NCBI GenBank assembly: GCA_964429555.1
Contig: CAYSDD010000002.1
Coordinates: 1 to 46,710, forward strand
Reading direction: 5' to 3'
DNA length: 46,710 nt
Origin: an uncultured Syntrophaceae bacterium
Lineage (GTDB): Bacteria > Desulfobacterota > Syntrophia > Syntrophales > UBA2192
In this document: positions 1 through 46,710 of the stretch, one piece after another
Layout of the letters: the number at the start of each line of letters is the position of its first letter
Numbering within the stretch: position 1 is the stretch's first letter
Made by a program: the position numbers and the translations under genes
Notes under the pieces: generated by a model
Databases searched by the model: none
The model's input: the letters and a program-made list of their open reading frames with translations, nothing else
What the model was told of the DNA's origin: nothing

Positions 1-66
1 TTTTTGACACGGGGCGGCGATTGTGATAACCAGACTCATCCCGATCCGGAAAGGAAACAGATTCGC

Positions 67-885
67 ATGCCGGGCGGTCCCTTCCCCCAGGCCGAGGGGC
101 GCTTCGGAGAGCTGCTGGCCCTCATCGAGACGCTTCGCAACCCCGACGGCGGCTGCCCCTGGGACATCCGCCAGACGAAGCGCGACGTGGGCCGCTATCT
201 CCTGGAAGAAACCTGCGAGGTCCTCGATGCCGTCGACCGGGACTCGCCCGCGGCGATGAGGGAGGAGCTGGGCGATCTGCTCTTCATGATCCTCTTTCTC
301 GCAAGGATCGCCGAAGAGGAAAAGCTCTTTGGAATCGAGGAGGTCCTGGACGGCATCTCGGCCAAGATGATCCGCCGCCACCCCCACGTCTTCGGCGATG
401 CGCAGGTCGAGGACGCCGACGAGGTCAAGCGCAACTGGGACCGGATCAAGCGGGAGGTGGAGAAGCGGGGCGAAGGGGATGCCTCGATCCTGGCGAGGGT
501 GCCCCGTGCGATGCCGGCGCTGCCGAGGGCCCAGAAGCTCACCGCCGAGGCTGCAAAGGTCGGCTTCGACTGGGAGTCGGCGCAGGACGTCGTGGCGAAG
601 ATCGAAGAGGAGCTGGGGGAATGCCGCGAGGCCCTCTCGGGGGCGGACCCGGACCGCATCCGTGACGAGGTCGGGGACCTCCTCTTCTCGATCGTCAACC
701 TGAGCCGCCACCTGAAGGTCAATGCCGAGGAGGCCCTGCGCGCCGCGAACCGGAAATTCGAGGAACGCTTCCTTTATATAGAGCAGAAGCTCAGGGAACG
801 CGGGAAGGACCCCGCCTCGTCCACCCTGGAGGAGATGGACGCCCTGTGGAACGAAGCAAAAAAGAAGGGGGACGTTGGTAACTAA
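67..885 (+). CDS. mazG: Nucleoside triphosphate pyrophosphohydrolase MazG
   Basis: ORF 4..885. Two MazG-type halves (CPWDIRQTKRDVGRYLLEETCEVLDA...EELGDLLF; EELGECREAL...DEVGDLLFSIVNL). ATG at 67 follows GGAAAGGAAA. The last codons (GDVGN*) lie inside the left arm of the 27-bp inverted repeat. Confidence 0.9.
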   Translation: MPGGPFPQAEGRFGELLALIETLRNPDGGCPWDIRQTKRDVGRYLLEETCEVLDAVDRDSPAAMREELGDLLFMILFLARIAEEEKLFGIEEVLDGISAKMIRRHPHVFGDAQVEDADEVKRNWDRIKREVEKRGEGDASILARVPRAMPALPRAQKLTAEAAKVGFDWESAQDVVAKIEEELGECREALSGADPDRIRDEVGDLLFSIVNLSRHLKVNAEEALRAANRKFEERFLYIEQKLRERGKDPASSTLEEMDALWNEAKKKGDVGN

Positions 886-991
886 TTAGACAAACTTGAT
901 AGTCGTCATCGTCCAAACGAGAATCGTGAATGGAAGAGACGATCATCCGTATACCCAGAATGGAGTTTGTCTAATTAGTTACCAACGTCCC
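868..991. repeat. Perfect 27-bp inverted repeat (GGGACGTTGGTAACTAATTAGACAAAC, 868-894 / 965-991) flanking a 70-bp AT-rich core; MITE-like or long hairpin element
   Basis: Read directly: 965-991 is the exact reverse complement of 868-894. Local GC is far below the window average. It overlaps the mazG stop codon. Confidence 0.85.
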
Positions 992-1005
992 TGGTCTGAA
1001 GAATT

Positions 1006-1206
1006 ATGGAAAACGTCAATCTGAAATTCTTCCTCTGTGTGGTCGGCATGGTCCTCGTGCTGGAGGGACTGCCCTATTTCGCGTTCCCGGAAAAACTCAA
1101 GTCCCTGTACCTGAAGATGCAGGAGGCCTCGGACACGACCCTGCGGATGATGGGGTTTCTTGCGATGGTCATCGGCGTGCTGCTCGTCTACTTCGGCACG
1201 AGCTAG
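1006..1206 (+). CDS. DUF2065 (YjeT-like) small membrane protein
   Basis: 66 aa with two hydrophobic segments. VLVLEGLPYFAFPEKLK...LRMMGFLAMVIGVLLVYFG resembles E. coli YjeT as recalled. Confidence 0.7.
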   Translation: MENVNLKFFLCVVGMVLVLEGLPYFAFPEKLKSLYLKMQEASDTTLRMMGFLAMVIGVLLVYFGTS

Positions 1207-1277
1207 TCCGTGTTTCGAGGAACATCAATTATTTTCTTGATTTAACTCTGATTTGCCGGTATTCACGCACGTCAGTT

Positions 1278-1395
1278 CTGGAATATTGGAGCATTGGGAT
1301 AGGGGTATGATGGGTTGGCGGGTCTTCGACCCGGCATGCAGGAGAACGCTTCCGATGACCCGTCATTCCATCGTTCCGTGATTCCATGATTCCAG
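1278..1395 (+). repeat. Imperfect long hairpin element with 8-nt periodic arms
   Basis: 5' arm GGAATATT GGAGCATT GGGATAGG GGTATGAT (1280-1311). Reverse complement of the 3' arm (1356-1395) reads GGAATCAT GGAATCAC GGAACGAT GGAATGAC. Several arm mismatches are G:U-compatible on the + strand. Confidence 0.7.
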
Positions 1396-1404
1396 CTTTT
1401 TATT

Positions 1405-2439
1405 ATGAGACTGCAAGACTTCGACTACCCGCTCCCCGAGGAGCTCATCGCCCAATGGCCCGCACCGGATCGCGAGCGTTCCCGGATGATGGTGGTCGAC
1501 AGGGCAACGGGCAGCCTGCAGGACCGGGTTTTCCTCGAGTTCCCGGAGATGCTCAGGAAGGGTGACGTGCTCGTCATCAACGACTCGAAGGTGATCCCGG
1601 CGAGGCTCTTCGCCCGCAAGACGACGGGCGCCGCGGTCGAGATCCTGCTGCTGCGCAGCCGCGAAGGGGCGTCCTCGACCCGGTGGGAGGCGCTGCTGCG
1701 GCCCGCCAAGCGGATCCGGGCGGGCACGACGATGGAGCTCGACGGGGGGGCAAGCGTCCGGGTTCTCGAGCGGATCGACGACCGGAAATGGGTGGTCGAG
1801 TTCCGGACCGATGAGCCCTTCGAGCGCTTCCTGCAGCGCCGGGGCCATGCGCCCCTGCCCCCCTACATCCGGCGCCCGAGGGCCGGCGCCGCGTCGGCTG
1901 CCGATCTCGAGCGCTACCAGACCGTCTACGCCAGGCACCCGGGGTCCGTCGCGGCGCCGACGGCGGGCCTCCATTTCACGGAGGCCATCCTCGGCGAGAT
2001 CCGCGGCCGGGGCATCCCCGTGGCAACGGTGACCCTCCACGTGGGCTACGGGACCTTCACGCCGGTCGAAGCCGAGCAGATCGAGGATCATACCATGGAC
2101 GAGGAATACTTCGAGATCGGCGACGAGACGGCCGATGCGGTCAACGCCGCGAAGCGCGTCGTCGCCGTGGGGACGACCTCCACGAGGGTCCTCGAATCGG
2201 CCGCCGACGCGCAGGGCCGCATCCATGCGACCTCGGGCTCCACGGGGCTCTACATCTACCCGGGCTACCGGTTCCGGCGCGTGGGGGCCCTGCTGACGAA
2301 CTTCCACCTGCCCAAATCGTCCCTGTTCCTGCTCGCCTGCGCCTTCGGCGGCCGGGAGCTGATGCTTGCGGCCTATCGGAGGGCCGTCGCGGAGCGCTAC
2401 CGGTTCTACAGCTACGGGGATTGTATGTTGATCGTCTAG
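1405..2439 (+). CDS. queA: S-adenosylmethionine:tRNA ribosyltransferase-isomerase
   Basis: 344 aa. MRLQDFDYPLPEELIAQWPA...LHFT...GTTSTRVLES...LLTNFHLPKSSL is typical QueA. Confidence 0.95.
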   Translation: MRLQDFDYPLPEELIAQWPAPDRERSRMMVVDRATGSLQDRVFLEFPEMLRKGDVLVINDSKVIPARLFARKTTGAAVEILLLRSREGASSTRWEALLRPAKRIRAGTTMELDGGASVRVLERIDDRKWVVEFRTDEPFERFLQRRGHAPLPPYIRRPRAGAASAADLERYQTVYARHPGSVAAPTAGLHFTEAILGEIRGRGIPVATVTLHVGYGTFTPVEAEQIEDHTMDEEYFEIGDETADAVNAAKRVVAVGTTSTRVLESAADAQGRIHATSGSTGLYIYPGYRFRRVGALLTNFHLPKSSLFLLACAFGGRELMLAAYRRAVAERYRFYSYGDCMLIV

Positions 2440-2459
2440 CGCAGAGCGCTAGACGATCA
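2429..2459 (+). repeat. Perfect palindrome (14-bp arms, 3-nt loop) spanning the queA stop codon
   Basis: TGATCGTCTAGCGC-AGA-GCGCTAGACGATCA read directly. No U-tract follows, so it is not a classical intrinsic terminator. Confidence 0.8.
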
Positions 2460-2460
2460 G

Positions 2461-4096
<1,636 letters not shown>

Positions 4097-4114
4097 GGGC
4101 GAAGGGGGATCCGC

Positions 4115-5719
4115 ATGTTCCAGAGCATCAAGCTGAGAGTCCTGATCGCGGCGGTGGTGGTCATCGCCTCGGCGTATTTCCTCCTGCCCTCCGTCGTCCC
4201 GGAGCTGCCGGCATCGGTGAAGAACCTCTTCCTGAAGAACCGGATTCACCTCGGCCTCGACCTGCAGGGCGGCATGCACCTCGTCCTCGAGGTCGACACG
4301 GCGAAGGCCCTCGAGGGGACCGTCGAACGGCTCGCCAACAGCCTCAAGGACGGCCTCATGGAGAAGCGGGTGCGTTTCCGCGGCGTGGAGCGCAGGGCGG
4401 ACAACACCATCGCCATCGAGCTGCCGAACCGGGAGGCCCGGGCGGATCTCGAGAAGGTCCTCGCCGAGCAGTTCCCCGACCTGGAGATCCAGTCCGCCGA
4501 CCTCGCTGACGGGCGCGAGAAGGTCGTGCTGCGGCTCAGGGAGAAGCGCGTCGCCGACATGAAGAAGACGATCGTCGACCAGAGCCTCGAGACGATCCGC
4601 AACCGCGTGGACCAGTTCGGCGTGACCGAGCCCGAGATCATCCCCCAGGGCGACGACCGGATCCTGATCCAGCTGCCCGGCGTGAAGGACCCCAAGCGGG
4701 CCATCGACCTCATCGGCAAGACGGCGCTGCTGGAGTTCAAGCTCGTCGACGAGGAGCACAGCCTCGAGGAGGCCCTGCGGGGCAACGTGCCGGCCGGCTC
4801 GATCCTCATGAAGGGCGCCCGCGAGGGCGGCGAGCGCACCGGCACCCGGCGCGACACGTGGTACCTCCTGAAGGAGCGGACCCTGCTGACCGGCCAGTCG
4901 CTCGAAAACGCCCAGGTGAAGATCAGCGACCGCTTCGGGGAGCCCTACGTGGCCATCAAGTTCAACTCCCAGGGGGCCCGGGATTTCGACCGGATCACCG
5001 GGGAGAACGTCAACCGCCGGCTGGCCATCATCCTCGACGGCGCCGTCTACTCGGCGCCCGTCATCAAGGAGAGGATCTCCGGCGGCGATGCCCAGATCAC
5101 GGGGGCCTTCACCACGGAAGAGGCCCGCGACCTGGCCATCGTGCTCCGGGCCGGCTCGCTGCCGGCGCCGGTGAAGATCCTCGAGCAGCGCACCGTGGGG
5201 CCCTCCCTCGGGCAGGACTCCATCGACAAGGGGATCCGGTCGGTGATCATCGGCATGATCCTCGTCGGGGTCTTCATGGTGTTCTACTACCGGCTCTCGG
5301 GTTTCGTGGCGATCCTGGCGCTCGTGCTCAACATCGTCATCCTGCTGGGGGCCGTGGCGCTCTTCGACGCCACGCTGACCCTGCCGGGCATCGCCGGCAT
5401 CGTGCTGACGATCGGGATGGCCGTCGACGCCAACGTGCTGATCTTCGAGCGGGCCCGGGAAGAGCTGCGCCTCGGCAAGACGCCCCGGGCCGCCATCGAG
5501 GCGGGTTACGCGCGGGCGTTCCTGACGATCCTCGACACCAACGTGACGACGCTGCTCGCGGCCGTGTTCCTCTTCCAGTTCGGCACGGGGCCCGTCAAGG
5601 GGTTCGCCGTCACCCTGAGCATCGGCATCGTGGCCAGCATGTTCACGGCCATTTTCGTGACGCGGATCATCTTCGACTACGTGACCTGGAACCGGAAGAT
5701 CAAAGCGCTGAGCATATGA
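4115..5719 (+). CDS. secD: Protein translocase subunit SecD
   Basis: 534 aa. LGLDLQGGMHLVLEVD, RNRVDQFGVTEP, and a C-terminal 6-TM region with LPGIAGIVLTIGMAVDANVLIFER. Confidence 0.95.
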   Translation: MFQSIKLRVLIAAVVVIASAYFLLPSVVPELPASVKNLFLKNRIHLGLDLQGGMHLVLEVDTAKALEGTVERLANSLKDGLMEKRVRFRGVERRADNTIAIELPNREARADLEKVLAEQFPDLEIQSADLADGREKVVLRLREKRVADMKKTIVDQSLETIRNRVDQFGVTEPEIIPQGDDRILIQLPGVKDPKRAIDLIGKTALLEFKLVDEEHSLEEALRGNVPAGSILMKGAREGGERTGTRRDTWYLLKERTLLTGQSLENAQVKISDRFGEPYVAIKFNSQGARDFDRITGENVNRRLAIILDGAVYSAPVIKERISGGDAQITGAFTTEEARDLAIVLRAGSLPAPVKILEQRTVGPSLGQDSIDKGIRSVIIGMILVGVFMVFYYRLSGFVAILALVLNIVILLGAVALFDATLTLPGIAGIVLTIGMAVDANVLIFERAREELRLGKTPRAAIEAGYARAFLTILDTNVTTLLAAVFLFQFGTGPVKGFAVTLSIGIVASMFTAIFVTRIIFDYVTWNRKIKALSI

Positions 5720-5735
5720 AAAAGCGGAGCAAAGC

Positions 5736-6653
5736 ATGGAACTCATCAAGCCCGACATCAATTTCGACTTCGTGGGAAAGATGCGGATCGCCGTCCTGAT
5801 TTCCGCGGCGGCCATCCTGATCAGCATCGTCTCGCTCATCGCGCACGGCGGCCCCAACTGGGGAATCGACTTCGCCGGCGGAACGGTCATCCAGGCCAAG
5901 TTCCAGCAGGACGTCCCGATCGACCGGATCCGCGGCTCCCTCGACGCCGTCAACCTCGGCGAGGTCACCATCCAGCAGTTCGGCGCCCGGGACGAGCACG
6001 AGTACCTCATCCGGACGGCCGAGTCGACGGAAGACCTCAAGGGGCTCTCGGGCCGGATCGAGGACAGCCTCGCGGCGGCCTTCGGCAAGGACGGCTTCGA
6101 GGTCCGCCGCGTGGAGGTGGTCGGCCCGAAGGTCGGCAAGGACCTCACGCAGAAAGGGATCCTGGCCGTCGTCTTCTCCTGGATCGCCATGCTCATCTAC
6201 ATCGCCTGGCGCTTCGAGTTCCGCTTCGCCGTGGGGGGCATCCTCGCCCTGGTGCACGACACGATCATCACCGTCGGCGTCCTGTCCCTGCTGCGGATGG
6301 AGTTCAGCCTGGTCATCGTCGCGGCGCTGCTCACCATCATCGGCTACTCCATCAACGACACGATCGTCATCTACGACCGCATCCGGGAGAACATGCGCAA
6401 GAACGTCCGGCAGGAACTCGCGCAGGTCGTCAACGCCAGCATCAACCAGACCCTGAGCCGAACGATCCTGACCGTCCTCACCGTCGTGCTCGTGCTCGCC
6501 TCGATCCTGTTGTTCGGCGGGGCGGTGATCTTCGACTTCGCCTTCGCCATCCTCGTCGGCGTGCTCGTGGGCACCTACTCCTCCGTTTTCATCGCCAGCC
6601 CCATCGTGCTGGCCTGGGAGCGGGTGAGCCCCTCGAAACGAAAGAGGAAGTGA
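5736..6653 (+). CDS. secF: Protein translocase subunit SecF
   Basis: 305 aa. GIDFAGGT, IGYSINDTIVIYDRIREN, directly downstream of secD. Confidence 0.95.
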   Translation: MELIKPDINFDFVGKMRIAVLISAAAILISIVSLIAHGGPNWGIDFAGGTVIQAKFQQDVPIDRIRGSLDAVNLGEVTIQQFGARDEHEYLIRTAESTEDLKGLSGRIEDSLAAAFGKDGFEVRRVEVVGPKVGKDLTQKGILAVVFSWIAMLIYIAWRFEFRFAVGGILALVHDTIITVGVLSLLRMEFSLVIVAALLTIIGYSINDTIVIYDRIRENMRKNVRQELAQVVNASINQTLSRTILTVLTVVLVLASILLFGGAVIFDFAFAILVGVLVGTYSSVFIASPIVLAWERVSPSKRKRK

Positions 6654-6657
6654 GACC

Positions 6658-7170
6658 TTGACCCCCCTGGAGGCCGCGGGCCTGACGATCTTCATCCTGG
6701 TGCTGCTCATCGGGTTCTTCACGACCCTGCTGGGGCTGCCGGGGACGATCGTCATCCTCCTCGACGCCCTCGTGTACGCCCTGGTCACGGGCTTCGAAAG
6801 GATCGGCTTCGGGATCCTGCTGGCGCTCGTCGCGATCTCGGCCCTCGCCGAATCCCTCGAGTTCCTCTTCGGCGTCACCTGGGCGAGGCGCTACGGGACC
6901 TCGAAGCGGGGGATCGCGGCGTCGGTGTTCGGCGGGATCGTCGGTGCCGTTCTCCTGACCCCGGTCCTGCTGGGGCTCGGGGCCCTCATCGGGTCCTTCC
7001 TCGGGGCGCTCGCGGGGGCCTTCGCCGTCGAGCTCCTCTCCCAGCAGGAGCTCAAGCCGGCGGCCAGGGCCGGCTTCGGGGCCCTGATGGGGCGCCTGGC
7101 GGGGCTCTTCGCCAAGGGGGCCTGCGGGCTCGCCATGGTGATCATCACGCTGATGGCCATCTACTCGTGA
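6658..7170 (+). CDS. DUF456-family membrane protein
   Basis: 170 aa, four or five hydrophobic segments. LLGLPGTIVILLDALVYAL resembles the DUF456 N-terminus. TTG start as given by the track. Confidence 0.6.
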   Translation: MTPLEAAGLTIFILVLLIGFFTTLLGLPGTIVILLDALVYALVTGFERIGFGILLALVAISALAESLEFLFGVTWARRYGTSKRGIAASVFGGIVGAVLLTPVLLGLGALIGSFLGALAGAFAVELLSQQELKPAARAGFGALMGRLAGLFAKGACGLAMVIITLMAIYS

Positions 7171-7186
7171 GAAAGACGAACGCATC

Positions 7187-7804
7187 ATGACCTCCAACCC
7201 GAAAGCAACAAAGATCCGGGAGTACGCGGAGGCGATCATCATCGCCATCCTGATCGCCGCCTTCATCCGCACCTTCGTCGTCCAGGCCTTCAAGATCCCC
7301 TCGGGCTCCATGAAGCCGACCCTCGAGATCGGCGATCACATCCTGGTCAACAAGTTCAGCTACGGGGTCAAGCTCCCCTACCTGCGCAACACGATCATCC
7401 CCGTCGGCCAGCCCCAGCGGGGCGACATCGCCGTCTTCATCTACCCCGAGGACAAGTCGAAGGACTTCATCAAGCGGGTCATCGCGGTGGGGGGCGACAC
7501 GGTGGAGATCCGGGACAAGAAGCTCTTCGTCAACGGCAAGGCCGTCGACGACCCCCACGGGGTCCACGTGGAGGACGTCATCTACCCGAGGGCGATCCAG
7601 CGCCGGGACAACTTCGGGCCCGTCAAGGTCCCCGAGGGGACGCTGTTCGTCATGGGCGACAACCGCGACCAGAGCTACGACAGCCGGTTCTGGGGATTCG
7701 TCAAGCTCGAGGACGTCATCGGCAAGGCCTTCATCATCTACTTCTCCTGGGACAGCGAGAACGGCGGCGTGCGCTGGGGCCGCATCGGGAAGCTGCTGAA
7801 CTGA
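7187..7804 (+). CDS. lepB: Signal peptidase I
   Basis: 205 aa. GSMKPTLEIGDHILVNKFSYG (catalytic Ser box), KRVIAVGGD (Lys box), GDNRDQSYDSRFWG. Confidence 0.95.
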   Translation: MTSNPKATKIREYAEAIIIAILIAAFIRTFVVQAFKIPSGSMKPTLEIGDHILVNKFSYGVKLPYLRNTIIPVGQPQRGDIAVFIYPEDKSKDFIKRVIAVGGDTVEIRDKKLFVNGKAVDDPHGVHVEDVIYPRAIQRRDNFGPVKVPEGTLFVMGDNRDQSYDSRFWGFVKLEDVIGKAFIIYFSWDSENGGVRWGRIGKLLN

Positions 7805-7854
7805 TCCGCCAATTCCGTTGAAAAAGACGCCTCTTTGCGATAGAGTCCCTTTCC

Positions 7855-9501
7855 ATGAAAGGACCTTCCTCCGGGGCGATCGCGGTGATCCTGGGCCTGC
7901 TGCTCATGATCCTCGCCTGTGCCGATGCCGACAGGGACGAGGGGCCCGTCGCCGCGCGCGGGGACGAAAGCACGCCCGCAACCGGCGACATCCTCGTGGA
8001 GGGCTCCATCGGGGACGCGAGCAACCTCATCCCCCTGCTGGCCACGGACAGCGCGTCGCACGGCATCTCGGGTCTCATCTTCAACGGCCTCGTGAAGTAC
8101 GACCGGGACCTCAACATCGTCGGCGACCTGGCCGAATCCTGGGACATCTCGAAAGACGGCCTCGTCATCACCTTCCGGCTGCGAAAGGGGGTCCGATGGC
8201 ACGACGGGCACCCCTTCACCGCCGAAGACGTCCTGTTCACCTACCGGCTCACGATCGACCCGAAGACGCCGACGGCCTACGCCGGGGATTTCCTGAAGGT
8301 GAAGAAGGCCGAGGTCCTCGACCCCTACACCTTCCGCGTGACCTACGACAAGCCCTTCGCCCCCGCGCTCATGAGCTGGAGCGCCTCCGTGATGCCCCGG
8401 CACCTCCTGGAGGGCACCGACGTGACCCGGAGCCCTCTGGCGCGCCACCCCGTCGGCACGGGCCCGTACCGATTCAGGGAGTGGAAGACGGGGCAAAAGA
8501 TCGTCCTCGCCGCCAACCCGGATTACTTCGAGGGCCGGCCCTACCTCGACGGCCGCGTCATGCGGGTCATCCCCGACATGGCCACCCTGTTCCTCGAACT
8601 CCGGGCGCGGGGCATCGACCACATGGGGCTCACACCCCTGCAGTACACGCGCCAGACGGAAAACCGGTACTTCCGGACGCACTTCCGAAAGTACCGCTAC
8701 CTCGCCTTCGCCTACACGTACATGGGGTTCAACCTCGAGAACCCGATGTTCGCCGACCGGCGGGTCCGGCAGGCCCTGGCACACGCCGTCGACAAGGGGG
8801 AGCTCATCGACGGCATCCTCCTGGGCCTCGGCAGGGAGGCCACGGGCCCCTTCAAGCCGGGCACCTGGCAGTACAACCCGAACGTGAGGCGCTACCCCTA
8901 CGACCCGCAGAGGGCCCTCGAGCTCCTCGCGGAGGCGGGGTGGCGGGACACCGACGGCGACGGCATCCTCGACAAGGACGGCAGGCGGTTCGAATTCGAG
9001 CTCCTCACCAACCAGGGCAACGAGGTCCGCGCCAAGACGGCCGAGATCGTGCAGCGCCGGCTCTCCGAGGTGGGCATCTCCGTGAAGATCCGCATCATCG
9101 AGTGGGCCGCCTTCATCAAGGAGTTCATCAACAAGCGCCGCTTCGACGCCGTCATCCTCGGCTGGACGATCCCCATGGACCCCGACCTCTACGACGTCTG
9201 GCACTCGAGCAAGACGGGCCCCAGCGAGCTGAACTTCGTCTCCTACCGCAACCCCGAGGTGGACGCCCTGCTGGAGAAGGGCCGCGGCACCTTCGACCGC
9301 GCCGAGCGCAAGCGCTGCTACGACCGGATCCAGGAGATCCTCGCGGAGGACCAGCCCTACCTCTTCCTCTACGTGCCCGAGGCGCTGCCCATCTTCCATG
9401 CGAGGATCCGCGGGATCGACCCGGGGCCCATCGGCATCGGCCACAACACGATCCGGTGGTACGTGCCGAAGGAGGAGCAGAAGTACGTGATGACGCAGTG
9501 A
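7855..9501 (+). CDS. ABC transporter substrate-binding lipoprotein, peptide/nickel (family 5) type
   Basis: 548 aa with signal peptide and lipobox (LMILAC). Family-5 SBP features (WHDGHPFTAEDVLFTY, NPDYFEGRPYLD). Confidence 0.85.
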   Translation: MKGPSSGAIAVILGLLLMILACADADRDEGPVAARGDESTPATGDILVEGSIGDASNLIPLLATDSASHGISGLIFNGLVKYDRDLNIVGDLAESWDISKDGLVITFRLRKGVRWHDGHPFTAEDVLFTYRLTIDPKTPTAYAGDFLKVKKAEVLDPYTFRVTYDKPFAPALMSWSASVMPRHLLEGTDVTRSPLARHPVGTGPYRFREWKTGQKIVLAANPDYFEGRPYLDGRVMRVIPDMATLFLELRARGIDHMGLTPLQYTRQTENRYFRTHFRKYRYLAFAYTYMGFNLENPMFADRRVRQALAHAVDKGELIDGILLGLGREATGPFKPGTWQYNPNVRRYPYDPQRALELLAEAGWRDTDGDGILDKDGRRFEFELLTNQGNEVRAKTAEIVQRRLSEVGISVKIRIIEWAAFIKEFINKRRFDAVILGWTIPMDPDLYDVWHSSKTGPSELNFVSYRNPEVDALLEKGRGTFDRAERKRCYDRIQEILAEDQPYLFLYVPEALPIFHARIRGIDPGPIGIGHNTIRWYVPKEEQKYVMTQ

Positions 9502-9503
9502 TG

Positions 9504-9610
9504 GAAGAAGAAGGTGAGACGCTGAGAGGGTAAGAAGGTCGGAGAAGCAGAGGGCGCGACACCTGCCACCGGTTTATCCAACCTTCTCACCGTCTCAACC
9601 TCTTCCCTTC
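9504..9610 (+). repeat. Dispersed hairpin repeat, copy 1 (8-nt periodic arms)
   Basis: 5' arm GAAGGTGA GACGCTGA GAGGGTAA GAAGGTCG GAGAAGCA. 3' arm CCAACCTT CTCACCGT CTCAACCT CTTCCCTT. 39 of 42 nt of the 5' arm are identical to 45749-45790. Confidence 0.85.
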
Positions 9611-9683
9611 GTGAAGACAGGGGAAGAGAAAAAGACAGAGGGGCTCGACAACCGGGCAAGAGCCCTTCGACGCAGAGGGACTG

Positions 9684-10013
9684 ATGCTCTACATGATTCT
9701 CCTGATCCTGTTCCTGCTGTGCCTCGGGGTGGTGGCCTCGAGCTTTCTCGCCGGCTTTTCCGCCGCGGAAAAGCGCCCCGCCTTCTACCGGGACGAGCGG
9801 TTCCGGAAGCGCATGGAGTGGTTTCTCGCCCCCGTGATCGCCCTGCTGATCGGGCTTATCAACATCAGCCTCGACTACACGATGATCCTGGCGGGCCCCG
9901 CGGTTCTCGTCTCGGGGATCTTCCTGCGCCCGGTCTCGGAGGCCCTGATCGTGGAGCCGATCTTCCGTCTCTATTCGAAGGGAAAGGGGAATGGAAAAAC
10001 ACAAAACGGGTAA
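9684..10013 (+). CDS. Hypothetical small membrane protein
   Basis: 109 aa with three hydrophobic segments and non-GC-artefact composition. No family recognised. Overlaps the next gene by 23 nt. Confidence 0.45.
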   Translation: MLYMILLILFLLCLGVVASSFLAGFSAAEKRPAFYRDERFRKRMEWFLAPVIALLIGLINISLDYTMILAGPAVLVSGIFLRPVSEALIVEPIFRLYSKGKGNGKTQNG

Positions 10014-11097
10014 AACCCTCCACAGGCCGAGGAGAAGGACCGCGCAGCAGGCGGCGCCCGCGGCGAAGCCGGAGCCGGTTTCGGGACGCTGGCCGGAGCC
10101 GCGGGAACTCCCCGTTCTCCTCCTCTACAACATCGACCCCGCGTGGGAACCGGCGGAGCAGGAGGAAGCCGTCACGGCGACGCAGGAACTCATCGACGCC
10201 CTGCGGCAGGTCGGCCACCCCGTCACCCCCGTCCGGGTCGACGATCCGGATCTGCGGAGACTGCTCGCCCCCTACGATCCCGGCCGCTTCGTCGTCCTGA
10301 ACTGGTGCGAGGCCATCCCCGGCATCGCCCACAGCGACGCGCTGGCCGCCGAGGTCCTCGAGGAGATGGGCTTTGCCTACTCGGGCTCGCCGCCCGCGGT
10401 CCTGAGGCTCAGCGGGGACAAGGAAAAGGTCAAGGACGTTCTGCGGCGGGCCGGCGTGCCGACGCCGGAGGGCCGTGTCTGCGCGGCCGCCGCGGACGCC
10501 CCGTGGGAGACCTTCCCCGCCATCGTGAAGCCCGTCCGGGAACACTGCAGCATCGGGATCACCCCCGAGTCCGTCGTCCTGGACCGGGAGGCCCTGCACG
10601 AGCGCATCCGCTTCGTGACGGAGACCTACCGGCAGCCCGCGCTGGTGGAAGAGTTCATCGACGGCCGCGAGTTCCGGGTGACCCTGTGGGGAAACGAGGA
10701 CGTGGAGGTGCTGCCGCCCGTCGAGATGGAGTTCTCCGCCTTCGGCGACCTGCGCGAGCGGCTCTGCTCGTGGGACGCCAAGTTCACGCCGGGCTCGCGT
10801 CCCTACACCGAGATCCGCACCGTCGCCCCCGCACCGCTCTCCGGGGAAGAGCGGCGCCTGCTGGAGGACGTCGCCCGGGCCGCTTACCGGGCCATGGGGA
10901 TCCGGGACTACGCCCGGTTCGACTACCGCCTGCGCGACGGGGTCTTCTACCTCCTGGACCCGAACCCCAACCCCGACATCAGCGCCGACGCCAGCCTGGC
11001 CCTCACGGCGGAACTCGCGGGCCACTCCTACGGCCGGATGGGCAGCCGGATCGTGCAGATCGCCGCGCAGCGGCACCCGAAGTTTCGCAGCCGATAA
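9991..11097 (+). CDS. ATP-grasp protein, D-alanine--D-alanine ligase-like
   Basis: 368 aa. DKEKVKDVLRRAGVPTPEG, FPAIVKPVREHCSIGI, ALVEEFIDGREFRVTLWG, VLPPVEMEF. Basic, low-complexity N-terminus. Confidence 0.8.
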   Translation: MEKHKTGKTLHRPRRRTAQQAAPAAKPEPVSGRWPEPRELPVLLLYNIDPAWEPAEQEEAVTATQELIDALRQVGHPVTPVRVDDPDLRRLLAPYDPGRFVVLNWCEAIPGIAHSDALAAEVLEEMGFAYSGSPPAVLRLSGDKEKVKDVLRRAGVPTPEGRVCAAAADAPWETFPAIVKPVREHCSIGITPESVVLDREALHERIRFVTETYRQPALVEEFIDGREFRVTLWGNEDVEVLPPVEMEFSAFGDLRERLCSWDAKFTPGSRPYTEIRTVAPAPLSGEERRLLEDVARAAYRAMGIRDYARFDYRLRDGVFYLLDPNPNPDISADASLALTAELAGHSYGRMGSRIVQIAAQRHPKFRSR

Positions 11098-11133
11098 AAA
11101 AGGGCAGAACCGCGGCACGGCCGCAATCTGCCC
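11096..11133 (-). terminator. Intrinsic terminator downstream of the minus-strand PP-loop gene (also closes the convergent ATP-grasp gene)
   Basis: Minus strand reads GGGCAGA-(inner GCGGC/GCCGC stem)-TCTGCCC followed by TTTTTT (complement of 11096-11101). Confidence 0.6.
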
Positions 11134-11170
11134 CTGCTTCCCGCTCACCCGGCCCGAAAGGCCGGGCCCC

Positions 11171-12136
11171 TCAGATCGCCTCGATCGTGGAGGGCGGCTT
11201 CGTGGCCAGGTTGTAGGTCACGCTCACCACGCCCGGCACGCCGTCGAGGATCCTGCCCGCGATCCGCTCGAGCTTCGGCCAGGGAAGCCGGGTCGGGGTG
11301 GCCTTCCGGGCATCGACGCTGTCCCAGCAGCGCACCTCGATCTGCAGGCCGAAGTCGCGCTTTCCCGCCCGCATGCCCGTGACGCGGTCCTCGTGGAGGA
11401 TCGCCATGTACTGGAAGGCCTTCGTCTTCTGGAGCTCCTCCTCGACGATGACCGTCGCCTTGCGCACCAGCGCGATCTTCATGGGCGTCACCTCGCCGAT
11501 GACCCGCGCCGCCAGGGCCGGGCCCGGGAAGGGGATCCGGTCGAAGAGCGACTTGGGCAGCCCCAGGGCGATGCCCACCTTGCGAACGCCGTCCTTGCGC
11601 AGCTCGATGAGGGGCTCGAGGATCCTGTAGCCGAAGGCCCTCTTCGGGTCGATGCCGATCTGCTCGAAGACGTTGTGCTGGCGCTTGATGCCGGCGGCCG
11701 TCTCCTCGATGTCGGTGAGGATCGTCCCCTGCAGCAGCACCGTGGCCTTGCTCTTCAGCACGAGCTCGCGGAACACCTTCTTGTAGAACGTCTGGGTGAT
11801 CGCTTCCCGCTTGCGCTCGGGGTCCGTGATCCCCCTCATGGCGTCGAAGAAGGCCCGGCGCGCATCGACGATCGTGACGGGGATGCCGAGTTCGGCGAAC
11901 AGGGCCTTGACCCGTTTCGGCTCGCCCTCGCGCATGATGCCGTTGTCGATGAAGTAGGTCTTGAGCTTCCGGCCCAGCGCCCTGTGCGCCAGGGCCGTCA
12001 CGACCGACGAGTCCACGCCGCCCGACAGGGCGCTGATGGCAATCCCGTCGCCGACGGCCTCGCGGATCTCCCGCACCTTTTCGTCGATGAATTTCTTCGG
12101 TTTCAGATCCTTCGCCTTGATCTCCCGGTACTTCAT
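11171..12136 (-). CDS. GMP-synthase-like ATP pyrophosphatase (PP-loop plus dimerisation domain) without a glutamine amidotransferase domain
   Basis: Internal ATG (MKYREIK) preceded by GGAGGAGGGGG. SGGVDSSV PP-loop, ITDPERKRE, C-terminal VTYNLATKPPSTIEAI comparable to the GuaA C-terminus. The HHNVGGLP segment is divergent (QHNVFEQIGIDP). Confidence 0.75.
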   Translation of the reverse strand: MKYREIKAKDLKPKKFIDEKVREIREAVGDGIAISALSGGVDSSVVTALAHRALGRKLKTYFIDNGIMREGEPKRVKALFAELGIPVTIVDARRAFFDAMRGITDPERKREAITQTFYKKVFRELVLKSKATVLLQGTILTDIEETAAGIKRQHNVFEQIGIDPKRAFGYRILEPLIELRKDGVRKVGIALGLPKSLFDRIPFPGPALAARVIGEVTPMKIALVRKATVIVEEELQKTKAFQYMAILHEDRVTGMRAGKRDFGLQIEVRCWDSVDARKATPTRLPWPKLERIAGRILDGVPGVVSVTYNLATKPPSTIEAI

Positions 12137-12247
12137 GACCCCCCTCCTCCGAATGGATGTCCCCGCCGCCGGTCCATGGCCCGTCTCGAGGTGACGAGTT
12201 TGTAACACACCCTTGCCGGATCTTCCAGCCTTTTGATGTCTCCGGCC

Positions 12248-13729
12248 TCACCGACCCTGCCCCTCCGGGCTGCGCTCGATCGCCTCCCCGTAGAGGTCCT
12301 CGTATCGCCTCGCCGCCGCTTCCCAGGTGAAGCGTTTGGCCATGGCCCTCCGGATCAGCCCGGCCACAGCCTCCGGGCGGCTGCCCCAAATCCGCAGGGC
12401 CCGGCGGATCGTGTCGAGAAGGGCATCCGCCGTTGCATCGTCAAACGTGAACCCCGTGCCGGACAGCGTGCCGTCATCATAGTTCTCCACCGTGTCCCGG
12501 AGCCCCCCGGTGGCCCGCACGATGGGAAGGGTCCCGTACCGCATGGCGTACATCTGCGTCAGGCCGCAGGGCTCGAAGCGTGACGGCATGAGGAAGAAAT
12601 CGGCCCCGGCGATGATCCTGTGGGCCAGCGCCTCGTCGTAGCCGATCCGGCAGGCGAAACGGTCCGGCCGTTCGCGGGCGAGACCTTCGAAGAAGGTATG
12701 CGCCCAGGGCTCGCCCGATCCCACCAGGGCGACCTGGACGCCGAGACCCAGGATCCGCGGCAGGGCGTCGGCCACCAGGTCGATCCCCTTCTGCCGGACG
12801 AGACGGGAGACAACGCCTGCGAGGGGCACCGCGGGGTCTTCCGGAAGACCCAGGATCCCCTGCAGGTCTTTCTTGCAAAGGGCCTTGCCCCGCAGATCCG
12901 CCGCGGAATAGGCCGCCGCGATGAACCGGTCCGTCTCGGGGTCCCACTCCCCGTAGTCCGCGCCGTTGAGGATCCCGAGCAGGTCCGAGGCGCGGTCCCG
13001 GATGACCCCCTCGATCCCGTAGGCGAATTCGGGCTGCAGGATCTCGCGGGCGTAGGTCGGGCTCACGGTGTTGATCCGCGTGGCATGGTAGATCCCTCCC
13101 TTGAGCAGGTTGACCCGGTCGAAGAATTCCAGCCCGCGAAGTTGAAAGTGTTCCCAGCCGACGCCGAGGATCTCCATGAGCCCCTTGTCGAAGACCCCCT
13201 GCTGGAGCAGGTTGTGCAGGGTCAAGACACTCGCCGCCGCCGACAGCGTCCCGTCGTCGCGGTACAGGGTGTTGAGCAAGACGGGGACCGCGGCGGTGTG
13301 CCAGTCGTGGACGTGCACGATGTCGGGCCTCCAGCCGTCGCGCCGGACGATCTCCAGGGCCGCCCGGGACAGCAAGACGAAGCGCTCGCCGTTGTCCGGG
13401 TATCCCTCGCCGTCTTCCTGGTAGATCCCTCTCCTTCCGTAAAACGGGTCGTAATCGACGAACGAAACGGGGACCCCCGTGCCCGGGAGGCGCCCCTCGA
13501 AAACGGTGCACGCCAGGTGCCCCAGGCGGCCCATGGGCACAGGCAGAGGCGGGCCGGCCGGCCGGAGCCTCCAGGCCCCCCGGTCGATTCTCCCGTACAG
13601 GGGGATGACCGCCCGGATCCCGTGGCCGCGCAGGGAAAGCGCCTTCGTGAGCGACCCGACGGCATCGGCCAGGCCGCCTTCCTTGGCGAAGGGGGCCAGT
13701 TCGGCGGCGACCATGAGGATCTTCAGCAT
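12248..13729 (-). CDS. glgA: Glycogen synthase (ADP-glucose type)
   Basis: 493 aa. MLKILMVAAELAPFAKEGGLADAVGSLTKAL, HDWHTA, C-terminal PSRFEPCGLTQMYAMRYGT. Confidence 0.95.
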   Translation of the reverse strand: MLKILMVAAELAPFAKEGGLADAVGSLTKALSLRGHGIRAVIPLYGRIDRGAWRLRPAGPPLPVPMGRLGHLACTVFEGRLPGTGVPVSFVDYDPFYGRRGIYQEDGEGYPDNGERFVLLSRAALEIVRRDGWRPDIVHVHDWHTAAVPVLLNTLYRDDGTLSAAASVLTLHNLLQQGVFDKGLMEILGVGWEHFQLRGLEFFDRVNLLKGGIYHATRINTVSPTYAREILQPEFAYGIEGVIRDRASDLLGILNGADYGEWDPETDRFIAAAYSAADLRGKALCKKDLQGILGLPEDPAVPLAGVVSRLVRQKGIDLVADALPRILGLGVQVALVGSGEPWAHTFFEGLARERPDRFACRIGYDEALAHRIIAGADFFLMPSRFEPCGLTQMYAMRYGTLPIVRATGGLRDTVENYDDGTLSGTGFTFDDATADALLDTIRRALRIWGSRPEAVAGLIRRAMAKRFTWEAAARRYEDLYGEAIERSPEGQGR

Positions 13730-13750
13730 CGGGACCGGCCTTTCCCGCCC

Positions 13751-15100
13751 TCACGCAGAGAGGACGGCCTGCGCGATGGAAAAATAGATGAGCAGACCCA
13801 GAATGTCCATGACGGAGGCGATCAGCGGGTTGCTCGCCACGGCGGGGTCGACGCGGAAACGCTGCAGGACCACGGGCAGGACGACGCCCAGCAGGCTCGA
13901 CACGATGACGATCGAGATCATGGCCAGCGAGACGATCATGGCGATCCGGGCATCGCCCTTGAAGAACCCGAGGACCCAGCTCGCCAGGCCCATCGTCACG
14001 CCGAGGAGCAGACCGATCCCGATTTCCCGCAGGAGGGCCCCGAGCCACTGGCCCTCCCGGATATCGCCCGTGGCGAGAGCCCGGATCATGAGGGTGGCCG
14101 ACTGGTTGCCCGTGTTGCCCCCCGTGCCGATGAGCAGCGGGATGAAGAACGCCAGCGCGATGGCCGAGTTCAGCGTGTCGGCCTGCGCCGAGAGGATCCC
14201 CGTCGTGACCACGCTGATCCCCAGCAGGGAGGCGAGCCAGGCGACCCGCTTGCCGTAGAGCGACAGGACGGAGGACTCGCGGTAGCTTGTCTTCAGTGGG
14301 GCGACGGCCGCCGATTTCTGGAAGTCCTCCGTCACCTCCTCCTCGGCCACGTCGATGAGGTCGTCGACCGTCACGATGCCGAGCAGGATCCCGCTGGCGT
14401 CCACGACGGGCAGGGCCGTGATGTCGTAGCGCGAGATGAGCTGCACCGCCTTCTCGCGGTCCTCGAAGGCGGTGATGCGGATGACCGACTCCTCCATGAT
14501 CCCGCCGATCCGCTCGGACGGCGACGCGAGGATGAGGCGGCGGAGCCCCAGGACGCCGACGAGCTTCCAGCGGGCATCGGTGACGTAGATGACGTTGATC
14601 GTCTCGCTGTCCTTGCCCTTGAGCCGCACGTGGGCCAGGGCCTCCTCGACCGTCCACTCGGGCCGCACGGCCACGTAGTCGGGCGTCATGAGGCGGCCGA
14701 CGCTCTCCTCGGGGTAACCGAGAAGCTGCAGCGTCTCCCTGCGGTCCTCGGGGGTGAGCAGGTTGAGCAGCTTCTGGATCGCCTGGCCGGGCAGCGCCTG
14801 CAGGAACTCCGCCCGGTCGTCGGGGCTGAGCCCCGCCAGGACCATCCGCGCCTCCTCCGCCGTAAAGGCCTGGAGGAGGTTCTTCTGCGCCCTGTCCTCG
14901 AGGTAGGAGAAGACCTTGGCGAGCATCTCCCGCGGCAGCAGGCGCAGCACGACGATGCGGTCCCTCTCGCTCAGCCGCTCGATGGTGTCGGAGATGTCCG
15001 GTTCGGGAAGCTCGACGAGCAGTTCGCGCAGCTCGGTCCATTGCCGATTCGCGATCAGCTCCTCGATCTCCGGTTTCAGCAGTTCAAAGGTCTTCGCCAT
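13751..15100 (-). CDS. mgtE: Magnesium transporter MgtE
   Basis: 449 aa. MgtE N-domain, tandem CBS domains, C-terminal TM domain with GTGGNTGNQSATL. Confidence 0.95.
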   Translation of the reverse strand: MAKTFELLKPEIEELIANRQWTELRELLVELPEPDISDTIERLSERDRIVVLRLLPREMLAKVFSYLEDRAQKNLLQAFTAEEARMVLAGLSPDDRAEFLQALPGQAIQKLLNLLTPEDRRETLQLLGYPEESVGRLMTPDYVAVRPEWTVEEALAHVRLKGKDSETINVIYVTDARWKLVGVLGLRRLILASPSERIGGIMEESVIRITAFEDREKAVQLISRYDITALPVVDASGILLGIVTVDDLIDVAEEEVTEDFQKSAAVAPLKTSYRESSVLSLYGKRVAWLASLLGISVVTTGILSAQADTLNSAIALAFFIPLLIGTGGNTGNQSATLMIRALATGDIREGQWLGALLREIGIGLLLGVTMGLASWVLGFFKGDARIAMIVSLAMISIVIVSSLLGVVLPVVLQRFRVDPAVASNPLIASVMDILGLLIYFSIAQAVLSA

Positions 15101-15112
15101 GCGCCTGCCGCC

Positions 15113-16858
15113 CTATTCCTCGAGCACGTAGGTCCCCGGCGCGTCGCCGAGCGGCGGGTACCCCGCGTCCCTTGCGCCGGTCGGCGGGGGCGGCACGGGC
15201 TCCCCGGAGAGCGCCGCCAGCCAGGAGAACCAGGACGGCCACCAGGAGCCTTTCTGCGGCGGGTTCTGCTCCACCCAGCGGTCGGGGTCGACGTGGCGGT
15301 CCGATTCCCGCTTCGTGGCGATGCGGAAAAAGGCCCGGTCGTTTCCGGGCGGGTTGACGACGCCCACGTTGTGGCCGCCGCTCGTCAGCACGAAGGTGAT
15401 GTCCGTGTCCGCCAGGAGGTGGATCTTGTAAACCGAGCGCCAGGGGGAGACGTGGTCCGTCTCGGTCCCGACGACGAAGAGGGGCACGCGGATGTCCCCC
15501 AGGGCGACCGGCTGCCCGCCCGCCTCGAAGCGCCCCTGGGCCAGGTCGTTCTGCAGGTAGAGGCGCCTGAGGTACTCGGTGTGCATGCGGTAGGGCATGC
15601 GGGTCGCGTCGGCGTTCCAGGCCATCAGGTCGTTCATGGGGCGGCGCTCGCCCATGAGGTAGTCATGGACGTAGCGGGACCAGATCAGGTCGTTGGTCCG
15701 CAGCATCTGGAAGGCGCCCGCCATCTGGCGGGAATCCAGGTATCCCTGGTCCCACATCATGTTCTCGAGGAAGGTGACCTGGCTCTCGTCGATGAAGAGC
15801 GTGAGCTCGCCGGGCTCCGAGAAATCCGTCTGGGACGTCAGGAGGGTGACGCTCCGGAGCCTCTCGTCGCCGTCTCGCGCCATGGCGGCCGCCGCGATCG
15901 TCAGAAGCGTGCCCCCGAGGCAGTACCCCGCGGCGTGGATCTTCTGCCCGGGGACGATGGCCGAGACGGCGTGCAGGGCGTCCATGACGCCGAGGGTCCT
16001 GTAGTCTTCCAGCCCCAGGTCCCGGTCCTCGGGGCCGGGGTTCTTCCAGGAGATCACGAACACGGTGTGACCCTTTTCGACGAGGTGGCGCACGAGGGAG
16101 TTGTGCGGAGAGAGATCCAGGATGTAGTACTTCATGATCCAGGCCGGCACGATGAGGACCGGCTCCGGCCGGACCGTCTCCGTGGCGGGAGCATACTGGA
16201 TCAGCTCGATGAGCCGGTTGCGGTAGACGACCTTGCCGGGCGTCACGGCCAGGTTGCGCCCCACCTCGAAGGCCTCGGCCCCCGCGGGCTTTTTCCCGAG
16301 GACGGCGCGCCCCCAGTCGTCGAAGAGGTGCTGGGCCCCGCGGACGAGGTTCCTGCCGCCCTGCTCGATCGTGGCGCCCAGGATCTCGGGGTTCGACCAG
16401 AGGTAGTTCGACGGCGAGAAGATGTCGAGCCACTGCCGCGCCGCGAAGGAGACGAAATCGTCGTGGCGGCGCGAGACGCCCTGGACGCCGCTCGTCGCGT
16501 TGTGCCACCACTGCTGGGCCAGCAGGAAGGACTGCCAGTAGAGCCTGTAGGGCCAGCGCTGCCAGGCCTCGCCGGTGAAACGCCGGTCCTGCGGCAGGGG
16601 CTCGATGCAGGGGGCGCTGTCGCCCTCGCAGGCGCATCGCTGCAGGTACAGGGAGAGCCGGAGAGCCTTGCGGACGGCCTTCTCGGCGATCTGCGCCTGC
16701 TTGGCCGGCGAATAGGCCAGGTGCATCAGCCAGTCCAGGTATGCCAGCATCATGGAAGCCGGGGACAGCCCGCCCGTGAAGCGCCCCAGCCAGGCGTGGA
16801 CGAGACGGTCGAGGTTGCTGCCGACAAACGGCGTCGGGGGGGTCTGTTTCGAGTTCAT
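15113..16858 (-). CDS. phaC: Class I poly(3-hydroxyalkanoate) synthase
   Basis: Internal ATG (MNSKQTPP) preceded by GGAAGGAGGAACAGG. Lipase box GYCLGG. 581 aa. The 139-aa upstream extension in the track is Arg/Ser/Pro junk. Confidence 0.9.
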   Translation of the reverse strand: MNSKQTPPTPFVGSNLDRLVHAWLGRFTGGLSPASMMLAYLDWLMHLAYSPAKQAQIAEKAVRKALRLSLYLQRCACEGDSAPCIEPLPQDRRFTGEAWQRWPYRLYWQSFLLAQQWWHNATSGVQGVSRRHDDFVSFAARQWLDIFSPSNYLWSNPEILGATIEQGGRNLVRGAQHLFDDWGRAVLGKKPAGAEAFEVGRNLAVTPGKVVYRNRLIELIQYAPATETVRPEPVLIVPAWIMKYYILDLSPHNSLVRHLVEKGHTVFVISWKNPGPEDRDLGLEDYRTLGVMDALHAVSAIVPGQKIHAAGYCLGGTLLTIAAAAMARDGDERLRSVTLLTSQTDFSEPGELTLFIDESQVTFLENMMWDQGYLDSRQMAGAFQMLRTNDLIWSRYVHDYLMGERRPMNDLMAWNADATRMPYRMHTEYLRRLYLQNDLAQGRFEAGGQPVALGDIRVPLFVVGTETDHVSPWRSVYKIHLLADTDITFVLTSGGHNVGVVNPPGNDRAFFRIATKRESDRHVDPDRWVEQNPPQKGSWWPSWFSWLAALSGEPVPPPPTGARDAGYPPLGDAPGTYVLEE

Positions 16859-16913
16859 CCTGTTCCTCCTTCCCGGGTGTCTTTTCGAGGGCCGGGCCTG
16901 CGCTCGGCCGGGT

Positions 16914-17600
16914 TCAGTCCCCGCGGGGCCGGCGGCCGCGGTGGTCCTCGTCCTGGATGGCCTGGAACTCACGGTCTGCGATCTCCAGGAGGCCCGCCAG
17001 GGCCGCCAGGCGGCGCCGCGTGGAGGCCGGCATGGCCCGCACGGACTTGTACTGGATGTCGTGCTCGATCTCGGCCCAGGCGTGCTGCAGGATCGTCCGG
17101 ACCTGGATCTCGGCGACGAGCCCCCGGAAGCCCTCCCGGTCGGGCCGGTCGGTCTCCTCCGGCGGCAGCTCCACCAGGTAGTGCACGCTCTGATACCCGA
17201 ACCGCCCGGAGGCCTGGAGCGTCTCCGACTTGTTGTCCCTCTCGAGCACGAAGAACCGCTCCCGGATGACGGCATCGATCTCGGACACGGTCCGGGGAAA
17301 GAACGTGATGACCCGCACGCCGGCCAGGTCCGTCACCCACCGCAGGGGGTCCTCGACGGCCATCGAGGTCCTCTTCGCGGCCAGAATCCGAAGGATCTTC
17401 CTCTCCACGTTCTCCGGCGTCTTGGCCCGCGCCTCGATGGAGTGAATCCGGATGGAACGCTGCGCAATGCGCTCCAGGAGATCCTGGCGGATGATTCGGC
17501 AGAACGCCTCGTAGGCGGGCCGCAGCGACGCATAGCGCTGCAGGGCCCCGGAGAGGCGGGTTTCGGCCATCCCCGCGTGCATGCTCTTCAGGCTCCTCAT
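16914..17600 (-). CDS. Small RelA/SpoT-domain protein (small alarmone synthetase-like nucleotide pyrophosphokinase)
   Basis: DLAGVRVITFF, GYQSVHYLV and EIQVRTILQHAWAEIEHD synthetase motifs. ATG 17600 overlaps the ATPase stop as ATGA. No hydrolase (HD) domain. Confidence 0.8.
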   Translation of the reverse strand: MRSLKSMHAGMAETRLSGALQRYASLRPAYEAFCRIIRQDLLERIAQRSIRIHSIEARAKTPENVERKILRILAAKRTSMAVEDPLRWVTDLAGVRVITFFPRTVSEIDAVIRERFFVLERDNKSETLQASGRFGYQSVHYLVELPPEETDRPDREGFRGLVAEIQVRTILQHAWAEIEHDIQYKSVRAMPASTRRRLAALAGLLEIADREFQAIQDEDHRGRRPRGD

Positions 17601-20362
17601 GACCGACTCCTTTCCCCCCCCGCCAGGGACGCCGCGGCGGGCGTGGCGCGCTCTCTCAGCCATTTCTCCCCGCCGACGGCCAGGGAGACGGCGAGGGAGA
17701 CGGCGACGACGGCGGCCCAGTCGGCAAGCGCCAGGGGAGCGCTGTGGAACAGGGTGTTCATCCACGGGTGGTAGGTGTAGAAGAGCTGCAGCGCAACCGT
17801 GGCGGCCGATCCGCCGAGCACCCAGGGATTCGAGAAGAACCCCAGGCTCCGCATCGAGTGCCGCAGGGAACGGCAATTGAAGAGGTAGAAGAGCTCGATC
17901 ATGACGATCACGTTGACGGCTACGGTCCGCGCCTCGGCCAGCCCGGCACCGGATTGTTTCTTCAGCAGGAACAGCGCAAAGACGCCGAGCAGCATCAGGA
18001 CGCTCACCAGGATGATCCGCTGGATCAGGACCCCCGTCAGGATCGGGCTGTCCGGGACCCGGGGCGGCCGGAACATGACGTCAGACTCCTTGGTTTCGAA
18101 GGCCAGCATCAGCCCCAGCAGCACGGCGGTGGTCATGTTGATCCAGAGGATCTGCACGGGCAGCACCGGCAGGGCGACACCCGTGCCCGCCAGGACGGAG
18201 GTGATGATCACGAGGGCCTCGCCCCCGTTGGTGGGCAGCGTCCAGACGAAGAACTTCGTCAGGTTGTCGAAGATGCGGCGCCCCTCCTCGACGGCCGCCT
18301 CGATGGTGGCGAAGTTGTCGTCGGTGAGAACCATGTCCGCGGCCTCCTTGGCGACCTCCGTCCCCGTGATGCCCATGGCGATCCCGATGTCGGCCTGTTT
18401 CAGGGCCGGCGCGTCGTTGACGCCGTCGCCCGTCATGGCGACGACGTGGCCCCTGGCCTGCAGGGCCTCGACGAGCCGCAGCTTCTGCTCCGGGGCGACG
18501 CGGGCAAAGACCCTGGCCCGCCCCGCCACGTCGATGAGCTCCGCGTCGGAGAGTGCCTGCAGCTCCCGCCCGGTCACGGCGACGTCCCGGCCGTTTCCGG
18601 CGGCGGGGTCCGTCAGGCCGAGTTGGGCCGCGATGGCCGCCGCCGTGACGGCGTGGTCCCCCGTGATCATCTTGACCTCGACGCCCGCCGTCCTGCAGGT
18701 CTCGATCGCCTTCATCGCCTCCTGCCGGGGCGGGTCGATCATGCCCTGCAGCCCCAGAAAGGTCAGGCCCGCAATGCCGTCGGCCGATTCGAAGGCCCTC
18801 TGCGCCGCCGGCAGTTCTTTCCGGGCGAAGGCGAGCACCCGGAGGCCCTCTGACGCCATGGCCTCGGCGGCCTGCAGGACCGAATCCCGGTCGAGAGCGT
18901 CCGCGGAGCCGTCGCGGGCAAGGGCCTGCGTGCTCTGCTCGAGCACCTTCTCGACGGCGCCCTTGACGTAGGCGACGGGCGCCCGGCCTTCGCCCGGGTC
19001 GTGCAGCGTGGCCATGTAGGCCCTCTCCGACTCGAAGGGGATGACGTCGATCCGAGTCCATGCGCCGCCCGTGCCGGGCTGCAGGCCCGCCTTGGCGGCG
19101 GAGACGAGGAGGGCCCCTTCCGTCGGGTCGCCCTCGATCCCCCAGCGCCCCTCCTGTTGAACCAGCCGGGAATCGTTGCACAGCAGCCCCGCCCGGAGGC
19201 ACTCCGCGAGGGCCGGGGACGAGTCCGGGTCGGCCGGGGCGCCGCCCGCAAGGATCTCCCCCTCGGGCGCGTAGCCGCTCCCGGTGATCTCGTAGAGTTC
19301 CCCGCCGGCGCTGATTTTCTGCACCGTCATCTGGTTCTCCGTCAGGGTGCCCGTCTTGTCGGAGCAGATCACCGTTGTGCTCCCCAGCGTCTCGACGGCG
19401 GGGAGCTTTCGGATGATGGCGTGGACGTCGGCCATCCGCTTCACCCCGATCGCCAGGGTGATCGTCACGGCGGCGGGAAGACCCTCGGGAATGGCGCTCA
19501 CCGCCAGGGCGACGGCCGCCATGAACATCTCGAGGGCGGTGTGCCCGACGAACCATCCCGCGAAGAACATGGCGGCAGAAACCGCCAGGATGACGACGAG
19601 GAGCACCCGGCTGAAGTGGGCGATCTTCCTCGTCAGGGGCGTCGAGATCTCGACGGCCGCGGCGATGAGGCCCGAGATGCGGCCGGTCTCCGTCCGGTCG
19701 CCCGTGGCGACGACGATGCCGCGGCCCTGGCCGAAGGTCACCAGCGTCCCGGCGTAGGCCATGTTTCCGCGGTCTGCAAGGACCGTATCCGTGGGCATCA
19801 CGTCGACGTGCTTGGCGACCGGGACGGACTCGCCCGTCAGGGCCGACTCGTCGACCTGGAGCTCCCGCGAGACGAAGAGGCGCAGATCGGCAGGGACCTT
19901 GTCGCCCGACTGCAGCAGGACGATGTCGCCCGGGACGAGATCGGCGGACGGCACCGTGTGCGGGGAGCCGTCCCGCAGGACGACGGCCTGGGTCGTCATC
20001 ATCGTCATGAGGGACTCGATCGCGCTCTCCGCCCGCGATTCCTGGATGAACCCGACGACGGCGTTGACGAGGACCACGCCGAAGATGACCGAGGAGTCGA
20101 CCCACTCGCCGAGGGCCGCCGTCACGGCCCCCGCGCCGATCAGGATGTAGATGAGCGGCTGGTGGAACTGCAGCAGGAACCGCATCAGCGGACCGGTCTT
20201 CTTTCTCGGCGTCACGCGGTTGGGGCCGAAGCGGGCAAGCCGGTCGGCGGCATCGGCGGACGTCAGGCCCCGCTCGAGATCCGTGACGAACTCGGCCGCC
20301 GTTTCCTCGACGGGACACCCGTGGCAGGGCTGTTCCGGCAGCTGCGTCAACATGGCGGACAT
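17597..20362 (-). CDS. Cation-transporting P-type ATPase (P2/Ca2+-Mg2+-like class)
   Basis: 921 aa. DKTGTLTENQMTV, TGDHAVTA, MTGDGVNDAPALKQADIGIAMG, cation-ATPase N-domain (GLTSADAADRLARFGPNRV). Confidence 0.9.
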   Translation of the reverse strand: MSAMLTQLPEQPCHGCPVEETAAEFVTDLERGLTSADAADRLARFGPNRVTPRKKTGPLMRFLLQFHQPLIYILIGAGAVTAALGEWVDSSVIFGVVLVNAVVGFIQESRAESAIESLMTMMTTQAVVLRDGSPHTVPSADLVPGDIVLLQSGDKVPADLRLFVSRELQVDESALTGESVPVAKHVDVMPTDTVLADRGNMAYAGTLVTFGQGRGIVVATGDRTETGRISGLIAAAVEISTPLTRKIAHFSRVLLVVILAVSAAMFFAGWFVGHTALEMFMAAVALAVSAIPEGLPAAVTITLAIGVKRMADVHAIIRKLPAVETLGSTTVICSDKTGTLTENQMTVQKISAGGELYEITGSGYAPEGEILAGGAPADPDSSPALAECLRAGLLCNDSRLVQQEGRWGIEGDPTEGALLVSAAKAGLQPGTGGAWTRIDVIPFESERAYMATLHDPGEGRAPVAYVKGAVEKVLEQSTQALARDGSADALDRDSVLQAAEAMASEGLRVLAFARKELPAAQRAFESADGIAGLTFLGLQGMIDPPRQEAMKAIETCRTAGVEVKMITGDHAVTAAAIAAQLGLTDPAAGNGRDVAVTGRELQALSDAELIDVAGRARVFARVAPEQKLRLVEALQARGHVVAMTGDGVNDAPALKQADIGIAMGITGTEVAKEAADMVLTDDNFATIEAAVEEGRRIFDNLTKFFVWTLPTNGGEALVIITSVLAGTGVALPVLPVQILWINMTTAVLLGLMLAFETKESDVMFRPPRVPDSPILTGVLIQRIILVSVLMLLGVFALFLLKKQSGAGLAEARTVAVNVIVMIELFYLFNCRSLRHSMRSLGFFSNPWVLGGSAATVALQLFYTYHPWMNTLFHSAPLALADWAAVVAVSLAVSLAVGGEKWLRERATPAAASLAGGERSRS

Positions 20363-20596
20363 CTTCTCCTCGGGGGCAGACGGCTTGCGGATACGGGGTT
20401 GCCGGTCTCGAACGACGGGCCTGGACGCGTCGGGGATTCCCCGGTAGCGGATGCCGGGGTCACGGGGGGCGGCAGAGAGCCCGGGCCCGGATACATGTCA
20501 GGCCGCAATCCGACGTCCGTCTGATGGCGGCCCGACCATCGGCAGATCACCTCCGGAATCGCGCTTCCGGACCCGTTTCCGTTCACTCGTTTCGAC

Positions 20597-20626
20597 TACA
20601 ATAAAAAAGAGAGAGGCCGCCTGTCA
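20597..20626 (-). promoter_or_regulatory. Sigma70-like promoter for the ATPase operon
   Basis: Minus strand TTGACA (20626-20621), 18-nt spacer, TATTGT (20602-20597). Leaves a ~230-nt leader before ATG 20362. Confidence 0.5.
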
Positions 20627-20698
20627 ATGCTTTTCGGATTTCCATCGGGATTCCGGCAACGTGCCCCGCCGGGCCGGGCCCCGGAACCGCGGGGGCCC

Positions 20699-21907
20699 TC
20701 AGGCATTGTCCAGTTCGACGGCCTCGCTGAGCCTGTCCTCGAAGTCCGGGATCGCCGCGTTGACGCGGACCCACGCGGCGAGCATCGGGACGCCCACCGG
20801 GTCCTCGACGAAATCGCCGATGGCCTTGCGGAGCGAGCCGACGAAGGCTTCGACGGCCTCGATCTCGGCGTGGCGGTCATAGGTCAGCCCGTTGATGAGC
20901 GACAGGGCGTGATATTTCTCGATGGTGACCCTTGCCTCCTGGATGTAGGACGTCAGCATCGTCCGGAAAAACGCCCCGCTCATGACGATCCCGTCCTGGG
21001 TGAGGACCCGGAAGAGGGCCCTCGCGATATCGCCCGCCATGCGCAGCAGGCCCTCGTGGGGCTTCTGCTTTCGGAGCACCTGGTGCTTGTGCTCGTACGT
21101 CTCCGCCAGGTCCGCCTGGCAGATCCGGTTGATGGACGCCCTCTGGTAGACCTCGCTCAGCAGCGACACCTCGAGGCCCCAGGTCGGCGAGATCCGGATC
21201 CCGCGCGCGAGGCTCGAGATCAGGGCGAACTCCCCCGACAGGGCGTAACGGAAGTTGTCCAGGAAGGACAGGAAGGGATTGAACCCCAGGATGCGTCGCA
21301 GCGTCCGGATCAGGGGGGTGTAGAAGAGCCGGGTGACGCGGCCGTAGAGCTGGTCCGTCACGCGCGCGTAGTAGCCCTTGCTGAATTCGAAATCCAGGGC
21401 CGGGTGCGCCACGGGGTAGAGGAGCCGCGCCAGCATTTCCCGGCGGTAGTTGACGATGTCGCAGTCGTGCAGGGCGATGGCGTAGACGTCCCGCTCCGCG
21501 AGGATGGAGCCGAGGGTCATCCACACGGAGCGTCCCTTGCCGGGGTGATCCATGGAGAAGTCGTTCCGCACCAGCTCCCGGTAGAGTTTCTTCATCCGCG
21601 GGCCGTCGTGCCAGACGACGCGCACCGGGCACTTCAGCGCGGACATGAACCCCCTGGCCTTTTCGAACTCGTTCCGTCCGGCCCGGTCCAGGGAAAGAAC
21701 CACCCTGTGGAGATACTCCACGCCTTTCAATTCCTCGATGATCCGGGGCATGGAGGGGGTCTCGAATTCCGAGTAGAGCGCCGGAAGCAGCAGGACGAGT
21801 TTGCGGCGCCGCGCAATCGCCTTGAGCTCCGCCTCGAGCTCCCCGACGGGGCGCTCCCGCAGCTTCTGCAGGGTCGTGATCATGCCGTGCTGCCAGAAAT
21901 CAGTCAT
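20699..21907 (-). CDS. Glycosyltransferase of the glucosyl/mannosyl-3-phosphoglycerate synthase type
   Basis: 402 aa. ALHDCDIVNY (DxD), KGYYARVTDQLYGRVTRLF, LSGEFA. Co-operonic with an MpgP/YedP-type phosphatase. Confidence 0.7.
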   Translation of the reverse strand: MTDFWQHGMITTLQKLRERPVGELEAELKAIARRRKLVLLLPALYSEFETPSMPRIIEELKGVEYLHRVVLSLDRAGRNEFEKARGFMSALKCPVRVVWHDGPRMKKLYRELVRNDFSMDHPGKGRSVWMTLGSILAERDVYAIALHDCDIVNYRREMLARLLYPVAHPALDFEFSKGYYARVTDQLYGRVTRLFYTPLIRTLRRILGFNPFLSFLDNFRYALSGEFALISSLARGIRISPTWGLEVSLLSEVYQRASINRICQADLAETYEHKHQVLRKQKPHEGLLRMAGDIARALFRVLTQDGIVMSGAFFRTMLTSYIQEARVTIEKYHALSLINGLTYDRHAEIEAVEAFVGSLRKAIGDFVEDPVGVPMLAAWVRVNAAIPDFEDRLSEAVELDNA

Positions 21908-23165
21908 CGTGCACCTCCTCGTCCCAGATCTTGATCAGGTAGTCTTTCATCTTCTCGAAGGCCATGGCGTGCGCCTCGAAGAGGCACTCGGCCTCGTCGG
22001 GGTTCCTGTCCCGTACCTCGTTGATGAGGCTCGCCACCCGGGCATTGTAGAGCGGAACCATCGTGTCGAGGACCTTGAAGCGCTGCCGTGCGGTCGCATG
22101 AAAATAGCGGGCGTAGCGGTAAACGATGCGGACCCACGTCTCGAGGGGCAGGTGGAAGTCCTGCGTGCGCTCCACGGCGGCAAGGCCCCGGATCACCTCG
22201 AGATCCTTGGGCTCGACGATCCGCTGCCAGACGCCCGAGAAATTCGCCCAGCCCGTCCGGAAATAGTCGACGAGCCCTTCCTGGTCGATCTCAAAGGGGG
22301 CCGGCTCCTGTTCAACCTCTTCACCCAGGATCGGAACCTCCCGCGACTCCCGGACCTTCTTCCAGGACTCGGCGTTGGTTTCCATGAGCTGGAAGATCGT
22401 GCCCACGACCTGGCGGAACATGGGCCCCAGGTCGGCACCGGGGTCCTTCTCCCCGTGCACCTTGAGCCCCAGCCGGGCCTGGCAGAGCTTGAAGCCTTCC
22501 ACGATGGCCGTCGTGGTCATCCAGACGTCGATGCCGAAACGGGCCACGTCCGTCTCCCAGGCATCCTGGTCGAAGTAATGCTTGGCGAGCCGCCGGGAGA
22601 TCCCGAAGTCTCCTCCGATGGGCTGGCGCACGCGCTGCCCGTAGAGCGCCCGCGTCAGGTTGTAGGCGATCGTGTTGGTGATGGTGCCGTCGAGCTTGTA
22701 GCGACGGTAGTAGGGGGCGACGAAGTCGTATCCGTTGAACACGGGATCGAGCACATTGCGGACCCACTCGGGCTTGATCGAGACGAGGTCGGAGTCGAAA
22801 ACGGCCACCGCCCGGGCCCGGAGGAAATTCGCCACCTCGAAGGCGGCCCGGAGGCCCGACCCCTTTCCCGGCACGCCCCGGTAGATCGTGACGATCTTCT
22901 TGATCTGGTAGGAATGGATCTGCACGAGGTTGGCGATCTCGCGCGTGTCGTCCGTCGATCCCCCGTCGGCGACCAACAGGACGCTCTTGGCCTCGGGGTA
23001 GAAGCGCTCGAGCCCCTCGGCGACGGTCTGGATCACGTGGACGATGGACGAGCCGCTGTAGTAGGAGGGGATGCCGACGACGATGTCGGCATAACGGAGC
23101 TTCTCGATGGTCTTCCGCGCATGATCCCTGAGGGTCGTTGAAAACCGGGGCAACGCTGTCGTCAT
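21900..23165 (-). CDS. GT2-family glycosyltransferase (glucosylglycerate-synthase-like, tentative)
   Basis: ATG 23165 (MTTALPRF) overlaps the upstream stop as ATGA. IVVGIPSYY..., ADGGSTDDT, AVFDSDL (DxD). Confidence 0.7.
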   Translation of the reverse strand: MTTALPRFSTTLRDHARKTIEKLRYADIVVGIPSYYSGSSIVHVIQTVAEGLERFYPEAKSVLLVADGGSTDDTREIANLVQIHSYQIKKIVTIYRGVPGKGSGLRAAFEVANFLRARAVAVFDSDLVSIKPEWVRNVLDPVFNGYDFVAPYYRRYKLDGTITNTIAYNLTRALYGQRVRQPIGGDFGISRRLAKHYFDQDAWETDVARFGIDVWMTTTAIVEGFKLCQARLGLKVHGEKDPGADLGPMFRQVVGTIFQLMETNAESWKKVRESREVPILGEEVEQEPAPFEIDQEGLVDYFRTGWANFSGVWQRIVEPKDLEVIRGLAAVERTQDFHLPLETWVRIVYRYARYFHATARQRFKVLDTMVPLYNARVASLINEVRDRNPDEAECLFEAHAMAFEKMKDYLIKIWDEEVHDD

Positions 23166-24013
23166 GAATCGCTCCTGTCCCTGACGGCTTTTTCTCCCTC
23201 GTCCCCGAACCGCGCGAGAAGACCCCGGACGGCCTCGTTCCACCCTCGGCTTCCCGGGTGGGGCGCCCGGACGAGATTCGGCAGCTTGACATCCTCGTAC
23301 CGCCCGTCGGGATGGGGAATCAGCACGGGGATATCCACGGCGGCAAGCATGGGGACATCGTTGGGCCGGTCGCCGATGCCGACGGTCAGCAGTGCCCGAG
23401 CCGTGTTTTCCCGGAAGATCGCCGTGAGCCGCCTCACGGCCTCCCCCTTGTCCTGCCCGATCCCGATCAGGTGATGAAAGCGCCCGCCCCGGGTGATCGT
23501 CAGACCCGCCGCGGCGGCTTCCTCTCGCAGGGCCTCCAGCTTCGTGTCGTCGTCCAGCAGGAACGGCTCCGAGAACTCCCGCTGCTTCGCAAGGCGTGCC
23601 TGCTCGGGGGCGAGGCCCGTGAGATTCACGAGTTCCTCGACGCTCAGGTCCGCCGCGCCGCGGATGGCGAAGCGGGGTTTCCGATCCTCGACGAAGCGGC
23701 GGATCTCGGCGTAGGGTCTGCCCATCAGGATGAGACGATGCGCACCCCGCTCGACCGCGCCGGGAATTCGAAAGTCCCGATAAGCCGCGGGGAAGAAAAT
23801 CCCGCCGCCGTTCTCGACGATGAAGGGCTCCCGGATGCCCATGTCATCCTGCAGTCTGATGACCTCCGCCCGGGTCTTGCTCGTGACGAAGACCAGGGGC
23901 ACGGACAGCTCCCGGATCCGCTTCAGGGCCGGACGGGCGCCCTCGCAGGAGTACCCGTCGTGATCCAGCAGGCTCCCGTCGAGGTCCGTGAGGATCAGGA
24001 GCAACCGATTCAT
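23162..24013 (-). CDS. HAD-IIB phosphatase, mannosyl/glucosyl-3-phosphoglycerate phosphatase (MpgP/YedP) family
   Basis: 283 aa. LILTDLDGSLL, VFVTSKTRAE, GDRPNDVPML. Confidence 0.8.
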   Translation of the reverse strand: MNRLLLILTDLDGSLLDHDGYSCEGARPALKRIRELSVPLVFVTSKTRAEVIRLQDDMGIREPFIVENGGGIFFPAAYRDFRIPGAVERGAHRLILMGRPYAEIRRFVEDRKPRFAIRGAADLSVEELVNLTGLAPEQARLAKQREFSEPFLLDDDTKLEALREEAAAAGLTITRGGRFHHLIGIGQDKGEAVRRLTAIFRENTARALLTVGIGDRPNDVPMLAAVDIPVLIPHPDGRYEDVKLPNLVRAPHPGSRGWNEAVRGLLARFGDEGEKAVRDRSDS

Positions 24014-24014
24014 C

Positions 24015-25247
24015 TCACACCATGACGGTATGTTCCGTTTTTCCGCCGACCAGGGCGTACATCAGGGTGAGATATTCCCTGAGGTGCCGGGTCAGGAGGT
24101 AGTGCTCGCGGACCAGCTCGCGCCCGGTCTCCCCCATCCTGCGGCCCTGTTCCCGGTGGTGCAGGAGATACCGGATGCGGTTGGCCGCCCCCTCGGGGGT
24201 CATGACGAGAAACCCCGTGTGGTAGTCGACGACCTGCAGGCGGATGCCCCCGGCATCGCCCCCGATGACGGGTTTTCCCTTCCAGAGCCCCTCGGTGACG
24301 GTCAGGCCGAAGCCCTCGCGGGTCGATTTCTGGATCACGATGTCGGCGATCCGCTGCAGGGCGTTGACCGTGCGGTGCGCAGCCGGGGGCAGCAGCTCCA
24401 CGTGGATGTCGGGGTCTCCATCGGCGGCCTCCAGCACGGCGTCGAGCACCTCCTTGCCCTCCGGGTCGTCCGTGGCCCCGCCTCCCGCAAGGACCAGCTG
24501 GACGGGGGTCATCTTCTTGACCATCCGGTAGGCCTGGATCACGCCCACGGGGTCCTTGAAGCGGTCGAACCGCGAGATCTGGACGAGCACGGGGACGTCG
24601 GGGTCGAGCTCGAACCGCCGGCGCACGGTGTCGAGCTCGCGCGCGCCGAGATCGATGTTCTTCTCACTCAGAGGGTCGATGCTCGGCGCGATGAGGTACT
24701 GCGGGTGCGACAGCAGCTGCGCAAACTGGCACATGGAGAAAATGCTCGCGTCGTATCGTTCCACGAAGGGTTTGAGACCTTTCCAGACCTCCCGGAAGGG
24801 GTGGCTGACATCGATGTGGCATCGCCAGATCCAGCGACCCCTGCGACGGCCGCACAGCTCCAGCAGGGGGGCCGGCTGAGGGTCGTGGACAACGACGATG
24901 TCCGCCCCCTCCAGGGCGTCCCGGAGCCGGTTGAAATTGTCGCGGTTCACGTCCCGGTAGAGCTCCCAGTCCCGTTTCTTGATCAGGACGGGATGGCCCT
25001 GCAGCCCGTTGTGAAAGGCCTTGGTCACGGCGAAAAACTCGCTGGTGCCCGTGATGACCTCCCAGCGGGCGTCCAGTCCGAGATCGTTCATCAGCGGCAC
25101 CATCCAGGCGAGGATCTCCGCCACCCCGCCGCCCTCGGCGGTGGAGTTGACGTGCACGACGTTCAACCCCTTGAGCCGCTCGCCCAGCCTCCGCAGCTGC
25201 CCGATCACGGGAACGCCGACGATCGGTTCGTAACGATCGATGTTCAT
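24015..25247 (-). CDS. treT: Trehalose glycosyltransferring synthase TreT (GT4)
   Basis: Internal ATG (MNIDRYEP). VHVNSTAEGGGVAEIL, WRCHIDVS, PSIDPLSEKN, QISRFDRFKDP, DDPEG, REGFGLTVTEGLWKGKPVIG match archaeal TreT as recalled. Confidence 0.85.
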   Translation of the reverse strand: MNIDRYEPIVGVPVIGQLRRLGERLKGLNVVHVNSTAEGGGVAEILAWMVPLMNDLGLDARWEVITGTSEFFAVTKAFHNGLQGHPVLIKKRDWELYRDVNRDNFNRLRDALEGADIVVVHDPQPAPLLELCGRRRGRWIWRCHIDVSHPFREVWKGLKPFVERYDASIFSMCQFAQLLSHPQYLIAPSIDPLSEKNIDLGARELDTVRRRFELDPDVPVLVQISRFDRFKDPVGVIQAYRMVKKMTPVQLVLAGGGATDDPEGKEVLDAVLEAADGDPDIHVELLPPAAHRTVNALQRIADIVIQKSTREGFGLTVTEGLWKGKPVIGGDAGGIRLQVVDYHTGFLVMTPEGAANRIRYLLHHREQGRRMGETGRELVREHYLLTRHLREYLTLMYALVGGKTEHTVMV

Positions 25248-25252
25248 GCCCC

Positions 25253-25921
25253 TCACTCCCTTGCCCGGACTCTTTCGTCCCGGAGCGGTGCAAGCACCCT
25301 CACGAGTTCCTCCCGAAGCTCCCGGAGCGTGTAGAAGTAGAAGTCGATCCGCCGCAGGGCCGCCACGCACGGGGCCATCCGCTCCCCGAACCCGCCGATC
25401 CAGTTCGAAAAATCATCCACCCCGGCGGGCGGTCGGCGCTGGGCCTCGACAAAGTGAAAGTAGATGCTGCCGTTGGACATGCGCCCGATGGCGTCCGGGA
25501 GATCGCGCAGGGCGTCAACCCGTTCCCCCGAATCGAAGACGAGGGTCGTCGCCTCCATGAAGTAGAACTCGTGGCCGGGCCTCGCCCAGGGGATCATGGT
25601 GACCTCGCTCAGGCGCTCGTCGATGACCTCGAGGACGACCTCCCGCAGCGCTTCCATCGAAAGACAGGCGTAGGGGTCGACGGCCCCGAGCCGCTCGGCC
25701 AGGACCTTGTCCGAAAGCCGGCGGCTCGCCCAGACGGCGAAGTCGTTGCGGTGATCCGGGTACTCGAACGTGGGCGACAGGGGCGTCTCGCAGAAGTGGT
25801 GGTACAGCACGTCGGTGCTGCAGACGGCGATGCGGTCCCGCAGTTCCCGCAGGTTGAACGCCGGCGGCAGCCCGCTCATGCGGATCAGCAGCGAGCAGTC
25901 CATGATCTCGAAGGGATTCAT
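25253..25921 (-). CDS. Conserved hypothetical protein (possibly DUF5752-like)
   Basis: 222 aa. Good SD (AGGAGG, 8 nt, ATG). Non-artefactual composition. Embedded between otsB and treT. No catalytic motif recognised. Confidence 0.6.
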   Translation of the reverse strand: MNPFEIMDCSLLIRMSGLPPAFNLRELRDRIAVCSTDVLYHHFCETPLSPTFEYPDHRNDFAVWASRRLSDKVLAERLGAVDPYACLSMEALREVVLEVIDERLSEVTMIPWARPGHEFYFMEATTLVFDSGERVDALRDLPDAIGRMSNGSIYFHFVEAQRRPPAGVDDFSNWIGGFGERMAPCVAALRRIDFYFYTLRELREELVRVLAPLRDERVRARE

Positions 25922-25933
25922 CGCGTTGACCTC

Positions 25934-26692
25934 CTATTCTTTCACGTCCATGCGGGCCAGGCGGCGGACCTCCCGCACCAGGCTTTCCGGGCCGTCGACC
26001 AGCCGGGTGCCGGGGATCATCGGCTCCGTTCCCACGAAGAGCGCGACCCCTCCCTGCCGGATCACCCACTCCATGGCGACGGCATCGTTTTCGTCGTCGC
26101 CGGCGTAGACCAGCGAGCCCGGCACGGGCACATGGCGCAGCATCTCGCAGAGGACGACGGACCCGAAGAGCTTGTCGATCTCGGGGAGGAGCTGGATTTC
26201 GAAGACCTCCGGGCCCCGCAGCAGACGGATCCCGGTGGTGCGGGCCAGCGCCTCGAGAAACGAGAGCACCCTCGGGCGCTCCTCGGGGGCGATCCGCCGG
26301 ACGTGCACGGCAACCGACCAGTGCTTGTCTTCCACATCGGCGCCCGGAATCTCCCGGAGCCTGTCGAGCTCCGGCATGACGGCGCCGCGGGCATGCCGGA
26401 GGCGCAGTGTCTTGCCGTCCGCCGTTCTCCGTTCCCCGCCGGGCAGGAGCCATTCGGCCCCGCTGCCGCCCCCGAGGTAGAGCCCGCGGATGTCGACCCT
26501 CGCCGCCAGGTCGTCCAGCAGCCGGCTCGAGAGCACGGCCACAGCCTGCCGCGGCCATTCGACGAGCTCCGACAGCACCGTTCTTGCCTCGGGATGAAGC
26601 GCCGCGGTTCTTCGATCGGGCACCAGCGGGGACAGAGTGCCGTCGAAATCGAAGATCCAGACCCTGTCCGGGGCCGCTTCCCTCGAGGGCAC
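25934..26692 (-). CDS. otsB: Trehalose-6-phosphate phosphatase
   Basis: 252 aa. FDFDGTLSP, GDDENDAVAM. GTG start overlaps the otsA TAG by 1 nt. Confidence 0.85.
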   Translation of the reverse strand: MPSREAAPDRVWIFDFDGTLSPLVPDRRTAALHPEARTVLSELVEWPRQAVAVLSSRLLDDLAARVDIRGLYLGGGSGAEWLLPGGERRTADGKTLRLRHARGAVMPELDRLREIPGADVEDKHWSVAVHVRRIAPEERPRVLSFLEALARTTGIRLLRGPEVFEIQLLPEIDKLFGSVVLCEMLRHVPVPGSLVYAGDDENDAVAMEWVIRQGGVALFVGTEPMIPGTRLVDGPESLVREVRRLARMDVKE

Positions 26693-28179
26693 TAGGCCAC
26701 CTCCTTGACGGGCCGGATGCCTTCGAGCTCCTCGAAGATTTTCGCCCCCCAGTCGAAGACCGTGTTCTTCTGCACCTGCGACCGCATCCTCCTCATCCGC
26801 TTCCGGCGCTCCTTCTCCGGCATGGCACAGGCCTCGACCATGACGTCGGCCAGCTCGTCGATGTCGTAGGGGTTCACGAGGAGGGCGTCGGGGAGTTCCC
26901 GGGCCGCCCCCGTGTACTGGGAGAGCAGCAGGACCCCGTCGCCGTCGGTCCGGGCGGCGATGAACTCCTTGGCCACGAGGTTCATCCCGTCGTGCAGGGA
27001 GGTGACCATGAGGACATCGGCCATCCGGTACGAGGCGAGGACGGCATGATAATCGTGGTGGGCGCGGAGGAACCGGATGGGCACCCAGTCCTCGGTCTGA
27101 TGGCGCCAGTTGATCTCATCGACCAGGTCGTCGAGTTCCTCGTTGATGTCCCGGTACTCCTCGATGTGGGTCCGGCTGGGTGCGGCAAGCTGGAGCAGGG
27201 TCACCCTGCCGCGAAGTTCCGGGTTCTGGCTGAGCATGAGATCGAAACCCCTCAGCCGTTCCGGGATTCCCTTGGTGTAGTCGATCCGATCGGCCCCGAC
27301 AAGCACCTTCGTCTCCAGAACCCCCTCTCCGAGTTCCTTGATGAAGCTCTGCCGTCGTTCCTCGACCGTCTGCGAACCGGCGTCCTTGCCGATCTGATGG
27401 AAGTCGACGCTGATGGGGAACGCCCGGACCGCGGTGGGCCGGCCGCCCCGGAAAATCCGGAAGCGTTCGTAATCCACCCTCGCCTCGATCCCCCTGTCCA
27501 CCGTGTCCATGAAGTTGTTGCAGTGATACTGGATGTGAAACCCGATCATGTCGTTCCCCAGAAGCCCGTCAAGGAGTTCCTCCCCCCAGGGAAAGATCCT
27601 GAAGGCCTCGCGGTTGGGCCAGGGGATATGCCAGAAGTGGACGATCAGCAGATCGGGCCGGGCCTCTCTGAGCATCCGGGGAAGCAGCGCGAGGTGGTAG
27701 TCCTGGACGAAGACGATGGCGGGCCCCCCTTCCGCTTCGTCGAGTACCGTGTCGCAGAAGCGCCGGTTGACGTCCCGGTAGATTTCCCAGTCCTTCCGGG
27801 AGAAGCGGGGCCGGGTGTACACGATGTGGCACAGCGGCCAGAGGGCCTGGTTGGAAATCCCGTAGTAATAGCCGTTTTCCTCTTTCCGGGTCAGCCACAC
27901 CCGCCGAAGCGTGTAGCGCGGGTTTTCGGGGGGTATCGCGACGCGCCCCTTCGCATCGGTGACGAGGCGGTCGGCGGTGCCGGAGCCGTGAGCGACCCAG
28001 GTGCCGCCCGTTGCGCGGACGATCGGCTCCAGGGCGGCCACCATCCCGCTGGCCGGACGGACCACCCGGATACCGCCCACGTCGCGCTCATGGGTCACGG
28101 GTTCACGGTTCGACGCGATGATGACCTTTGCATTTCTCGTGATGCGGGAAACGAGTCCCCCGAGGTATCGGGCATCCAT
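26692..28179 (-). CDS. otsA: Alpha,alpha-trehalose-phosphate synthase (GT20)
   Basis: 495 aa. IIASNREPV, GMVAALEP, FWHIPWP, LLQLAAPSRTHIEEY, NLVAKEF. Confidence 0.95.
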   Translation of the reverse strand: MDARYLGGLVSRITRNAKVIIASNREPVTHERDVGGIRVVRPASGMVAALEPIVRATGGTWVAHGSGTADRLVTDAKGRVAIPPENPRYTLRRVWLTRKEENGYYYGISNQALWPLCHIVYTRPRFSRKDWEIYRDVNRRFCDTVLDEAEGGPAIVFVQDYHLALLPRMLREARPDLLIVHFWHIPWPNREAFRIFPWGEELLDGLLGNDMIGFHIQYHCNNFMDTVDRGIEARVDYERFRIFRGGRPTAVRAFPISVDFHQIGKDAGSQTVEERRQSFIKELGEGVLETKVLVGADRIDYTKGIPERLRGFDLMLSQNPELRGRVTLLQLAAPSRTHIEEYRDINEELDDLVDEINWRHQTEDWVPIRFLRAHHDYHAVLASYRMADVLMVTSLHDGMNLVAKEFIAARTDGDGVLLLSQYTGAARELPDALLVNPYDIDELADVMVEACAMPEKERRKRMRRMRSQVQKNTVFDWGAKIFEELEGIRPVKEVA

Positions 28180-28318
28180 GACGTCCTCCCTGGATCTTCG
28201 CTTCGCTGTTTGACGACACCGGGACTGTACTCGAAAGGAGCGGTCTCGCTCCGGGCGCCGCAGAGGAGGATGAAGAGCGGTGGGTCAGTCGGAACAACCC
28301 CGACCGGGCTGCCGTCGC

Positions 28319-28355
28319 AAAAAGGCCGTCATCCGATCCCTATCGGATGGCGACC
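28319..28355 (-). terminator. Intrinsic-terminator-like hairpin inside the otsA leader (or 3' end of the yedF transcript)
   Basis: Minus strand GGUCGC-CAUCCGAU-AGGG-AUCGGAUG-ACGGCC followed directly by UUUUU (28323-28319). About 13 bp with one mismatch. Confidence 0.6.
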
Positions 28356-28419
28356 CGACCCCGGCGATTCCGCCTGAATTGCCGTTGCGGACCCGTTATC
28401 GGTTTCTCGACCGGTTTTC

Positions 28420-28448
28420 AGTGTAAAGGATCGGGAGGGCTGTGTCAA
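28420..28448 (-). promoter_or_regulatory. Near-consensus sigma70 promoter upstream of otsA
   Basis: Minus strand TTGACA (28448-28443), 17-nt spacer, TACACT (28425-28420). About 230-nt leader. Confidence 0.65.
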
Positions 28449-28712
28449 CCCTTTCGGGGCTTCCCGGACAGGCCGCGCCCTGCGTCCGTCAGTCCGTCCC
28501 CCTCGGCGTGTCGAGCAGCAGGGCGCGCGGGTCCCGCTTATCTGCAAACGGGCGGGCAGTGCCCCGGCTGCATCTCCTGCGGCCCTGCACCGGTTTGGGC
28601 GGGACACCGGTCGAGGCCGGATGAATGGCCCGGCCGTTGCCTTCCCGCGGGGGTGGCCGCCGCGCTGCGCCTGCGATGCTCGGGCCTGCCGCCGGATCCG
28701 GGCCGAGTGCCC

Positions 28713-29300
28713 TCAGAGGTTGATCACCCGGCCCGACGTCATGAGGGCCGTGACGATCTCGTGCATGTTGGAGACCTTGCCGACCCGGAGCTTCTCCTTG
28801 ATGCCGAAGAAGGCCAGGCAGGTGCCGCAGGAGAGGATCTCGACTCCCTCCCTGTCCAGGAGCGCCAGGCTCTCGAGGACGTCGGAACCCTCGGTGGTGA
28901 GAAAGACCCCTCCGTTGATGAAGATCACCTTGTCCGGTCTCGGCTGGGAATCCCAGAGCGTGTTGAGAAAGGCCTTCATGAGGATCGCGCCCAATTCGTC
29001 GGAGCCCTTGCCGAAGACGTCGGTCGTGATGCAGACCACGGTCGGTCCCTCCGCGGCTCCGGCCTGCGCCGCGAGGCTGCAGCCCGCCTGCTTCGTGATG
29101 GTGAGGGCATAGGCGCCCTCCTTCTCCGCCACCGTGACCTCGCAGCCCCGGCTGGCCGCAAACCGCTTCACGTTCTCCCGGCTCTCGGGGCTGTCGACGA
29201 GGACCGTCACGGTCCCTTCGGGAATGGCCTCCAGGGCTTTCTTGGTGTTGATCACGGGCTGCGGGCAGGCAAGCCCCCGGCAATCGATTTCCCTCGTCAT
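28713..29300 (-). CDS. yedF: Sulfurtransferase-like selenium metabolism protein YedF (TusA-like N-domain plus DsrE-like C-domain)
   Basis: MTREIDCRGLACPQPV... preceded by AAAGGAGGA with a 9-nt spacer. C-terminal LSCGTCL...VSNM typical of YedF. Confidence 0.85.
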   Translation of the reverse strand: MTREIDCRGLACPQPVINTKKALEAIPEGTVTVLVDSPESRENVKRFAASRGCEVTVAEKEGAYALTITKQAGCSLAAQAGAAEGPTVVCITTDVFGKGSDELGAILMKAFLNTLWDSQPRPDKVIFINGGVFLTTEGSDVLESLALLDREGVEILSCGTCLAFFGIKEKLRVGKVSNMHEIVTALMTSGRVINL

Positions 29301-29436
29301 GGCGATGATCCTCCTTTCCCCGTCATGGACGGTCGCATTTTCCATAATCCCCTTTCATAAATCAAATGGATTCGTGGCATGTCAGCCTGCTGCGGCCCTC
29401 CCGCGGCAGGCGGGCCCACTTATAACGATTATCTAT

Positions 29437-29465
29437 TTGACAGATAGCCATTGTTTATGTATGGA
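29437..29465 (+). promoter_or_regulatory. Candidate promoter for the activase operon, overlapping an ATC-N9-GAT dyad
   Basis: TTGACA (29437-29442), 17-nt spacer, TATGGA (29460-29465). The dyad ATCTATTTGACAGAT (29431-29445) fits the LysR T-N11-A pattern. Confidence 0.45.
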
Positions 29466-29528
29466 ACCGGATCGAGTTCGGGCGGCGCGGGCCCGGGAAT
29501 GCTCCCGCCTCGGGAGGGTGAACAGGCG

Positions 29529-30275
29529 ATGAAGGGGATCGGGCTGGACATCGGTTCACGGACCATCAAGCTCGTCGTCTGCGAAAACGGCAGCATGACG
29601 ATGAAGCGCAAAGAGGTGAACACCTACGACCCCCTCACCCTGTGCCGGGAGATGCTGAATGGCTTTGAGGCAGAGCGTATCATCGCGACGGGCTACGGGC
29701 GCCATCTGCTCAAAGGATATCTCCAGTGCGAAACGATCAGTGAGATCAAGGCCTTCGCACTGGGAGCCCTTGCCCTCTGCGGCTCCTGCCGGACGGTCCT
29801 GGACATCGGCGGCCAGGACACGAAGGCCATCTCCCTGGACGAAAACGGGAGAATCCTCAAATTCCAGATGAACGACAAGTGCGCCGCCGGGACCGGGCGC
29901 TTCCTCGAGGTCATGGCCACGGCGCTCGGGCTTTCCCTGGAGGATTTCATGGCGGCGGCGGCCGCCGCCGAAGAACCCGAGTCGGTCAGCAGCATGTGCG
30001 CGGTCTTCGCCGAGTCGGAGGTGATCTCCATGATCGCCCGCGGTGCGCCGCGGCCGGGGATCGCACGGGGAATCCACCAATCCGTCGCCCGGCGGGCCGT
30101 GTCCCTGCTCGAGAAGGTATCGATTCGCGAGGACATCCTGTTTGCCGGCGGCGTCGCGCTGAACCCCTGCATGCGCGCGCAGATCGAGGAGCATCTCGGC
30201 CGGCGCGTCATGGTGCCCGGTGACCCGCAGATCGTGGGCGCTCTGGGGTGCGCGCTGATGGCCTCGGAGGCATGA
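29529..30275 (+). CDS. BadF/BadG/BcrA/BcrD-type ATPase: (R)-2-hydroxyacyl-CoA dehydratase-type activase
   Basis: MKGIGLDIGSRTIKLVV, LDIGGQDTKAI, NDKCAAGTGRFLE, MCAVFAESEVIS, FAGGVALNP. Confidence 0.9.
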   Translation: MKGIGLDIGSRTIKLVVCENGSMTMKRKEVNTYDPLTLCREMLNGFEAERIIATGYGRHLLKGYLQCETISEIKAFALGALALCGSCRTVLDIGGQDTKAISLDENGRILKFQMNDKCAAGTGRFLEVMATALGLSLEDFMAAAAAAEEPESVSSMCAVFAESEVISMIARGAPRPGIARGIHQSVARRAVSLLEKVSIREDILFAGGVALNPCMRAQIEEHLGRRVMVPGDPQIVGALGCALMASEA

Positions 30276-30281
30276 AGCAGC

Positions 30282-31490
30282 ATGGCTAATCAGCACTCGG
30301 CACACGAGAAACAGCGGATCCCGTCGGGCCCCGCGAGTTCGCAGGCGGAACCCCTCCTGTGTGACGGCTTCCACGCCGACCCCGCCGGACGCATCCTCAG
30401 CTGCATCCTGTCGAAGCGGGAACAGGGTTCACCCGTCATCGGCCTGTACTGCGGGTACGCCCCTCTGGAGCTGGTCCGGGCCATGGGCGCCGTGCCCGCC
30501 TTCCTCTGCGCCGCCTCGGGCCGGACGATCCCCGCCGCCGAGGCGGTCCTTCCCGCCAATCTCTGCCCGCTGATCAAGTCGAGTTTCGGGTTCATCCGGA
30601 CGAAATCGTGCCCCCTCTACGAGCTTGCCGACGCCGTCATCGGCGAGACGACCTGCGACGGGAAGAAAAAGATGTTCGAGCTGATCGCCCCGCTCAAGCC
30701 GACCCACGTCATGGATCTTCCCTACAGGCCCGATGAGGAAGGGACCCTCGCACGCTGGACGCAGATGGTCCGCAAGCTCAAGAGATTCCTCGAGGAAACC
30801 TTCGCTCGTGCGATCCCGGAGGAACGGATCGAGGCCGAGATCCGGGAAACGAACGCGAAATGCCGGCTCATCGACCGCGTCTTCGATTACGCCGCCCTGG
30901 CGCGGCCGGCCATCCACTGGAGCGAACTGCTCGATGTGATCGGGTTCGAGCCCCTCACCGGCTGCGAGGAATTCCGCCGGTTCGTGGAGCCCGCGCTGGA
31001 ACGGCTCGAGGCCCGCGCCGTTCGCGGCATCGGTTTCGGGCGGCCCGGCGCGCCGCGCGTTCTGGTCAGCGGCTGCCCGATCGGGGGGGAAGCGAAAAAG
31101 GTCCTGCGCCTCATCGAAGAGGCGGGGGGCGTCGTCGTCGCCATGGAGGGATGCAGCGGCATGAAGGGATATTCCATCCGAATCGACGAGGGGACCGGCG
31201 ACCCGCTCGGGGCCGTGGCCGCGGCAACCCTGAAGATCCCCTGCTCCTGCATGACGCCCAACCGGGGGCGGTTCGACGCCCTCGACGAGATGATCGCCCG
31301 GTACCGGCCGGATGCCGTCATCGACGTCATTCTTCAGGCCTGCCACACCTACAACATCGAGTCCCACCGGATCGGGCGGCACATCCGCGACCGGCACGGG
31401 CTGCCCTTTCTGAAAGTCGAGACGGACTATTCCGAATCCGACATCGAGCCGCTGCGCACCCGCATCGAGGCCCTGCTCGAGAGCTGCTGA
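30282..31490 (+). CDS. 2-hydroxyacyl-CoA dehydratase / BcrB-superfamily protein, single-subunit (double-cubane-cluster reductase-like)
   Basis: 402 aa. GLYCGYAPLELVRAMGAVP, CPLIKSSFG, ETTCDGKKKMFE, SGCPIGG, ACHTYN. Only one large subunit is paired with the activase. Confidence 0.8.
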   Translation: MANQHSAHEKQRIPSGPASSQAEPLLCDGFHADPAGRILSCILSKREQGSPVIGLYCGYAPLELVRAMGAVPAFLCAASGRTIPAAEAVLPANLCPLIKSSFGFIRTKSCPLYELADAVIGETTCDGKKKMFELIAPLKPTHVMDLPYRPDEEGTLARWTQMVRKLKRFLEETFARAIPEERIEAEIRETNAKCRLIDRVFDYAALARPAIHWSELLDVIGFEPLTGCEEFRRFVEPALERLEARAVRGIGFGRPGAPRVLVSGCPIGGEAKKVLRLIEEAGGVVVAMEGCSGMKGYSIRIDEGTGDPLGAVAAATLKIPCSCMTPNRGRFDALDEMIARYRPDAVIDVILQACHTYNIESHRIGRHIRDRHGLPFLKVETDYSESDIEPLRTRIEALLESC

Positions 31491-31511
31491 GCGCCCTGTG
31501 CTTCCGAAGGC

Positions 31512-31811
31512 TCAGTCGAGGGCCGTCACTTCGCCCGGAGGGAATCCCCCCTTCTCGAGCCTCTCCCGGATCGTTTCGATGCTCGTCCTTTTGTCGTCGA
31601 AGGTGACCGTCGCCTCTCGGGTGAAGGCGTTGACGTCATGCTTCACCACGCCCGGGGTCGTCCGGAGGATGAAGTTGACCTGCGGCACCGTGGAGGGGCA
31701 GTCGCAGGCCTCGATCTTGAGCCGGATGGTCTTTTCGGCCGCAGAGGCGTCCGGCGCCGCGGCGAGGGCCGTGAGTGCGAGCAGGACGGTGAGAACGTGC
31801 AGCGTCTTCAT
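31512..31811 (-). CDS. Secreted HMA (heavy-metal-associated)-like domain protein with CxC in place of CxxC
   Basis: 99 aa. Signal peptide MKTLHVLTVLLALTALAAAPDASA. IRLKIEACDCPSTVPQV...GVVKHDV...ATVTFD. ATGA overlap with the upstream gene. Confidence 0.65.
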   Translation of the reverse strand: MKTLHVLTVLLALTALAAAPDASAAEKTIRLKIEACDCPSTVPQVNFILRTTPGVVKHDVNAFTREATVTFDDKRTSIETIRERLEKGGFPPGEVTALD

Positions 31812-32173
31812 CGCGGACCTCCCGTTGATTCCGATTGCTCCGCAGAACAGTCGCGGATGAAACGAGCCAGTTCCTCTTCGTTCAACCCCGCCCCGCGCCT
31901 GCCGTCCAGGCGCCGGGCGACGGCACCCTTGCGAAAGAACAGCACGGTCGGAAAGATCTCGATCGCCCAGGGGTCCGACAGCGTGTCCCCGTCGTCCTGC
32001 ACGAGAGCGAACCGCCCCGGGTCCCGTGCGTGATTCTCGAACACGGGCAGGAACCTGCGGCTGTAGGGGCACCAGGAGGCGTAGAACAGGGCGAACAGCT
32101 CGTCTCGGGAGCGCAGGAGCGCCTCGAGATCCGGCGCGCTCGTAACCCGGGGGATTTGGGATGTTTCTTCCAT
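31808..32173 (-). CDS. Thioredoxin-fold protein with monothiol WCPYS motif
   Basis: SD AAAGGAG 8 nt before ATG 32173. LFALFYASWCPYSRRFLPVF...IFPTVLFF. Confidence 0.7.
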   Translation of the reverse strand: MEETSQIPRVTSAPDLEALLRSRDELFALFYASWCPYSRRFLPVFENHARDPGRFALVQDDGDTLSDPWAIEIFPTVLFFRKGAVARRLDGRRGAGLNEEELARFIRDCSAEQSESTGGPR

Positions 32174-32236
32174 CACGCGTTCTCCTTTCCTGGGCTGTCG
32201 AGCCCGTTCGTCCGGGGCCCGCGACGGGGGTCGGCA

Positions 32237-33457
32237 TCACCCCTGAGCGATTCCCAGCACGTCCCGGCAGAGGATCTGCAGGTCACGAAGCTCGGCCCGC
32301 TGCCGGGGCTCGAGTCGCTTGGGTACCCCGGCGGCCCCGAGGGACCGGTTGATTCGCCGGGCCGCGGCGAAGAGGTGCGCGAGGGCCTCCGGGATGTTGA
32401 AATCCCGATGCATCGCCTCGCGGAACCGCACCCCGAGTTCGGTCGTGGCCCCCGCAACCCGGGCTTCTCCTTCCCCGTCCGCCCCGCAGCGCCCGGCAAG
32501 GCCGGAGAGCCGATCGAGGGCCGCGGCCGCCTCCCCGAGCCGCCGCTCCGTCAAGTCCACGGGTCGACGGTAATGCGTCGAGAGGAGGAACAGCCGGATC
32601 GCCCCCGGCCGATGATGCCGGAGCAGGTCGCGGATCCGTCCGCCCCGGTCCTCGGATTTTGAAAGCTTCCTCCCCTTGAGCGTCACCAGTTCGTGATGGA
32701 GCCAGTACCGGGCGAGGTCCGTCCCGTCGAGGCTGCGCGAAAGGGCCCTCTCGTTTTCATGATGGGGAAAGATCAGGTCCCGGCCTCCGCCGTGGATATC
32801 GAACAGGCTGCCCAGGTGCCCGCGGCTCATGGCAACGCATTCGATGTGCCACCCCGGCCGGCCTCTCCCCCAGGGGCTCTCCCAGGCGACCGCATCCCCT
32901 TCGGCCCTCTTCCAGAGGGCGAAGTCCCGCCCGTCCTCCTTGGGGCCGCCCGGTCCCGACCGCAGCCCCGCATCGACGCCCGCGGCGTCCGCGAGGCGAC
33001 CGTAGTCGCCCCGCAGGCGGACCCGGAAGTAGACGCCGTCCTCGCGCACGTAGGCCTGCCCGTCGTCGATGAGCCTCGCGATCGCCTCGAGGATCGGCCC
33101 GATCCGTTCCGTCACGCGCGGCTCGAAATCGGGTGCGAGGACCCCGAGGGCGGCCATGTCCTCCCGGTACGAGCGGATGTAGCGGTCGGCGAGATCCCCG
33201 GCTGCGATCCGCTCGGTTCCCGCCCGTGCGAGGATCTTGTCGTCGAGATCCGTGAAGTTCCGCACGTACCGGACGGCATACCCCTCGAACCGCAGGAAGC
33301 GGACGACCACATCGAAAAAGACCGCCGACCGGGCGTGGCCGACGTGGGCGTGGTCATAGACCGTGGGCCCGCAGACGTAGATTCCGATATGCCCCGGCCG
33401 GATCGGGACAAACGGCTCGAGCGACCCCGTCAGGGTGTTCCAGAGACGCAGCGGCAC
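32237..33457 (-). CDS. cysS: Cysteine--tRNA ligase family protein lacking the C-terminal anticodon-binding module (406 aa)
   Basis: [17 protein letters not shown] (HIGH), [23 protein letters not shown] (Zn ligands), KLSKS. Ends about 50 aa after [12 protein letters not shown], where E. coli CysRS continues for roughly 60 more residues. GTG start 4 nt after the selB stop, with GAGGGAG as SD. Confidence 0.85.
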
Positions 33458-33461
33458 CGCC

Positions 33462-35390
33462 CTACTCCCTCAGCACGCGCTCGTTGCCGCGGCGCTCGGT
33501 GAACCCGATCGCGTCGAGATGCTCGAGAAGGGGCAGGCCGATCGTGCGGCCGCACCCGAGGACCGGGTTGCAGTCCGCGGGCGTGAAGCGACCCTGTTTT
33601 GCAATCCAGGCGCGGATGCGGTCCTTGGCCGTTTCCAGGCCCCGCCGCGAAATGTAGCGCTCGCCGCCCAGCATCACGACGTGTCTCTTCGAGACCAGGT
33701 GTCCGAGGAGGCGCCTGACCTTCGGCTTCTCGTCCGGGAGACCCAGGGCCGCGCTGATCACGGCGACCGTGACGGTGACGGTGCCCGCGCGCTCGACCGC
33801 CTCGAGCACGCGCGCGAGCAGGGGATCCCGAAGGGATCCCAATCTCCGGTGCATCTCCGAAAGAGCATACCCTCCGTTGACGGACGCCAGGACCCCCTCG
33901 CGGACCAGCTCCCCGAGCAGGAAATCCAGGGCCCCGGGCTCCAGGTTCCAGGGGATCGATGCGGCGATGTGCGACTTGCTGATCTGATCGCGCAGGGTGT
34001 CCTCGGCAAGCGTCCGTTCGACGGCCTCCGCGATCTTGCGCTTGGCCTCCTGCGCGGTTTCCGCCGAAAGGAAGGAGCCGGCGTCGAGGGGAACGAGGAA
34101 CCCCGCCTCGCTCTGCCTTTTCAGCACGTTCTCGAAGACGGCGCGATCCAGTCCCGTGGATCGGCTCAGCCCCTCCGCGGTCAGTACGGCGGCGGGCTGC
34201 GCGGCGGCGGCGGCCTTCACGATCCGCCCCGGATCGCCCGTTTGCAGCCCGGTCAAGTAGGCAAGGGTCCTCTCCGCACGCGCCCGCCGGAACTTGACCC
34301 TCGTTGTCTCGAGGATCGTGCCGCCGCCGAGCACGGAAGGGCTGTTCATGGGCGTCATGATGCATCGATCCCGGGGAGCCGCACCGAGCGGTGCCGTGAG
34401 CCGGAATTGCACCAATCCCCTCTGCCCGGGGACGAGTTCCTCCCGGCCCATGATCACCGCCAGAGCCGACCCGACTGCACTGCCGACGTGCACCTTGACC
34501 CTCTGGCCGCTGCGGAGGGGCTGCCCGGAAAGGCGGCACAGCTCCAGCTCGACATTCAGGTAGGCGGCCGCCTCGAGGCACCCCGGCTCCGAGAGGACCA
34601 TTCCCCGGGCGATTTCCCCCGCCCCGACCCCCTGCAGGTTGATCCCGACCCGAAGGCCGGCGGAGGCGGACTCCACGGCGTTGTGATGGGACTCCAGAGA
34701 CCGCACGCGGACCGTCTTCCCGCCCGGGACGATCTCGAGCCGGTCTCCCGCCCGCACGGTGCCCGACAGGATCGTCCCGCTCACCACGGTGCCCAGGCCC
34801 TGGAAGATTCGAACCTGGTCGACGAACATCCGGAAGGGTTTCGAGGAGGCCTTGCTCCGGATCCCCGCCGCGGCCATCCCGTCCAGGACCGCCAGGACTT
34901 CATCCCGGCCCCGCCCGTCGATGCCGGAAAACGGGATGACCGGCCCGTTTTCGAGGAACGACCCCGCCGCGAGTTCCTCGATGTCCAGGGCGGCCATTTC
35001 CAGGGTCTCCCGGTCGACCAGGTCGGCCTTTGTCAGCACGGCGAAGCCGGCCGTGACGCCGAAGAAGCGCAGGATCTCCAGGTGCTCCCGCGTCTGGGGC
35101 ATGACCCCGTCGTCGGCCGCCACCGCCAGGATCGCCGCATCGACGGCGCTCAGCCCCCGGATGGTGTTCTTCATGAAATCCCGGTGGCCGGGCACGTCGA
35201 CCAGGCTGACCCGCAGGCCCGACGGCAGCACGAGCGGGGCGATGCCGAACTCGATGGAGAGGCCCCGGGCCTTTTCGACCTGCATCCGGTCCGTGTCGAC
35301 GCCCGTCAGGGCGGCGACCAGCGTCGTCTTGCCGTGGTCGACATGCCCGGCGATGCCGACCGTGTAATGTCTCTGCATGATTGCGCCCAT
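33462..35390 (-). CDS. selB: Selenocysteine-specific elongation factor SelB family
   Basis: 642 aa. GHVDHGKTTL, DVPGHRDF, TKADL. C-terminal winged-helix region ...LLEHLDAIGFTERRGNERVL matches the E. coli SelB C-terminus. The domain II pocket motif reads FVDQVRIF instead of AIDRAF. Confidence 0.85.
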   Translation of the reverse strand: MGAIMQRHYTVGIAGHVDHGKTTLVAALTGVDTDRMQVEKARGLSIEFGIAPLVLPSGLRVSLVDVPGHRDFMKNTIRGLSAVDAAILAVAADDGVMPQTREHLEILRFFGVTAGFAVLTKADLVDRETLEMAALDIEELAAGSFLENGPVIPFSGIDGRGRDEVLAVLDGMAAAGIRSKASSKPFRMFVDQVRIFQGLGTVVSGTILSGTVRAGDRLEIVPGGKTVRVRSLESHHNAVESASAGLRVGINLQGVGAGEIARGMVLSEPGCLEAAAYLNVELELCRLSGQPLRSGQRVKVHVGSAVGSALAVIMGREELVPGQRGLVQFRLTAPLGAAPRDRCIMTPMNSPSVLGGGTILETTRVKFRRARAERTLAYLTGLQTGDPGRIVKAAAAAQPAAVLTAEGLSRSTGLDRAVFENVLKRQSEAGFLVPLDAGSFLSAETAQEAKRKIAEAVERTLAEDTLRDQISKSHIAASIPWNLEPGALDFLLGELVREGVLASVNGGYALSEMHRRLGSLRDPLLARVLEAVERAGTVTVTVAVISAALGLPDEKPKVRRLLGHLVSKRHVVMLGGERYISRRGLETAKDRIRAWIAKQGRFTPADCNPVLGCGRTIGLPLLEHLDAIGFTERRGNERVLRE

Positions 35391-35452
35391 CGACGGTCAG
35401 ATTCCTGCGGCTCTCTCCGGCACGCGGCGCCGGCCGGCCGCTTTGCATGCGA

Positions 35453-35544
35453 TGGAAGGGGCAAGGGGAATCGAACCTCCTCCTCGTTGCTGAGACGAGG
35501 CCAACGGATTTGAAGTCCGCGGGGTGCCCAGCACCATTGCCCCT
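35453..35544 (-). tRNA. selC: tRNASec-like (selC-type) tRNA, anticodon UCA, 8-bp acceptor, 4-bp bulged T stem, long variable arm, discriminator U73, encoded CCA
   Basis: Hand fold of the minus strand: AGGGGCAA UG GGUG-CUGGG-CACC CC GCGGA-CUUCAAA-UCCGU UGG CCUCGU-CUCAGCA-ACGAGG A GG(A)GG-UUCGAUU-CCCC UUGCCCCU U CCA. Anticodon at 35511-35513. Confidence 0.8.
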
Positions 35545-35848
35545 GTCCTGTGCCGTCTTCTCCCCGTCCGTGCCGCGCGTCGATCGGACGCCCCGGGGCG
35601 GCACAGGCGGGGAAGCCGCTGCGTTGCACATCGTTCTTTGCCGGATTCGTCGGGGGGAAGATCCCGTTCGCCTGCCCTTGCCGCAGGCAAACAGGACGAG
35701 GGTCTCATCTTGCAGGCGGGCAAAAGGCGGGCGGCATCAACGCGGGAACCGCACGAGTCCCCGATTGCGTCGATCAGCTCCGTAACAGTCGAATCGGCAT
35801 GTTCGTGACCATCCGGTCTTTCCGTGTCAAGGGTCTTGCGCTCATCCG

Positions 35849-35878
35849 CTATTAACGGGAAACCCTTCGGGCTGTCAA
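35849..35878 (-). promoter_or_regulatory. Candidate sigma70 promoter upstream of the tRNA(UCA)-selB operon
   Basis: Minus strand TTGACA (35878-35873), 18-nt spacer, TAATAG (35854-35849). About 300 nt upstream of the tRNA 5' end. Confidence 0.4.
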
Positions 35879-35999
35879 GTTAAAAATAACTTTTCTACAT
35901 CTCATCTATGCACAGATTGAATGTTGACGGCGGGGTCCCGGTCCGGGGGCCCGCCGCGAAGGGGCGGCGGTCGCACCCCGGCGTTTTCGCGCAGCCGGC

Positions 36000-37394
36000 T
36001 TATTCCGTCCCCCGCAGCGTGTCGAGCAGGAAGGCGCGCAGCCGGCCGTAATCGGCGGGAAGATCCACGGGCTCGCCGGTTCGCTTCTCGAGGTCCCTCA
36101 TGCTCTGCGGTACCTCGGGGGTGATCCCCAGCAGCTCGATGATCTCGTCGGGGAACTTGGCGGGGTGCGCCGTCTCGAGGCACACGCAGGGCTCTGCGAT
36201 GGGCCCGCAGCAGGCCTCCAGGTAGTGCTCGAGGCCCCGCCAGCCCACGGCCCCGTGGGGTTCCAGCAGCACCCGGTGCCGCTCCCAGACGCGCCGGATC
36301 GTTTCCTTCGTTTCCTCGTCGGAGACGCTCACGGAGAAGATGCGCCGGCGCATCTCCGCCAGGTCGGGGTAGGCGTGCACGATGCCCGTTCGGTCCACCG
36401 TGCCCCCGTAGAGCTCGAAGAACCGGGCCAGGTTGCTCGGGTGGCCCACGTTCATGGCGTTGGAGAGGCAGGCCCGCGACGGTGAGACCTTCCGGTAGAC
36501 CCCCGTCCTGAGGTAGCTGGGAAATTCGTCGTTTTCGTTGGTGGGCATGACGAGCATCCGGACGGGAAGCCCCATGCGCCGGGCGTACTCGCAGCCCAGG
36601 GCGTTGCCGAAATTCCCCGAGGGGACGGAGAAGACGATCTCCTCGCCCGGGGCGGCCAGCTGGGCGTAGGCATAGACGTAGTAGATGCTCTGCGGCAGGA
36701 TCCGGCCGAAGTTGATGGAGTTGGCCGAAGTGAGGTTGAGCCCCGCGAGCCCCGGGTCGGCGAAGGCCTGCTTGACGAGGTTCTGGCAGTCGTCGAACTT
36801 GCCGTCCACGGACAGGGCGAGGACGTTGCCGCCGATCGTGTCGAGCTGCTTCTTCTGCATGCCGCTCACTTCGTTTCGCGGGTAGAGGATATAGACGCCG
36901 ATCCCCTCGACGCCCTTGAAGGCCTCGCCCACGGCGCTGCCCGTGTCGCCCGAGGTGGCCACGAGCACATTGAGGCGCCTGCCCGGATCGCGCAGGCGGC
37001 TCATGAGCCTCGCCATCATCCGGGCGGCGAAGTCCTTGAAGGAGGCCGTCGGCCCCCGGTCCAGGCGCATGATGTAAACGCGGTCGTGGACCCGCTCCAG
37101 GGGAACATCGAAGTTGTATGCATCGTCCACGACCTGCCGGATCGCCTCCCGGGGCAGCTCGTCCTTCAGGAACGCCTCGGCCACGAGGAGGGCCGTCTCC
37201 GGGTAGGGCCGCCCCTTGCAGGCCAGCACCTCGCTCACGGCAAGCGTCGGGATCGGCTCGGGCATGAAGAGCCCCTCGTCGGGCGCCTGGCCCCGGATCA
37301 GGGCCTCGCGGAAGGAGACCTGCCCCGTGAACGGCGTGAGGCCGCCCACCCCCTCGAGGCGGCGGTTCGTGCTGTAGTAGAGGATTTTCGTCAT
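36000..37394 (-). CDS. thrC: Threonine synthase (E. coli/yeast-type long form)
   Basis: 464 aa. VSFREALIRGQAPDEGLFMP, PTASFKDFAARMM (PLP Lys), TSGDTGSA, TSANSINFGRILPQ. Confidence 0.85.
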   Translation of the reverse strand: MTKILYYSTNRRLEGVGGLTPFTGQVSFREALIRGQAPDEGLFMPEPIPTLAVSEVLACKGRPYPETALLVAEAFLKDELPREAIRQVVDDAYNFDVPLERVHDRVYIMRLDRGPTASFKDFAARMMARLMSRLRDPGRRLNVLVATSGDTGSAVGEAFKGVEGIGVYILYPRNEVSGMQKKQLDTIGGNVLALSVDGKFDDCQNLVKQAFADPGLAGLNLTSANSINFGRILPQSIYYVYAYAQLAAPGEEIVFSVPSGNFGNALGCEYARRMGLPVRMLVMPTNENDEFPSYLRTGVYRKVSPSRACLSNAMNVGHPSNLARFFELYGGTVDRTGIVHAYPDLAEMRRRIFSVSVSDEETKETIRRVWERHRVLLEPHGAVGWRGLEHYLEACCGPIAEPCVCLETAHPAKFPDEIIELLGITPEVPQSMRDLEKRTGEPVDLPADYGRLRAFLLDTLRGTE

Positions 37395-37398
37395 GCGT

Positions 37399-38334
37399 TT
37401 ACCTCTTTGCGAGCGGTTCCGGGCGGTAGGCCCGGATGAAATCGAGAAAGATCCGGTGGTGCGCCATCAGGTCGAAGTGCCTGCGGTGAATGACGTAAAA
37501 GAAGCGCTCGACGGGGCAGCCCTCGATGGGCAGCGCGGCAAGGATCCCCGAGGCGATCTCCCTCCGGACGGCGTAGATGGAAATCACGGAAAGGCCGACG
37601 CCGGCGATGACGGCCTCCTTGACCGCCTCGGAGCTCCCCATCTCGGCAACGACCCGAAACCGGGACAGGTCCGTTTTGCCGGCCTCGGCAAGGCACCGCT
37701 CGAAGGCGTCGCGGGTGCCCGAGCCCCGCTCGCGGATCACGAAGGGCTCCTTCTCGAGCTCGCGGACACGGACGGTTTTCCTCTTCGCCCAGGGGTGCGC
37801 CGCGGGAACGGCCAGCACCATCCGGTCCCGCCAGAGCGGTTCGGCCGCCAGCTTCGCGCCGGCGGGCTCCTTGCCGATGAAGCCGATCTCGGCGCCGTTC
37901 TCCAGGACCGTCTCGATGACCTCGCTGCTGTCGGCCGCCCGCACGGCGGTCCGGATCGCGGGGAATTTCTCCCGAAACGCAGCGATCGCCGGGGGCAGGA
38001 TGTAGGTGGCCGGGATCGTGCTGGCGGCGATCCGGATGTCCCCCTCCTCGGCGGCGCGCGCCCGCATCACCCGCTCCATGGCCTCCTCGCGCAGCTTCAG
38101 GATCCGCCGGGCGTAGTCGTACACCACGCGCCCCTCGGGCGTCAGCGTGAAGGCGCGGCTCGCGCGGTTGACCACCTTCGCCCCCAGGGCGTCCTCGAGG
38201 TTGCGGATGTGCTTCGTGAGCGACGGCTGGGAGAGGTACATCCTCCTGGCCGCCCGGCTGAAGCTGCGTTCCTCGACGAGGTGCACCAGGGCCTCGAGCT
38301 GCAGCATGTTGACGTTTTTCATCTCGGCCTGCAT
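37399..38334 (-). CDS. LysR-family transcriptional regulator (selenium-cluster associated)
   Basis: 311 aa. HTH LQLEALVHLVEERSFSRAARRMYLSQPSLTKHIRNLE. Divergent from yedE. Its stop is 4 nt before the thrC ATG. Confidence 0.85.
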   Translation of the reverse strand: MQAEMKNVNMLQLEALVHLVEERSFSRAARRMYLSQPSLTKHIRNLEDALGAKVVNRASRAFTLTPEGRVVYDYARRILKLREEAMERVMRARAAEEGDIRIAASTIPATYILPPAIAAFREKFPAIRTAVRAADSSEVIETVLENGAEIGFIGKEPAGAKLAAEPLWRDRMVLAVPAAHPWAKRKTVRVRELEKEPFVIRERGSGTRDAFERCLAEAGKTDLSRFRVVAEMGSSEAVKEAVIAGVGLSVISIYAVRREIASGILAALPIEGCPVERFFYVIHRRHFDLMAHHRIFLDFIRAYRPEPLAKR

Positions 38335-38467
38335 GGCCTGTCCCTACCATGACCCTTTTCGATAATCAAGAAGCATTTATGAATTATTGGAATTGGCGTT
38401 ATTCAGAAAAGAAGGGTAATAAAAAAGCGCTTTCCTCATCCCAGACCCTGTGAAGGAGGACCCCGGT

Positions 38468-39541
38468 ATGGGCAACCCGTTTGCATCCCGCGCGGGAATC
38501 ATCGTCGTCGGCGTTGCCATCGGCATCATGGCAACGCTCCTGCAGTACTTTGGCAACCCCCCGAACATGGGCATCTGCGTGGCCTGCATGGAGCGCGACA
38601 TTGCGGGCGCCCTGGGCCTGCACCGGGCCGCCGTCGTGCAGTATCTTCGCCCCGAGATCATCGGCTTCGTGATCGGGGCCTTCCTCGCCGCCCTGCTCGC
38701 GAAGGAGTACCGGCCCCGCGGGGGGTCGGCGCCGCTCGTGCGCTTCTTTCTCGGCGTCTTCGCCATGATCGGCGCACTGGTGTTCCTGGGCTGCCCCTGG
38801 CGGGCGCTGCTGCGGCTTGCGGGGGGCGACTGGAACGCCCTCACGGGCCTCGCGGGCCTGGCGACGGGCATCGGCGTGGGCGTCGCCTTCCTCAAATCGG
38901 GCTACAGCCTGGGCCGCGCCCAGCCGCAGAAGGCGGCGTCGGGTATCCTCTTCCCCGTCTTCATGGCCGGGCTCTTCCTGCTGCTCGTCTTCCGGGTGAC
39001 CTTCGCCGAGGGCGGCCCCCTCTTTTTCAGCCAGAAGGGTCCGGGGTCGCAGTTCGCCCCCGTCTGGATGAGCCTGGGCGCCGGGGTGCTCGTCGGGGCC
39101 ATCGCCCAGCGCAGCCGGTTCTGCACCATGGGGGCCCTGCGGGACGTCATCCTGCTGAAGGATTTCCACCTCATGAGCGGCGTGGCGGGTCTGCTCGTCG
39201 CCGCCTTTGCCATGAATCTCATCCTGGGGCAGTTCAAGCCCGGTTTTGCAGGCCAGCCGATCGCCCACACGGACCATCTCTGGAATTTCCTGGGGATGGC
39301 GCTCGCGGGCCTGGCCTTCGCGCTGGCCGGCGGCTGCCCGGGCCGCCAGCTGTTCCTCTCCGGCGAGGGGGACCTCGACGCGGGCATCTTCGCCCTGGGC
39401 ATGATCGTCGGGGCCGGCGTGTCGCACAACTTCGCCATGGCCAGCTCGCCCGCCGGCGCCGCCGCCTTCGGGCCGGCCGGCGTCATCGTGGGCTTCGTCT
39501 TCTGCCTGGCCGTGGGGTTCACGATGCGGGAGAAGGCCTGA
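38468..39541 (+). CDS. yedE: YedE-family putative selenium/sulfur-compound transporter
   Basis: GAAGGAGG 8 nt before ATG 38468. GNPPNMGICVACMERDIAGALGLH, FCTMGALRD, about 9 TM segments. Confidence 0.85.
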   Translation: MGNPFASRAGIIVVGVAIGIMATLLQYFGNPPNMGICVACMERDIAGALGLHRAAVVQYLRPEIIGFVIGAFLAALLAKEYRPRGGSAPLVRFFLGVFAMIGALVFLGCPWRALLRLAGGDWNALTGLAGLATGIGVGVAFLKSGYSLGRAQPQKAASGILFPVFMAGLFLLLVFRVTFAEGGPLFFSQKGPGSQFAPVWMSLGAGVLVGAIAQRSRFCTMGALRDVILLKDFHLMSGVAGLLVAAFAMNLILGQFKPGFAGQPIAHTDHLWNFLGMALAGLAFALAGGCPGRQLFLSGEGDLDAGIFALGMIVGAGVSHNFAMASSPAGAAAFGPAGVIVGFVFCLAVGFTMREKA

Positions 39542-39590
39542 TGCAAGGACCCGGAGCCAAGAACGACCATTTCGCTGAAAGGAGACCGTC

Positions 39591-39803
39591 ATGAGCGCAA
39601 CGCGAATCGATGCCCGGGGCCTTTCCTGCCCCCAGCCCGTCGTCCTGACCAGCAGGGCCATCGAGGGCGGGGCGGAGAGCCTGGAAGTCCTCGTCGACAA
39701 CGAGGTGTCGAAGGAAAACGTGCTTCGCCTGGCGAAGCGGCACAAGATGCAGGCCTCGGTCCGTCCGGAAGGGCCCGATATTGTCATCGAAATCAAAAAG
39801 TAG
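39591..39803 (+). CDS. TusA/SirA-family sulfurtransferase-like protein
   Basis: 70 aa. IDARGLSCPQPVV motif. SD AAAGGAG. Confidence 0.85.
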   Translation: MSATRIDARGLSCPQPVVLTSRAIEGGAESLEVLVDNEVSKENVLRLAKRHKMQASVRPEGPDIVIEIKK

Positions 39804-39864
39804 TATAAGGAAACACCAACCGGGGCCTTCCCTGCGGGAAAGGCTCCGATTTGTTTAGGAAGGA

Positions 39865-40410
39865 ATGCGGAGATTCATGTTTTTCAAATCCGGCAAAAAG
39901 AACGGTTTCGAGGGCGGCGGGCTCGTCCTGTTCGAAAGCGTGGAAGAGGCCATGAGCGGCGAGCGGGCCCTGAAGGCGGGAGAATTCGAGACCCGTCTCG
40001 TGGCGCCCCCGCCCGAGCTCAGGCGGGGCTGCGATCTCGCCCTGGAGATCAACCTCGTGGAAAAGCCCGCCGTCGAGCGGGCGCTGCAGGAGCGCGAGGT
40101 CCCCTTCCTCGACATCCTGCCCATCCGGGGCGACGCGGAGCTTCTCCAGGTCGTCAAGGTCACCGACTTCGGCGAGGCCCTCATGGTCAAGGCGGGCAAC
40201 ATGAAGCTCACCTTCGACAAGGCCTCGGGCGTCGTCCTGAACATCTCGGGCGGCGGCTGCCCCGACATCCCCTACCTGCACGCCGAGATGCTGGCCAAGC
40301 CGCTGGAGCAGGCGCCGCGGCCCAAGGCCATCGGCCGCACGCTCTGCGCCCTCATGCTGGACCGCGCCTGGGAGCAGTCGCTCGAAATCCGGAAGAACGG
40401 CAACGGGTGA
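39865..40410 (+). CDS. DUF3343 (putative Se/S carrier)-like domain fused to an uncharacterised Cys-containing C-terminal domain
   Basis: N-terminal LVLFESVEEAMSGERALKAGEFETRLVAPPPELRRGCDLAL. C-terminal half has ISGGGCPDIPY and TLCALMLD. Alternative start ATG 39877. Confidence 0.65.
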   Translation: MRRFMFFKSGKKNGFEGGGLVLFESVEEAMSGERALKAGEFETRLVAPPPELRRGCDLALEINLVEKPAVERALQEREVPFLDILPIRGDAELLQVVKVTDFGEALMVKAGNMKLTFDKASGVVLNISGGGCPDIPYLHAEMLAKPLEQAPRPKAIGRTLCALMLDRAWEQSLEIRKNGNG

Positions 40411-40414
40411 GGCC

Positions 40415-41320
40415 ATGCTGCTCGTCTGCGGAACCGCCCCGCTCAAAGAGCTCCCGCTGACCGAGGGGGAGGCGGGGCTCGACGGGGACATCCTGCGCGT
40501 CGGCGGTGCCGGGATCCCCTGCACGCAGGGCACGGCGGCCCTGGTGAGCGCCGCCTGCAAGACGCTGGACTACCTGGGCCAGCCCGCGCCCCGGGTGCTG
40601 CTCGTGGGCGACGACGGCACCGGCAAGGGCAGCCGGCAGCTCTACGAGCGCCTGATCGAGGATCTGCCCCGCCTGGCCCCCCGGGTCGTCGTGCTGCACT
40701 ACATGCTGCCCGTCATGGGGCTCATGCGCAGGGTGAGCGAGTCGGCCTCCAAGGCGCCTCGGCGCCCCTTCATGATCGCCGATGCCGCGGCCATGTACGC
40801 CGCCAAGGCGGCGGGGATCGCCCGCGAGTTCGACCTCTTCACGCCGGACCTCTCGGAGCTGGCCTTCCTGGCGGACCCGCAGGCCACCCACCCGGCCTAC
40901 GTGAGCCGGCACCTCTTCGAGTCGGACAGCACGCGCATCCCCGAGATGGTCGCGGCGGCCTACGCCAACGGGAGCGCCGCCCGGACGCTCGTCGTGAAGG
41001 GCGCCACGGACCACATCGCGCAGGAGGGCAGGATCCTCGACACCCTGTCGGAGCCGGACATCCCGGCCCTCGAGGCCATCGGCGGTACGGGGGACACGAT
41101 CAGCGGCATGGTGGGGGCCCTCGTGCACGCCGGGTACGACGAGGTCACGGCGGCCCGCGTCGCCGTTCGGGCCAACCGCACGGCCGGGCTCTACGCCGGG
41201 GCCACGCCGGCCACGCGGATCCGGCAGGTCATCGAGGCCCTGCCCCGGGTCTTCGCCGATCACCTCGACGGGTGGGTGCGGCAGGCGCAAATCGAAAGAG
41301 CGGAAAGGAGCGCACCGTGA
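40415..41320 (+). CDS. Ribokinase-fold protein, YjeF C-terminal / NAD(P)HX-dehydratase (NnrD)-like
   Basis: 301 aa. LFTPDLSELAFL, LVVKGATDHIA, EAIGGTGDTISGMVGAL resemble NnrD motifs. Its stop overlaps the selD GTG (GTGA). Confidence 0.6.
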   Translation: MLLVCGTAPLKELPLTEGEAGLDGDILRVGGAGIPCTQGTAALVSAACKTLDYLGQPAPRVLLVGDDGTGKGSRQLYERLIEDLPRLAPRVVVLHYMLPVMGLMRRVSESASKAPRRPFMIADAAAMYAAKAAGIAREFDLFTPDLSELAFLADPQATHPAYVSRHLFESDSTRIPEMVAAAYANGSAARTLVVKGATDHIAQEGRILDTLSEPDIPALEAIGGTGDTISGMVGALVHAGYDEVTAARVAVRANRTAGLYAGATPATRIRQVIEALPRVFADHLDGWVRQAQIERAERSAP

Positions 41321-42369
41321 CGACGGAAAAGAAGATCCGCCTGACGGAGATGGTCCACGGGGCCGGCTGAGCGTGCAAGATCGGTCCGGAGGACCTGAGC
41401 CGAGCCCTGGAGGGGCTTCCCATCATCGCGGACCCCAACCTGATCGTCGGCCTCGAGGGCAACGAGGACGCGGGCGTCTACCGTCTGCGCGACGACCTGG
41501 CCATCATCCAGACGGTCGACTTCTTCACGCCCATCGTCGACGACCCCTACACCTTCGGGCAGATCGCCGCGACGAATTCCCTCTCCGACGTCTACGCCAT
41601 GGGCGGCCGGCCGATCACGGCCCTGAACATCATCTGCTTTCCGCCGAAGAAGCTCGACATGTCGGTCCTGCAGGCGATCCTGCGCGGCGGGCTGGACAAG
41701 ATGACGGAGGCGGGCGTCGTGCTCGTCGGGGGCCACAGCGTGGAGGACGACGAGCCGAAATACGGCCTCTCCGTGACGGGCGTCATTCACCCCGACCGGG
41801 TCCTGCGCAACCGCGGGGGCCGGCCCGGAGACAAACTGATCCTGACCAAGGCGCTCGGCACGGGCATCGTCAGCACGGCGATCAAGGGGGAGGAGGCCGA
41901 CCCGGCCCTCGTCGAGAAGGCCGTCCGGGCCATGACGACCCTGAACCGGCAGGCCGCCGAGCTGATGACGCAGATGCCCGTCATCCACGCCTGCACGGAC
42001 GTGACGGGGTTCGGCATGCTGGGGCACGCCTGCGAGATGATCGAGGGAAGCGACGTGGGGTTGACGATCGACGCCGCGGCCGTCCCCTGCTTCGAGGGGG
42101 TGCGGGAACTCGTGGAAAGCGGCTACGTGCCGGGGGGGCTCTACCGCAACAAGAACTTCCGGATGCCGATGATCGACGTCGAGCCGTCGTGCCCGGAGTG
42201 GCTGCTGGAGATCCTCTTCGACCCCCAGACCGCGGGCGGCCTGCTCATCGCCCTGCCGGCGGGGGACGCGGAAACGCTTGTCCGGCGCATGCGCGAGGCC
42301 GGGATCGGGGATGCGGCCGTGGTGGGCGAAGTGGTCGCCGCGCCGAAGGGGAAGATCATCGTCCGGTGA
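41317..42369 (+). CDS. selD: Selenide, water dikinase (selenophosphate synthetase) with in-frame UGA = selenocysteine at 41368-41370
   Basis: GTG 41317 after GGAAAGGAG. Translation VTTEKKIRLTEMVHGAG-U-ACKIGPEDL... aligns with E. coli ...[21 protein letters not shown] (UGA at the Cys17 position). Same frame as track ORF 41599..42369. 350 codons. Confidence 0.9.
41381..41398 (+). promoter_or_regulatory. Candidate SECIS hairpin 10 nt downstream of the selD UGA
   Basis: UC-GGUCC-GGA-GGACC-(U)-GA: 7 bp with a bulged U and a small apical loop. Hand fold only. Confidence 0.35.
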
Positions 42370-42381
42370 TGCCCTGAACGG

Positions 42382-42864
42382 TCAATCCCCCTGCCTGAGC
42401 TTCTGGGCCTCCTGCAGCAGCTCGTACTGGCGCTGGCGGTTCTCCCTCGTCGCGGGCATGGGCTCGCGGGCCTGCGCCTCCAGCCGCTCCGCTTCCCGGA
42501 GCCGTCTCTGTCTCTCCTGTTCCCGTTGCGCGTCGCGTGTCTCGACGGTTTTGACCACCTCGTCGAGCTGCCGGTCCCTCTGCCGGATGGCCTCCTCGGC
42601 CGTCACGGCACCGGGAGGGGGCTGCGGCCCCGCCTGTTCCGCGGCGGCTGCCGCAGGCGCGGCGGCCGGTTTCCCCGAGACGACGGGCTCGGCCCTCACC
42701 CCTTTCGGGGGCCTGTCCGTGAGCACGACGGTCCCGTCCCTGTCGGTGTACTTGTAGATGGTCTGCGCATCGGCCGGCGCTTGCACGAGGCTGCTCAACA
42801 GGGAGATGCAAAGCAGCCCCTGGAGCAGCCGACAAACTCTCAACGCGGACCTCTCACCCGTCAC
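42382..42864 (-). CDS. DUF4124-domain secreted protein with charged coiled-coil tail
   Basis: QTIYKYTDRDGTVVLTDRPP motif after a signal peptide. The start could be TTG 42843 (MRVCRLLQGLLC...). Confidence 0.7.
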   Translation of the reverse strand: MTGERSALRVCRLLQGLLCISLLSSLVQAPADAQTIYKYTDRDGTVVLTDRPPKGVRAEPVVSGKPAAAPAAAAAEQAGPQPPPGAVTAEEAIRQRDRQLDEVVKTVETRDAQREQERQRRLREAERLEAQAREPMPATRENRQRQYELLQEAQKLRQGD

Positions 42865-42930
42865 CTGTGCCCTCTCTTGCCCTTTCTCCCTCCTGCCTCG
42901 TGCCTTTCGCCTTTCGCCTTTTGCCTTCCC
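42865..42930 (-). repeat. Purine-rich (transcribed strand) heptad-periodic tract between the two DUF4124 genes
   Basis: Minus strand GAAGGCA AAAGGCG AAAGGCG AAAGGCA CGAGGCA GGAGGGA GAAAGGG ... Confidence 0.7.
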
Positions 42931-43473
42931 CTATTGCATCTGCCTGAGCCTCTCGGCCTCCTCCATCAGCTTGCGCTGCCGGTTGATGTTCTCCTGGGTC
43001 GGGACGATCGGCTTTTGGGCCTCCCGTTCGAGCCGGTCGGCCTCCTCGAGGCGGCGCTGCCTTTCCTGCTGCCTCTCCTGCAGCTTTCGCTGCACCTCCT
43101 CCCTCTGCTTTTGGATCTCCTCGTCGGCGGCCTTTCGCATCTCCGCATCGCGTGCCCCTTCGGGCGGGGCGGCCTGGTCACGGACCCCGGGCCTCGGCAT
43201 GGGGGCGGCCTGGTCCCGGCTTCCCGGCACCGGCATCGGTGCTGCGCCCTGCGCCTCGGGGACGGGCCTCGTGGTCCTCTCGGAAGGGGCGAGGTCCGAT
43301 TCGTCGAGGATCTCACCCCGCACCCCCGGGGGCGGGTTGTCGGTGATGACGATCCTGCCGTCCTTGTCGGTATAGCGATAGAGCTGCGCCGGGGTGTCAC
43401 AAGGCGTCAACAGGATCACGGCCCATGCCGATACGAGGAGGGCAGCCAACAGTCTCGCGGGGTGCTTGCTCAT
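42931..43473 (-). CDS. DUF4124-domain secreted protein (tandem paralogue)
   Basis: 180 aa. Signal peptide, LYRYTDKDGRIVITDNPPPG, E/R/Q-rich C-terminus similar to 42382..42864. Confidence 0.7.
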   Translation of the reverse strand: MSKHPARLLAALLVSAWAVILLTPCDTPAQLYRYTDKDGRIVITDNPPPGVRGEILDESDLAPSERTTRPVPEAQGAAPMPVPGSRDQAAPMPRPGVRDQAAPPEGARDAEMRKAADEEIQKQREEVQRKLQERQQERQRRLEEADRLEREAQKPIVPTQENINRQRKLMEEAERLRQMQ

Positions 43474-43582
43474 GGTTTTCTCTCCCTGTGGGTCAAGAGT
43501 AAGGCCTCAATGGGGATTATCGAACGAATCCGTTATTTTCTTTAATGGTTTCGCTTCAATGTACCCCCAAGACGCAAAAGAA

Positions 43583-44734
43583 TCAATATGTCGATTCGCA
43601 CCCGTCGAGGGCCCGGCGGATCGTCGCACCGCCGAGCACGACCCCGCCGCCGTACAGGACAACCGATTGACCCGGCGTCACGGCCTCCTGCGGCTCGTCG
43701 AAGACGACCGTGAGGGAGCCGGGGCCCGTTTCGACCCGGCAGGACGCAGGCCGGTGCGCATAGCGGATCTTCGCATGCGCCGCAGCCGGCAGGGCATCGA
43801 CCAGGAGGTTCGGCTCGCCGGCCTCGAGACCCCTTGAAAGAAGGTCCTCCTTCGGGCCCACCACGACGAGATTTTCCGCCGGGTCGATGGAAAGAACATA
43901 CAGGAGATCCCCCCGCCCGGCCGAGAGGCGGGCCCGCTGGCCGATCGTGTAGCGGCCGATCCCCCGGTGCGTGCCGACGACCCGGCCCCGGCGGTCCACC
44001 ATCCTGCCGGGGCCCATGCCGGGCAGGCGGGCTTCGAGGAACGGCCCGATCGCGCCCCGGGGGATGAAACAGATGTCCTGGCTGTCGCCGCGCTGCGAGA
44101 CGGGCAGCCCGGCACGCCTGGCCAGTTCACGGACTTCCTGCTTCGTGTGTTCCCCGAGCGGGAAATGGATGTGCCCGAGGGCTTCCCGCCGCACCCGGCA
44201 GAGAAAGTAGGTCTGGTCCTTCCTGCGGTCCTTCGGCACGGCGAGGGCCGGCTTGCCTCCCCGCATCACGATCCGGGCGTAGTGCCCCGTGGCCAGTCCC
44301 CCGTATCCCAGCTGCCGGGCCTTTTCGAGAAGCATCCCGAACTTGATGTCCCGGTTGCACAGCACGCAGGGGTTCGGGGTCCTGCCCTGGCGGTACGCCT
44401 CCAGGAAGGGCTCGATCACGACCCGCTCCAAATCGTCCGTGAAATCGACCGCGTGGTGGGGGATCCCGAGAAGTCGGCACACCCCCGCCGCCTCTTCCAC
44501 ATCCCCCCAGCCGTAGCCGGCGGTGCCATCGGCTTTCCTGAAGAGGGTGAGCCCCGCGATGTCGAGGCCCCGTTCAGCAAGAAGCAGCGCCGCCACGGAA
44601 CTGTCAACCCCGCCGCTCATCGCGACGAGGATTTTCCCGGCCGCGTCCCGCCCGCGGCGGGAGATCTCCTCGCCGAGGCAGGGGGTCTTCCTGTCCTGAT
44701 ACGCGCCAACGTCCGTCATGACCCGCACACTCAC
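43583..44734 (-). CDS. mnmA: tRNA-specific 2-thiouridylase
   Basis: ILVAMSGGVDSSVAA PP-loop, NPCVLCN, ATGHYAR. The start is uncertain (44734 or 44719). Confidence 0.9.
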   Translation of the reverse strand: MSVRVMTDVGAYQDRKTPCLGEEISRRGRDAAGKILVAMSGGVDSSVAALLLAERGLDIAGLTLFRKADGTAGYGWGDVEEAAGVCRLLGIPHHAVDFTDDLERVVIEPFLEAYRQGRTPNPCVLCNRDIKFGMLLEKARQLGYGGLATGHYARIVMRGGKPALAVPKDRRKDQTYFLCRVRREALGHIHFPLGEHTKQEVRELARRAGLPVSQRGDSQDICFIPRGAIGPFLEARLPGMGPGRMVDRRGRVVGTHRGIGRYTIGQRARLSAGRGDLLYVLSIDPAENLVVVGPKEDLLSRGLEAGEPNLLVDALPAAAHAKIRYAHRPASCRVETGPGSLTVVFDEPQEAVTPGQSVVLYGGGVVLGGATIRRALDGCESTY

Positions 44735-44804
44735 CGGGCCCGTTTACGAGCCCGGGCCGTCCGTCTTCCTCTCTGCAATGCCTGCAGTCCCGACTTTCCC
44801 GGGG

Positions 44805-44833
44805 AGTCTACCGGCGGGCCGATTCCCCGTCAA
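44805..44833 (-). promoter_or_regulatory. Candidate sigma70 promoter for mnmA
   Basis: Minus strand TTGACG (44833-44828), 17-nt spacer, TAGACT (44810-44805). Confidence 0.5.
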
Positions 44834-44850
44834 GGGCGATAAAAAGGGCC

Positions 44851-44878
44851 TTGACCCCATCACCAGGACATGTAAGAT
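44851..44878 (+). promoter_or_regulatory. Candidate sigma70 promoter for the alpha/beta hydrolase gene
   Basis: TTGACC (44851-44856), 16-nt spacer, TAAGAT (44873-44878). Back-to-back with the mnmA promoter. Confidence 0.5.
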
Positions 44879-44955
44879 GGAGGCGCTTGCGCCCCGTCGC
44901 CGGGCGCGCAGCGTGCCGTTTGCGGTTGCGGATCCTGTCACAGGAACCTCGAATC

Positions 44956-45774
44956 ATGGGCGTCTCCAGGAAGTCGTTCCCGATCGACGCCGCCGGGCAT
45001 CGGCTCCACGCCGAACGGATCGAGCCCCGGCCCGCCAGTCCGGATGCGGACGGGACGACCCTCGTCTTCCTGCACGAGGGGCTCGGCAGCATCGGCCAGT
45101 GGCGGGACTTCCCGTCACGCCTGAGCGAGCGAACGGGCCTGCCGGCCCTGGTTTACGACCGCTGGGGGTACGGGAAATCGGAGCCCTTCGCCCTGCCCCG
45201 CAAAACGGGATATCTCCACGACGAGGCGCTGGTCGGACTGCCGGCCGTCCTCGAGGCGTGCGGGATCGGCAGGACGATCCTCGTCGGCCACAGCGACGGC
45301 GGGTCGATCGCGCTGATCCATGCGTCGAGGCATCCCGGGGGGGTGCGCGCCGTGATCACCGAGGCGGCCCACGTGTTCGTCGAGGAGGTCACCCTGGCGG
45401 GGATCCGAGAGGCCGTCGAGGCCTACGCGAAAACGGATCTCGGCAGGCGGCTCGCACGCTACCACGGGGACAAGACGGACCTCGTCTTTCGCGGCTGGGC
45501 CGACACGTGGCTCTCGCCGGCCTTCCGGGACTGGAACATCGAGGACTGCCTGCCCGGCGTGCGCTGCCCTGTCCTGATCATCCAGGGCATCGATGACCCT
45601 TACGGCACACCGGCCCAGGTCCGCGCCATCGAGCGGCAGATCTCCGGGCGGGCGGAGCCGCTGATCGTCCGCTGCGGCCACACCCCCCACGCCGAGGCGC
45701 GGGAGGAAGTCCTCGAGGCCATGGCGGGGTTTATCCGGAAGTGTTTGCAAGAAGGTGAGAAGGTGAGAGGGTAA
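44956..45774 (+). CDS. Alpha/beta-fold hydrolase
   Basis: Internal ATG (MGVSRKSF). LVFLHEGLGS, nucleophile elbow VGHSDGGS. The last ~9 codons (QEGEKVRG*) lie within repeat copy 2. Confidence 0.8.
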   Translation: MGVSRKSFPIDAAGHRLHAERIEPRPASPDADGTTLVFLHEGLGSIGQWRDFPSRLSERTGLPALVYDRWGYGKSEPFALPRKTGYLHDEALVGLPAVLEACGIGRTILVGHSDGGSIALIHASRHPGGVRAVITEAAHVFVEEVTLAGIREAVEAYAKTDLGRRLARYHGDKTDLVFRGWADTWLSPAFRDWNIEDCLPGVRCPVLIIQGIDDPYGTPAQVRAIERQISGRAEPLIVRCGHTPHAEAREEVLEAMAGFIRKCLQEGEKVRG

Positions 45775-45852
45775 GAAGGTCGGAGAAGCGACAGGCATGC
45801 GATGGCCCTCCGCCGGATCCAAACCTCTCAACCTCTTACCCTCTTAACTTCT
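45749..45852 (+). repeat. Dispersed hairpin repeat, copy 2 (8-nt periodic arms)
   Basis: GAAGGTGA GAAGGTGA GAGGGTAA GAAGGTCG GAGAAGCG ... CCAAACCT CTCAACCT CTTACCCT CTTAACTT. The arms pair over ~29 nt with G:U-compatible mismatches. Confidence 0.85.
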
Positions 45853-45875
45853 GTTCGTGCAGGGGAGAGGGGAGA

Positions 45876-46710
45876 ATGGTCAAGGACAAGCAAAAGGACG
45901 AGCCCGCCCAGGACCTTGCGGCCCTGAAGAAGCGCCTCGCCGAGCTGGAACAGACGCTCAAGAACGAGCGGGAAACCTTCGGGACCATCATCCAGAAGTC
46001 GCCTTACGGGGTTCTGCTGCTCGACGAGAAGGGGAAGTTCATCTACACCAACCCCGAGTTCGTCCGGGTCACGGGCTACGCCCTCGAGGACGTCCCCACC
46101 GGGAAGGAATGGTTCCGCAGGGCATTCCCCGACGCCGAATACCGCAAGAAGGTCATCGAGACCTGGAAAGCCGACATGGCCGCCAACGTCCGGGGCAGCG
46201 CGCGGGTCTTCCACGTCACCTGCCGGGACGGCGTCACGAAGGTGCTCGAGTTCCGGGCGGCGCGCATCGACGAGCGGCGCGCCATGGTCATGCTCACCGA
46301 CATCACGGACCGCAAGCGCATCGAGTACGCCCTCATCGAGAGCGAGGAGCGCTTCCGCATCCTCTCGGACAACTCCCCCGTGGGCATCGCCCTGTCGAGA
46401 CCCGACGGGGTGTTCGAGTACCTCAACCCCCGCTTCACGGAGATCTTCGGCTACACCATCGAGGACCTCCCCGACAACGAGACGTTCCTGAAGCGGGTCT
46501 TCCCGAACCCCTCCTACCGCGACCTGGTGCGGTACTTCTACCGCGAGGACATGGAGAATTTCATCAAGCACCGCAAGGTGGGGGAGCGCGTCGTGACGAT
46601 CCGCGTCCGGGGGGGCTCCGACCGCATCATGCACACCCGGATGGTGATCCTCGGAAACGGCAAGCAGCTGATGACCTACGAGGACATCACGGACCTCAAG
46701 AAGATGGAGG
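45876..46710 (+). CDS. PAS-domain sensor protein, N-terminal part (runs off the window)
   Basis: ATG 45876 after GGGGAGAGGGGAG, open to the window end. Two PAS S-box-like repeats (SPYGVLLLDEKGKFIYTNPEFVRVTGY; SPVGIALSRPDGVFEYLNPRFTEIFGY). Absent from the ORF track because no stop is reached. Confidence 0.8.
   Translation, partial: MVKDKQKDEPAQDLAALKKRLAELEQTLKNERETFGTIIQKSPYGVLLLDEKGKFIYTNPEFVRVTGYALEDVPTGKEWFRRAFPDAEYRKKVIETWKADMAANVRGSARVFHVTCRDGVTKVLEFRAARIDERRAMVMLTDITDRKRIEYALIESEERFRILSDNSPVGIALSRPDGVFEYLNPRFTEIFGYTIEDLPDNETFLKRVFPNPSYRDLVRYFYREDMENFIKHRKVGERVVTIRVRGGSDRIMHTRMVILGNGKQLMTYEDITDLKKME

Follow-up and report, generated by a model that had tools for sequence, protein, structure and literature searches.

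Gene content and layout of the locus

The window, by which we mean the whole 46.7-kb stretch of DNA analysed in this study, contains a two-gene operon lying divergently to a long-form yedF gene. The yedF gene is located at 28713-29300 on the minus strand and encodes an N-terminal TusA domain with an ACPQP motif and a C-terminal DsrE-like domain with a CGTC motif. Its open reading frame spans 28713-29345 (minus strand), but translation probably begins at the ATG of position 29300, which gives a product of 195 aa; this start is preferred because relatives support it, the orthologue of the close relative L082 (84% identity over 195 aa) being called at 195 aa as well. The product belongs to the long form of the family, scoring 235 bits against TIGR03527 selenium_YedF (cutoff 110), 79 bits against PF01206 and 27 bits against PF02635, and the ACPQP and SCGTC motifs are invariant in our YedF alignment (A2). 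A control region of 228 bp (29301-29528, without assigned strand) separates yedF from a gene for an activase (29529-30275, plus strand), an archerase of the ASKHA fold equivalent to DCCP-R, whose open reading frame runs over 29451-30275 and whose likely start, the ATG at 29529, yields 248 aa as in its relatives. The second gene of the operon (30282-31490, plus strand) encodes a double-cubane cluster protein (DCCP) of 402 aa; a 6-nt gap (30276-30281) lies between the activase stop and the DCCP start, and a GGAGG is found 11 nt upstream of the DCCP ATG. A previous reading based on the sequence only had described a BcrA/HgdC-type activase and one subunit of the 2-hydroxyacyl-CoA dehydratase superfamily, 6 nt apart and sharing a 228-bp control region with yedF, and our analysis recovers each of these elements.

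Convergent with the DCCP gene, a gene at 31512-31811 (minus strand) encodes a secreted HMA/MerP-like protein of 99 aa with an EACDCP (C-x-C) motif. Its scores against PF00403 (23 bits) and TIGR02052 MerP (50 bits) are both under the cutoffs, and it reaches 26 bits against UxxU_metal_bind (cutoff 95). It is 83% identical to a 101-aa gene at the same position in L081 and L082, and its conservation beside the DCCP gene in the closest relative makes it a possible member of the reductase module.

A selenium island extends over 32.2-42.4 kb, with a selC-like tRNA, selB, a LysR_Sec_metab regulator (37399-38334, minus strand; NF040786, 290 bits, cutoff 250), yedE (38450-39541, plus strand; TIGR04112, 498 bits), a tusA-like gene (39591-39803, plus strand; PF01206), a gene for a Se_S_carrier-domain protein (39865-40410, plus strand; PF11823), one for a Carb_kinase-like protein (40415-41320, plus strand; PF01256) and selD (41317-42369, plus strand). 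The latter has an in-frame TGA, the Sec codon at 41368-41370, and is translated as GAG-*-ACK. Being a mosaic, the island includes thrC, mnmA and the recoding genes as well. The selenium surroundings proposed for the reductase pair are thus real, with the correction that the tRNA, selB and cysS genes are the known selC*/selB*/cysS* Cys-recoding set and not an ordinary selC/selB pair.

Identification of the activase and of the double-cubane cluster protein

The DCCP scores 426.1 bits against the NF040772 double_cubane equivalog (cutoff 350), covering model positions 13-371 of 372, and 331 bits against PF06050 (HGD-D). Its cysteines follow the pattern C57-X18-C76-X18-C95-X29-C125-X165-C291-X29-C321-X32-C354, with C110, C265 and C323 also conserved. 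The seven-Cys motif, consisting of six cluster ligands and one nearby Cys, was judged by residue-by-residue alignment to the DCCP of Carboxydothermus hydrogenoformans (DCCP-Ch; 6ENO), since the published regular expression for it is off by 1-2 residues even from 6ENO and was therefore dropped. In this gap-poor alignment (E value 5.6e-73) the nine aligned cysteines are all kept (query C57, 76, 95, 110, 125, 291, 321, 323 and 354), and the spacing X18-X18-X29-X165-X29-X32 compares with X18-X18-X29-X164-X31-X32 in the 6ENO chain; the cluster cysteines, whose loss would have counted against a double-cubane protein, are therefore complete. Across the 81 loci, eight of the nine are also kept in every complete gene, the gaps being due to contig ends and frameshifted genes. 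The AF2 model of the window protein (pLDDT 86, pTM 0.86) has the two-Rossmann-domain DCCP fold and superposes on 6ENO with a Foldseek TM of 0.82; DCCP chains take its first five Foldseek places (TM 0.80-0.82), with BzdN and HadC ranking below them.

The activase scores 220 bits against TIGR00241 (cutoff 125) and 164 bits against PF01869. Among PDB entries it matches 4EHT (2.9e-48), 1HUX (3.2e-48) and 7YYL_E, the DCCP-R chain (1e-46), and it is equally similar to HadI, HgdC and DCCP-R. Both cluster cysteines are present, C118 (NDKCAAGTG) and C157 (SSMCAVFAESE), and the DCCP thus has a dedicated ASKHA activase encoded 6 nt upstream of it.

A tblastn search of the 46.7-kb window with 20 paralogues matched 30282-31490 only, so that a single type of catalytic subunit is encoded, with no alpha/beta partner gene; from the genes alone, a homodimer is predicted. 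Pfam scans of all the other large window ORFs, accepted as coding by their third-position G+C, found no CoA-transferase, CoA ligase or fermentation gene. Both searches agree with the proposal that a second dehydratase subunit and a CoA-transferase are absent. Because of the equivalog HMM, the complete Cys set, the fold and the absent partner subunit and CoA-transferase, the identification of the pair as an activase plus a single-subunit double-cubane-type protein is supported by sequence and model, as the sequence-only reading had it. Relatives often have two or three DCCP paralogues. Two other candidate features were considered and discarded. The split ORFs in L038 and L023 suggested a Sec-containing DCCP, but three-frame translation showed plain frameshifts and no TGA at a Cys position. 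Similarly, C265 (in SGCP) is not a signature of a selenium-linked clade: it is a Cys in most short DCCPs whatever their context, and a Thr in DCCP-Ch.

Divergent promoter and expression

When the 228-bp region is aligned with that of L082, a relative of 78% identity, a block of about 41 nt (29425-29465) is nearly invariant, whereas the remaining spacer has diverged. The block includes a TTGACA hexamer, a promoter-like site on the minus strand (29457-29428) found by promoter scan, and the palindrome ATCTATTTGACAGAT (29431-29445), an ATC-N9-GAT of the LysR-type T-N11-A form. The pattern has one match in the window, which is not significant alone, as one match or more also arose in 33 of 100 shuffles. 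As an operator shared by such loci it was rejected: it is kept only in the window, L086 and L082 (with one mismatch), and it was not found upstream of DCCP or yedF at distant loci. From the conserved block in this divergent promoter, yedF and the reductase operon would be co-regulated, with the LysR_Sec_metab protein of the island, a LysR of the selenium type, as the candidate and probable regulator. As for expression, a metatranscriptome contig crosses the activase/DCCP junction at 30146-30316 with a perfect match; such contigs are sparse (depth of about 1-3), showing presence and this one junction, with no coverage of yedF.

Recurrence of the association with selenium genes

The neighbourhoods of DCCP genes were surveyed by unbiased clustering of the genes within 6 kb at 80 DCCP loci, each representing a different species. 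With 16 loci, the window counted, long YedF ranks third among the neighbours, after the activase and an ABC ATPase, followed by the TIGR01977 Sec-lyase-like desulfurase (11 loci), DUF3343/Se_S_carrier (9) and LysR_Sec_metab (9). The 1.26 Mb of DCCP flanks hold 14 full-length and two partial YedF genes against about 0.6-1.3 expected (Poisson p for at least 14 between 1e-14 and 1e-10). In the window's own clade, full-length YedF is present at 9 of 27 loci (Poisson p of about 2e-12) and some selenium gene at 14 of 27, compared with 9 of the 53 loci outside it; overall, about 70% of DCCP loci have no selenium gene within their flanks.

We propose to group as a selenium-linked module those DCCPs that lie a few kb from YedF, an EF2568-type Csd, DUF3343, LysR_Sec_metab, YedE or SelD. 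The window belongs to this group, which recurs across phyla and in varied gene orders in Thermodesulfobacteriota, Spirochaetota, Bacillota, Eggerthellaceae and one gammaproteobacterium. For example, one contig (L128) carries selD-DCCP-csd-yedF-DUF3343, all co-directional; another locus (L037) has activase-DCCP-ABC importer-yedF as one string; selD shares a gene string with DCCP in L128, L089 and L023; and members of the LysR_Sec_metab family adjoin DCCP genes in L010, L011, L014 and L026. The relative L082 keeps the yedF<>activase-DCCP arrangement, while its outer flanks differ (formate dehydrogenase). For several of the YedF-linked DCCPs, the nearest 10 kb contain no activase gene. Around the homologue P0018, the context is sulfate uptake and homocysteine synthesis, and sulfur and selenium chemistry cannot be told apart by sequence.

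The association of DCCPs with yedF and other selenium genes is supported at the level of gene neighbourhoods, since many unrelated genomes show it, with the genes variously arranged. The co-occurrence with yedF, which the sequence-only reading proposed to analyse, holds when counted from the DCCP side (14 + 2 genes as above) but is weak in reverse: a DCCP is near YedF at 6 of 80 YedF loci, and at 4 when only the 30 loci flanked by 8 kb or more are counted. Since YedF mostly occurs without a DCCP, the latter is an accessory and not a core element of selenium trafficking. The same reading would have been weakened by orthologues lying in aromatic or amino-acid fermentation clusters; instead, the orthologues lack such neighbourhoods and their selenium linkage is recurrent.

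It is important to note that the link between DCCPs and selenium is partly published already, and is less new than the first reading implied. A preprint (Haft 2022) reported that DCCPs are almost confined to SelD-containing genomes, with 955 of 970 high-scoring DCCPs found in them, and proposed that they process selenium-containing compounds; YedF has 0 occurrences in that paper. Activase and HgdB-like genes are present in the STRING table of Lin 2015 only as uncommented rows, and our literature text search found no paper naming both 'double-cubane' and 'YedF'. The window is one more instance of this partly described link, which limits its novelty.

Comparison with known systems

Among the closest known systems is the DCCP/DCCP-R pair of C. 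hydrogenoformans (CHY_0487/0488; 6ENO, 7YYL), which likewise consists of a catalytic HGD-D-type protein and an ASKHA activase encoded by two genes. The window DCCP is 36% identical to it (TM 0.82), with the cluster cysteines and the neighbouring non-ligand Cys all conserved, and the window activase shares both [4Fe-4S] cysteines with DCCP-R. The two pairs differ in several respects: in the window the activase gene comes first; the pair is embedded in selenium genes, a context not reported for CHY_0487; position 265 is a Cys, as is common in short forms, instead of a Thr; and the window DCCP, whose residue 42 pairs with residue 61 of the 6ENO chain, starts 19 residues later than that chain. The first 33 residues of the window protein are modelled without secondary structure and, judging from alignment and model, it may lack the N-terminal extension of DCCP-Ch. 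A 2020 review describes YjiM as lacking this extension, which it ties to narrow substrate channels. The E. coli pair YjiM/YjiL ('class II' DCCP in that review) resembles the window pair in its short form (about 380-400 aa), full Cys motif, adjacent activase and a host with SelD. An enterobacterial homologue (L052) is about 42% identical to the window DCCP and belongs to a different clade of the NJ tree, and the enterobacterial and Aeromonas loci (L052, L072, L076) showed no selenium genes in their 10-kb flanks.

The DCCP of the SAO locus (Haft 2022) is of the same NF040772 family and has the same genome-level SelD dependence. That locus, unlike the window, has SaoE, a SaoX-type binding protein and an ABC importer; tblastn with SaoE, SBPs and ABC components gave no match in the window, which is thus not an SAO locus, and its partners are instead YedF and, farther off, yedE, tusA, Se_S_carrier and selD. 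These partners recall the set of YedF, Sec-lyase-like desulfurase, DUF3343, YedE and LysR_Se (Zhang 2008; Lin 2015), represented in the window by YedF, YedE, a TusA-like protein, a Se_S_carrier-domain protein and LysR_Sec_metab. That set was defined without a reductase, in contrast to the window, and the window differs from it in turn by the absence of an EF2568-type desulfurase. Finally, HadBC/HadI, HgdAB/HgdC and BzdNOPQ share the superfamily fold (TM 0.72-0.78) and the archerase-type electron injection. However, 2-hydroxyacyl-CoA dehydratases and class I benzoyl-CoA reductases are about 20% identical to the window DCCP, and they depend on a pair of non-identical HGD-D subunits and on a CoA ester as substrate, whereas the window has neither a second subunit nor CoA-activating enzymes.

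Proposed function and alternative explanations

Of the ATP-driven, nitrogenase-like low-potential reductases, DCCPs represent the third class to be recognised; their known substrates are artificial only (acetylene, hydrazine and azide), and their discoverers call the physiological function unknown. Taken as a whole, our explanation is that the activase and DCCP form a two-component, ATP-driven, very-low-potential double-cubane reductase serving selenium mobilisation, to which we assign a probability of about 0.4. By homology, the activase dimer would take an electron from ferredoxin or flavodoxin onto its bridging [4Fe-4S] cluster, and ATP binding and hydrolysis would push it into the [8Fe-9S] cluster of the partnerless DCCP. 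In this organism the reductase would serve selenium (or sulfur/selenium) mobilisation: the open pair of Fe atoms in the double cubane would be the site at which a selenium-bearing substrate, most likely zero-valent or carbon-, cyanide- or sulfur-bound selenium that thiols hardly convert to selenide, is reduced. The YedF cysteines (CPQP of its TusA domain, CGTC of its DsrE-like domain) could then capture the reduced selenium, which would be handed on, together with the TusA and Se_S_carrier proteins, to SelD, itself Sec-containing, and be made into selenophosphate. Judged from the gene neighbourhood, the reduction of a selenium species that feeds YedF and SelD is plausible. Against this reading, thiols suffice to reduce selenite and perselenides, and the need for an ATP-driven reductant is not obvious.

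The selenium flow might also run in the opposite direction, an explanation that we consider unlikely although several observations agree with it. In this case, YedF, the Sec-lyase-like desulfurase and DUF3343, with SelD, would supply selenium to the DCCP, where selenide would replace the bridging mu2-sulfide to form an [8Fe-8S-Se] cluster, and the enzyme would reduce an unrelated small molecule; its novelty would equal that of a selenide-releasing route. Such delivery was raised as a 'formal possibility' (Haft 2022). The almost complete restriction of DCCPs to SelD genomes spans clades of very unlike contexts, with SAO, ABC importers, MtaA-like genes and enterobacterial yjiLM, for which a shared cofactor need is the most economical account; the high probability of YedF near a DCCP and the low probability of a DCCP near YedF are those of a client beside a general selenium-delivery module; and YedF-linked DCCP operons lacking an activase are as compatible with a maturation cluster as with a catalytic one. 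On the other hand, the structure of active, recombinant DCCP-Ch produced in E. coli contained an [8Fe-9S] cluster, and the selD genes in DCCP strings (L128, L089) fit either direction equally. To our knowledge, a selenium-bridged Fe-S cofactor has no precedent in biology.

Somewhat less probable again is sulfur chemistry, in which the DCCP would reduce polysulfide, persulfide, thiosulfate-derived sulfane or organosulfur, with YedF as a TusA/DsrE-type sulfur carrier. TusA and DsrE are sulfur-relay folds, YedE shares homology with the thiosulfate transporter TsuA, the neighbours of the homologue P0018 (67% identity) are a sulfate ABC transporter, a PALP enzyme, a Cys/Met-metabolism PLP enzyme and ThiS, a rhodanese adjoins YedF on the P0007 contig, and no selenium-specific DUF3343 branch was found (Lin 2015). 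However, the neighbours are selenium-specific subfamilies over equivalog cutoffs (selenium_YedF, seleno_YedE, LysR_Sec_metab), selD itself stands in the same string in L128, L089 and L023, and across genomes DCCPs track SelD and not sulfur metabolism. That the substrate is unrelated to selenium or sulfur transfer, and that the genes are adjacent because low-potential functions of strict anaerobes are regulated together or hitch-hike in islands, is improbable: the many DCCP loci without flanking selenium genes and the mosaic nature of the island agree with it, but YedF enrichment is far beyond chance, the tight co-directional strings with gaps of 0-40 nt (L006, L013, L026) resemble operons, and at least five phyla have rebuilt the linkage with other orders and orientations, as would be expected if proximity were selected for. 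The conventional alternative, a 2-hydroxyacyl-CoA dehydratase or a class I benzoyl-CoA reductase component, can be regarded as effectively refuted. Its basis is PF06050 membership and the former annotation of homologues as 'R-phenyllactate dehydratase beta subunit'; the scores against HadC (39.5 bits, cutoff 700), BzdN (43, cutoff 454), BcrB (25, cutoff 487) and BcrC (23, cutoff 421) are 10-20 times under the cutoffs, and the single subunit without CoA-transferase or ligase in the window, the complete double-cubane Cys set and conserved neighbours free of fermentation or aromatic genes all speak against it.

Extending the selenium-mobilising reading beyond the window, short DCCPs beside yedF, csd, DUF3343 or selD could be the catalytic core of an unrecognised ATP-driven route that frees selenide for selenophosphate synthesis in strict anaerobes, a generalisation we offer as a rather doubtful one; its sources would be forms resistant to thiols, such as elemental or polymeric selenium, selenocyanate and organoselenium compounds. 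If true, this would be the first physiological function for [8Fe-9S] double-cubane enzymes, and in the island the DCCP route and the selC*/selB*/cysS* Cys-recoding set would act together as a selenium-scarcity toolkit. The conserved operonic link between a DCCP clade and selenium genes makes two unsettled questions testable, the role of DCCPs and the supply of selenide to SelD in anaerobes where selenium is poorly available. Evidence for either a selenium-mobilising reductase or a selenium-containing Fe-S cofactor would be informative. With regard to the substrate, the nearest relatives (L002, L083 and the P0007 contig) have two or three tandem DCCP paralogues behind an ABC importer, of the NitT/TauT type in L002 and L083; this placement in importer operons suggests an organic substrate that is imported and points, tentatively, away from bulk elemental selenium.

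The activase, the double-cubane protein and yedF

The genes between 28713 and 31490 comprise a long-form yedF on the minus strand and, diverging from it on the plus strand, an activase gene followed by one HGD-D-type gene (30282-31490, 402 codons), which starts 6 nt after the activase stop. The predicted product of the latter is a double-cubane cluster protein (DCCP) by every test run, and it shows all the testable defining features of this family. It scores 426 bits (cutoff 350) with the NCBIfam model NF040772, 'double-cubane-cluster-containing anaerobic reductase', as against 23-43 bits with the models for benzoyl-CoA reductase and hydroxyacyl-CoA dehydratase subunits, whose cutoffs are 421-700. 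Among solved structures it comes closest to the DCCP of C. hydrogenoformans (6ENO/7YYL; E 5.6e-73), with 36% identity. All cysteines of this crystallised protein are matched in the alignment, where the window protein has the pattern C57-X18-C76-X18-C95-X29-C125-X165-C291-X29-C321-X32-C354, together with C110 and C323; C76 is most likely the non-ligand 'Cys94' of the DCCP review. The AlphaFold model (pLDDT 86) has DCCPs as its top structure matches (TM 0.80-0.82, 36% identity), with BzdN and HadC ranking below them (TM 0.72-0.78, about 20% identity). In addition, no second HGD-D gene was found anywhere in the 46.7-kb window (G+C about 67%), and Pfam scans in which the other large ORFs, picked by third-position G+C, were taken as coding detected no CoA-transferase, CoA-ligase or fermentation enzyme. 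The sequence-only reading had described an activase with a single double-cubane-type subunit, lacking both a second dehydratase subunit and a CoA-transferase, and had called for comparison of the cysteine ligands; family model, cysteine set, fold and gene count bear this out. A CoA-ester dehydratase or benzoyl-CoA reductase is therefore essentially excluded.

The activase ORF (29451-30275, plus strand) reaches 220 bits with TIGR00241 and 164 bits with PF01869, keeps both [4Fe-4S] cysteines, and is equally close to the DCCP reductase in PDB 7YYL (1e-46) and to HadI and HgdC (about 3e-48). The activases of relatives are 248 aa long, which points to a start at the ATG at 29529. The yedF ORF (28713-29345, minus strand, 210 codons) scores 235 bits with TIGR03527 (cutoff 110), and a profile search places its TusA domain at residues 18-85 and its DsrE-like domain at residues 139-209. 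Because the orthologue in a relative with 78% identity has an annotated length of 195 aa and shares 84% identity with it, the true start of yedF is probably the ATG at 29300. With these two starts the spacer measures 228 bp (29301-29528), and both this divergent control region and the 6-nt intercistronic gap agree with the figures first read from the sequence.

Between the window and the 78%-identity relative, the spacer has diverged except in two blocks. One of them, about 41 nt long (29425-29465), contains the palindrome ATCTATTTGACAGAT, which has the LysR-type form ATC-N9-GAT, a TTGACA hexamer and a minus-strand promoter-like site, and it fits a candidate shared operator. The palindrome motif was not found at distant loci and by itself is not statistically remarkable. 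The organism was detected in metagenomes from activated sludge and digesters. In a true metatranscriptome, one perfectly matching contig of 171 nt spans the activase/DCCP junction, and other metatranscriptomes contain fragments of the DCCP gene; this hints that the two genes are expressed and co-transcribed.

Recurrence of the association between DCCPs and selenium genes

Our comparison set consisted of 80 DCCP loci (one genome per species, 39-62% identity, flanks of up to 10 kb on either side). Targeted tblastn identified long YedF at full length in 14 of these loci and partially in two, as well as YedE/TusA blocks and SelD at other loci. Assuming one yedF per 2 Mb, 0.6 YedF would be expected in the 1.26 Mb of flanks; the Poisson p for at least 14 is about 1e-14, and about 1e-10 at double this density. 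The co-occurrence with yedF proposed for analysis thus exceeds chance and extends over several lineages.

To rank neighbours without bias, all ORFs within 6 kb of a DCCP were clustered against one another. By number of loci the activase comes first (49), followed by an ABC ATPase (25), long YedF (16, the window counted), an ABC permease and a histidine kinase (14 each), and the EF2568-type cysteine desulfurase csd (TIGR01977; 11 loci; 411 bits on the selenocysteine-lyase SclA model). Nine loci each had an SsuA-family ABC substrate-binding protein, DUF3343/Se_S_carrier, LysR_Sec_metab (the window counted) and an MtaA-like methyltransferase, and six had SaoE. CoA-transferase, acyl-CoA dehydrogenase and aromatic-degradation families were absent from these ranked neighbours of the 80 loci; a consistent placement of orthologues in fermentation or aromatic clusters, which would have spoken against a selenium role, was not what we found.

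The gene orders vary among lineages. Smithella and Syntrophaceae have DCCP-yedF-DUF3343(-csd), a spirochaete has activase-DCCP-yedF-DUF3343, Syntrophomonadaceae have DCCP-activase-yedF, Humidesulfovibrio has activase-DCCP-ABC importer-yedF, Eggerthellaceae have DCCP...yedF-csd, and in a gammaproteobacterium activase-DCCP faces csd-yedF. A neighbour-joining tree places the window DCCP in a 27-locus clade, in which full-length YedF occurs at nine loci; some selenium gene is present at 14 of these 27 loci, compared with 9 of the 53 outside. In the closest relative for which context is available (78% identity), the divergent yedF<>activase-DCCP arrangement and a small HMA-like gene are retained exactly, and the outer flank has formate dehydrogenase in place of the recoding genes.

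The reverse question gives a different proportion. A DCCP occurs at only 6 of 80 metagenomic loci chosen for long YedF (4 of 30 when the count is restricted to flanks of 8 kb or more), whereas the same 80 loci include DUF3343 in 39 cases, the desulfurase in 29 and SelD in 21. YedF therefore belongs first to the selenium-trafficking core, and the DCCP is an add-on to this core in a minority of organisms. Two contigs of this set are especially telling for the link: L128, with selD-DCCP-csd-yedF-DUF3343 in one direction with short gaps, and L089, with DCCP-(184-aa ORF)-yedF-csd-DUF3343-selD.

Many relatives have two or three tandem DCCP paralogues, all with the full cysteine set, located behind an ABC importer; the window has a single copy, and a window search found no ABC importer. 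In the closest DCCP relatives (L002, Syntrophus buswellii; L083; L084/L085; and the P0007 contig), two to three tandem paralogues of about 380-390 aa, plus a 425-aa class in three-gene arrays, have one common activase. In L002 and L083 the array comes immediately after a NitT/TauT-type ABC importer, with DUF3343 next in line; on the P0007 contig it is preceded by a different type of transporter, and a long YedF lies downstream. Such arrays suggest several substrates or heteromeric DCCPs. Five YedF-linked DCCP operons (L006, L007, L009, L010 and L128) have no activase within 10 kb, unlike the only characterised DCCP, which is not reducible without its ATPase. In-frame TGA codons were rejected as the cause of the split DCCP genes in the MAG contigs L038 (10001-11135) and L023 (10001-11100), which have +1 frameshifts instead and are probably assembly errors or pseudogenes.

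Possible role of the reductase

Homology shows a pair in which the bridging [4Fe-4S] cluster of the activase would inject electrons, driven by ATP, into the double-cubane cluster that a single-subunit protein binds through six cysteines, and from the conserved context we infer that this reductase works with selenium-trafficking proteins. In our preferred reading, which is tentative (probability roughly 0.4), the DCCP would reduce a selenium-bearing substrate poorly handled by ordinary thiol chemistry, and the reduced selenium would pass to the cysteines of YedF and from there to SelD. The Se(0)/HSe- couple has a strongly negative potential, so a low-potential reductant makes chemical sense for selenium in elemental or polymeric form; selenocyanate is turned over by nitrogenase, a functional analogue of the DCCP. 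Given the ABC importers and paralogue arrays of relatives, the substrate may also be an imported compound of the organoselenium or organosulfur kind; that the whole module serves sulfur only is improbable. Coincidence or simple co-regulation is less probable still. The main rival reverses the flow, with selenium-delivery proteins loading selenium into the DCCP cluster, as Haft suggested; we regard it as unlikely, though less so than these two, and it best explains the confinement of DCCPs of all contexts to SelD-containing genomes (955 of 970 DCCPs; Haft 2022 preprint).

The original observation is confirmed and its interpretation partly supported: the assigned gene identities and the linkage to selenium genes stand, and reduction of a selenium or sulfur species, which would feed YedF, TusA and SelD, is a plausible hypothesis. 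The genome-level association of DCCPs with SelD and the idea that they process selenium compounds were already put forward in the Haft 2022 preprint, which never names YedF. Lin et al. 2015 list an activase and HgdB-like pair in a STRING table without discussion, and our literature search found no paper joining 'double-cubane' with 'YedF'. The locus in the window is typical of its clade, and published work anticipates it in part; what is new is the quantified, multi-phylum operonic link of DCCPs to YedF, csd, DUF3343 and selD. DCCP papers call the physiological function unknown, and this link provides a concrete, testable handle on it.

The selenium island and its surroundings

The selenium island exists: downstream of the DCCP gene are LysR_Sec_metab (passing the selenium-specific model NF040786), yedE, TusA, a Se_S_carrier protein and a TGA-containing selD. 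Its selenium genes stood; its tRNA and selB are better assigned, from the tRNA features and the truncated cysS, to a selC*/selB*/cysS* set, which is separated from the DCCP gene by only some 0.7 kb. In the tRNA-Sec-like tRNA (35453-35544, minus strand) the acceptor stem has 8 bp and A1:U72, the discriminator is U73 and the anticodon is UCA; this tRNA gene is followed on the same strand by a selB-type gene (33462-35390) and a short cysS (32237-33457) encoding a 406-aa CysRS without the anticodon-binding domain. This set matches exactly the system of Mukai et al. (NAR 2017, PMC5389517), which can insert Cys at UGA. Neither a canonical G73 selC nor selA is present in the window. Another gene downstream of the DCCP gene is thrC.

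A four-gene block on the plus strand (38450-41320) encodes YedE (498 bits with TIGR04112), a 70-aa TusA, a 181-aa Se_S_carrier (DUF3343) protein and, as fourth product, a Carb_kinase/YjeF_C-like protein of 301 aa. The block is also present in several distant genomes (L002, L075, L088, L090, L095, L098 and L102), where it often lies directly upstream of long yedF. The adjoining selD (41317-42369, plus strand) has an in-frame TGA at 41368-41370 (codon 18, in the GAG-U-ACK active-site loop) and is itself a predicted selenoprotein gene; ORF finders give only its C-terminal 256 codons (41599-42369).

Between the DCCP gene and cysS*, the minus strand encodes a 99-aa HMA/MerP-like secreted protein (31512-31811) with a C-D-C motif replacing the usual CxxC, and a thioredoxin-fold protein (31808-32176; PF00085, 34 bits) with WCPYS (CxxS). 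The HMA-like gene is 83% conserved at the same position in the 78%-identity relative (L081, L082) and has no counterpart at more distant loci. Two tandem paralogous secreted DUF4124 proteins (160 and 180 aa), whose C-termini are charged and repeat-like, are encoded between selD and mnmA (42382-43473, minus strand).

The left 28 kb of the window contains housekeeping and compatible-solute genes (queA, tgt, secDF, glgA, mgtE, phaC, P-type ATPase, treT, otsAB). The compatible-solute cluster (21900-28179, minus strand) encodes a mannosylglycerate-synthase-like GT, a HAD phosphatase, a TreT-type trehalose synthase, DUF5752, OtsB and OtsA; it adjoins yedF, is unrelated to the selenium genes and forms the left edge of the island. 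An nhaA-I riboswitch (20522-20574, minus strand; Rfam RF03057, 44 bits) lies about 160 nt upstream of the P-type cation ATPase gene (17597-20362, minus strand).

Follow-up and report, generated by a model that had tools for sequence, protein, structure and literature searches.

The closest described counterpart of the decoding genes analysed here is the selC*-selB*-cysS* operon, which has been proposed to insert cysteine at UGA (Mukai et al. 2017, Nucleic Acids Res 45:2776, PMC5389517) and is reviewed in PMC7609411. According to the available text of the former study, the evidence for Cys charging was obtained with an engineered enzyme mimicking that of Desulfococcus, and native CysRS* was inactive in E. 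coli (given there as data not shown). Selenium genes of other kinds have been associated as well. Comparative genomics linked YedE, YedF, LysR_Se, DUF3343, activase and HGD-type genes to SelD (Lin et al. 2015, Genome Biol Evol 7:664, PMC5322559). Double-cubane cluster proteins (DCCPs) of family NF040772 occur in <5% of genomes, and 955 of 970 strong members derive from SelD-encoding assemblies; here the evidence was a phylogenetic-profile link together with adjacency to the SAO locus (Haft 2022 preprint, bioRxiv 10.1101/2022.07.06.499078).

The window analysed in this work is a 46,710-nt stretch of DNA from a member of the Syntrophales (closest MAG Syntrophaceae bacterium PtaB.Bin038). A sequence-only reading had proposed that positions 28713-42369 form one selenium super-cluster running from yedF to a Sec-containing selD. 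Using ARAGORN, Rfam, Pfam and TIGR/NCBIfam profiles, we recovered 14/14 of the listed items at or near the proposed positions; the parts of the block and the evidence for them are as follows:

28713..29345, minus strand: yedF (TusA and DsrE-like domains); TIGR03527 235 bits (cut-off 110), Pfam TusA and DsrE
29451..30275, plus strand: ATP-dependent activase (BcrAD/BadFG family); TIGR00241 220 bits; alternative start at 29529 in the public gene call
30282..31490, plus strand: double-cubane [8Fe-9S] cluster reductase (DCCP); NF040772 426 bits (cut-off 350)
31512..31811, minus strand: secreted HMA/MerP-like metal-binding protein with CDC motif; MerP TIGR02052 E 1e-13, below its cut-off
31808..32173, minus strand: thioredoxin-fold protein with monothiol WCPYS motif; Pfam Thioredoxin 33.7 bits
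32237..33457, minus strand: cysS*, CysRS paralogue without anticodon-binding domain; TIGR00435 over profile positions 1-377 of 466
33462..35390, minus strand: selB*, SelB-family elongation factor; TIGR00475 289 bits, Pfam SelB-wing_3 at residues 595-640
35453..35544, minus strand: selC*, tRNA-Sec-shaped tRNA-Cys(UCA); ARAGORN cloverleaf, Rfam RF01852 53.7 bits
36000..37394, minus strand: thrC, threonine synthase of E. coli type; TIGR00260 239 bits
37399..38334, minus strand: LysR_Se, selenium metabolism-associated regulator; NF040786 290 bits (cut-off 250)
38450..39541, plus strand: yedE, putative selenium transporter; TIGR04112 498 bits (cut-off 200); start at 38468 in the public gene call
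39591..39803, plus strand: TusA-like small carrier with CPQP cysteine motif; Pfam TusA 57.7 bits
39865..40410, plus strand: DUF3343 (Se_S_carrier) fused to DUF8182; PF11823 56.4 bits, PF26554 from public gene calls
40415..41320, plus strand: ribokinase-superfamily (Carb_kinase / NAD(P)HX-dehydratase-like) protein; PF01256 35.8 bits
41317..42369, plus strand: selD, selenophosphate synthetase; TIGR00476 397 bits with TGA read as Cys
41383..41395, plus strand: SECIS-like hairpin GGUCC-GGA-GGACC, 13 nt after the selD UGA

The block is not a single operon; it consists of five transcription units on both strands. Within each unit the tight junctions that had been described are borne out by the sequence: an ATGA overlap joins the Trx-like and HMA-like genes, a GTGA overlap the kinase-like gene and selD, and 4-nt gaps separate selB/cysS, lysR/thrC and DUF3343/kinase. 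Ten of the 15 genes match selenium-associated or Sec-decoding families; the other window genes with family matches are housekeeping or compatible-solute genes. Because so many genes are selenium-linked, and because lineages with protein identities of only ~50% show the same families re-associated in other orders, the block is more than a chance adjacency. It is a genuine, recurrent selenium-centred neighbourhood built from known kinds of genes, and to this extent the earlier reading is supported. SelA had been called absent, and indeed no Pfam or NCBIfam match to it occurs anywhere in the window; this would be accounted for by the proposed selC*/selB*/cysS* route to Cys, which needs no SelA. 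mnmA does lie 1.2 kb past selD (43583-44734, minus strand), as previously noted. It is on the opposite strand, two unrelated DUF4124 genes intervene and no selU accompanies it in the window, so that its tie to the selenium block is without support; the contigs of the relatives stop short of this position. Our preferred reading, to which we assign a probability of roughly 0.6, is a selenium acquisition-and-scarcity neighbourhood of three conserved modules, in which selC* inserts Cys at UGA and provides a backup for SelD.

The decoding part had been taken for Sec decoding, which does not stand: the tRNA(UCA)/SelB-like/CysRS-like trio is the published selC*-selB*-cysS* module. Like the canonical E. 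coli selA/selB/selC/selD system, the window has a SelB-family factor with a SECIS-binding C-terminus, a tRNA with a long variable arm and a 12-bp acceptor/T branch, and a UGA with downstream hairpin in selD. Unlike that system, it lacks selA and has a dedicated CysRS paralogue in place of SerRS plus SelA, and the expected product at UGA is Cys instead of Sec. Bacterial tRNA-Sec carries the discriminator G73, which is used by SerRS, and has an 8/5 fold, whereas the window tRNA has U73 and an 8/4 fold. More precisely, selC* shows A1:U72, acceptor and T stems of 8 and 4 bp, the latter with a bulged A, a UCA anticodon and an encoded CCA, and thereby combines a tRNA-Sec-like scaffold with the Cys identity marks U73 and A1:U72. 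Mean column identity of selC* is 94-97% over ~50 loci, whose proteins are only ~40-80% identical. Pairing holds in 98.9% of the alignment cells, compensatory changes being seen in three arms (D, anticodon and variable), and one family member (L105) has a GCA (Cys) anticodon. The 455-nt region upstream of selC* (35545..35999, minus strand) contains a TTGACA hexamer at 35878-35873, preceded by an AT-rich stretch, which may represent a promoter. This region is conserved with L016, not with L015; it gave no Rfam match, and the candidate LysR_Se box was not found in it.

The tRNA traits agree point by point with the published description of selC* (PMC5389517, PMC7609411), and the window tRNA falls into the same sequence family as that of Desulfococcus sp. 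contig L014. The operon order is shared too, with the SelB paralogue directly downstream of the tRNA (62 nt), followed by the CysRS without anticodon-binding domain. SelB* aligns over its full length with E. coli SelB (5lzb), including the winged-helix C-terminus. PF23493 is absent from cysS* and its short relatives and present in canonical CysRS; in the alignment it is the C-terminal domain that is missing. The catalytic core is intact, as the invariant columns C29, C207, H232 and E236 (putative Zn ligands) as well as HVGH and KLSKS are all kept. Several features set the window apart from the described module. Its CP1 segment reads D---AGLR and is shortened relative to the published PTVS, and an NJ tree puts the enzyme in a clade of its own, without a sister relationship to the Desulfococcus type. 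In addition, selB* and cysS* are 4 nt apart instead of overlapping, and the unit continues with the Trx-like gene, found at this place among relatives in L015 and L016 only, and ends with the HMA-like gene, which is kept in L015 and encodes an N-terminal signal-peptide-like stretch. In the literature cysS* is confined to Desulfobacterales; its occurrence in Syntrophales, in a separate clade and with a different CP1 segment, appears to be new. The available text of PMC5389517 does not place the module within a cluster for selenium uptake and activation.

YedF, a sulfurtransferase-like protein of selenium metabolism, the activase and the DCCP make up module 1, the last two being separated by 6 nt. 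The DCCP has seven Cys, at 57/76/95/125/291/323/354, and all seven neighbouring DCCPs tested reach NF040772 scores of 423-486 bits. The biochemistry of a double-cubane cluster protein was reportedly described by Jeoung and Dobbek in 2018. With its seven conserved Cys and a partner activase, the window protein resembles the members in the Haft preprint, and the SelD-encoding host fits their association with SelD. In contrast to the adjacency reported there, it physically adjoins a UGA-recoding tRNA/EF/aaRS module and yedF.

Module 3 comprises lysR_Se, thrC and the genes from yedE to selD. The regulator named in the sequence-only reading is confirmed as LysR_Se; its gene and the yedE-selD operon point away from each other, a divergent arrangement also seen in L016, L141 and L142. 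thrC lies 4 nt downstream of lysR_Se in the same orientation (ThrC-LysR adjacency recurs in L016 and L141), and its product matches E. coli ThrC (1vb3) over the full length with E 1.5e-78. The DUF3343-DUF8182 fusion is also found in L008, L141, L142 and L143. The kinase-like gene, which has >1000 homologues of ~300 aa, always stands beside the fusion gene and is itself fused to TusA in P0203/L142. Clustering of YedE, SirA/TusA-like, DUF3343, YedF, LysR_Se and SelD genes, with activase and 2-hydroxyglutaryl-CoA-dehydratase-type genes among the top associated neighbours and LysR_Se adjoining decoding genes, was likewise observed by Lin et al. (PMC5322559). Their Slackia example has canonical selA and selB nearby, whereas the window has the putatively Cys-inserting selC*/selB*/cysS*; the DUF3343-DUF8182 fusion and its kinase-like partner are not discussed in that work.

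Comparison with related loci upholds a recurrent selenium neighbourhood, but not an indivisible super-cluster. Gene order is kept in L016/L127 (proteins 75-93% identical). In another close relative, L015 (62-85%), however, unrelated genes take the place of the thrC-lysR-yedE arm. L141 and L143 carry the yedE-selD cassette by itself, as does L142, there lacking selD; no selC* module was found in the stretch compared around these three cassettes. The super-cluster is therefore a modular juxtaposition. One could argue that three real modules came together through shared ancestry or a local hotspot only, without functional coupling. Besides L015 and L141-L143, this would suit L017, L117, L120 and L128, where the other families are missing from the flanking sequence available for the selC* module, and L096/L097, where the tRNA resides among Hdr/Fdh-type genes. 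We nevertheless consider it unlikely. L007, L008, L014, L111, L122 and L132, with proteins only ~40-60% identical, repeat the associations in other orders and on other strands, one distant lineage having nearly all parts in a different order, so that a single inherited ancestral arrangement does not explain them. Moreover, 13 of ~23 independent contexts have a DCCP or activase next to the selC* module, the DCCP being the commonest neighbour of selC* in other lineages. Although DCCPs are rare among genomes, 12 of the 13 lineages with a DCCP or activase in the neighbourhood have it within ~1-4 kb of selC*. The module is accompanied by yedE, yedF or selD in the window and in L016/L127, L007, L008, L107 and L132; in L007 and L008, yedF is among these neighbours. 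The association of the selC* module with DCCP/activase, and often with yedE, yedF or selD, appears to be new.

Given that the module of several lineages is surrounded by selenium genes rather than by genes for sulfur or cysteine, it is conceivable that CysRS* loads free selenocysteine onto selC* and SelB* delivers it. The neighbouring uptake and reduction genes would then feed a SelA-independent route of Sec insertion. Canonical CysRS discriminates poorly against Sec, the intact putative Zn-thiolate site would bind selenolate too, and SelB* retains two residues of the Sec pocket, D180 and R236. On the other hand, Arg181 of this pocket is replaced by Gln in the window (D180-R181 to D-Q) and in most SelB* proteins, a GCA member of the tRNA family would put Sec at Cys codons, and an enzyme for the synthesis of free Sec is not apparent, thrC looking like a normal threonine synthase. 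Cys activity of native CysRS* is never shown in the available text of PMC5389517, but the same text reports a complete SelA route in all selC* genomes examined. On balance, we regard direct Sec charging as highly improbable. Ordinary Sec decoding, with serylation by SerRS, SelA encoded elsewhere, a normal SelB and an accessory or unrelated CysRS-like protein, is just as implausible and, with selA merely missing, is contradicted by U73, A1:U72 and the anticodon-domain-less CysRS: although ARAGORN and Rfam both name the tRNA as tRNA-Sec, the SelB-like protein scores above the SelB equivalog cut-off and selD has a Sec codon, the T stem has 4 bp instead of 5, a GCA member belongs to the same family, such a CysRS follows selB by 4 to 35 nt in 15 of 23 contexts, and exactly this combination has been assigned to Cys (PMC5389517, PMC7609411).

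The likely client of the Cys-inserting module is selD, the sole window gene that is interrupted by TGA. As the earlier reading had stated, it is of the Sec-containing type: the in-frame TGA is located at 41368-41370 (Sec/Cys codon 18), and its Shine-Dalgarno sequence is GGAAAGGAG. The same in-frame TGA is present in L008, L016/L127, L141 and L143, and in L008 the Sec-type selD directly follows cysS*. L008 and L143 have a hairpin with a G-rich loop at the corresponding position; since the selD hairpins do not exceed shuffled sequence in stability (z -0.1 to -0.8), they constitute weak evidence.

For a selenium acquisition-and-scarcity neighbourhood, we envisage the following division of labour. 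Module 3 would provide import, carrier hand-off, a putative ATP-dependent step and selenophosphate synthesis, and module 1 may drive the ATP-dependent, low-potential reduction of carrier-bound selenium to selenide; LysR_Se would co-regulate the cluster. Module 2 consists of selC*, selB* and cysS*, with the Trx-like and HMA-like genes behind them; in it, selC* would mimic the shape of tRNA-Sec while bearing Cys identity marks. Since CysRS* has lost its anticodon-binding domain, it could accept the UCA anticodon and charge selC* with cysteine, and SelB*, with its winged helix kept, would deliver the Cys-tRNA to UGA-SECIS sites. SelD could then be made as a Cys enzyme without selenium, which would break the circular dependence of Sec-containing SelD on its own product. 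Module 2 could likewise serve other selenoproteins encoded elsewhere in the genome.

The gene map between 28.7 and 42.4 kb of the window (46.7 kb, G+C 66.8%), which was derived from codon-position G+C and six-frame translation, is unambiguous, and families were assigned with NCBIfam and Pfam profiles. The block comprises five transcription units on both strands, with the following features:

YedF, a selenium-utilisation family protein (TIGR03527, 235 bits)
Activase of the acyl-CoA-dehydratase type (TIGR00241)
DCCP, a double-cubane-cluster reductase (NF040772, 426 bits, cut-off 350)
MerP/HMA-like protein with a signal-peptide-like N-terminus
Thioredoxin-fold protein with a WCPYS motif
CysRS-like protein of 406 aa (TIGR00435)
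SelB (TIGR00475, 289 bits, cut-off 242)
tRNA(UCA) (ARAGORN; Rfam RF01852, 53.7 bits, gathering score 47)
ThrC, passing the equivalog cut-off
LysR_Se, a 'selenium metabolism-associated' LysR regulator (NF040786, 290 bits)
YedE (TIGR04112, 498 bits)
TusA-like protein (Pfam)
DUF3343/Se_S_carrier protein (PF11823, 56 bits), with DUF8182 also on the public gene call
Carb_kinase-fold protein, here called kinase-like (Pfam)
SelD with an in-frame TGA at 41368-41370 (TIGR00476, 397 bits)

Every gene that the sequence-only reading had listed for a selenium-centred super-cluster is thus present, and the junctions are as it described them, i.e. an ATGA overlap between the thioredoxin-fold and HMA-like genes, a GTGA overlap between the kinase-like gene and selD, and 4-nt gaps at selB/cysS, lysR/thrC and DUF3343/kinase. 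No SelA family match occurs anywhere in the window, as it had also stated. The tRNA modification gene mnmA does lie 1.2 kb beyond selD, on the opposite strand behind two DUF4124 genes, but our search gave nothing in support of its being part of the selenium trait. What had been observed therefore stands, while the interpretation holds only in part. YedE, YedF, LysR_Se, DUF3343 and SelD all score above the curated family cut-offs and are clustered with selD. As a selenium cluster the locus is of a known kind, since an association table for Slackia lists activase and 2-hydroxyglutaryl-CoA-dehydratase-type genes beside canonical selA and selB (Lin et al., PMC5322559), and 955 of 970 strong NF040772 proteins come from SelD-encoding assemblies (Haft 2022 preprint, bioRxiv 10.1101/2022.07.06.499078). 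The activase gene is located 6 nt upstream of the DCCP gene, and the window DCCP has seven cluster-ligand Cys residues with spacings that differ by 1-2 residues from the published pattern. The idea that thrC encodes a Sec or Cys synthase in disguise was rejected; thrC is treated as a threonine synthase gene because its product aligns over the full length with E. coli ThrC (E 1.5e-78), besides passing the equivalog cut-off.

The remaining window genes with family matches are housekeeping or compatible-solute genes. Directly left of yedF (23162-28179, minus strand) lies a compatible-solute set encoding trehalose-phosphate synthase and phosphatase, a DUF5752 protein, a TreT-like glycosyltransferase and a HAD phosphatase, followed, according to public gene calls, by an MGS-type glycosyltransferase. 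Further left, an nhaA-I RNA, a Rfam riboswitch class, was detected at 20522-20574 (minus strand; 44.1 bits, gathering score 37), about 160 nt upstream of a P-type cation ATPase gene (17597-20362, minus strand). The two DUF4124 proteins between selD and mnmA (42382-43473, minus strand) are tandem paralogues with signal-peptide-like N-termini and charged, coiled-coil-like C-termini, and the pair also occurs in two identical contigs (L001, L002). When the contig was extended in search of selA, selB, selC or selU, no Sec gene was found in the ~0.4-1.4 kb past the left edge of the window.

According to its ARAGORN cloverleaf, the window tRNA has an 8-bp acceptor stem opening with A1:U72, U73, an encoded CCA, a 4-bp T stem with a bulged A (51a), a long variable arm and a UCA anticodon. 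It differs from canonical bacterial tRNA-Sec in having U73 instead of G73 and an 8/4 instead of an 8/5 architecture, and its match to RF01852 mirrors the shared shape only. On every point it equals the selC* tRNA-Cys of Mukai 2017 (PMC5389517; review PMC7609411). In this published system, a tRNA-Sec mimic with Cys identity elements is followed by a second SelB, selB* (PMC5389517), and together with the CysRS paralogue (cysS*) it is proposed to insert Cys at UGA. The window tRNA, SelB and CysRS genes form such a selC* module, which would work without SelA; on this view selA is not 'missing' from the cluster.

For comparison, tRNAs were collected from nine loci anchored on CysRS* and from 45 more metagenome contigs that match the 3' 31-mer exactly. 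Averaged over columns, the tRNAs are 94-97% identical, while the linked proteins are only about 35-80% identical. The discriminator (position 89) is T in 19/19 aligned distinct sequences, a position that lies inside the 31-nt pattern by which most of them were collected, and the first pair is A1:U72 in 17 of the 19 and G1:U72 in the other two. Across the 19 distinct sequences the 8/4 cloverleaf as written leaves 98.9% of cells paired, compared with 43-61% when partners are slid, and compensatory changes are found in the D, anticodon and variable arms; it is to these arms that the support for the structure is limited, since the search pattern had already dictated the T arm and the 3' acceptor strand. 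One tRNA of this otherwise near-identical family, on a 1471-nt contig (L105), carries the Cys anticodon GCA in place of UCA, as has already been reported for the selC* family. In five contigs (L096, L097, L113, L118 and L131; tRNA at 2526-2617 in L097) a selC*-type tRNA(UCA) occurs without SelB* or CysRS*. It is flanked by Hdr/Mvh-like genes and an Fe-S, NuoG- or Fdh-like gene, assigned from N-terminal sequences alone. Genes of the Hdr/Mvh, NuoG and Fdh types often encode selenoproteins in deltaproteobacteria.

In the window selC* is followed after 62 nt by selB* and, after a further 4 nt, by cysS*, and the same order is found in 15 of 23 contexts. The 406-aa CysRS* matches TIGR00435 only to position 377 of 466 and has no PF23493 match; in our CysRS alignment (A2) it stops short of the canonical C-terminal domain, i.e. 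it lacks the anticodon-binding domain. Its class I core is intact, with HVGH and KLSKS motifs and with C29, C207, H232 and E236 in invariant columns; from E. coli CysRS we take these four residues to be the Zn ligands. The CP1 segment, for which the D. biacutus CysRS* motif PTVS was published in connection with A1:U72 recognition, reads 'VD---AGLR' and is thus shortened, compared with 'EDMEAGAR' in canonical CysRS and 'NMPAVSR' in a Desulfococcus-type protein (P0041). Since the window segment is altered at the same site and is not PTVS, the published motif is not literally present, and the window protein is a distinct variant that is predicted to work like CysRS*.

An identity matrix and an NJ tree resolve two groups of CysRS without an anticodon-binding domain, one with the window protein (P0001-P0017) and one of the Desulfococcus type (P0041, P0046, P0069), which are not sisters. 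The Desulfococcus-type group is 51-53% identical to canonical CysRS and 45-49% to the group of the window. Both accompany near-identical tRNAs. This pattern points to two separate losses of the domain or to strongly unequal rates. The literature placed cysS* only in Desulfobacterales (PMC7609411). The genome nearest to the window is that of Syntrophaceae bacterium PtaB.Bin038 (Syntrophales), and the closest homologues of the kinase-like protein carry the labels Syntrophales or Syntrophus.

The SelB-like protein aligns with E. coli SelB over its full length (through residue 607), including the C-terminal SECIS-binding helix, and has a PF09107 winged helix at residues 595-640. It is ~31-32% identical to E. 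coli-type and Desulfovibrionales SelB, compared with 34-81% within the selC*-linked set. At the pocket position R181 of E. coli SelB most SelB* sequences have Gln; D180 and R236 are retained. Two selB* genes are interrupted in tblastn alignments by in-frame stops where the sequence is not conserved (at query residues 546 and 608 in L132 and at 371 in L139), which may reflect pseudogenes or faulty assembly.

Six contigs that come from other samples hardly differ from the window. In L016, L127 and L129 (proteins 75-93% identical) the order selD-kinase-DUF3343-tusA-yedE, then divergent lysR-thrC-selC*-selB*-cysS*...trx, is kept, and L015 (62-85% identical) keeps selC*-selB*-cysS*-...-trx-HMA-DCCP, with an SBP gene and a GMP-synthase-like gene in place of the thrC-lysR-yedE arm. 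In L008 and L104 (~50% identical) the genes run on one strand as yedE-tusA-DUF3343/DUF8182-kinase-DCCP-activase-yedF-selC*-selB*-cysS*-selD. One or two DCCP genes, often with an activase, stand beside the selC* module in seven further contigs (L007, L010, L012, L014, L111, L122, L132); an activase or DCCP gene adjoins the tRNA in L099, L125 and L112, and yedE lies just downstream of it in L107. Seven neighbouring DCCPs were tested, and each is a full member of NF040772 (423-486 bits). The selenium arm also occurs by itself: L141 (3876-10374) and L143 (663-4590) have lysR_Se divergent from yedE-DUF3343/DUF8182-kinase-tusA-selD(TGA) and lack a selC* module within the retrieved stretch, and L142 (4940-9101) has the same cassette without selD and with the kinase fused to TusA (P0203). 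L141 even keeps the thrC-lysR_Se adjacency, its ThrC being 70% identical to that of the window. The kinase-like family has >1000 members; its gene is always beside DUF3343-DUF8182 and is fused to TusA once. Conversely, L017, L117, L120 and L128 contain the selC* module and none of the other neighbour families in the sequence available. Upstream of DCCP-selC*-selB*-cysS* in L012 (528-7480) we noted an ABC transporter with a PBP_like_2 binding protein, an Aminotran_5 enzyme (the cysteine desulfurase/Sec lyase family) and a TOBE protein, which would fit a scavenging theme.

The locus therefore consists of three separable modules that repeatedly re-associate, rather than of one indivisible unit: yedF with activase and DCCP, selC*-selB*-cysS* with the thioredoxin-fold and HMA-like genes, and the lysR_Se/yedE-to-selD arm. 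The sequence-only reading had proposed a coordinated trait that independent shuffling in relatives would undermine; the sub-clusters are indeed separable, yet they come together recurrently. Separability speaks for modules without any functional coupling. Against this explanation, the modules come together again in different orders in distant lineages, and DCCP is rare. In summary, the locus is a selenium-utilisation neighbourhood joined with a divergent, Syntrophales-type selC*/selB*/cysS* recoding module. In the accessible literature, leaving aside the supplements of Mukai 2017, we found no selC* module embedded in selenium clusters or strongly adjacent to DCCP.

The promoter regions hold a candidate operator. 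An AT-rich 9-mer, TTCATAAAT, or its complement is common to the divergent lysR/yedE (38375-38383) and yedF/activase (29354-29362) spacers, and TTATGAAT-like boxes as well as GGAAT-N7-ATTCC dyads occur in the lysR/yedE spacers of L016, L141 and L142; these elements may represent a LysR_Se operator. Since a comparison of the three promoter regions revealed nothing similar upstream of selC*, common regulation by LysR_Se is unproven. Between thrC and selC* lies an unusually long, 455-nt non-coding region (35545-35999, minus strand), in which an AT-rich stretch precedes a TTGACA hexamer (35878-35873) and which also holds several GC-rich dyads and a ~300-nt leader before the tRNA. It is conserved in L016 and absent in L015. 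A permissive Rfam search of 28300-43600 returned the tRNA only, and no known family in this region.

As to the client of the recoding module, no gene of the window other than selD is interrupted by TGA; when the full 46.7 kb were scanned, there were no other split genes, only neighbours in the same frame. In L008, selD directly follows cysS* and has the same in-frame TGA. For these two reasons we regard selD codon 18 as the probable main local client. DCCP, YedF, YedE and other selC* neighbours were also tried as clients, and a stop that recurs at a conserved site is confined to selD. In three lineages a hairpin whose loop is G-rich lies 13-16 nt past the selD UGA. Shuffled sequence folds just as stably as this SECIS-like hairpin (z -0.1 to -0.8), which therefore counts as weak positional evidence only.

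From the parts and their recurrence we infer the following scheme. YedE would import selenium species and pass them to cysteines of the TusA-like protein, YedF and DUF3343, with the kinase-like protein possibly catalysing an ATP-dependent step. DCCP and its activase would then reduce carrier-bound selenium to selenide, feeding SelD, which would form selenophosphate, and LysR_Se, divergent from yedE, would sense the selenium status. CysRS* would charge the selC* tRNA with Cys irrespective of the anticodon, and SelB* would deliver it to UGA-SECIS sites. A Cys-SelD made in this way without selenium could restart the pathway where Sec-SelD depends on its own product, which fits the published suggestion of a selenium-scarcity backup. 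A point against the scheme is that native CysRS* was inactive in E. coli (PMC5389517). That the selC* module serves specifically to bootstrap Sec-containing SelD, with DCCP as the missing selenium reductase, is a tentative reading with a probability of roughly 0.3.

A bolder reading makes CysRS* in effect a selenocysteinyl-tRNA synthetase: YedE, YedF and DCCP would supply reduced selenium for free Sec, CysRS* would load this onto the selC* tRNA directly, and SelB* would bring it to UGA. In its favour, native CysRS* is not known to use Cys, a selenolate would fit into its Zn pocket, and in several lineages the module is found among selenium rather than cysteine genes. The GCA member of the tRNA family, the replacement of the pocket Arg181 by Gln in most SelB*, and the SelA route present in all genomes examined by Mukai et al. 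(PMC5389517) make direct charging very unlikely, and less probable than the bootstrap for SelD with DCCP as reductase; if true, the 21st amino acid would be charged directly, by a route that does not need SelA. Ordinary Sec decoding by the window tRNA and SelB, as the sequence-only reading had understood these genes, conflicts with U73, with A1:U72 and the 8/4 architecture, and with a linked CysRS paralogue that has no anticodon-binding domain. A caution for annotation follows, because 'tRNA-SeC' calls by ARAGORN and Rfam, like 'SelB' calls, can mask a Cys-decoding system.

The locus extends cysS* to Syntrophales and adds a second, deeply diverged clade of CysRS without an anticodon-binding domain, which is relevant to the evolution and engineering of orthogonal aaRS/tRNA pairs. 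It also bears on two questions, the purpose of selC*/selB*/cysS*, so far posited only as a selenium-scarcity backup, and the activity of double-cubane reductases, whose occurrence follows that of SelD-encoding genomes almost without exception. With the recoding module repeatedly beside the reductase, and often beside yedE/yedF and a selD with a Sec codon, the picture is that of a putative selenium-starvation toolkit, and the locus ties Cys-at-UGA recoding to Sec-containing SelD and double-cubane reductases in a way that can be tested.

Follow-up and report, generated by a model that had tools for sequence, protein, structure and literature searches.

We have analysed a DNA stretch of 46,710 nucleotides (hereafter the window) from an uncultured Syntrophaceae bacterium, in which a gene for a cysteinyl-tRNA synthetase (CysRS)-like protein lies behind a tRNA gene and a gene of the SelB family. 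Along the minus strand, the order is tRNA, selB*, cysS*, a small thioredoxin-fold gene, and an ORF of 99 aa, and the whole operon sits in a selenium-utilisation island (Table 1).

Table 1 Positions of the tRNA-selB*-cysS* unit and of the surrounding selenium-related genes in the window
Feature	Position	Strand	Remarks
YedF	28713-29345		TIGR03527
Acyl-CoA dehydratase activase	29451-30275		TIGR00241
Double-cubane-cluster reductase	30282-31490
99-aa ORF and thioredoxin-like gene	31512-32176	-
Thioredoxin-fold gene	31808..32176	-	CxxS motif (WCPYS); directly 3' of cysS*
cysS*	32237..33457	-	GTG start; 406 aa; probable CysRS paralogue; third gene of the tRNA-selB*-cysS* unit
Shine-Dalgarno of cysS*	33465..33470	-	AGGGAG; within the last selB* codons, 7 nt 5' of the GTG
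SelB-family elongation factor SelB*	33462..35390	-	642 aa; starts 62 nt 3' of the tRNA
selC*-type tRNACys(UCA)	35453..35544	-	92 nt, CCA encoded; ARAGORN SeC/UCA; Rfam tRNA-Sec
thrC-like PLP enzyme	36000-37394
LysR regulator	37399-38334		'selenium metabolism-associated'
YedE	38450-39541		TIGR04112, 498 bits
TusA	39591-39803
DUF3343 Se/S carrier	39865-40410
YjeF-like kinase	40415-41320
selD (selenophosphate synthetase)	41317..42369	+	TIGR00476; in-frame TGA 41368-41370, codon 18, HGAG-U-ACK

The letters at the junction of the second and third genes read AGGGAG-TAG-GGCG-GTG, that is, the Shine-Dalgarno sequence (33470-33465), the stop codon of selB* (33464-33462), the spacer GGCG (33461-33458), and the start codon of cysS* (33457-33455), which comes only 4 nt past the selB* stop. 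We have scanned positions 31300-36100 for sigma-70 promoters and terminators. No promoter has come up, and nothing that could credibly act as a terminator lies between the tRNA and cysS*. The thioredoxin-fold gene is probably on the same transcript as cysS*, and it is kept only in close relatives (loci L001-L006, L007, and L091-L094). As a side observation, the alignment to L007, and only this alignment, displays a conserved block with TTGACA at ~35873-35878, the -10 hexamer of which is poor.

Judged from its sequence, the cysS* ORF unambiguously encodes a CysRS. Pfam assigns tRNA-synt_1e to residues 16-310 of the 406-aa protein (E 4e-106) and DALR_2 to residues 344-403, and the domain make-up consists of the Rossmann fold, the CP domain, the SC fold, and the helical bundle. 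The NCBIfam cysS model TIGR00435 gives 396.6 bits against a cutoff of 340, while only the model positions 1-377 of 466 are matched, so the architecture is incomplete. The catalytic elements are all in place. The HIGH motif appears as HVGH at 38-41 and the KMSKS motif as KLSKS at 264-268, and the Zn ligands C29 (in YVCG), C207 (in HIEC), and H232 and E236 (in HHENE) align to C28, C209, H234, and E238 of the E. coli enzyme. In an alignment of 21 sequences, HVGH, KLSKS, and these four residues are all invariant columns.

On the other hand, the C-terminal end of the protein is clearly short. Residues 3-372 align with residues 2-369 of E. coli CysRS (1LI5/1U0B, 461 aa), and the end of the window protein corresponds to approximately residue 403 of 461. 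The Pfam scan of the 406-aa protein has found no match to CysS_C (PF23493). This domain is present in full-length relatives, e.g., at 431-471 of the relative P0022, and is absent from the window protein, from three short relatives that we have scanned, and from every short relative according to precomputed Pfam lists. The AlphaFold model (pLDDT 89.4, pTM 0.90) ends with three helices and has no strand beyond residue 255. Its TM score against 1u0b_B is 0.89 when normalised on the query and falls to 0.79 when normalised on the target of 461 residues, in line with an additional domain in the latter. The helical DALR_2 bundle is kept, and only the alpha/beta module is missing. In view of the 1U0B complex and of the Pfam name of CysS_C ('Cysteinyl-tRNA ligase anticodon binding domain'), we take this module to be the part that makes the base-specific contacts to the GCA anticodon.

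Compared with canonical CysRS (E. coli CysS in 1LI5/1U0B, and the TIGR00435 family), the window protein is 42-43% identical and has the fold (TM 0.86-0.89), HIGH, KMSKS, the Zn site, the SC fold, and the helical bundle in common. It differs by the lack of ~55-60 C-terminal residues (CysS_C), by a changed CP1 loop, and by a long branch in the tree, and its gene is linked to a UCA tRNA, while canonical cysS is a stand-alone housekeeping gene.

The tRNA upstream scores 53.7 bits with the Rfam tRNA-Sec model (gathering score 47). Its acceptor stem has 8 bp, from A1:U72 through A8:U65 in standard numbering, and is followed by U73. The D stem has 5 bp, the anticodon stem 6 bp with one bulged U, and the anticodon loop reads CU-UCA-AA. 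The variable arm is long (6 bp), and the T stem of 4 bp has a bulged A equivalent to A51a. We have drawn this 8/4 cloverleaf manually, and all 29 of its 29 pairs form in each of seven homologous loci, while a shift of the frame by 1-3 columns lowers the pairing to 46-60% in the same alignment. Two compensatory changes are seen among these loci, i.e., U12:A20 to C:G in L089 and A29:U37 to U:A in L090. The tRNA is 97% identical over the seven loci, while their CysRS* proteins are only 48-75% identical. U73, the UCA anticodon, the 8-bp acceptor stem, and the T stem with the bulged A are invariant in 7/7 loci, and A1:U72 is found in 6/7, L008 having G1-U72. The tRNA of the window differs very little from the one in the locus of a Desulfococcus sp. 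(L090).

The original prediction, made from the letters of the window and its open reading frames, had described most of these structural features. It stated that every catalytic hallmark of a class I CysRS is kept, which agrees with the invariant alignment columns, and that the C-terminal domain reading the anticodon is lost, which is borne out by Pfam, by the alignment to the E. coli enzyme, and by the AlphaFold model. The GTG lying 4 nt after the selB stop, with its Shine-Dalgarno sequence inside selB, is confirmed by the letters at the junction, and the U73 tRNA with a UCA anticodon by our reading of the sequence, with which ARAGORN agrees. Alignment against full-length CysRS and MshC profiles, as the prediction had proposed, passes the cysS cutoff with the anticodon-binding domain (ABD) absent, and fails the MshC cutoff.

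The SelB-family protein encoded between the tRNA and cysS* gives 289 bits with the selB model TIGR00475 (cutoff 242), and Pfam finds GTP_EFTU, D2, and SelB-wing_3 (at 595-640) in it. Its alignment with E. coli SelB runs over the full length and takes in the SECIS-binding C-terminal winged helix. Its pocket residues are D191, Q192, and R247. We have compared them with the E. coli, A. aeolicus, and M. maripaludis SelBs of solved structure. The Asp and the Arg are conserved, the position following the Asp is variable (R, S, H, Q), and we have found no informative difference in the pocket and no sequence sign of a preference for Cys over Sec.

The order tRNA(UCA)-selB*-cysS* is kept in seven loci, i.e., the window, L007, L008, L087, L088, L089, and L090. 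The best protein matches of the window CysRS are short enzymes of 392-455 aa without CysS_C, and then come full-length enzymes at no more than 50% identity. The phylogeny of CysRS homologues that accompanied the original prediction as a proposed check has been calculated by neighbour joining (NJ) from 118 sequences taken from the top matches (21 short and 97 full-length, 400 shared columns, 200 bootstraps). In this tree, all 21 short forms make up one clan, from which the 97 full-length enzymes are excluded, in 99% of the bootstraps. The 16 sequences nearest to the window protein form one subclade (99.5%), and the five sequences of Desulfococcus/Desulfobacterales type are its sister group (85%). 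The short forms sit on long branches, with a mean corrected distance of 0.93 to the full-length enzymes against 0.63 among the latter, and long-branch attraction is possible in a clan that rests on a distance method. A single origin of the short forms is also indicated by their shared derived motifs and their shared operon, which point the same way. These motifs are HH[EG]LV in place of HNGFV, and NGRK in place of xxEK before [LM]SKS.

The closest species-representative genome is that of 'Syntrophaceae bacterium PtaB.Bin038' (Syntrophales; annotated Thermodesulfobacteriota), in which CysRS* is 75%, SelB* 81%, and the flanking genes 87-93% identical to those of the window.

This arrangement is not without precedent. 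Mukai et al. (Nucleic Acids Res 2017, PMC5389517) have described selC* tRNACys species, i.e., tRNASec-like tRNAs that carry U73 together with either a GCA or a UCA anticodon. Those of delta-proteobacteria show a modified 8/4 structure in which A51a is bulged, and in Syntrophobacterales and Desulfobacterales their gene is followed by a second selB (selB*). The main text of that paper places a second cysS (cysS*) after selB* in a Desulfobacterales subgroup that includes Desulfococcus biacutus and Desulfonema limicola. The native CysRS* was inactive in E. coli. The D. biacutus tRNA could suppress a UGA in a SECIS-less selD reporter when it was combined with a D. tiedjei (Dt) CysRS engineered to resemble CysRS* (ABD deleted, PTVS placed in CP1), and this suppression required A1:U72 and the 8-bp acceptor stem (PMC5389517). 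Reviews of 2020, 2022, and 2024 cover the system, in which CysRS* is predicted to charge only the selC* tRNA(UCA), and which has been posited to serve under selenium scarcity. According to them, the characterisation of CysRS* is still missing, and the 2024 review notes that charging of tRNA(UCA) but not of tRNACys(GCA) is yet to be demonstrated for any native CysRS*.

The window operon is a member of this published selC*-selB*-cysS* system, representing a new lineage and a new sequence subtype but not a new kind. As in the Desulfobacterales, cysS* comes directly after a SelB paralogue, to which it is coupled in translation and which itself follows a tRNASec-shaped tRNA, and the tRNA has the A1:U72, U73, UCA, 8/4 stems, and bulged A of the published system. 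The window protein also joins the Desulfobacterales short forms at 99% bootstrap, and it very likely belongs to the CysRS* family. The original prediction had proposed an anticodon-blind CysRS dedicated to a tRNASec-like tRNA(UCA) and working with a SelB-like factor. This idea is supported, by analogy, in that it equals the published CysRS*/selC*/SelB* model. The prediction had thus arrived independently at a hypothesis already published in 2017.

There are several differences from the published members as well. The window protein is only ~48% identical to the Desulfococcus CysRS* and falls in the sister subclade. Its closest genome is labelled Syntrophaceae, for which the main text of PMC5389517 reports selC*-selB* without cysS*, and hence the restriction of cysS* to a Desulfobacterales subgroup, as worded in that main text, is too narrow. 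Different from the published Desulfobacterales loci, the operon also lies inside an island with selD(UGA), yedE, and yedF.

The CP1 loop is of special relevance here. In the CysRS* of D. biacutus, the CP1 motif that faces base pair 1:72 is PTVS, which proved to matter for recognition of A1:U72, while canonical enzymes have MSGA or EAGA (PMC5389517). In our alignment, the canonical motif is [EM][AS]G[AS], and the Desulfococcus-type sequences carry PAVS or PTLS, matching the published PTVS. The window protein, on the other hand, has DAGL with a deletion of three residues just before it, thereby keeping the canonical A-G, and the rest of its subclade has T[AV]GF, so neither corresponds to PTVS/PAVS. 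With DAGL in place of PTVS, the sequences suggest that the tRNA specificity in the window subclade may differ from that of the PTVS type. The window protein further has HHENER, in contrast to HHENEI in the Desulfobacterales CysRS*, together with KLSKS.

We have scanned the window for in-frame TGA codons, and selD is the only credible UGA-containing gene found, which makes it a candidate target of the system. [quoted passage not shown] In the locus L087, the order is yedE-tusA-DUF3343-yjeF-like-reductase-activase-yedF-tRNA-selB*-cysS*-selD. Here selD lies directly 3' of cysS* and also has an in-frame UGA. A small hairpin follows the selD UGA in both the window (41368-41425) and L087, and its folding energy is no better than that of shuffled sequences.

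Taking these observations together, we have good confidence in the explanation as a whole, i.e., that the window encodes a CysRS* paralogue serving to place Cys at SECIS-directed UGA codons by way of tRNA(UCA) and SelB*. In this mechanism, CysRS*, devoid of the domain that reads GCA and with a CP1 loop remodelled at the first acceptor pair, would read the acceptor end of the co-encoded tRNA (U73, A1:U72, UCA) and charge it with cysteine. The tRNASec-like 8/4 shape would then steer Cys-tRNA(UCA) to SelB* and not to EF-Tu, and SelB*, with its winged helix kept, would bring it to a UGA with a SECIS hairpin, where Cys would be inserted in place of Sec. The likely use would be the production of Cys versions of selenoproteins under selenium scarcity. 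Codon 18 of SelD would be the obvious first candidate target, since Sec at this codon is needed for its own synthesis, and a Cys-SelD would break the circle in which no Sec-SelD can be made without selenophosphate. The step of Cys insertion at UGA itself is, in our estimation, probable, by analogy with the literature on the near-identical Desulfococcus tRNA and the engineered mimic of CysRS*, and we infer in the same manner the activity of the enzyme, its partnership with SelB*, and its target genes.

Of the other readings, one would take the tRNA as a true tRNASec, with SerRS charging it and SelA carrying out the conversion, and the short CysRS as unrelated to it, e.g., regulatory or moonlighting. 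ARAGORN and Rfam indeed both call a tRNA-Sec, the variable arm is long, and D191 and R247 of the pocket are present in SelB*. As for the discriminator base, U73 can suit SerRS in allo-tRNAs (PMC5389517), but it is invariant in 7/7 loci and always stands beside a CysRS gene. Moreover, opal suppression by the near-identical Desulfococcus tRNA is Cys-dependent, occurs only when a CysRS*-like enzyme is supplied, and relies on A1:U72, and the published selC*-bearing genomes also hold a separate canonical selC (PMC5389517). Therefore, we regard this reading as unlikely.

Even less likely, in our view, is that the gene encodes the sole housekeeping CysRS of the organism, which would be naturally short, charge tRNACys(GCA), and stand next to selB and the tRNA only incidentally. 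In 7/7 loci the gene comes directly after the SelB gene and the UCA tRNA, and the short forms constitute one long-branched clan (0.93 vs 0.63), although the protein does pass the TIGR00435 cutoff (396.6 vs 340) with all catalytic residues intact, and no other cysS is found within the 46.7-kb window. According to the 2024 review, genomes with CysRS* encode a canonical CysRS too, and removal of the ABD alone left the Dt CysRS with a lower activity in opal suppression (PMC5389517).

We also give very little credence to a variant in which CysRS*, instead of or besides serving as a back-up for cysteine insertion, would ligate free selenocysteine straight onto tRNA(UCA), which would yield Sec-tRNA in one step, independently of SelA, for delivery by SelB* to SECIS-UGA. 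From older work on the E. coli enzyme, the Zn-thiolate selection of CysRS tolerates Sec, and this tolerance, the surrounding genes for selenium uptake and selenium carriers, and the kept residues D191 and R247 of SelB* are compatible with such a reaction. Finally, the MshC-type ligase that the original prediction had left as an alternative, which would join cysteine to a small-molecule amine in sulfur or selenium metabolism, is extremely improbable: MshC (the cysteine:GlcN-Ins ligase of mycothiol synthesis) is likewise a CysRS homologue truncated to ~410 aa and devoid of the anticodon-binding domain, the AlphaFold model fits MshC structures with a TM of ~0.83, and many of the neighbouring genes handle S or Se, but the protein reaches only 243.3 bits with TIGR03447, half the cutoff of 485.1, against 396.6 with cysS, it is 32-34% identical to MshC structures against 40-43% to CysRS, it is strictly linked in the tRNA-selB operon of seven loci to a dedicated tRNA with the CysRS identity base U73, while MshC acts on a non-tRNA substrate and has no tRNA/SelB linkage, and mycothiol is known as an actinobacterial thiol, while the closest genome belongs to Thermodesulfobacteriota.

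Returning to the reading of the operon as a device for placing Cys at UGA, a related case is the tRNASec-like tRNACys of Desulfotomaculum nigrificans (Vargas-Rodriguez et al., RNA Biol 2018), which, according to reviews citing that paper, is also carried by SelB and not by EF-Tu and gives Cys at a Sec UGA. By the same account, the D. nigrificans tRNA differs in having a GCA anticodon and being charged by the normal CysRS, with neither a dedicated truncated synthetase nor a dedicated SelB copy.

A natural, operon-encoded device that would read UGA/SECIS as cysteine is already known, and the window adds three things to it. Firstly, CysRS* now has a second, deep subclade, in which another CP1 solution goes with the same A1:U72/U73 tRNA. 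Secondly, relative to the main text of PMC5389517, cysS* is now found outside the Desulfobacterales subgroup, in a lineage labelled Syntrophaceae. Thirdly, the operon is repeatedly linked to selD(UGA) and a double-cubane reductase, and the linkage to selD(UGA) makes the bootstrapping of selenophosphate synthetase under selenium scarcity concretely testable. The divergent orthologues also offer alternative candidates with which the enzymology of CysRS* could be started, and from which synthetic biology could derive orthogonal Cys/UGA pairs. As to their occurrence, at least 14 metagenome contigs, coming from several JGI samples, encode the exact window protein, and 21 more encode a near-identical member of its cluster (at least 90% identity).

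We have compared seven loci carrying the tRNA(UCA)-selB*-cysS* unit, and the top conserved neighbour of the unit is a double-cubane-cluster reductase gene, which was found in 5 of them, mostly accompanied by its activase gene. In the locus L089, this reductase even occurs on either side of the unit. The association of the reductase with selenium genes may be meaningful.

Features in the window and in the related loci (L-numbers)
Feature	Locus	Coordinates	Strand	Remarks
Double-cubane-cluster reductase and activase region	window	29451-31490	+	NF040772, HGD-D family
Double-cubane-cluster reductase region	L087	3062-5079
Double-cubane-cluster reductase region	L088	4398-5678
Double-cubane-cluster reductase region	L090	1-2813
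Double-cubane-cluster reductase, two places	L089	1469-2662; 6078-7244
selD	window	41317-42369	+	in-frame TGA 41368-41370; HGAG-U-ACK
selD	L087	9353-10390
Spacer, threonine-synthase-like (thrC-like) gene to tRNA, 455 nt	window	35545-35999, especially 35850-35878	-
Threonine-synthase-family PLP enzyme	window	36000-37394	-	TIGR00260, 239 bits
tRNA, G1-U72 variant	L008	258-349		MAG label 'uncultured Bacteriovoracaceae bacterium'
99-aa ORF	window	31512-31811	-
nhaA-I RNA	window	20522-20574	-	Rfam RF03057, 44.1 bits (gathering score 37)
P-type cation-transporting ATPase, 921 aa	window	17597-20362	-
queA, tgt, mnmA-like (tRNA 2-thiouridylase)	window	1405-3776 (+); 43583-44734 (-)

The selD of the window is itself a selenoprotein gene, with U in its HGAG-U-ACK motif; it starts with a GTG that overlaps the stop codon of the YjeF-like gene preceding it. 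The UGA is followed, from 13 nt onwards, by a short hairpin, GGUCC-GGA-GGACC, which can be extended beyond a bulged U, and a comparable one of 7 bp is present in the selD of L087; the folding energies of these two hairpins are not significant.

Upstream of the tRNA, the spacer shows ~82% identity to that of L007, and a block kept between the two contains TTGACA and, after 17 nt, TTAATA. In addition, the spacer holds a conserved leader of ~330 nt with a GCCUGC...GCAGGC hairpin. This conserved spacer is not present in the more distant loci. It could represent a promoter with a leader that undergoes processing, or else an RNA with a regulatory role. The PLP enzyme gene, located between the tRNA and the gene of the selenium-associated LysR regulator, has an 88% identical counterpart in L007 and is not conserved in the remaining loci.

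In L008, G1-U72 replaces the A1:U72 pair of the tRNA, which is identical in all else. In the CysRS protein alignment, the short CysRS P0017 carries RHAS at the CP1 position, the loop facing base pair 1:72; P0017 shares a 90% cluster with a protein of 412 aa whose contig, at 43,543 nt, is the size of L008.

Several other elements were observed in the window. The 99-aa ORF overlaps a thioredoxin-like gene by 4 nt and has a CDCPS motif and a signal-peptide-like N terminus; it gave no match in the Pfam search, and its conservation is limited to near-identical contigs. The tRNA-modification genes probably share the window with the cysS* unit by coincidence. The nhaA-I RNA lies immediately upstream of the ATPase gene.

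Follow-up and report, generated by a model that had tools for sequence, protein, structure and literature searches.

The selB-family open reading frame of the DNA stretch analysed here (46.7 kb, referred to as the window) encodes a protein with a substituted aminoacyl-pocket motif, and the question raised by this locus is which amino acid, and from which tRNA, such a factor carries. The open reading frame, here termed selB* (33462-35390, minus strand), encodes a SelB paralogue of 642 aa consisting of a GTPase domain, two beta-barrels and four winged-helix domains, i.e. a full-length SelB fold. Pfam shows the domains GTP_EFTU, GTP_EFTU_D2 and SelB-wing_3, and the NCBI selB equivalog TIGR00475 gives a score of 289 bits, above the cutoff of 242.25. 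The AF2 model (pLDDT 86.5, pTM 0.73) displays the GTPase domain, the two barrels and four H-H-H-E-E units, and its top Foldseek matches are 4ZU9 (TMq 0.71) and 5LZB_z (TMq 0.74), which extend over approximately 640 columns and the full length of the protein. EF-Tu-like domains 1-3, four winged-helix domains following them and a score over the cutoff, the marks of a bacterial SelB, are thus all found.

The seven-domain architecture and the GTPase motifs are shared with the canonical SelBs of E. coli (5LZB) and Aquifex aeolicus (4ZU9). At the C-terminal end, GFTRRRGNDHLL of SelB* aligns opposite GFTERRGNERVL of E. coli SelB (phmmer, 5LZB), and the residues of the SECIS-binding core, R615, D626, T631, R633, G635 and R638, are kept in both the SelB* and the canonical groups. 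The RNA-binding core of the fourth winged-helix domain (WHD4) is conserved. WHD4 also displays clade-specific changes at residues 613-617; canonical SelBs read [T/S][S/T]RK[Y/F] in this domain where SelB* reads YGR[T/S]V.

The pocket motif D191-Q192-V193-R194 (34809-34820, minus strand) is equivalent to D180-R181-A182-F183 of E. coli SelB (Ec) and to E226-D227-V228-F229 of EF-Tu, the equivalences of pocket residues being taken from the structural papers (PMC4605307, PMC4329189). Direct translation places D191 at 34820-34818, Q192 at 34817-34815 and R194 at 34811-34809. The phmmer alignment to 5LZB sets FRLAIDRAFTVKGAG of SelB* opposite FRMFVDQVRIFQGLG of E. coli SelB with no gap, so that the substituted motif first noticed by eye is real, its register was correct and neither Arg nor His occupies the Ec R181 position. 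A further replacement is I50 (35241-35243, minus strand), which takes the place of an aromatic residue, Ec Y42, A. aeolicus (Aa) F45 or EF-Tu H67, that stacks on the pocket Arg (PMC4605307, PMC4329189); this is the top-ranked column in discriminating SelB* from canonical SelB. In all, Ec R181 is replaced by Gln, F183 by Arg, Y42 by Ile and T193 by Ser. The salt bridge of the pocket is retained, D191 pairing with R247 (34650-34652, minus strand; Ec R236, Aa R241), as is Arg35 of switch I. Of the residues expected in a Sec-specific pocket, D191 and R247 are therefore present, but Gln stands at position 181, Ser at 198 and Ile at 42.

The sequence-only reading had argued from the loss of a basic residue next to the conserved Asp. 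Gln does replace Arg, but genuine SelBs do not always have a basic residue here. A. aeolicus SelB, for which that reading had given His, reads LRIFVDSAF in the alignment, i.e. has Ser at the Ec R181 position, and Arg198 of the adjacent strand makes up for this Ser (Itoh et al. 2015). In SelB* a new Arg, R194, lies two residues past Q192 on the same strand face, at a pocket-floor position, the side-chain geometry of both residues being taken from strand register and homology. Since the D-R salt bridge is kept as well, the positive charge of the pocket has probably been relocated and not lost.

These changes are not confined to the window. Among SelB*-type proteins, Gln is found at Ec 181 in 127 of 153, Arg or Lys at Ec 183 in 128 of 153 and Ile or Val at Ec 42 in 152 of 153. 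The canonical SelBs show Arg at Ec 181 (123/128), Phe at Ec 183 (126/128) and Phe or Tyr at Ec 42 (126/128). The sequence-only reading had held that Asp-Gln in many bona fide single-copy SelBs would refute it; this is not what is seen, as the pair occurs in none of 128 canonical-scaffold SelBs, 122 of which carry DRxF. In a metagenome scan, where a looser second pattern diluted the SelB*-specific one, 9 of 80 loci were of the SelB* type; the scan still served as a canonical control, as it contributed approximately 60 further canonical SelBs, and all of those covering the motif read DRF. A scan of genome contigs with the full-length alignment gave, among the matches listed, mostly EF-Tu and canonical SelB and at least one SelB* locus. 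The clade-wide changes are thus Ec R181 to Gln, F183 to Arg/Lys, Y42 to Ile/Val and T193 to Ser, with D180-R236 kept, and they are held across proteins that are 35-45% identical. Pocket positions rank 1st, 5th, 8th and 15th of approximately 400 columns as group-discriminating sites, which puts four of the six pocket-floor positions within the 15 most discriminating columns (hypergeometric P = 1.9e-5). Judged from the alignments, the substitution is clade-wide, involves several residues and is far beyond chance.

T76, R78 and L80 make up a second cluster of SelB*-specific residues; they are part of residues 70-80 (RDFMKNTIRGL; 35151-35183, minus strand), a segment of the switch II helix. Canonical SelBs read HE[R/K]F[V/I]xNM[L/V]AG in switch II, whereas SelB* reads HxDFxKNTIRGL.

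The sequence-only reading made no mention of the operon in which selB* is found, with a tRNA gene upstream and a CysRS gene downstream. It is this context that accounts for the pocket substitution. The tRNA gene, selC* (tRNAReC; 35453-35544, minus strand), is 92 nt long, and 62 nt separate its end from the start codon of selB*. ARAGORN reports it as tRNA-SeC with anticodon tca, and Rfam RF01852 gives 53.7 bits. It is a tRNASec-shaped tRNA-Cys with anticodon UCA, A1:U72, an encoded CCA, a long variable arm and U73, the Cys-type discriminator. A 12-bp acceptor branch of the 8/4 type can be formed from AGGGGCAA/UUGCCCCU and a 4-bp T-stem with a bulged A; the MFE fold draws 7/5. tRNAReC has been characterised by a minimum length of 80 nt, a UCA or GCA anticodon, U as discriminator, a 12-bp (8/4) acceptor branch and, in the presence of cysS*, A1:U72 (PMC13582414), and selC* is consistent with all of these. 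A partner of tRNASec type would have G73 and be served by SerRS and SelA; selC* has U73 and A1:U72 and there is no selA in the window, the charging itself being predicted. In alignment, 11 selC* orthologues show an invariant U73 and compensatory changes at 1:72.

The adjacency of tRNA and selB* is repeated in 10 further distinct loci, and four SelB*-type loci (L091, L098, L099, L106) have no adjacent tRNA. Where a tRNA is adjacent, its discriminator is U73 at SelB* loci (11/11) and G73 at canonical ones (16/16). A selB paralogue directly downstream of a tRNASec-like tRNA with the tRNACys identity element U73, which is what defines SelB*, is therefore what the window contains.

[quoted passage not shown] The 406 aa product aligns to residues 2-369 of the 461 of E. 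coli CysRS and matches profile positions 1-377 of 466 in TIGR00435. The CP1 motif, MSGA in the standard CysRS of D. tiedjei and PTVS in D. biacutus, is described as mutated in CysRS* for A1:U72 recognition (Mukai et al. 2017, PMC5389517). Where the canonical segment is xxGA-RV, the window has DAGL-RS, L010 has GSGS-RI and L008 has QTLS-RV; it is altered, differs among orthologues and is not PTVS. The published rule that cysS* accompanies A1:U72 plus UCA (Mukai et al. 2017, PMC5389517) holds in four distinct cysS* loci (window, L008, L010, L092). No cysS* was seen at four loci with G1:C72 tRNAs, two of which, L095 and L096, are short contigs ending within or soon after selB*. Taken together, the window open reading frame is very probably SelB*, a second and specialised SelB copy in a three-gene operon with a Cys-type tRNA and its own CysRS.

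The selC*-selB*-cysS* (tRNAReC) system has been described in Desulfobacterales and Syntrophobacterales (Mukai et al. 2017, NAR 45:2776, PMC5389517), where it is thought to insert Cys at UGA/SECIS sites under selenium scarcity. The window shares with it the gene order tRNA-selB*-cysS*, the tRNA with 8/4-type acceptor branch, UCA, A1:U72 and U73, the CysRS with no anticodon-binding domain, and a link to a UGA-containing selD, the gene type used as a reporter by Mukai et al. (2017). It differs in its host, a Syntrophales/Syntrophaceae-type MAG, whereas cysS* was reported only for a subgroup of Desulfobacterales, and in the CP1 motif, which is altered in both but reads DAGL as against PTVS. selB* and its proposed role were thus already published in 2017 (Mukai et al.), and the pocket signature appears to be new; in the literature searched, to which the Mukai 2017 supplement and Vargas-Rodriguez 2018 do not belong, no earlier description of the pocket and switch II signature was found. 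The rebuilt pocket is a useful but incremental detail of a known system. Further work on the tRNAReC system has reportedly been done by Vargas-Rodriguez and colleagues (2018, RNA Biol 15:471).

A SelB relative that handles Cys-tRNA has a precedent in the archaeal aEF-X/MM1309 (PMC4329189; PMC3037878), a SelB-family GTPase that binds Cys-tRNACys and protects it from hydrolysis. However, MM1309 consists of three EF-Tu-like domains only, without the mRNA-binding winged helices, binds ordinary tRNACys, has no linked dedicated tRNA or aminoacyl-tRNA synthetase, and keeps Phe at the position equivalent to F229.

Could the window gene be an ordinary Sec-delivering SelB with a lineage-specific variant of the pocket, comparable to Ser186/Arg198 of Aquifex, and the upstream tRNA a genuine tRNASec? 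The equivalog score, the complete fold, the retained D-R salt bridge and switch I Arg, a basic residue nearby and the Aquifex precedent for a moved basic residue would all fit, and no second selB is visible within the window; nor were canonical selA, selB and selC found there, selD being the sole member of the set present. The coexistence of SelB* with a canonical set therefore rests on the literature, in which genomes with selC*/selB* also carry wild-type selC/selB (Mukai et al. 2017, PMC5389517). This coexistence speaks against an ordinary SelB, as do the U73 and A1:U72 of selC* set against G73 in every tRNA beside a canonical SelB, the truncated CysRS paralogue in the same operon and the lack of Asp-Gln among canonical-scaffold SelBs, so that such an explanation is very improbable. 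Still less credible is a Sec-machinery duplicate that is decaying or has lost its function. In its favour are the inactivity of native CysRS* in E. coli, where an engineered mimic was used (Mukai et al. 2017, PMC5389517), the related locus L094, which keeps only a tRNA remnant, and D. multivorans (L007), in which no cysS* was detected. Yet every open reading frame of the window is intact, the GTPase motifs and pocket residues stay invariant in more than 150 homologues, base changes in the tRNAs are compensatory, and lineages far apart from one another share the gene order.

It is unlikely, though some observations favour it, that SelB* is a general SelB duplicate with differences that serve the tRNA body or acceptor end (U73, A1:U72, 8/4 branch) or another mRNA element, the pocket changes being neutral or structural and the amino acid not discriminated. 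The switch II cluster is clade-specific and the EF-Tu equivalents of its residues contact the tRNA 5′ end, the changes at WHD4 613-617 are clade-specific as well, and Cys is already accepted by canonical SelB. The canonical pocket can bind L-cysteine (Itoh et al. 2015), and delivery of Cys-tRNAReC by canonical SelB has reportedly been seen (Vargas-Rodriguez 2018, cited after PMC13582414); a retuned pocket would therefore not be strictly needed, nor is the need for a dedicated factor obvious. Against this stand the concentration of pocket-floor positions among the most discriminating columns and the drastic nature of the changes, Arg to Gln, Phe to Arg/Lys and aromatic to aliphatic, which are held across divergent proteins and so argue for selection on the pocket itself. 

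A preference of SelB* for Cys over Sec is, on the sequence evidence, plausible. The proposal of the sequence-only reading that this is a variant tuned to Cys-tRNA rather than Sec-tRNA is strongly supported by the U73 tRNA, the dedicated CysRS and the constancy of U73 in the clade, but the pocket argument on which it was built was too simple.

For SelB* as a specialised copy, the following scheme is proposed. CysRS* would charge selC* (UCA, A1:U72, U73) with cysteine, and SelB*-GTP would bind the Cys-tRNA by its long acceptor branch, which EF-Tu rejects. With its C-terminal winged helix holding an mRNA hairpin, SelB* would deliver Cys to the in-frame UGA of selenoprotein mRNAs, the nearest being selD with UGA at codon 18, and Cys forms of SelD and other selenoproteins could then be made when selenium is lacking. 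SECIS-dependent delivery and selD as the target are presumed here, and the rebuilt pocket and switch II helix may fit the smaller, mostly protonated Cys thiol and/or the U73 acceptor end.

selD (41317-42369, plus strand) is 6 kb from selB* and carries its in-frame TGA at 41368-41370 in the motif GAG-U-ACK. It is the sole candidate recoding target in the window; in an automated search for further genes broken by a single TGA, the matches were adjacent genes sharing a frame. In locus L009, selD has a TGA at the same codon and is found just downstream of selB*. A selD with UGA is thus tied to selB* in two diverged loci, which supports the suggestion that the system solves the bootstrapping of a SelD that is itself a selenoprotein. 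A SECIS element was looked for after the selD UGA in the window and in L009, but no convincing hairpin emerged; the folds did not surpass those of shuffled sequences, and such small hairpins as formed are out of register.

SelB* and SelB are currently merged under one name by annotation pipelines. The signature Q181, R/K183 and I/V42 together with the switch II NTIRGL is a practical marker that separates them, and it bears on how UGA is read in carrier genomes, as Sec or possibly as Cys; the division of UGA between tRNASec/SelB and tRNAReC/SelB* was still called unclear in 2026 (PMC13582414). It also provides a small, concrete set of residues for testing Cys/Sec discrimination by an elongation factor, and is of relevance to genetic-code engineering, where orthogonal sets of elongation factor, tRNA and aminoacyl-tRNA synthetase are sought.

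A thrC-like PLP enzyme just upstream of selC* was considered as a member of the system, for instance by way of tRNA-dependent chemistry, but it passes the threonine synthase equivalog and is absent from 8 other SelB* loci (tblastn), and appears incidental. The next gene after cysS* on the same strand, with a 61 nt gap, is a thioredoxin-fold open reading frame with a WCPYS motif (31808-32176, minus strand); no counterpart was seen next to SelB* at other loci, so its place in the system is uncertain. A LysR-type regulator (37399-38334, minus strand) separates the divergent selD cluster from the strand that carries thrC-selC*-selB*-cysS*. A stronger form of the scheme, for now a rather doubtful one, would have SelB* truly Cys-specific, with a pocket that rejects the larger selenolate and Ser, a switch II that reads the U73 acceptor end and a WHD4 that reads a distinct SECIS variant; with selC* and CysRS* it would form a natural, fully orthogonal triple reading certain UGA codons as Cys in parallel to Sec, not a passive back-up, possibly LysR-regulated together with the selD/YedE cluster. 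In L009, too, selC* is preceded by a LysR gene. Ahead of selD, and on its strand, 38450-41320 (plus strand) encodes a YedE-family selenium transporter, TusA, a YedF-like Se/S carrier and a carbohydrate kinase, and the same YedE/TusA/YedF/kinase order follows selB* in L009 and L093.

The open reading frame at 33462-35390 (-) encodes a 642-residue protein, termed SelB* here. Pfam domains found in it are GTP_EFTU, EF-Tu domain 2 and the SelB third winged helix; the SelB beta-barrel match falls slightly below the cutoff. The NCBI curated selB equivalog, TIGR00475, scores the protein at 289 bits (cutoff 242), and the top phmmer matches among PDB sequences are the SelB proteins of E. coli (5LZB) and A. 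aeolicus (4ZU9). An AlphaFold2 model built from 25 homologues (mean pLDDT 86.5, pTM 0.73) shows a GTPase domain, two barrels and four winged-helix units. The first Foldseek matches of the model are two full-length bacterial SelB structures, over approximately 640 columns. The protein has the SelB fold.

The phmmer alignment places FRLAIDRAFTVKGAG of E. coli opposite FRMFVDQVRIFQGLG of SelB* without gaps, and in a second segment GFTRRRGNDHLL opposite GFTERRGNERVL. Counting along this alignment recovers the literature numbering D180, R181, F183 and R236, whose equivalents are D191, Q192, R194 and R247; direct translation confirms them. The variant pocket motif that the sequence-only reading had described is thus borne out, with Gln192 at the position of E. 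coli R181. That reading had also placed a His beside the conserved Asp in Aquifex SelB, which is wrong. The aligned residue is Ser, compensated by Arg198 on the adjacent strand (Itoh et al. 2015, PMC4605307).

It is the neighbouring genes that decide the case of this variant. A tRNA gene (selC*) found by ARAGORN and Rfam is situated 62 bases upstream of the selB* start codon on the same strand. It is tRNA-Sec-like, 92 nt long, and carries the anticodon UCA. Read directly, its ends are AGGGGCAA (5′) and UUGCCCCU-U-CCA (3′), giving an A1:U72 pair, discriminator U73 and an encoded CCA. A U73 discriminator is typical of tRNACys. The acceptor/T branch of selC* comprises 12 base pairs, for which an 8/4 arrangement with a bulged A is possible. 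Four bases past the selB* stop codon begins a gene (cysS*) for a 406 aa cysteinyl-tRNA synthetase, CysRS*. It aligns only with residues 2–369 of the 461 of E. coli CysRS and therefore lacks the anticodon-binding domain. Next after cysS* is a thioredoxin-fold open reading frame with a CxxS motif (WCPYS) replacing CxxC; it shares the segment 31512-32176 (-) with a 99 aa open reading frame that carries a signal peptide and a CDC motif. In other lineages, neither of the two was seen adjoining SelB*.

The order tRNA, selB*, cysS* is that described by Mukai et al. 2017 (PMC5389517): behind selC* tRNACys they found selB* and, in a subset of genomes, cysS* as well. The ABD is missing from their CysRS*, its CP1 motif is altered, and genomes with cysS* invariably have a selC* with A1:U72 and UCA. 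The same account is given in later reviews. The system is thus already known and the window locus is one more member, carried by a Syntrophales/Syntrophaceae-type MAG from anaerobic digester metagenomes. No report of cysS* in this group was found in the accessible literature. The protein belongs with SelB*, and differs from a Sec-specific SelB in the two features tested, pocket composition and partner tRNA.

The Asp-Gln variant or a close form is present in all 120 best matches from a search of 5.8 billion proteins (42–100% identity). In an exhaustive HMMER search of 1.84 billion representatives, the residues change abruptly at approximately 400 bits: I/V50, T76, R78, W189, Q192, R/K194 and G249 above it, and the canonical F/Y, M, A, P, R, F and A at the same positions below. 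When proteins are assigned as SelB*-type (n = 153) or canonical (n = 128) from their residues at four scaffold sites that are not part of the pocket, Asp-Gln occurs in 127/153 and 0/128, respectively. Position 192 (E. coli R181) is Q in 127 of the SelB*-type and R in 123 of the canonical sequences, position 194 (F183) is R/K in 128 and F in 126, and position 50 (Y42) is I/V in 152 and F/Y in 126. About 60 more canonical SelBs came from a metagenome scan; all those long enough to span the motif read DRF.

The genomic context matches this split. The tRNA directly upstream has U73 at all 11 distinct SelB*-type loci that carry one (anticodon UCA in 9, GCA in 2), and G73 in 16/16 cases adjacent to canonical SelB. 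All four distinct loci with cysS* have an A1:U72 tRNA, and none of four with G1:C72, two of them short contigs, shows cysS*, in agreement with the published rule. Neither of the two findings named in advance as refuting the earlier suggestion of a SelB tuned to Cys-tRNA was made: no Arg or His aligns at the pocket position, and Asp-Gln does not recur among canonical SelBs. The suggestion is partly supported and right in substance, from the operon, the U73 tRNAs and the clade split, but its reasoning was incomplete and the idea had been published in outline.

No tRNA adjoins the gene at four SelB*-type loci, and another retains just a remnant. There (L094:100-190) an intact SelB*-type gene is preceded by a selC*-like tRNA reduced to its 3′ half, the T-arm and 3′ acceptor strand without CCA, which suggests tRNA decay or rearrangement. 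The two GCA tRNAs (L095:2907-2998 and L096:537-628) are selC*-shaped with G1:C72 and U73, in agreement with the published statement that many tRNAReC have this sense Cys anticodon. In the Desulfococcus multivorans draft genome (GCA_000422185.1; L007:7925-8270) SelB* is followed only by two tiny open reading frames, neither of which matches CysRS* by tblastn, even though the tRNA belongs to the A1:U72 type. A Logan contig, L008, carries the same SelB* protein followed by a CysRS* fragment. Variation between strains, loss of the gene or a faulty assembly could account for the difference.

In Aquifex SelB with bound L-cysteine the pocket consists of Phe45, the Asp185-Arg241 salt bridge, Ser186/Arg198, His229 and Arg30 (Itoh et al. 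2015, PMC4605307). The EF-Tu pocket floor is His67, Glu226, Asp227, Phe229, Thr239 and Asn285, as given in the paper on the archaeal SelB-like protein MM1309 (PMC4329189), and these align with SelB* positions 50, 191, 192, 194, 204 and 247. In an unbiased scan of approximately 400 columns for those separating the two groups, position 50 ranks 1st, 194 5th, 192 8th and 204 15th (hypergeometric P = 1.9e-5 for the pocket-position ranks). No variation is seen in either group at D191, R247 or the switch I Arg35, thus the pocket-filling salt bridge is retained. Relative to canonical SelB, the lid is aliphatic instead of aromatic, Gln replaces the Arg beside Asp, and Arg/Lys replaces the Phe two residues on. 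Q192 and R194 lie on one beta-strand of the AlphaFold2 model and so face the same way. From the model, the positive charge has most likely been relocated within a reshaped pocket and not simply lost, a logic like that of the 186/198 swap in Aquifex SelB.

In one subgroup of proteins with the SelB* scaffold (P0137, P0139, P0140, P0141, P0145, P0154 and others), positions 194 and 204 are both Cys, and some of these proteins also have Gln in place of the salt-bridge Arg247. Two of its loci (L091, L098) are directly behind HdrA-like or Fe-S genes without an adjacent tRNA; the P0141 locus, L093, is behind HdrA-like and FlpD genes with a U73 tRNA upstream. The subgroup may be a further functional variant.

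A second clade-specific cluster is found in the switch II helix, HxDFxKNTIRGL in SelB* vs. HE[R/K]F[V/I]xNM[L/V]AG in canonical SelB. The equivalent EF-Tu helix contacts the tRNA 5′ end (PMC4329189). In WHD4, the SECIS-binding winged helix, the two groups share a conserved RNA-binding core but differ at residues 613–617 (33543-33557 (-)): canonical [T/S][S/T]RK[Y/F], SelB*-type YGR[T/S]V, and CGRTI in the window. This change might reflect recognition of a different mRNA element. No description of the clade-wide pocket and switch II signature was found in the accessible literature. The signature is mainly of use as a diagnostic marker and as a defined set of residues for mutagenesis.

A selenium cluster at 38450-42369 (+) is divergent from a LysR gene on the selB* strand and consists of a YedE-family selenium transporter, TusA, a YedF-like Se/S carrier, a YjeF-type carbohydrate kinase and selD. 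These gene identities, and the linkage to selB*, are directly observed. Codon 18 of the window selD is an in-frame TGA, within the catalytic GAG-U-xCK motif. At locus L009, where SelB* is just 43% identical, the same cluster in conserved order directly follows selB* (L009:7958-11905) and selD has TGA at the same codon. L093:8003-10748 keeps the order YedE, TusA, YedF-like, carbohydrate kinase, with no selD found. No SECIS hairpin was demonstrated after the selD UGA in the window or L009.

SelC*/SelB* coexist with wild-type genes according to later reviews, and are thought to permit synthesis of Cys-containing selenoproteins under selenium scarcity; a paper from 2026 regards the division of labour between the Sec and selC*/SelB* systems as not yet clear. 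Mukai et al. 2017 (PMC5389517) showed in E. coli that D. biacutus selC*, charged by a CysRS* mimic, suppresses a selD UGA of just this kind, and because of this the following order is proposed. CysRS* would load Cys onto selC*, SelB* would carry Cys-selC* to UGA/SECIS sites, and SelD, like other selenoproteins, could then be made in a Cys form without selenium. Here we infer the delivery step, its SECIS dependence and the amino acid preference of SelB*.

The gene for MnmA, the tRNA 2-thiouridylase, is at 43583-44734 (-), approximately 1.2 kb downstream of selD. SelD-dependent 2-selenouridine is made from 2-thiouridine, and the proximity may not be accidental. Adjoining the selB* operon at 29451-31490 (+) are a double-cubane-cluster anaerobic reductase (NF040772, 426 bits) and its BcrAD/BadFG-type ATPase; no in-frame UGA was seen in this reductase copy. 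The same reductase family is beside SelB* at five other loci (L007, L008, L010, L011, L092), all of the A1:U72 type. Elsewhere in the window, an nhaA-I riboswitch (RF03057, 44.1 bits vs. a gathering score of 37) is found at 20522-20574 (-), upstream of a P-type cation-transporting ATPase gene at 17597-20362 (-).

Follow-up and report, generated by a model that had tools for sequence, protein, structure and literature searches.

The stretch of DNA analysed here (46,710 nt; the window) encodes a single tRNA, and the question that its locus raises is whether this tRNA is a selenocysteine tRNA or a cysteine-accepting look-alike of one. The initial annotation had taken the latter view, describing a tRNASec mimic with a cysteine-type discriminator and citing a report by Mukai et al. 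from 2017 on such tRNAs. We likewise consider it probable that the gene encodes a selC*-type tRNACys(UCA) that heads a selC*-selB*-cysS* operon and inserts cysteine at UGA/SECIS sites as the proposed back-up.

The tRNA gene and its predicted fold

The gene lies on the minus strand at 35544..35453 and is 92 nt long, as found with both ARAGORN and Rfam. ARAGORN called it tRNA-SeC (tca) at 35453..35544 and reported no other tRNA in the window, and the tRNA-Sec model RF01852 matched 35457..35544 of the same strand with 53.7 bits (E = 3.5e-08), above its gathering score of 47. With these calls, and with orthologues that show covariation, the 92-nt tRNA gene is confirmed as real.

The tRNA sequence, AGGGGCAAUGGUGCUGGGCACCCCGCGGACUUCAAAUCCGUUGGCCUCGUCUCAGCAACGAGGAGGAGGUUCGAUUCCCCUUGCCCCUUCCA, bears out the elements that had been obtained by hand folding of the minus strand. 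AGGGGCAA is able to pair with UUGCCCCU to form an acceptor stem of 8 bp that begins with A1:U72, the T arm GG(A)GG/CCCC with its bulged A surrounds the T loop UUCGAUU, the variable arm is a helix of 6 bp (CCUCGU/ACGAGG), and the UCA anticodon, on which ARAGORN and RF01852 agree, lies inside the loop CUUCAAA. Between UUGCCCCU and a genome-encoded CCA stands the discriminator, which is U73 and not the G73 that had been named as evidence against a mimic. The anticodon helix has 7 bp and one bulge, and the D arm has 5 bp and a 3-nt loop. Judging by these features, the tRNA would combine a tRNASec-like shape (extended acceptor helix, long variable arm) with a cysteine-type acceptor identity (U73, A1:U72).

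The gene might instead encode a genuine and sole tRNASec, charged by SerRS and converted by SelA, with a canonical SelB encoded next to it and U73 as a lineage variant, a reading that we hold to be highly improbable. With the canonical tRNASec of RF01852 it shares the UCA anticodon, an acceptor stem that may extend to 8 bp and a long variable arm; it scores above the gathering threshold, and ARAGORN labels it SeC. It also sits in a selenium-metabolism island beside a SelB-family gene that passes TIGR00475, and the 46.7-kb window shows no further selC or selB and no selA. It departs from the canonical tRNASec in carrying U73 as against G73, a bulged T stem of 4 bp (or of 5 bp in the alternative fold) as against a clean 5 bp, and a D arm of 5 bp with a 3-nt loop as against 6 bp with a 4-nt loop, and the gene coupled to it is that of a CysRS and not selA.

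As for the acceptor and T arms, the initial annotation had stated an 8/4 geometry with a bulge. A bulged 8/4 fold is possible, and to this extent the description holds; the certainty with which it was read from the sequence was overstated, as the ViennaRNA MFE fold has a 7-bp acceptor and a 5-bp bulged T stem in which U81 pairs with A64 and not with A8. The 7/5 and 8/4 folds are isoenergetic (-37.4 vs -36.8 kcal/mol; P(A8-U81) = 0.38 and P(A64-U81) = 0.29 in ViennaRNA), and A8, A64 and U81 are all invariant in 11/11 loci. The two are separated neither by thermodynamics nor by covariation, and 8/4 is one possible fold. Under either fold the acceptor/T branch comprises 12 bp and a bulge, and the 8/5 geometry that would have spoken against a mimic is found in neither. 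Experimental backing for the 8/4 form comes from the D. biacutus tRNA only (PMC5389517); the Desulfococcus sp. orthologue has the same acceptor and T arms as the window tRNA.

Conservation and covariation of the tRNA

Near-identical orthologues of the tRNA were found at 10 other loci. In seven other loci that encode a CysRS without its anticodon-binding domain (ABD), among them one of Desulfococcus sp., selB* and then cysS* come after the same 92-nt tRNA, and this order is strictly conserved in all 8 loci. U73 is present in 11/11 loci, and together with CCA in all 8 that have cysS*; A1:U72 is found in 7 of these 8, the exception being L008 with G1·U72. The window tRNA differs from that of the selC*-selB*-cysS* locus of Desulfococcus sp. 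at 6 of 92 positions. Across the 8 loci, between which CysRS* identity is only 48-81%, the conserved sequence begins at tRNA base 1 and ends at the CCA. Cloverleaf pairing stands at 99.4% over the 11 loci, and in 6 pairs both bases have changed; 500 shuffles gave no value as high, and slid controls gave 46-58%. Because conservation is bounded by the gene ends and pairing reaches 99.4% with covariation, the tRNA feature is more than chance. Compensatory changes support the 6-bp helix of the variable arm and back the anticodon helix, and the acceptor and T arms are invariant across distant loci.

One of the loci, L011, has no cysS*, and its 1:72 pair is G1:C72, in keeping with a tRNA that the housekeeping CysRS charges. 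This is what CysRS identity rules would lead one to expect, and it argues against a sole tRNASec. It also bears on the possibility, improbable in our estimate, that the tRNA is an opal suppressor of the allo-tRNA kind that accepts serine, or both serine and cysteine, with CysRS* serving another role. The covariation-supported variable arm of 6 bp would suit such a tRNA, and U73 with a long variable arm is compatible with SerRS in allo-tRNAs (PMC5389517). Like the allo-tRNAs (8/4 or 9/3), the window tRNA has a non-canonical acceptor/T branch of 12 bp and a long variable arm; unlike it, they are mostly serine acceptors with varied anticodons and have no link to selB* or cysS* (PMC5389517). The strict conservation of the gene order and the correlation of A1:U72 with the presence of cysS* both weigh against a serine acceptor.

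In L010 (Desulfococcus multivorans), cysS* is reduced to frame-shifted fragments, and a G-to-C change in the tRNA breaks a T-stem pair. By analogy, the window locus could be a relic in decay that has lost its function. We regard this as extremely unlikely, given that the window genes are intact, with codon-position GC typical of coding sequence, that CysRS* has conserved catalytic motifs and SelB* conserved GTPase motifs, and that the acceptor and T arms do not vary even between distant loci.

The selB* and cysS* genes and the operon tail

The tRNA gene is followed in the operon by selB* and then by cysS*. The selB* gene (33462..35390, minus strand) encodes a SelB paralogue of 642 aa, as judged by Pfam, TIGR00475 and an alignment to E. 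coli SelB. Its first ATG, at 35390, lies 62 nt past the 3' end of the tRNA, exactly the distance given in the initial annotation; homologues begin at the position that corresponds to the second ATG (35378); this is possibly the true start, in which case the gap would be 74 nt. SelB* has the Pfam domains GTP_EFTU, GTP_EFTU_D2, Beta-barrel_SelB and SelB-wing_3, scores 289 bits against TIGR00475 selB (cut-off 242), and aligns over its full length to E. coli SelB (5lzb), the C-terminal winged-helix motif included. It clusters with SelB proteins from other selC* loci and is 81% identical to its counterpart in Syntrophaceae bacterium PtaB.Bin038. In a scan of the genome collection with SelB*, L001 was the one true relative retrieved; L002 is a canonical SelB from a gammaproteobacterium and L003 a PrfC gene, and neither of these two is informative. 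Among the best 120 SelB matches, none came from the contigs of 1.05 Mb and 440 kb that belong to the closest MAGs. Elsewhere in the window, whose GC content is 66.8%, SecD is 96% identical to that of a Syntrophaceae MAG.

At the Sec-pocket positions of SelB (PMC4605307), the SelB* family has replaced Aa F45 by I/V in 127/127 sequences and Ec R181 by Q in 119/127, and these replacements argue against a canonical SelB serving a sole tRNASec. The pocket retains its Asp-Arg pair and its His, and a new R/K, two residues past the lost basic position and on the same strand face, may compensate for it. A prediction of specificity from the pocket changes was considered and set aside as not derivable, the new R/K possibly offsetting the lost basic residue.

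The pocket is also relevant to the idea that CysRS* loads free selenocysteine, instead of or besides cysteine, and so provides a Sec route independent of SelA and selenophosphate, which we find quite unlikely. CysRS enzymes discriminate poorly between cysteine and selenocysteine, SelB* still has Asp-Arg and His in its pocket and gains an R/K near the lost basic position, and the operon is embedded among genes for YedE, YedF, LysR_Sec_metab, an Se/S carrier and SelD, all of which would suit such a route; with Ec R181 and the stacking aromatic residue gone, the pocket fits relaxed, and not enhanced, selenolate binding. Very unlikely, in our view, is a second, direct-charging Sec route in which CysRS* ligates selenocysteine (or either cysteine or selenocysteine, depending on supply) and SelB* with its remodelled pocket delivers it to SECIS elements.

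The cysS* gene (32237..33457, minus strand), which starts 4 nt beyond the selB* stop, encodes a CysRS paralogue of 406 aa that lacks the ABD and has an altered CP1, according to Pfam, TIGR00435 and alignments. CysRS* matches Pfam tRNA-synt_1e with 355 bits, covers only model positions 1-377 of 466 in TIGR00435, and aligns to residues 2-369 of the 461 of E. coli CysRS; it ends about 70 residues short of full-length CysRS, with the C-terminal block missing, and PF23493 is annotated on full-length CysRS matches and on none of the short ones. The HIGH (HVGH) and KMSKS (KLSKS) motifs and the Zn ligands are invariant alignment columns. That a CysRS paralogue without the ABD is translationally coupled to the SelB gene again counts against a sole tRNASec.

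The CysRS proteins without the ABD form one clade (199/200 bootstraps), in which the subclade of the window CysRS* is separate from that of Desulfococcus (197/200 bootstraps); the window and Desulfococcus CysRS* are 48% identical. The CP1 sequence is canonically M-E-A-G-A-R, reads PAVS in Desulfococcus sp. and T-[AVE]-G-F in the window's subclade, and in the window itself is VD---AGL, with a 3-residue deletion. The published change is from 'MSGA' in the D. tiedjei CysRS to 'PTVS' in CysRS* (PMC5389517). The CP1 of the window CysRS* is thus mutated in the broad sense; the specific PTVS motif is not present.

Two further genes follow cysS* on the minus strand. The first encodes a thioredoxin-fold protein with a WCPYS motif (31808..32176; Pfam Thioredoxin 3.8e-08), which has homologues after cysS* in L004 (62% identity) and L001 (59%). 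The second encodes a MerP/HMA-like secreted metal-binding protein with the motif E-A-C-D-C-P (31512..31811; HMA 9.5e-05; MerP TIGR02052 1.3e-13, below cut-off); its ATG overlaps the stop of the thioredoxin-fold gene (ATGA), and at the corresponding position L004 has a homologue with 84% identity. A scan of 31300-36100 detected no sigma-70-like promoter, and terminator-like matches in that region occurred at chance level only.

Relation to the published selC*/selB*/cysS* system

According to Mukai et al. (NAR 45:2776, PMC5389517), selC* tRNACys carries U73, its anticodon is GCA or UCA, and it has a modified 8/4 structure in which A51a is bulged. The selB* gene lies downstream of selC*, and some genomes also have a cysS* without the ABD, which is always found together with A1:U72 and UCA (PMC5389517). 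The initial annotation had described this work accurately, and the tRNA, the SelB paralogue and the ABD-less CysRS are all present in the window operon. Since the window triad is the triad of Mukai et al. 2017, its kind is already known; the paper of 2017 had described both the selC*/selB*/cysS* system and its Cys-at-UGA activity (PMC5389517).

The published suppression assay, run in E. coli, used the UGA of D. tiedjei selD. The selC* tRNA of D. biacutus suppressed this UGA with an engineered CysRS, namely the D. tiedjei enzyme with its ABD deleted and its CP1 changed to resemble CysRS*; native CysRS* was inactive in E. coli, and function was obtained only with the engineered D. tiedjei enzyme (PMC5389517). 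A G1:C72 mutant was used poorly, and the 8-bp acceptor stem mattered while the bulge did not (PMC5389517). That the selD reporter needed a CysRS variant speaks against a serine suppressor, and that the result was read as Cys insertion, in a strain without SelD, speaks against the loading of selenocysteine (PMC5389517). Alongside the Desulfococcus selC*, to which the window tRNA is orthologous, there is a full canonical selABCD set, and this selC* functions together with a CysRS variant; both points are difficult to reconcile with a sole tRNASec (PMC5389517).

The reading of the window locus as a member of the selC*/selB*/cysS* triad is supported by comparison of its sequences with the published system and with the Desulfococcus sp. 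locus. The gene order, the ABD-less CysRS* with changed CP1 and the single CysRS* clade are as in D. biacutus and the Desulfobacterales subgroup, and the window tRNA has the same length, A1:U72, U73, GG(A)GG/CCCC and encoded CCA as that of the Desulfococcus sp. locus. In contrast to the Desulfobacterales triad, the window host belongs to a Syntrophales/'Syntrophaceae' MAG lineage, its CysRS* falls in the other subclade, with T-[AVE]-G-F or VD---AGL as opposed to P-T/A-V-S at CP1, its selB* and cysS* are 4 nt apart where theirs overlap, and thioredoxin-fold and MerP-like genes are appended to its operon. The selC*-selB* loci without cysS* (L011, L012) share with the window the U73/UCA/bulged-T tRNA family, the SelB* family and selenium-gene neighbours, and differ from it in having no dedicated CysRS next to selB*. 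A clostridial selC* tRNACys(GCA) was reportedly described by Vargas-Rodriguez et al. in 2018 as a Cys-charged tRNASec look-alike that is delivered by SelB and recodes Sec codons; that system differs from the window in its GCA anticodon and has no dedicated SelB* or CysRS*.

Loci with selC*-selB* and without cysS* are known from Syntrophobacterales and Desulfobacterales, and cysS* itself is reported in the main text of the article only from a Desulfobacterales subgroup (PMC5389517). A full triad in a Syntrophales MAG lineage would thus appear to be new, in that it places cysS* beyond the Desulfobacterales subgroup described there. Also apparently new is the well-supported sister subclade of CysRS* with a different CP1 motif, and the operon sits in a selenium-metabolism island that includes selD(UGA), which is new as well. 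The basic picture of 2017 is unchanged by the window.

Proposed function

Under our preferred reading, that of a selC*-type tRNACys(UCA), CysRS* (with its core kept, its ABD lost and its CP1 changed) would charge the tRNA with cysteine, the UCA anticodon notwithstanding. SelB* would bind the Cys-tRNA(UCA) as well as SECIS hairpins, the latter through its retained C-terminal winged-helix domain, and cysteine would enter at UGA/SECIS sites in place of the usual selenocysteine. The system would probably serve as a selenium-independent back-up: a Cys form of SelD(UGA) could allow selenophosphate and Sec synthesis to start or to continue when Sec-tRNA is unavailable. We infer charging with cysteine, decoding of UGA and the importance of the 8-bp acceptor stem from the literature on a near-identical tRNA; delivery by SelB* and the physiological role are proposed purely by inference. 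Weighing against this reading are the inactivity of native CysRS* in E. coli (PMC5389517), the lack of the PTVS motif in the window CysRS*, the fact that 8/4 is one of two isoenergetic folds, the compatibility of U73 plus a long variable arm with SerRS, and the failure to detect a sigma-70-like promoter upstream.

If so, two machineries would act in parallel on one codon context (UGA plus SECIS), each having a tRNA and an elongation factor to itself and here also a synthetase, and the system would rank among the clearest natural orthogonal tRNA/aaRS/EF sets. A second CysRS* subclade that goes with the same A1:U72 tRNA and has a different CP1 may be useful for engineering orthogonal Cys/Sec suppression pairs.

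The selenium-metabolism island

A candidate target of the suppressor tRNA lies about 6 kb from the operon. The selD gene (41317..42369, plus strand; TIGR00476 383 bits on the part past the TGA) has an in-frame TGA at 41368-41370, as the initial annotation had claimed, in the motif HGAG-U-ACK (translation ...MVHGAG*ACKIGPEDL...), with the TGA as the Sec codon. The same UGA is found in the selD genes that adjoin selB* in L006, where selD directly follows cysS*, and in L011, where it lies within the selB* cluster. Serine at the catalytic Sec/Cys position of SelD would not be expected to yield an active enzyme, which also weighs against a serine suppressor. Twelve nt past the UGA, a centroid fold has a candidate SECIS apical hairpin, GGUCC-GGA-GGACC (41383..41395, plus strand), and the selD genes of L006 and L011 have comparable hairpins with G-rich loops at a similar distance, with the register shifted by 3 nt. 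The fold of the selD hairpin is no better than that of shuffled sequences (z = +1.08), so the hairpin is only consistent with a SECIS element.

Other genes around the operon belong to curated selenium-metabolism families. They encode a selenium-metabolism-associated LysR regulator (37399..38343, minus strand; NF040786 LysR_Sec_metab 289.5 bits, cut-off 250), the gene for which adjoins selC* in L001 and L011, a YedE-family putative selenium transporter (38423..39541, plus strand; TIGR04112 497.5 bits, cut-off 200), an Se/S carrier-like protein of PF11823 (39865..40410, plus strand; Pfam Se_S_carrier 2.2e-15) with homologues in L001 and L011, and the selenium metabolism protein YedF, a TusA-DsrE fusion (28713..29345, minus strand; TIGR03527 235 bits, cut-off 110), with homologues in L005, L006 and L011. 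This repeated linkage to selD(UGA) and selenium genes sharpens the hypothesis that SelD synthesis could be bootstrapped when Sec-tRNA is lacking.

A scan of the window for further in-frame TGA codons flanked by coding-like sequence found only the gene boundary at 13753; the scan missed the known selD UGA at 41368 and is therefore blind to TGA near a gene start, so the window may contain other UGA genes. The in-frame TGA at 30273-30275 was considered as a recoded codon and rejected: an ATG follows two codons later, and it is therefore the boundary between two adjacent genes. These encode an activase (BcrAD_BadFG; 29448-30275) and a double-cubane-cluster reductase of the HGD-D family (30282-31490), and together they span 29448..31490 on the plus strand; the pair is identified by NF040772 (426 bits, cut-off 350) and TIGR00241 (220 bits). 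The two genes are convergent with the operon, and 8 of the 10 other loci have an HGD-D homologue next to selC*-selB*.

The tRNA gene and its conservation

ARAGORN called a single tRNA in the window, a minus-strand tRNA-SeC (anticodon tca) at 35453..35544, and the Rfam tRNA-Sec model RF01852 covers 35457..35544 (-) above its gathering score (53.7 versus 47 bits, E = 3.5e-08). Read on the minus strand, the 5' half is AGGGGCAA-U-GGUGC-UGG-GCACC-CC-GCGGA-CUUCAAA-UCCGU-U-GG, and the 3' half, following this last GG, is CCUCGU-CUCAGCA-ACGAGG-A-GG-A-GG-UUCGAUU-CCCC-UUGCCCCU-U-CCA. These strands bear out the elements that the initial annotation had listed by hand folding, namely an acceptor stem able to form 8 bp, a T arm of GG(A)GG/CCCC, a 6-bp variable arm, the anticodon UCA (also found by ARAGORN), and a discriminator U followed by a genomic CCA. 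The spacer to the SelB-family ORF is indeed 62 nt when counted to the first ATG (35390). We would like to note that the start of this ORF is ambiguous (35378-35390); homologues begin at the equivalent of the second ATG at 35378 (M-x-R-H-Y-T-V-G-I-A-G-H), and with a start there the spacer would be 74 nt.

The tRNA was compared with ten other loci (L001 and L004-L012) encoding relatives of the neighbouring proteins, giving 11 tRNA sequences with the window. All ten carry a 92-93-nt tRNA(UCA) directly upstream of a SelB-like gene. An alignment of eight loci that included 150 nt of upstream flank showed near-complete identity across the tRNA, from base 1 to the CCA, and no conservation outside the tRNA in that flank. 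On the 11-sequence alignment, a hand-written cloverleaf is 99.4% paired, with two-sided changes in six pairs (1:72, a D-stem pair, and two pairs each in the anticodon stem and the variable arm). This pairing and covariation was reached by none of 500 shuffles, and slid controls pair at 46-58%. The tRNA is a real, conserved gene.

Acceptor and T-arm geometry

The initial annotation had assigned the tRNA a bulged 8/4 geometry (base pairs in the acceptor and T stems). Pairing of U81 with A8 does extend the acceptor to 8 bp and leaves a bulged T stem of 4 bp, and pairing of U81 with A64 yields a 7-bp acceptor and a 5-bp bulged T stem, the latter being the minimum free energy fold in ViennaRNA. The two folds lie only 0.6 kcal/mol apart (P(A8-U81) 0.38, P(A64-U81) 0.29), and the bases deciding between them are invariant across the 11-sequence alignment, so that 8/4 and 7/5 are not separable by sequence alone; the assigned 8/4 geometry is one of two possible folds. 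When mutations locked the D. biacutus tRNA into either geometry, efficient opal suppression was reported to need the 8-bp acceptor, whereas the bulge could be dispensed with (Mukai et al. 2017, PMC5389517). The acceptor and T arms of the Desulfococcus sp. orthologue (L009) are identical to those in the window.

The SelB paralogue

The gene downstream of the tRNA, selB* (35390..33462, minus strand), encodes a 642 aa SelB paralogue with GTP_EFTU, domain 2, beta-barrel, and SelB winged-helix domains. It matches TIGR00475 at 289 bits (cut-off 242) and can be aligned with E. coli SelB over the whole length, the C-terminal motif GR...LLE.LD.IGFT.RRGN.R included. The protein is 81% identical to SelB* of Syntrophaceae bacterium PtaB.Bin038 (L001), and only about 31% identical to E. 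coli SelB and a gammaproteobacterial SelB. Every SelB checked beside a selC*-type tRNA, including those of L010, L011, and L012, where cysS* is lacking, falls among the best 120 database matches to the window SelB (41-81% identity), which we took as its relatives.

We compared 127 sequences of the SelB* family with the Sec-binding site of A. aeolicus SelB (Itoh et al., PMC4605307). The Asp185/Arg241 salt bridge and His229 are kept in all 127, and Arg30 in 126. The stacking aromatic Phe45 is I/V in 127/127 (window residue 50; the remodelled sites in the window are 50, 192, 194, and 204), the basic position (E. coli Arg181, A. aeolicus Ser186) is Q in 119/127, and the compensating Arg198 is S/T in 126/127. 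Two residues past the lost basic site, where canonical SelBs have Phe, R/K is found in 113/127. Judged from these residues, the predicted aminoacyl pocket is remodelled family-wide, which marks SelB* as a distinct paralogue.

The CysRS paralogue

Starting 4 nt past the selB* stop, cysS* (33457..32237, minus strand) encodes a 406 aa CysRS paralogue with a tRNA-synt_1e match of 355 bits. It covers TIGR00435 only at model positions 1-377 of 466 and aligns with E. coli CysRS residues 2-369 of 461. Aligned with full-length CysRS, its HIGH, KMSKS, and zinc ligands are invariant, it lacks a block of about 70 C-terminal residues, and the CP1 segment differs. In a neighbour-joining tree of 18 CysRS lacking the anticodon-binding domain and 32 full-length CysRS (200 bootstraps), the former constitute one clade (199/200). 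The window's subclade of 13 clusters (197/200) is entirely metagenomic, with one member named ('Proteobacteria bacterium'), and the core Desulfococcus CysRS* form a separate subclade (200/200). In all CysRS lacking the domain, W-x-H-H-[EG]-[LM]-V stands in place of the W-x-H-N-G-F-V of full-length enzymes.

The CP1 segment reads M-E-A-G-A-R in full-length CysRS, P-A-V-S in Desulfococcus sp. (published for D. biacutus as PTVS), and T-[A/V/E]-G-F in the window's subclade. The window protein itself has VD---AGL, with a 3-residue deletion, at residues about 165-172; it therefore has a mutated CP1 in the broader sense and lacks the specific PTVS, and the same A1:U72 tRNA is accompanied by two different CP1 sequences.

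At the Desulfococcus multivorans locus (L010 4896-7800), only frame-shifted fragments of cysS* are found downstream of selB*, and through a G-to-C change the selC* tRNA has lost the T-stem pair adjoining the loop; there, the system appears to be decaying. The reading of a decaying relic, which fits D. multivorans, has almost no chance of applying to the window, as the window genes are intact.

Comparison with the published system

Mukai et al. 2017 (PMC5389517) described selC* tRNACys as having U73, a GCA or UCA anticodon, and a modified 8/4 fold in which A51a is bulged. In that work, selB* lies downstream of selC* in Syntrophobacterales and Desulfobacterales, and a subgroup of Desulfobacterales additionally has cysS*, without the anticodon-binding domain, with CP1 mutations, and always accompanied by A1:U72 and UCA. 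In its tRNA (with 8/4 as one of two possible folds), selB*, and cysS*, the window agrees with this description point by point, which supports the initial proposal of a tRNACys that mimics tRNASec and places the finding in a kind already known. The observation stands and its interpretation was right, and it is nearly certain that the tRNA belongs to the selC* family. Among the other loci, L011 (tRNA 4886-4978; G1:C72, no cysS*) agrees with the published A1:U72 rule, and two are exceptions: L008 (tRNA 3858-3949) has G1·U72 although cysS* is adjacent, and L012 (tRNA 4868-4959) has A1:U72 yet no cysS* beside selB*.

Later reviews know cysS* only from Desulfobacterales and regard the system as a means of making selenoproteins with Cys under selenium scarcity. 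In contrast to the published hosts, the window belongs to a Syntrophaceae/Syntrophales MAG lineage; its GC content is 66.8%, and its SecD shares 96% identity with that of a 'Syntrophaceae bacterium' MAG and 70-77% with those of Syntrophales MAGs. It represents a new lineage and a new CysRS* subclade of the 2017 system, with the proviso that Syntrophales/Smithella cysS* may already be listed in the supplementary tables of Mukai et al.

It is extremely unlikely that this tRNA is the genuine, sole tRNASec of the organism, given its U73, the operon coupling to a CysRS lacking the anticodon-binding domain, the remodelled SelB* pocket, and the fact that an orthologue is present alongside a canonical set. 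A Ser-accepting suppressor would fit with U73 and a long variable arm, which can suit SerRS (PMC5389517), and would leave the conserved coupling to CysRS* unexplained; we consider it very unlikely.

Proposed mechanism and selD as a candidate target

The analysis establishes the gene and its operon, shows that they are orthologous to the published system, and links them to a UGA-containing selD. The selD gene starts with GTG at 41317 and, as the initial annotation had stated, carries a UGA, the in-frame TGA at 41368-41370 lying within the catalytic motif HGAG-U-ACK. The same UGA is present in selD of L006, directly after cysS*, and of L011, in the selB* cluster. At 41383-41395, starting 12 nt past the window UGA, a small GGA-loop hairpin folds no better than shuffles; comparable hairpins are found in selD of L006 and L011. 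A scan of the window found no other in-frame TGA in a coding-like context, and it also missed the known selD UGA, making it uninformative near gene starts.

In E. coli, D. biacutus tRNACys(UCA) decoded the D. tiedjei selD UGA, given D. tiedjei CysRS altered to resemble CysRS*, and its G1:C72 mutant was poorly used (PMC5389517). By analogy with these experiments on a near-identical tRNA, the CysRS*-like enzyme would charge the window tRNA with Cys in a manner dependent on A1:U72, and the charged tRNA would decode the selD UGA, for which the 8-bp acceptor would be needed. SelB* would bind both the Cys-tRNA(UCA) and the SECIS. Where Sec-tRNA is missing, the system may then supply selenoproteins in a Cys version, first among them probably SelD, which otherwise depends on its own product to be made. 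We consider this mechanism as a whole, with a Cys-charged, UGA-decoding tRNA, likely; that CysRS* instead charges the tRNA directly with Sec seems highly improbable.

The selenium island and neighbouring genes

The selC*-selB*-cysS* operon is embedded in a selenium-metabolism island (28713-31490 and 37399-42369). Besides the UGA-containing selD, this encodes YedF (TIGR03527, 235 bits, cut-off 110), YedE (TIGR04112, 497.5 bits, cut-off 200), LysR_Sec_metab (NF040786, 289.5 bits, cut-off 250), a Se/S-carrier protein (PF11823), a carbohydrate-kinase-like protein, and, at 29448-31490, a double-cubane-cluster reductase of the HGD-D family (NF040772, 426 bits, cut-off 350) with a BcrAD_BadFG activase. 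Island genes recur near selB* in L001, L006, and L011, and synteny between the L001 contig and the window extends from the Se/S-carrier gene through cysS*. The reductase adjoins selC*-selB* in eight of the ten other loci (L004, L005 with two copies, L006-L010, and L012), usually accompanied by the activase. Its repeated association with selenium genes suggests that it functions in reducing or trafficking selenium or sulfur.

After cysS*, on the same strand, lie two more genes (31512-32176), one for a thioredoxin-fold protein (single-Cys WCPYS) and one for a secreted MerP/HMA-like protein (C-D-C motif), the stop of the former and the start of the latter overlapping as ATGA. In L004, cysS* is likewise followed by both genes, and in L001 by the thioredoxin-fold gene. 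The match of the MerP-like protein to NF041115 ('UxxU metal-binding (seleno)protein') is weak and below the cut-off. Elsewhere in the window, a match to the nhaA-I RNA (Rfam, 20522-20574 (-), 44.1 bits, gathering score 37) lies just 5' of the gene for a P-type cation ATPase (17597-20497 (-)). A sugar/compatible-solute gene cluster at 20699-28284 (-) encodes a glucosyl-3-phosphoglycerate-synthase-like protein (below the cut-off), a HAD phosphatase, a TreT-like trehalose synthase, DUF5752, and a GT20 (OtsA-like) glycosyltransferase.
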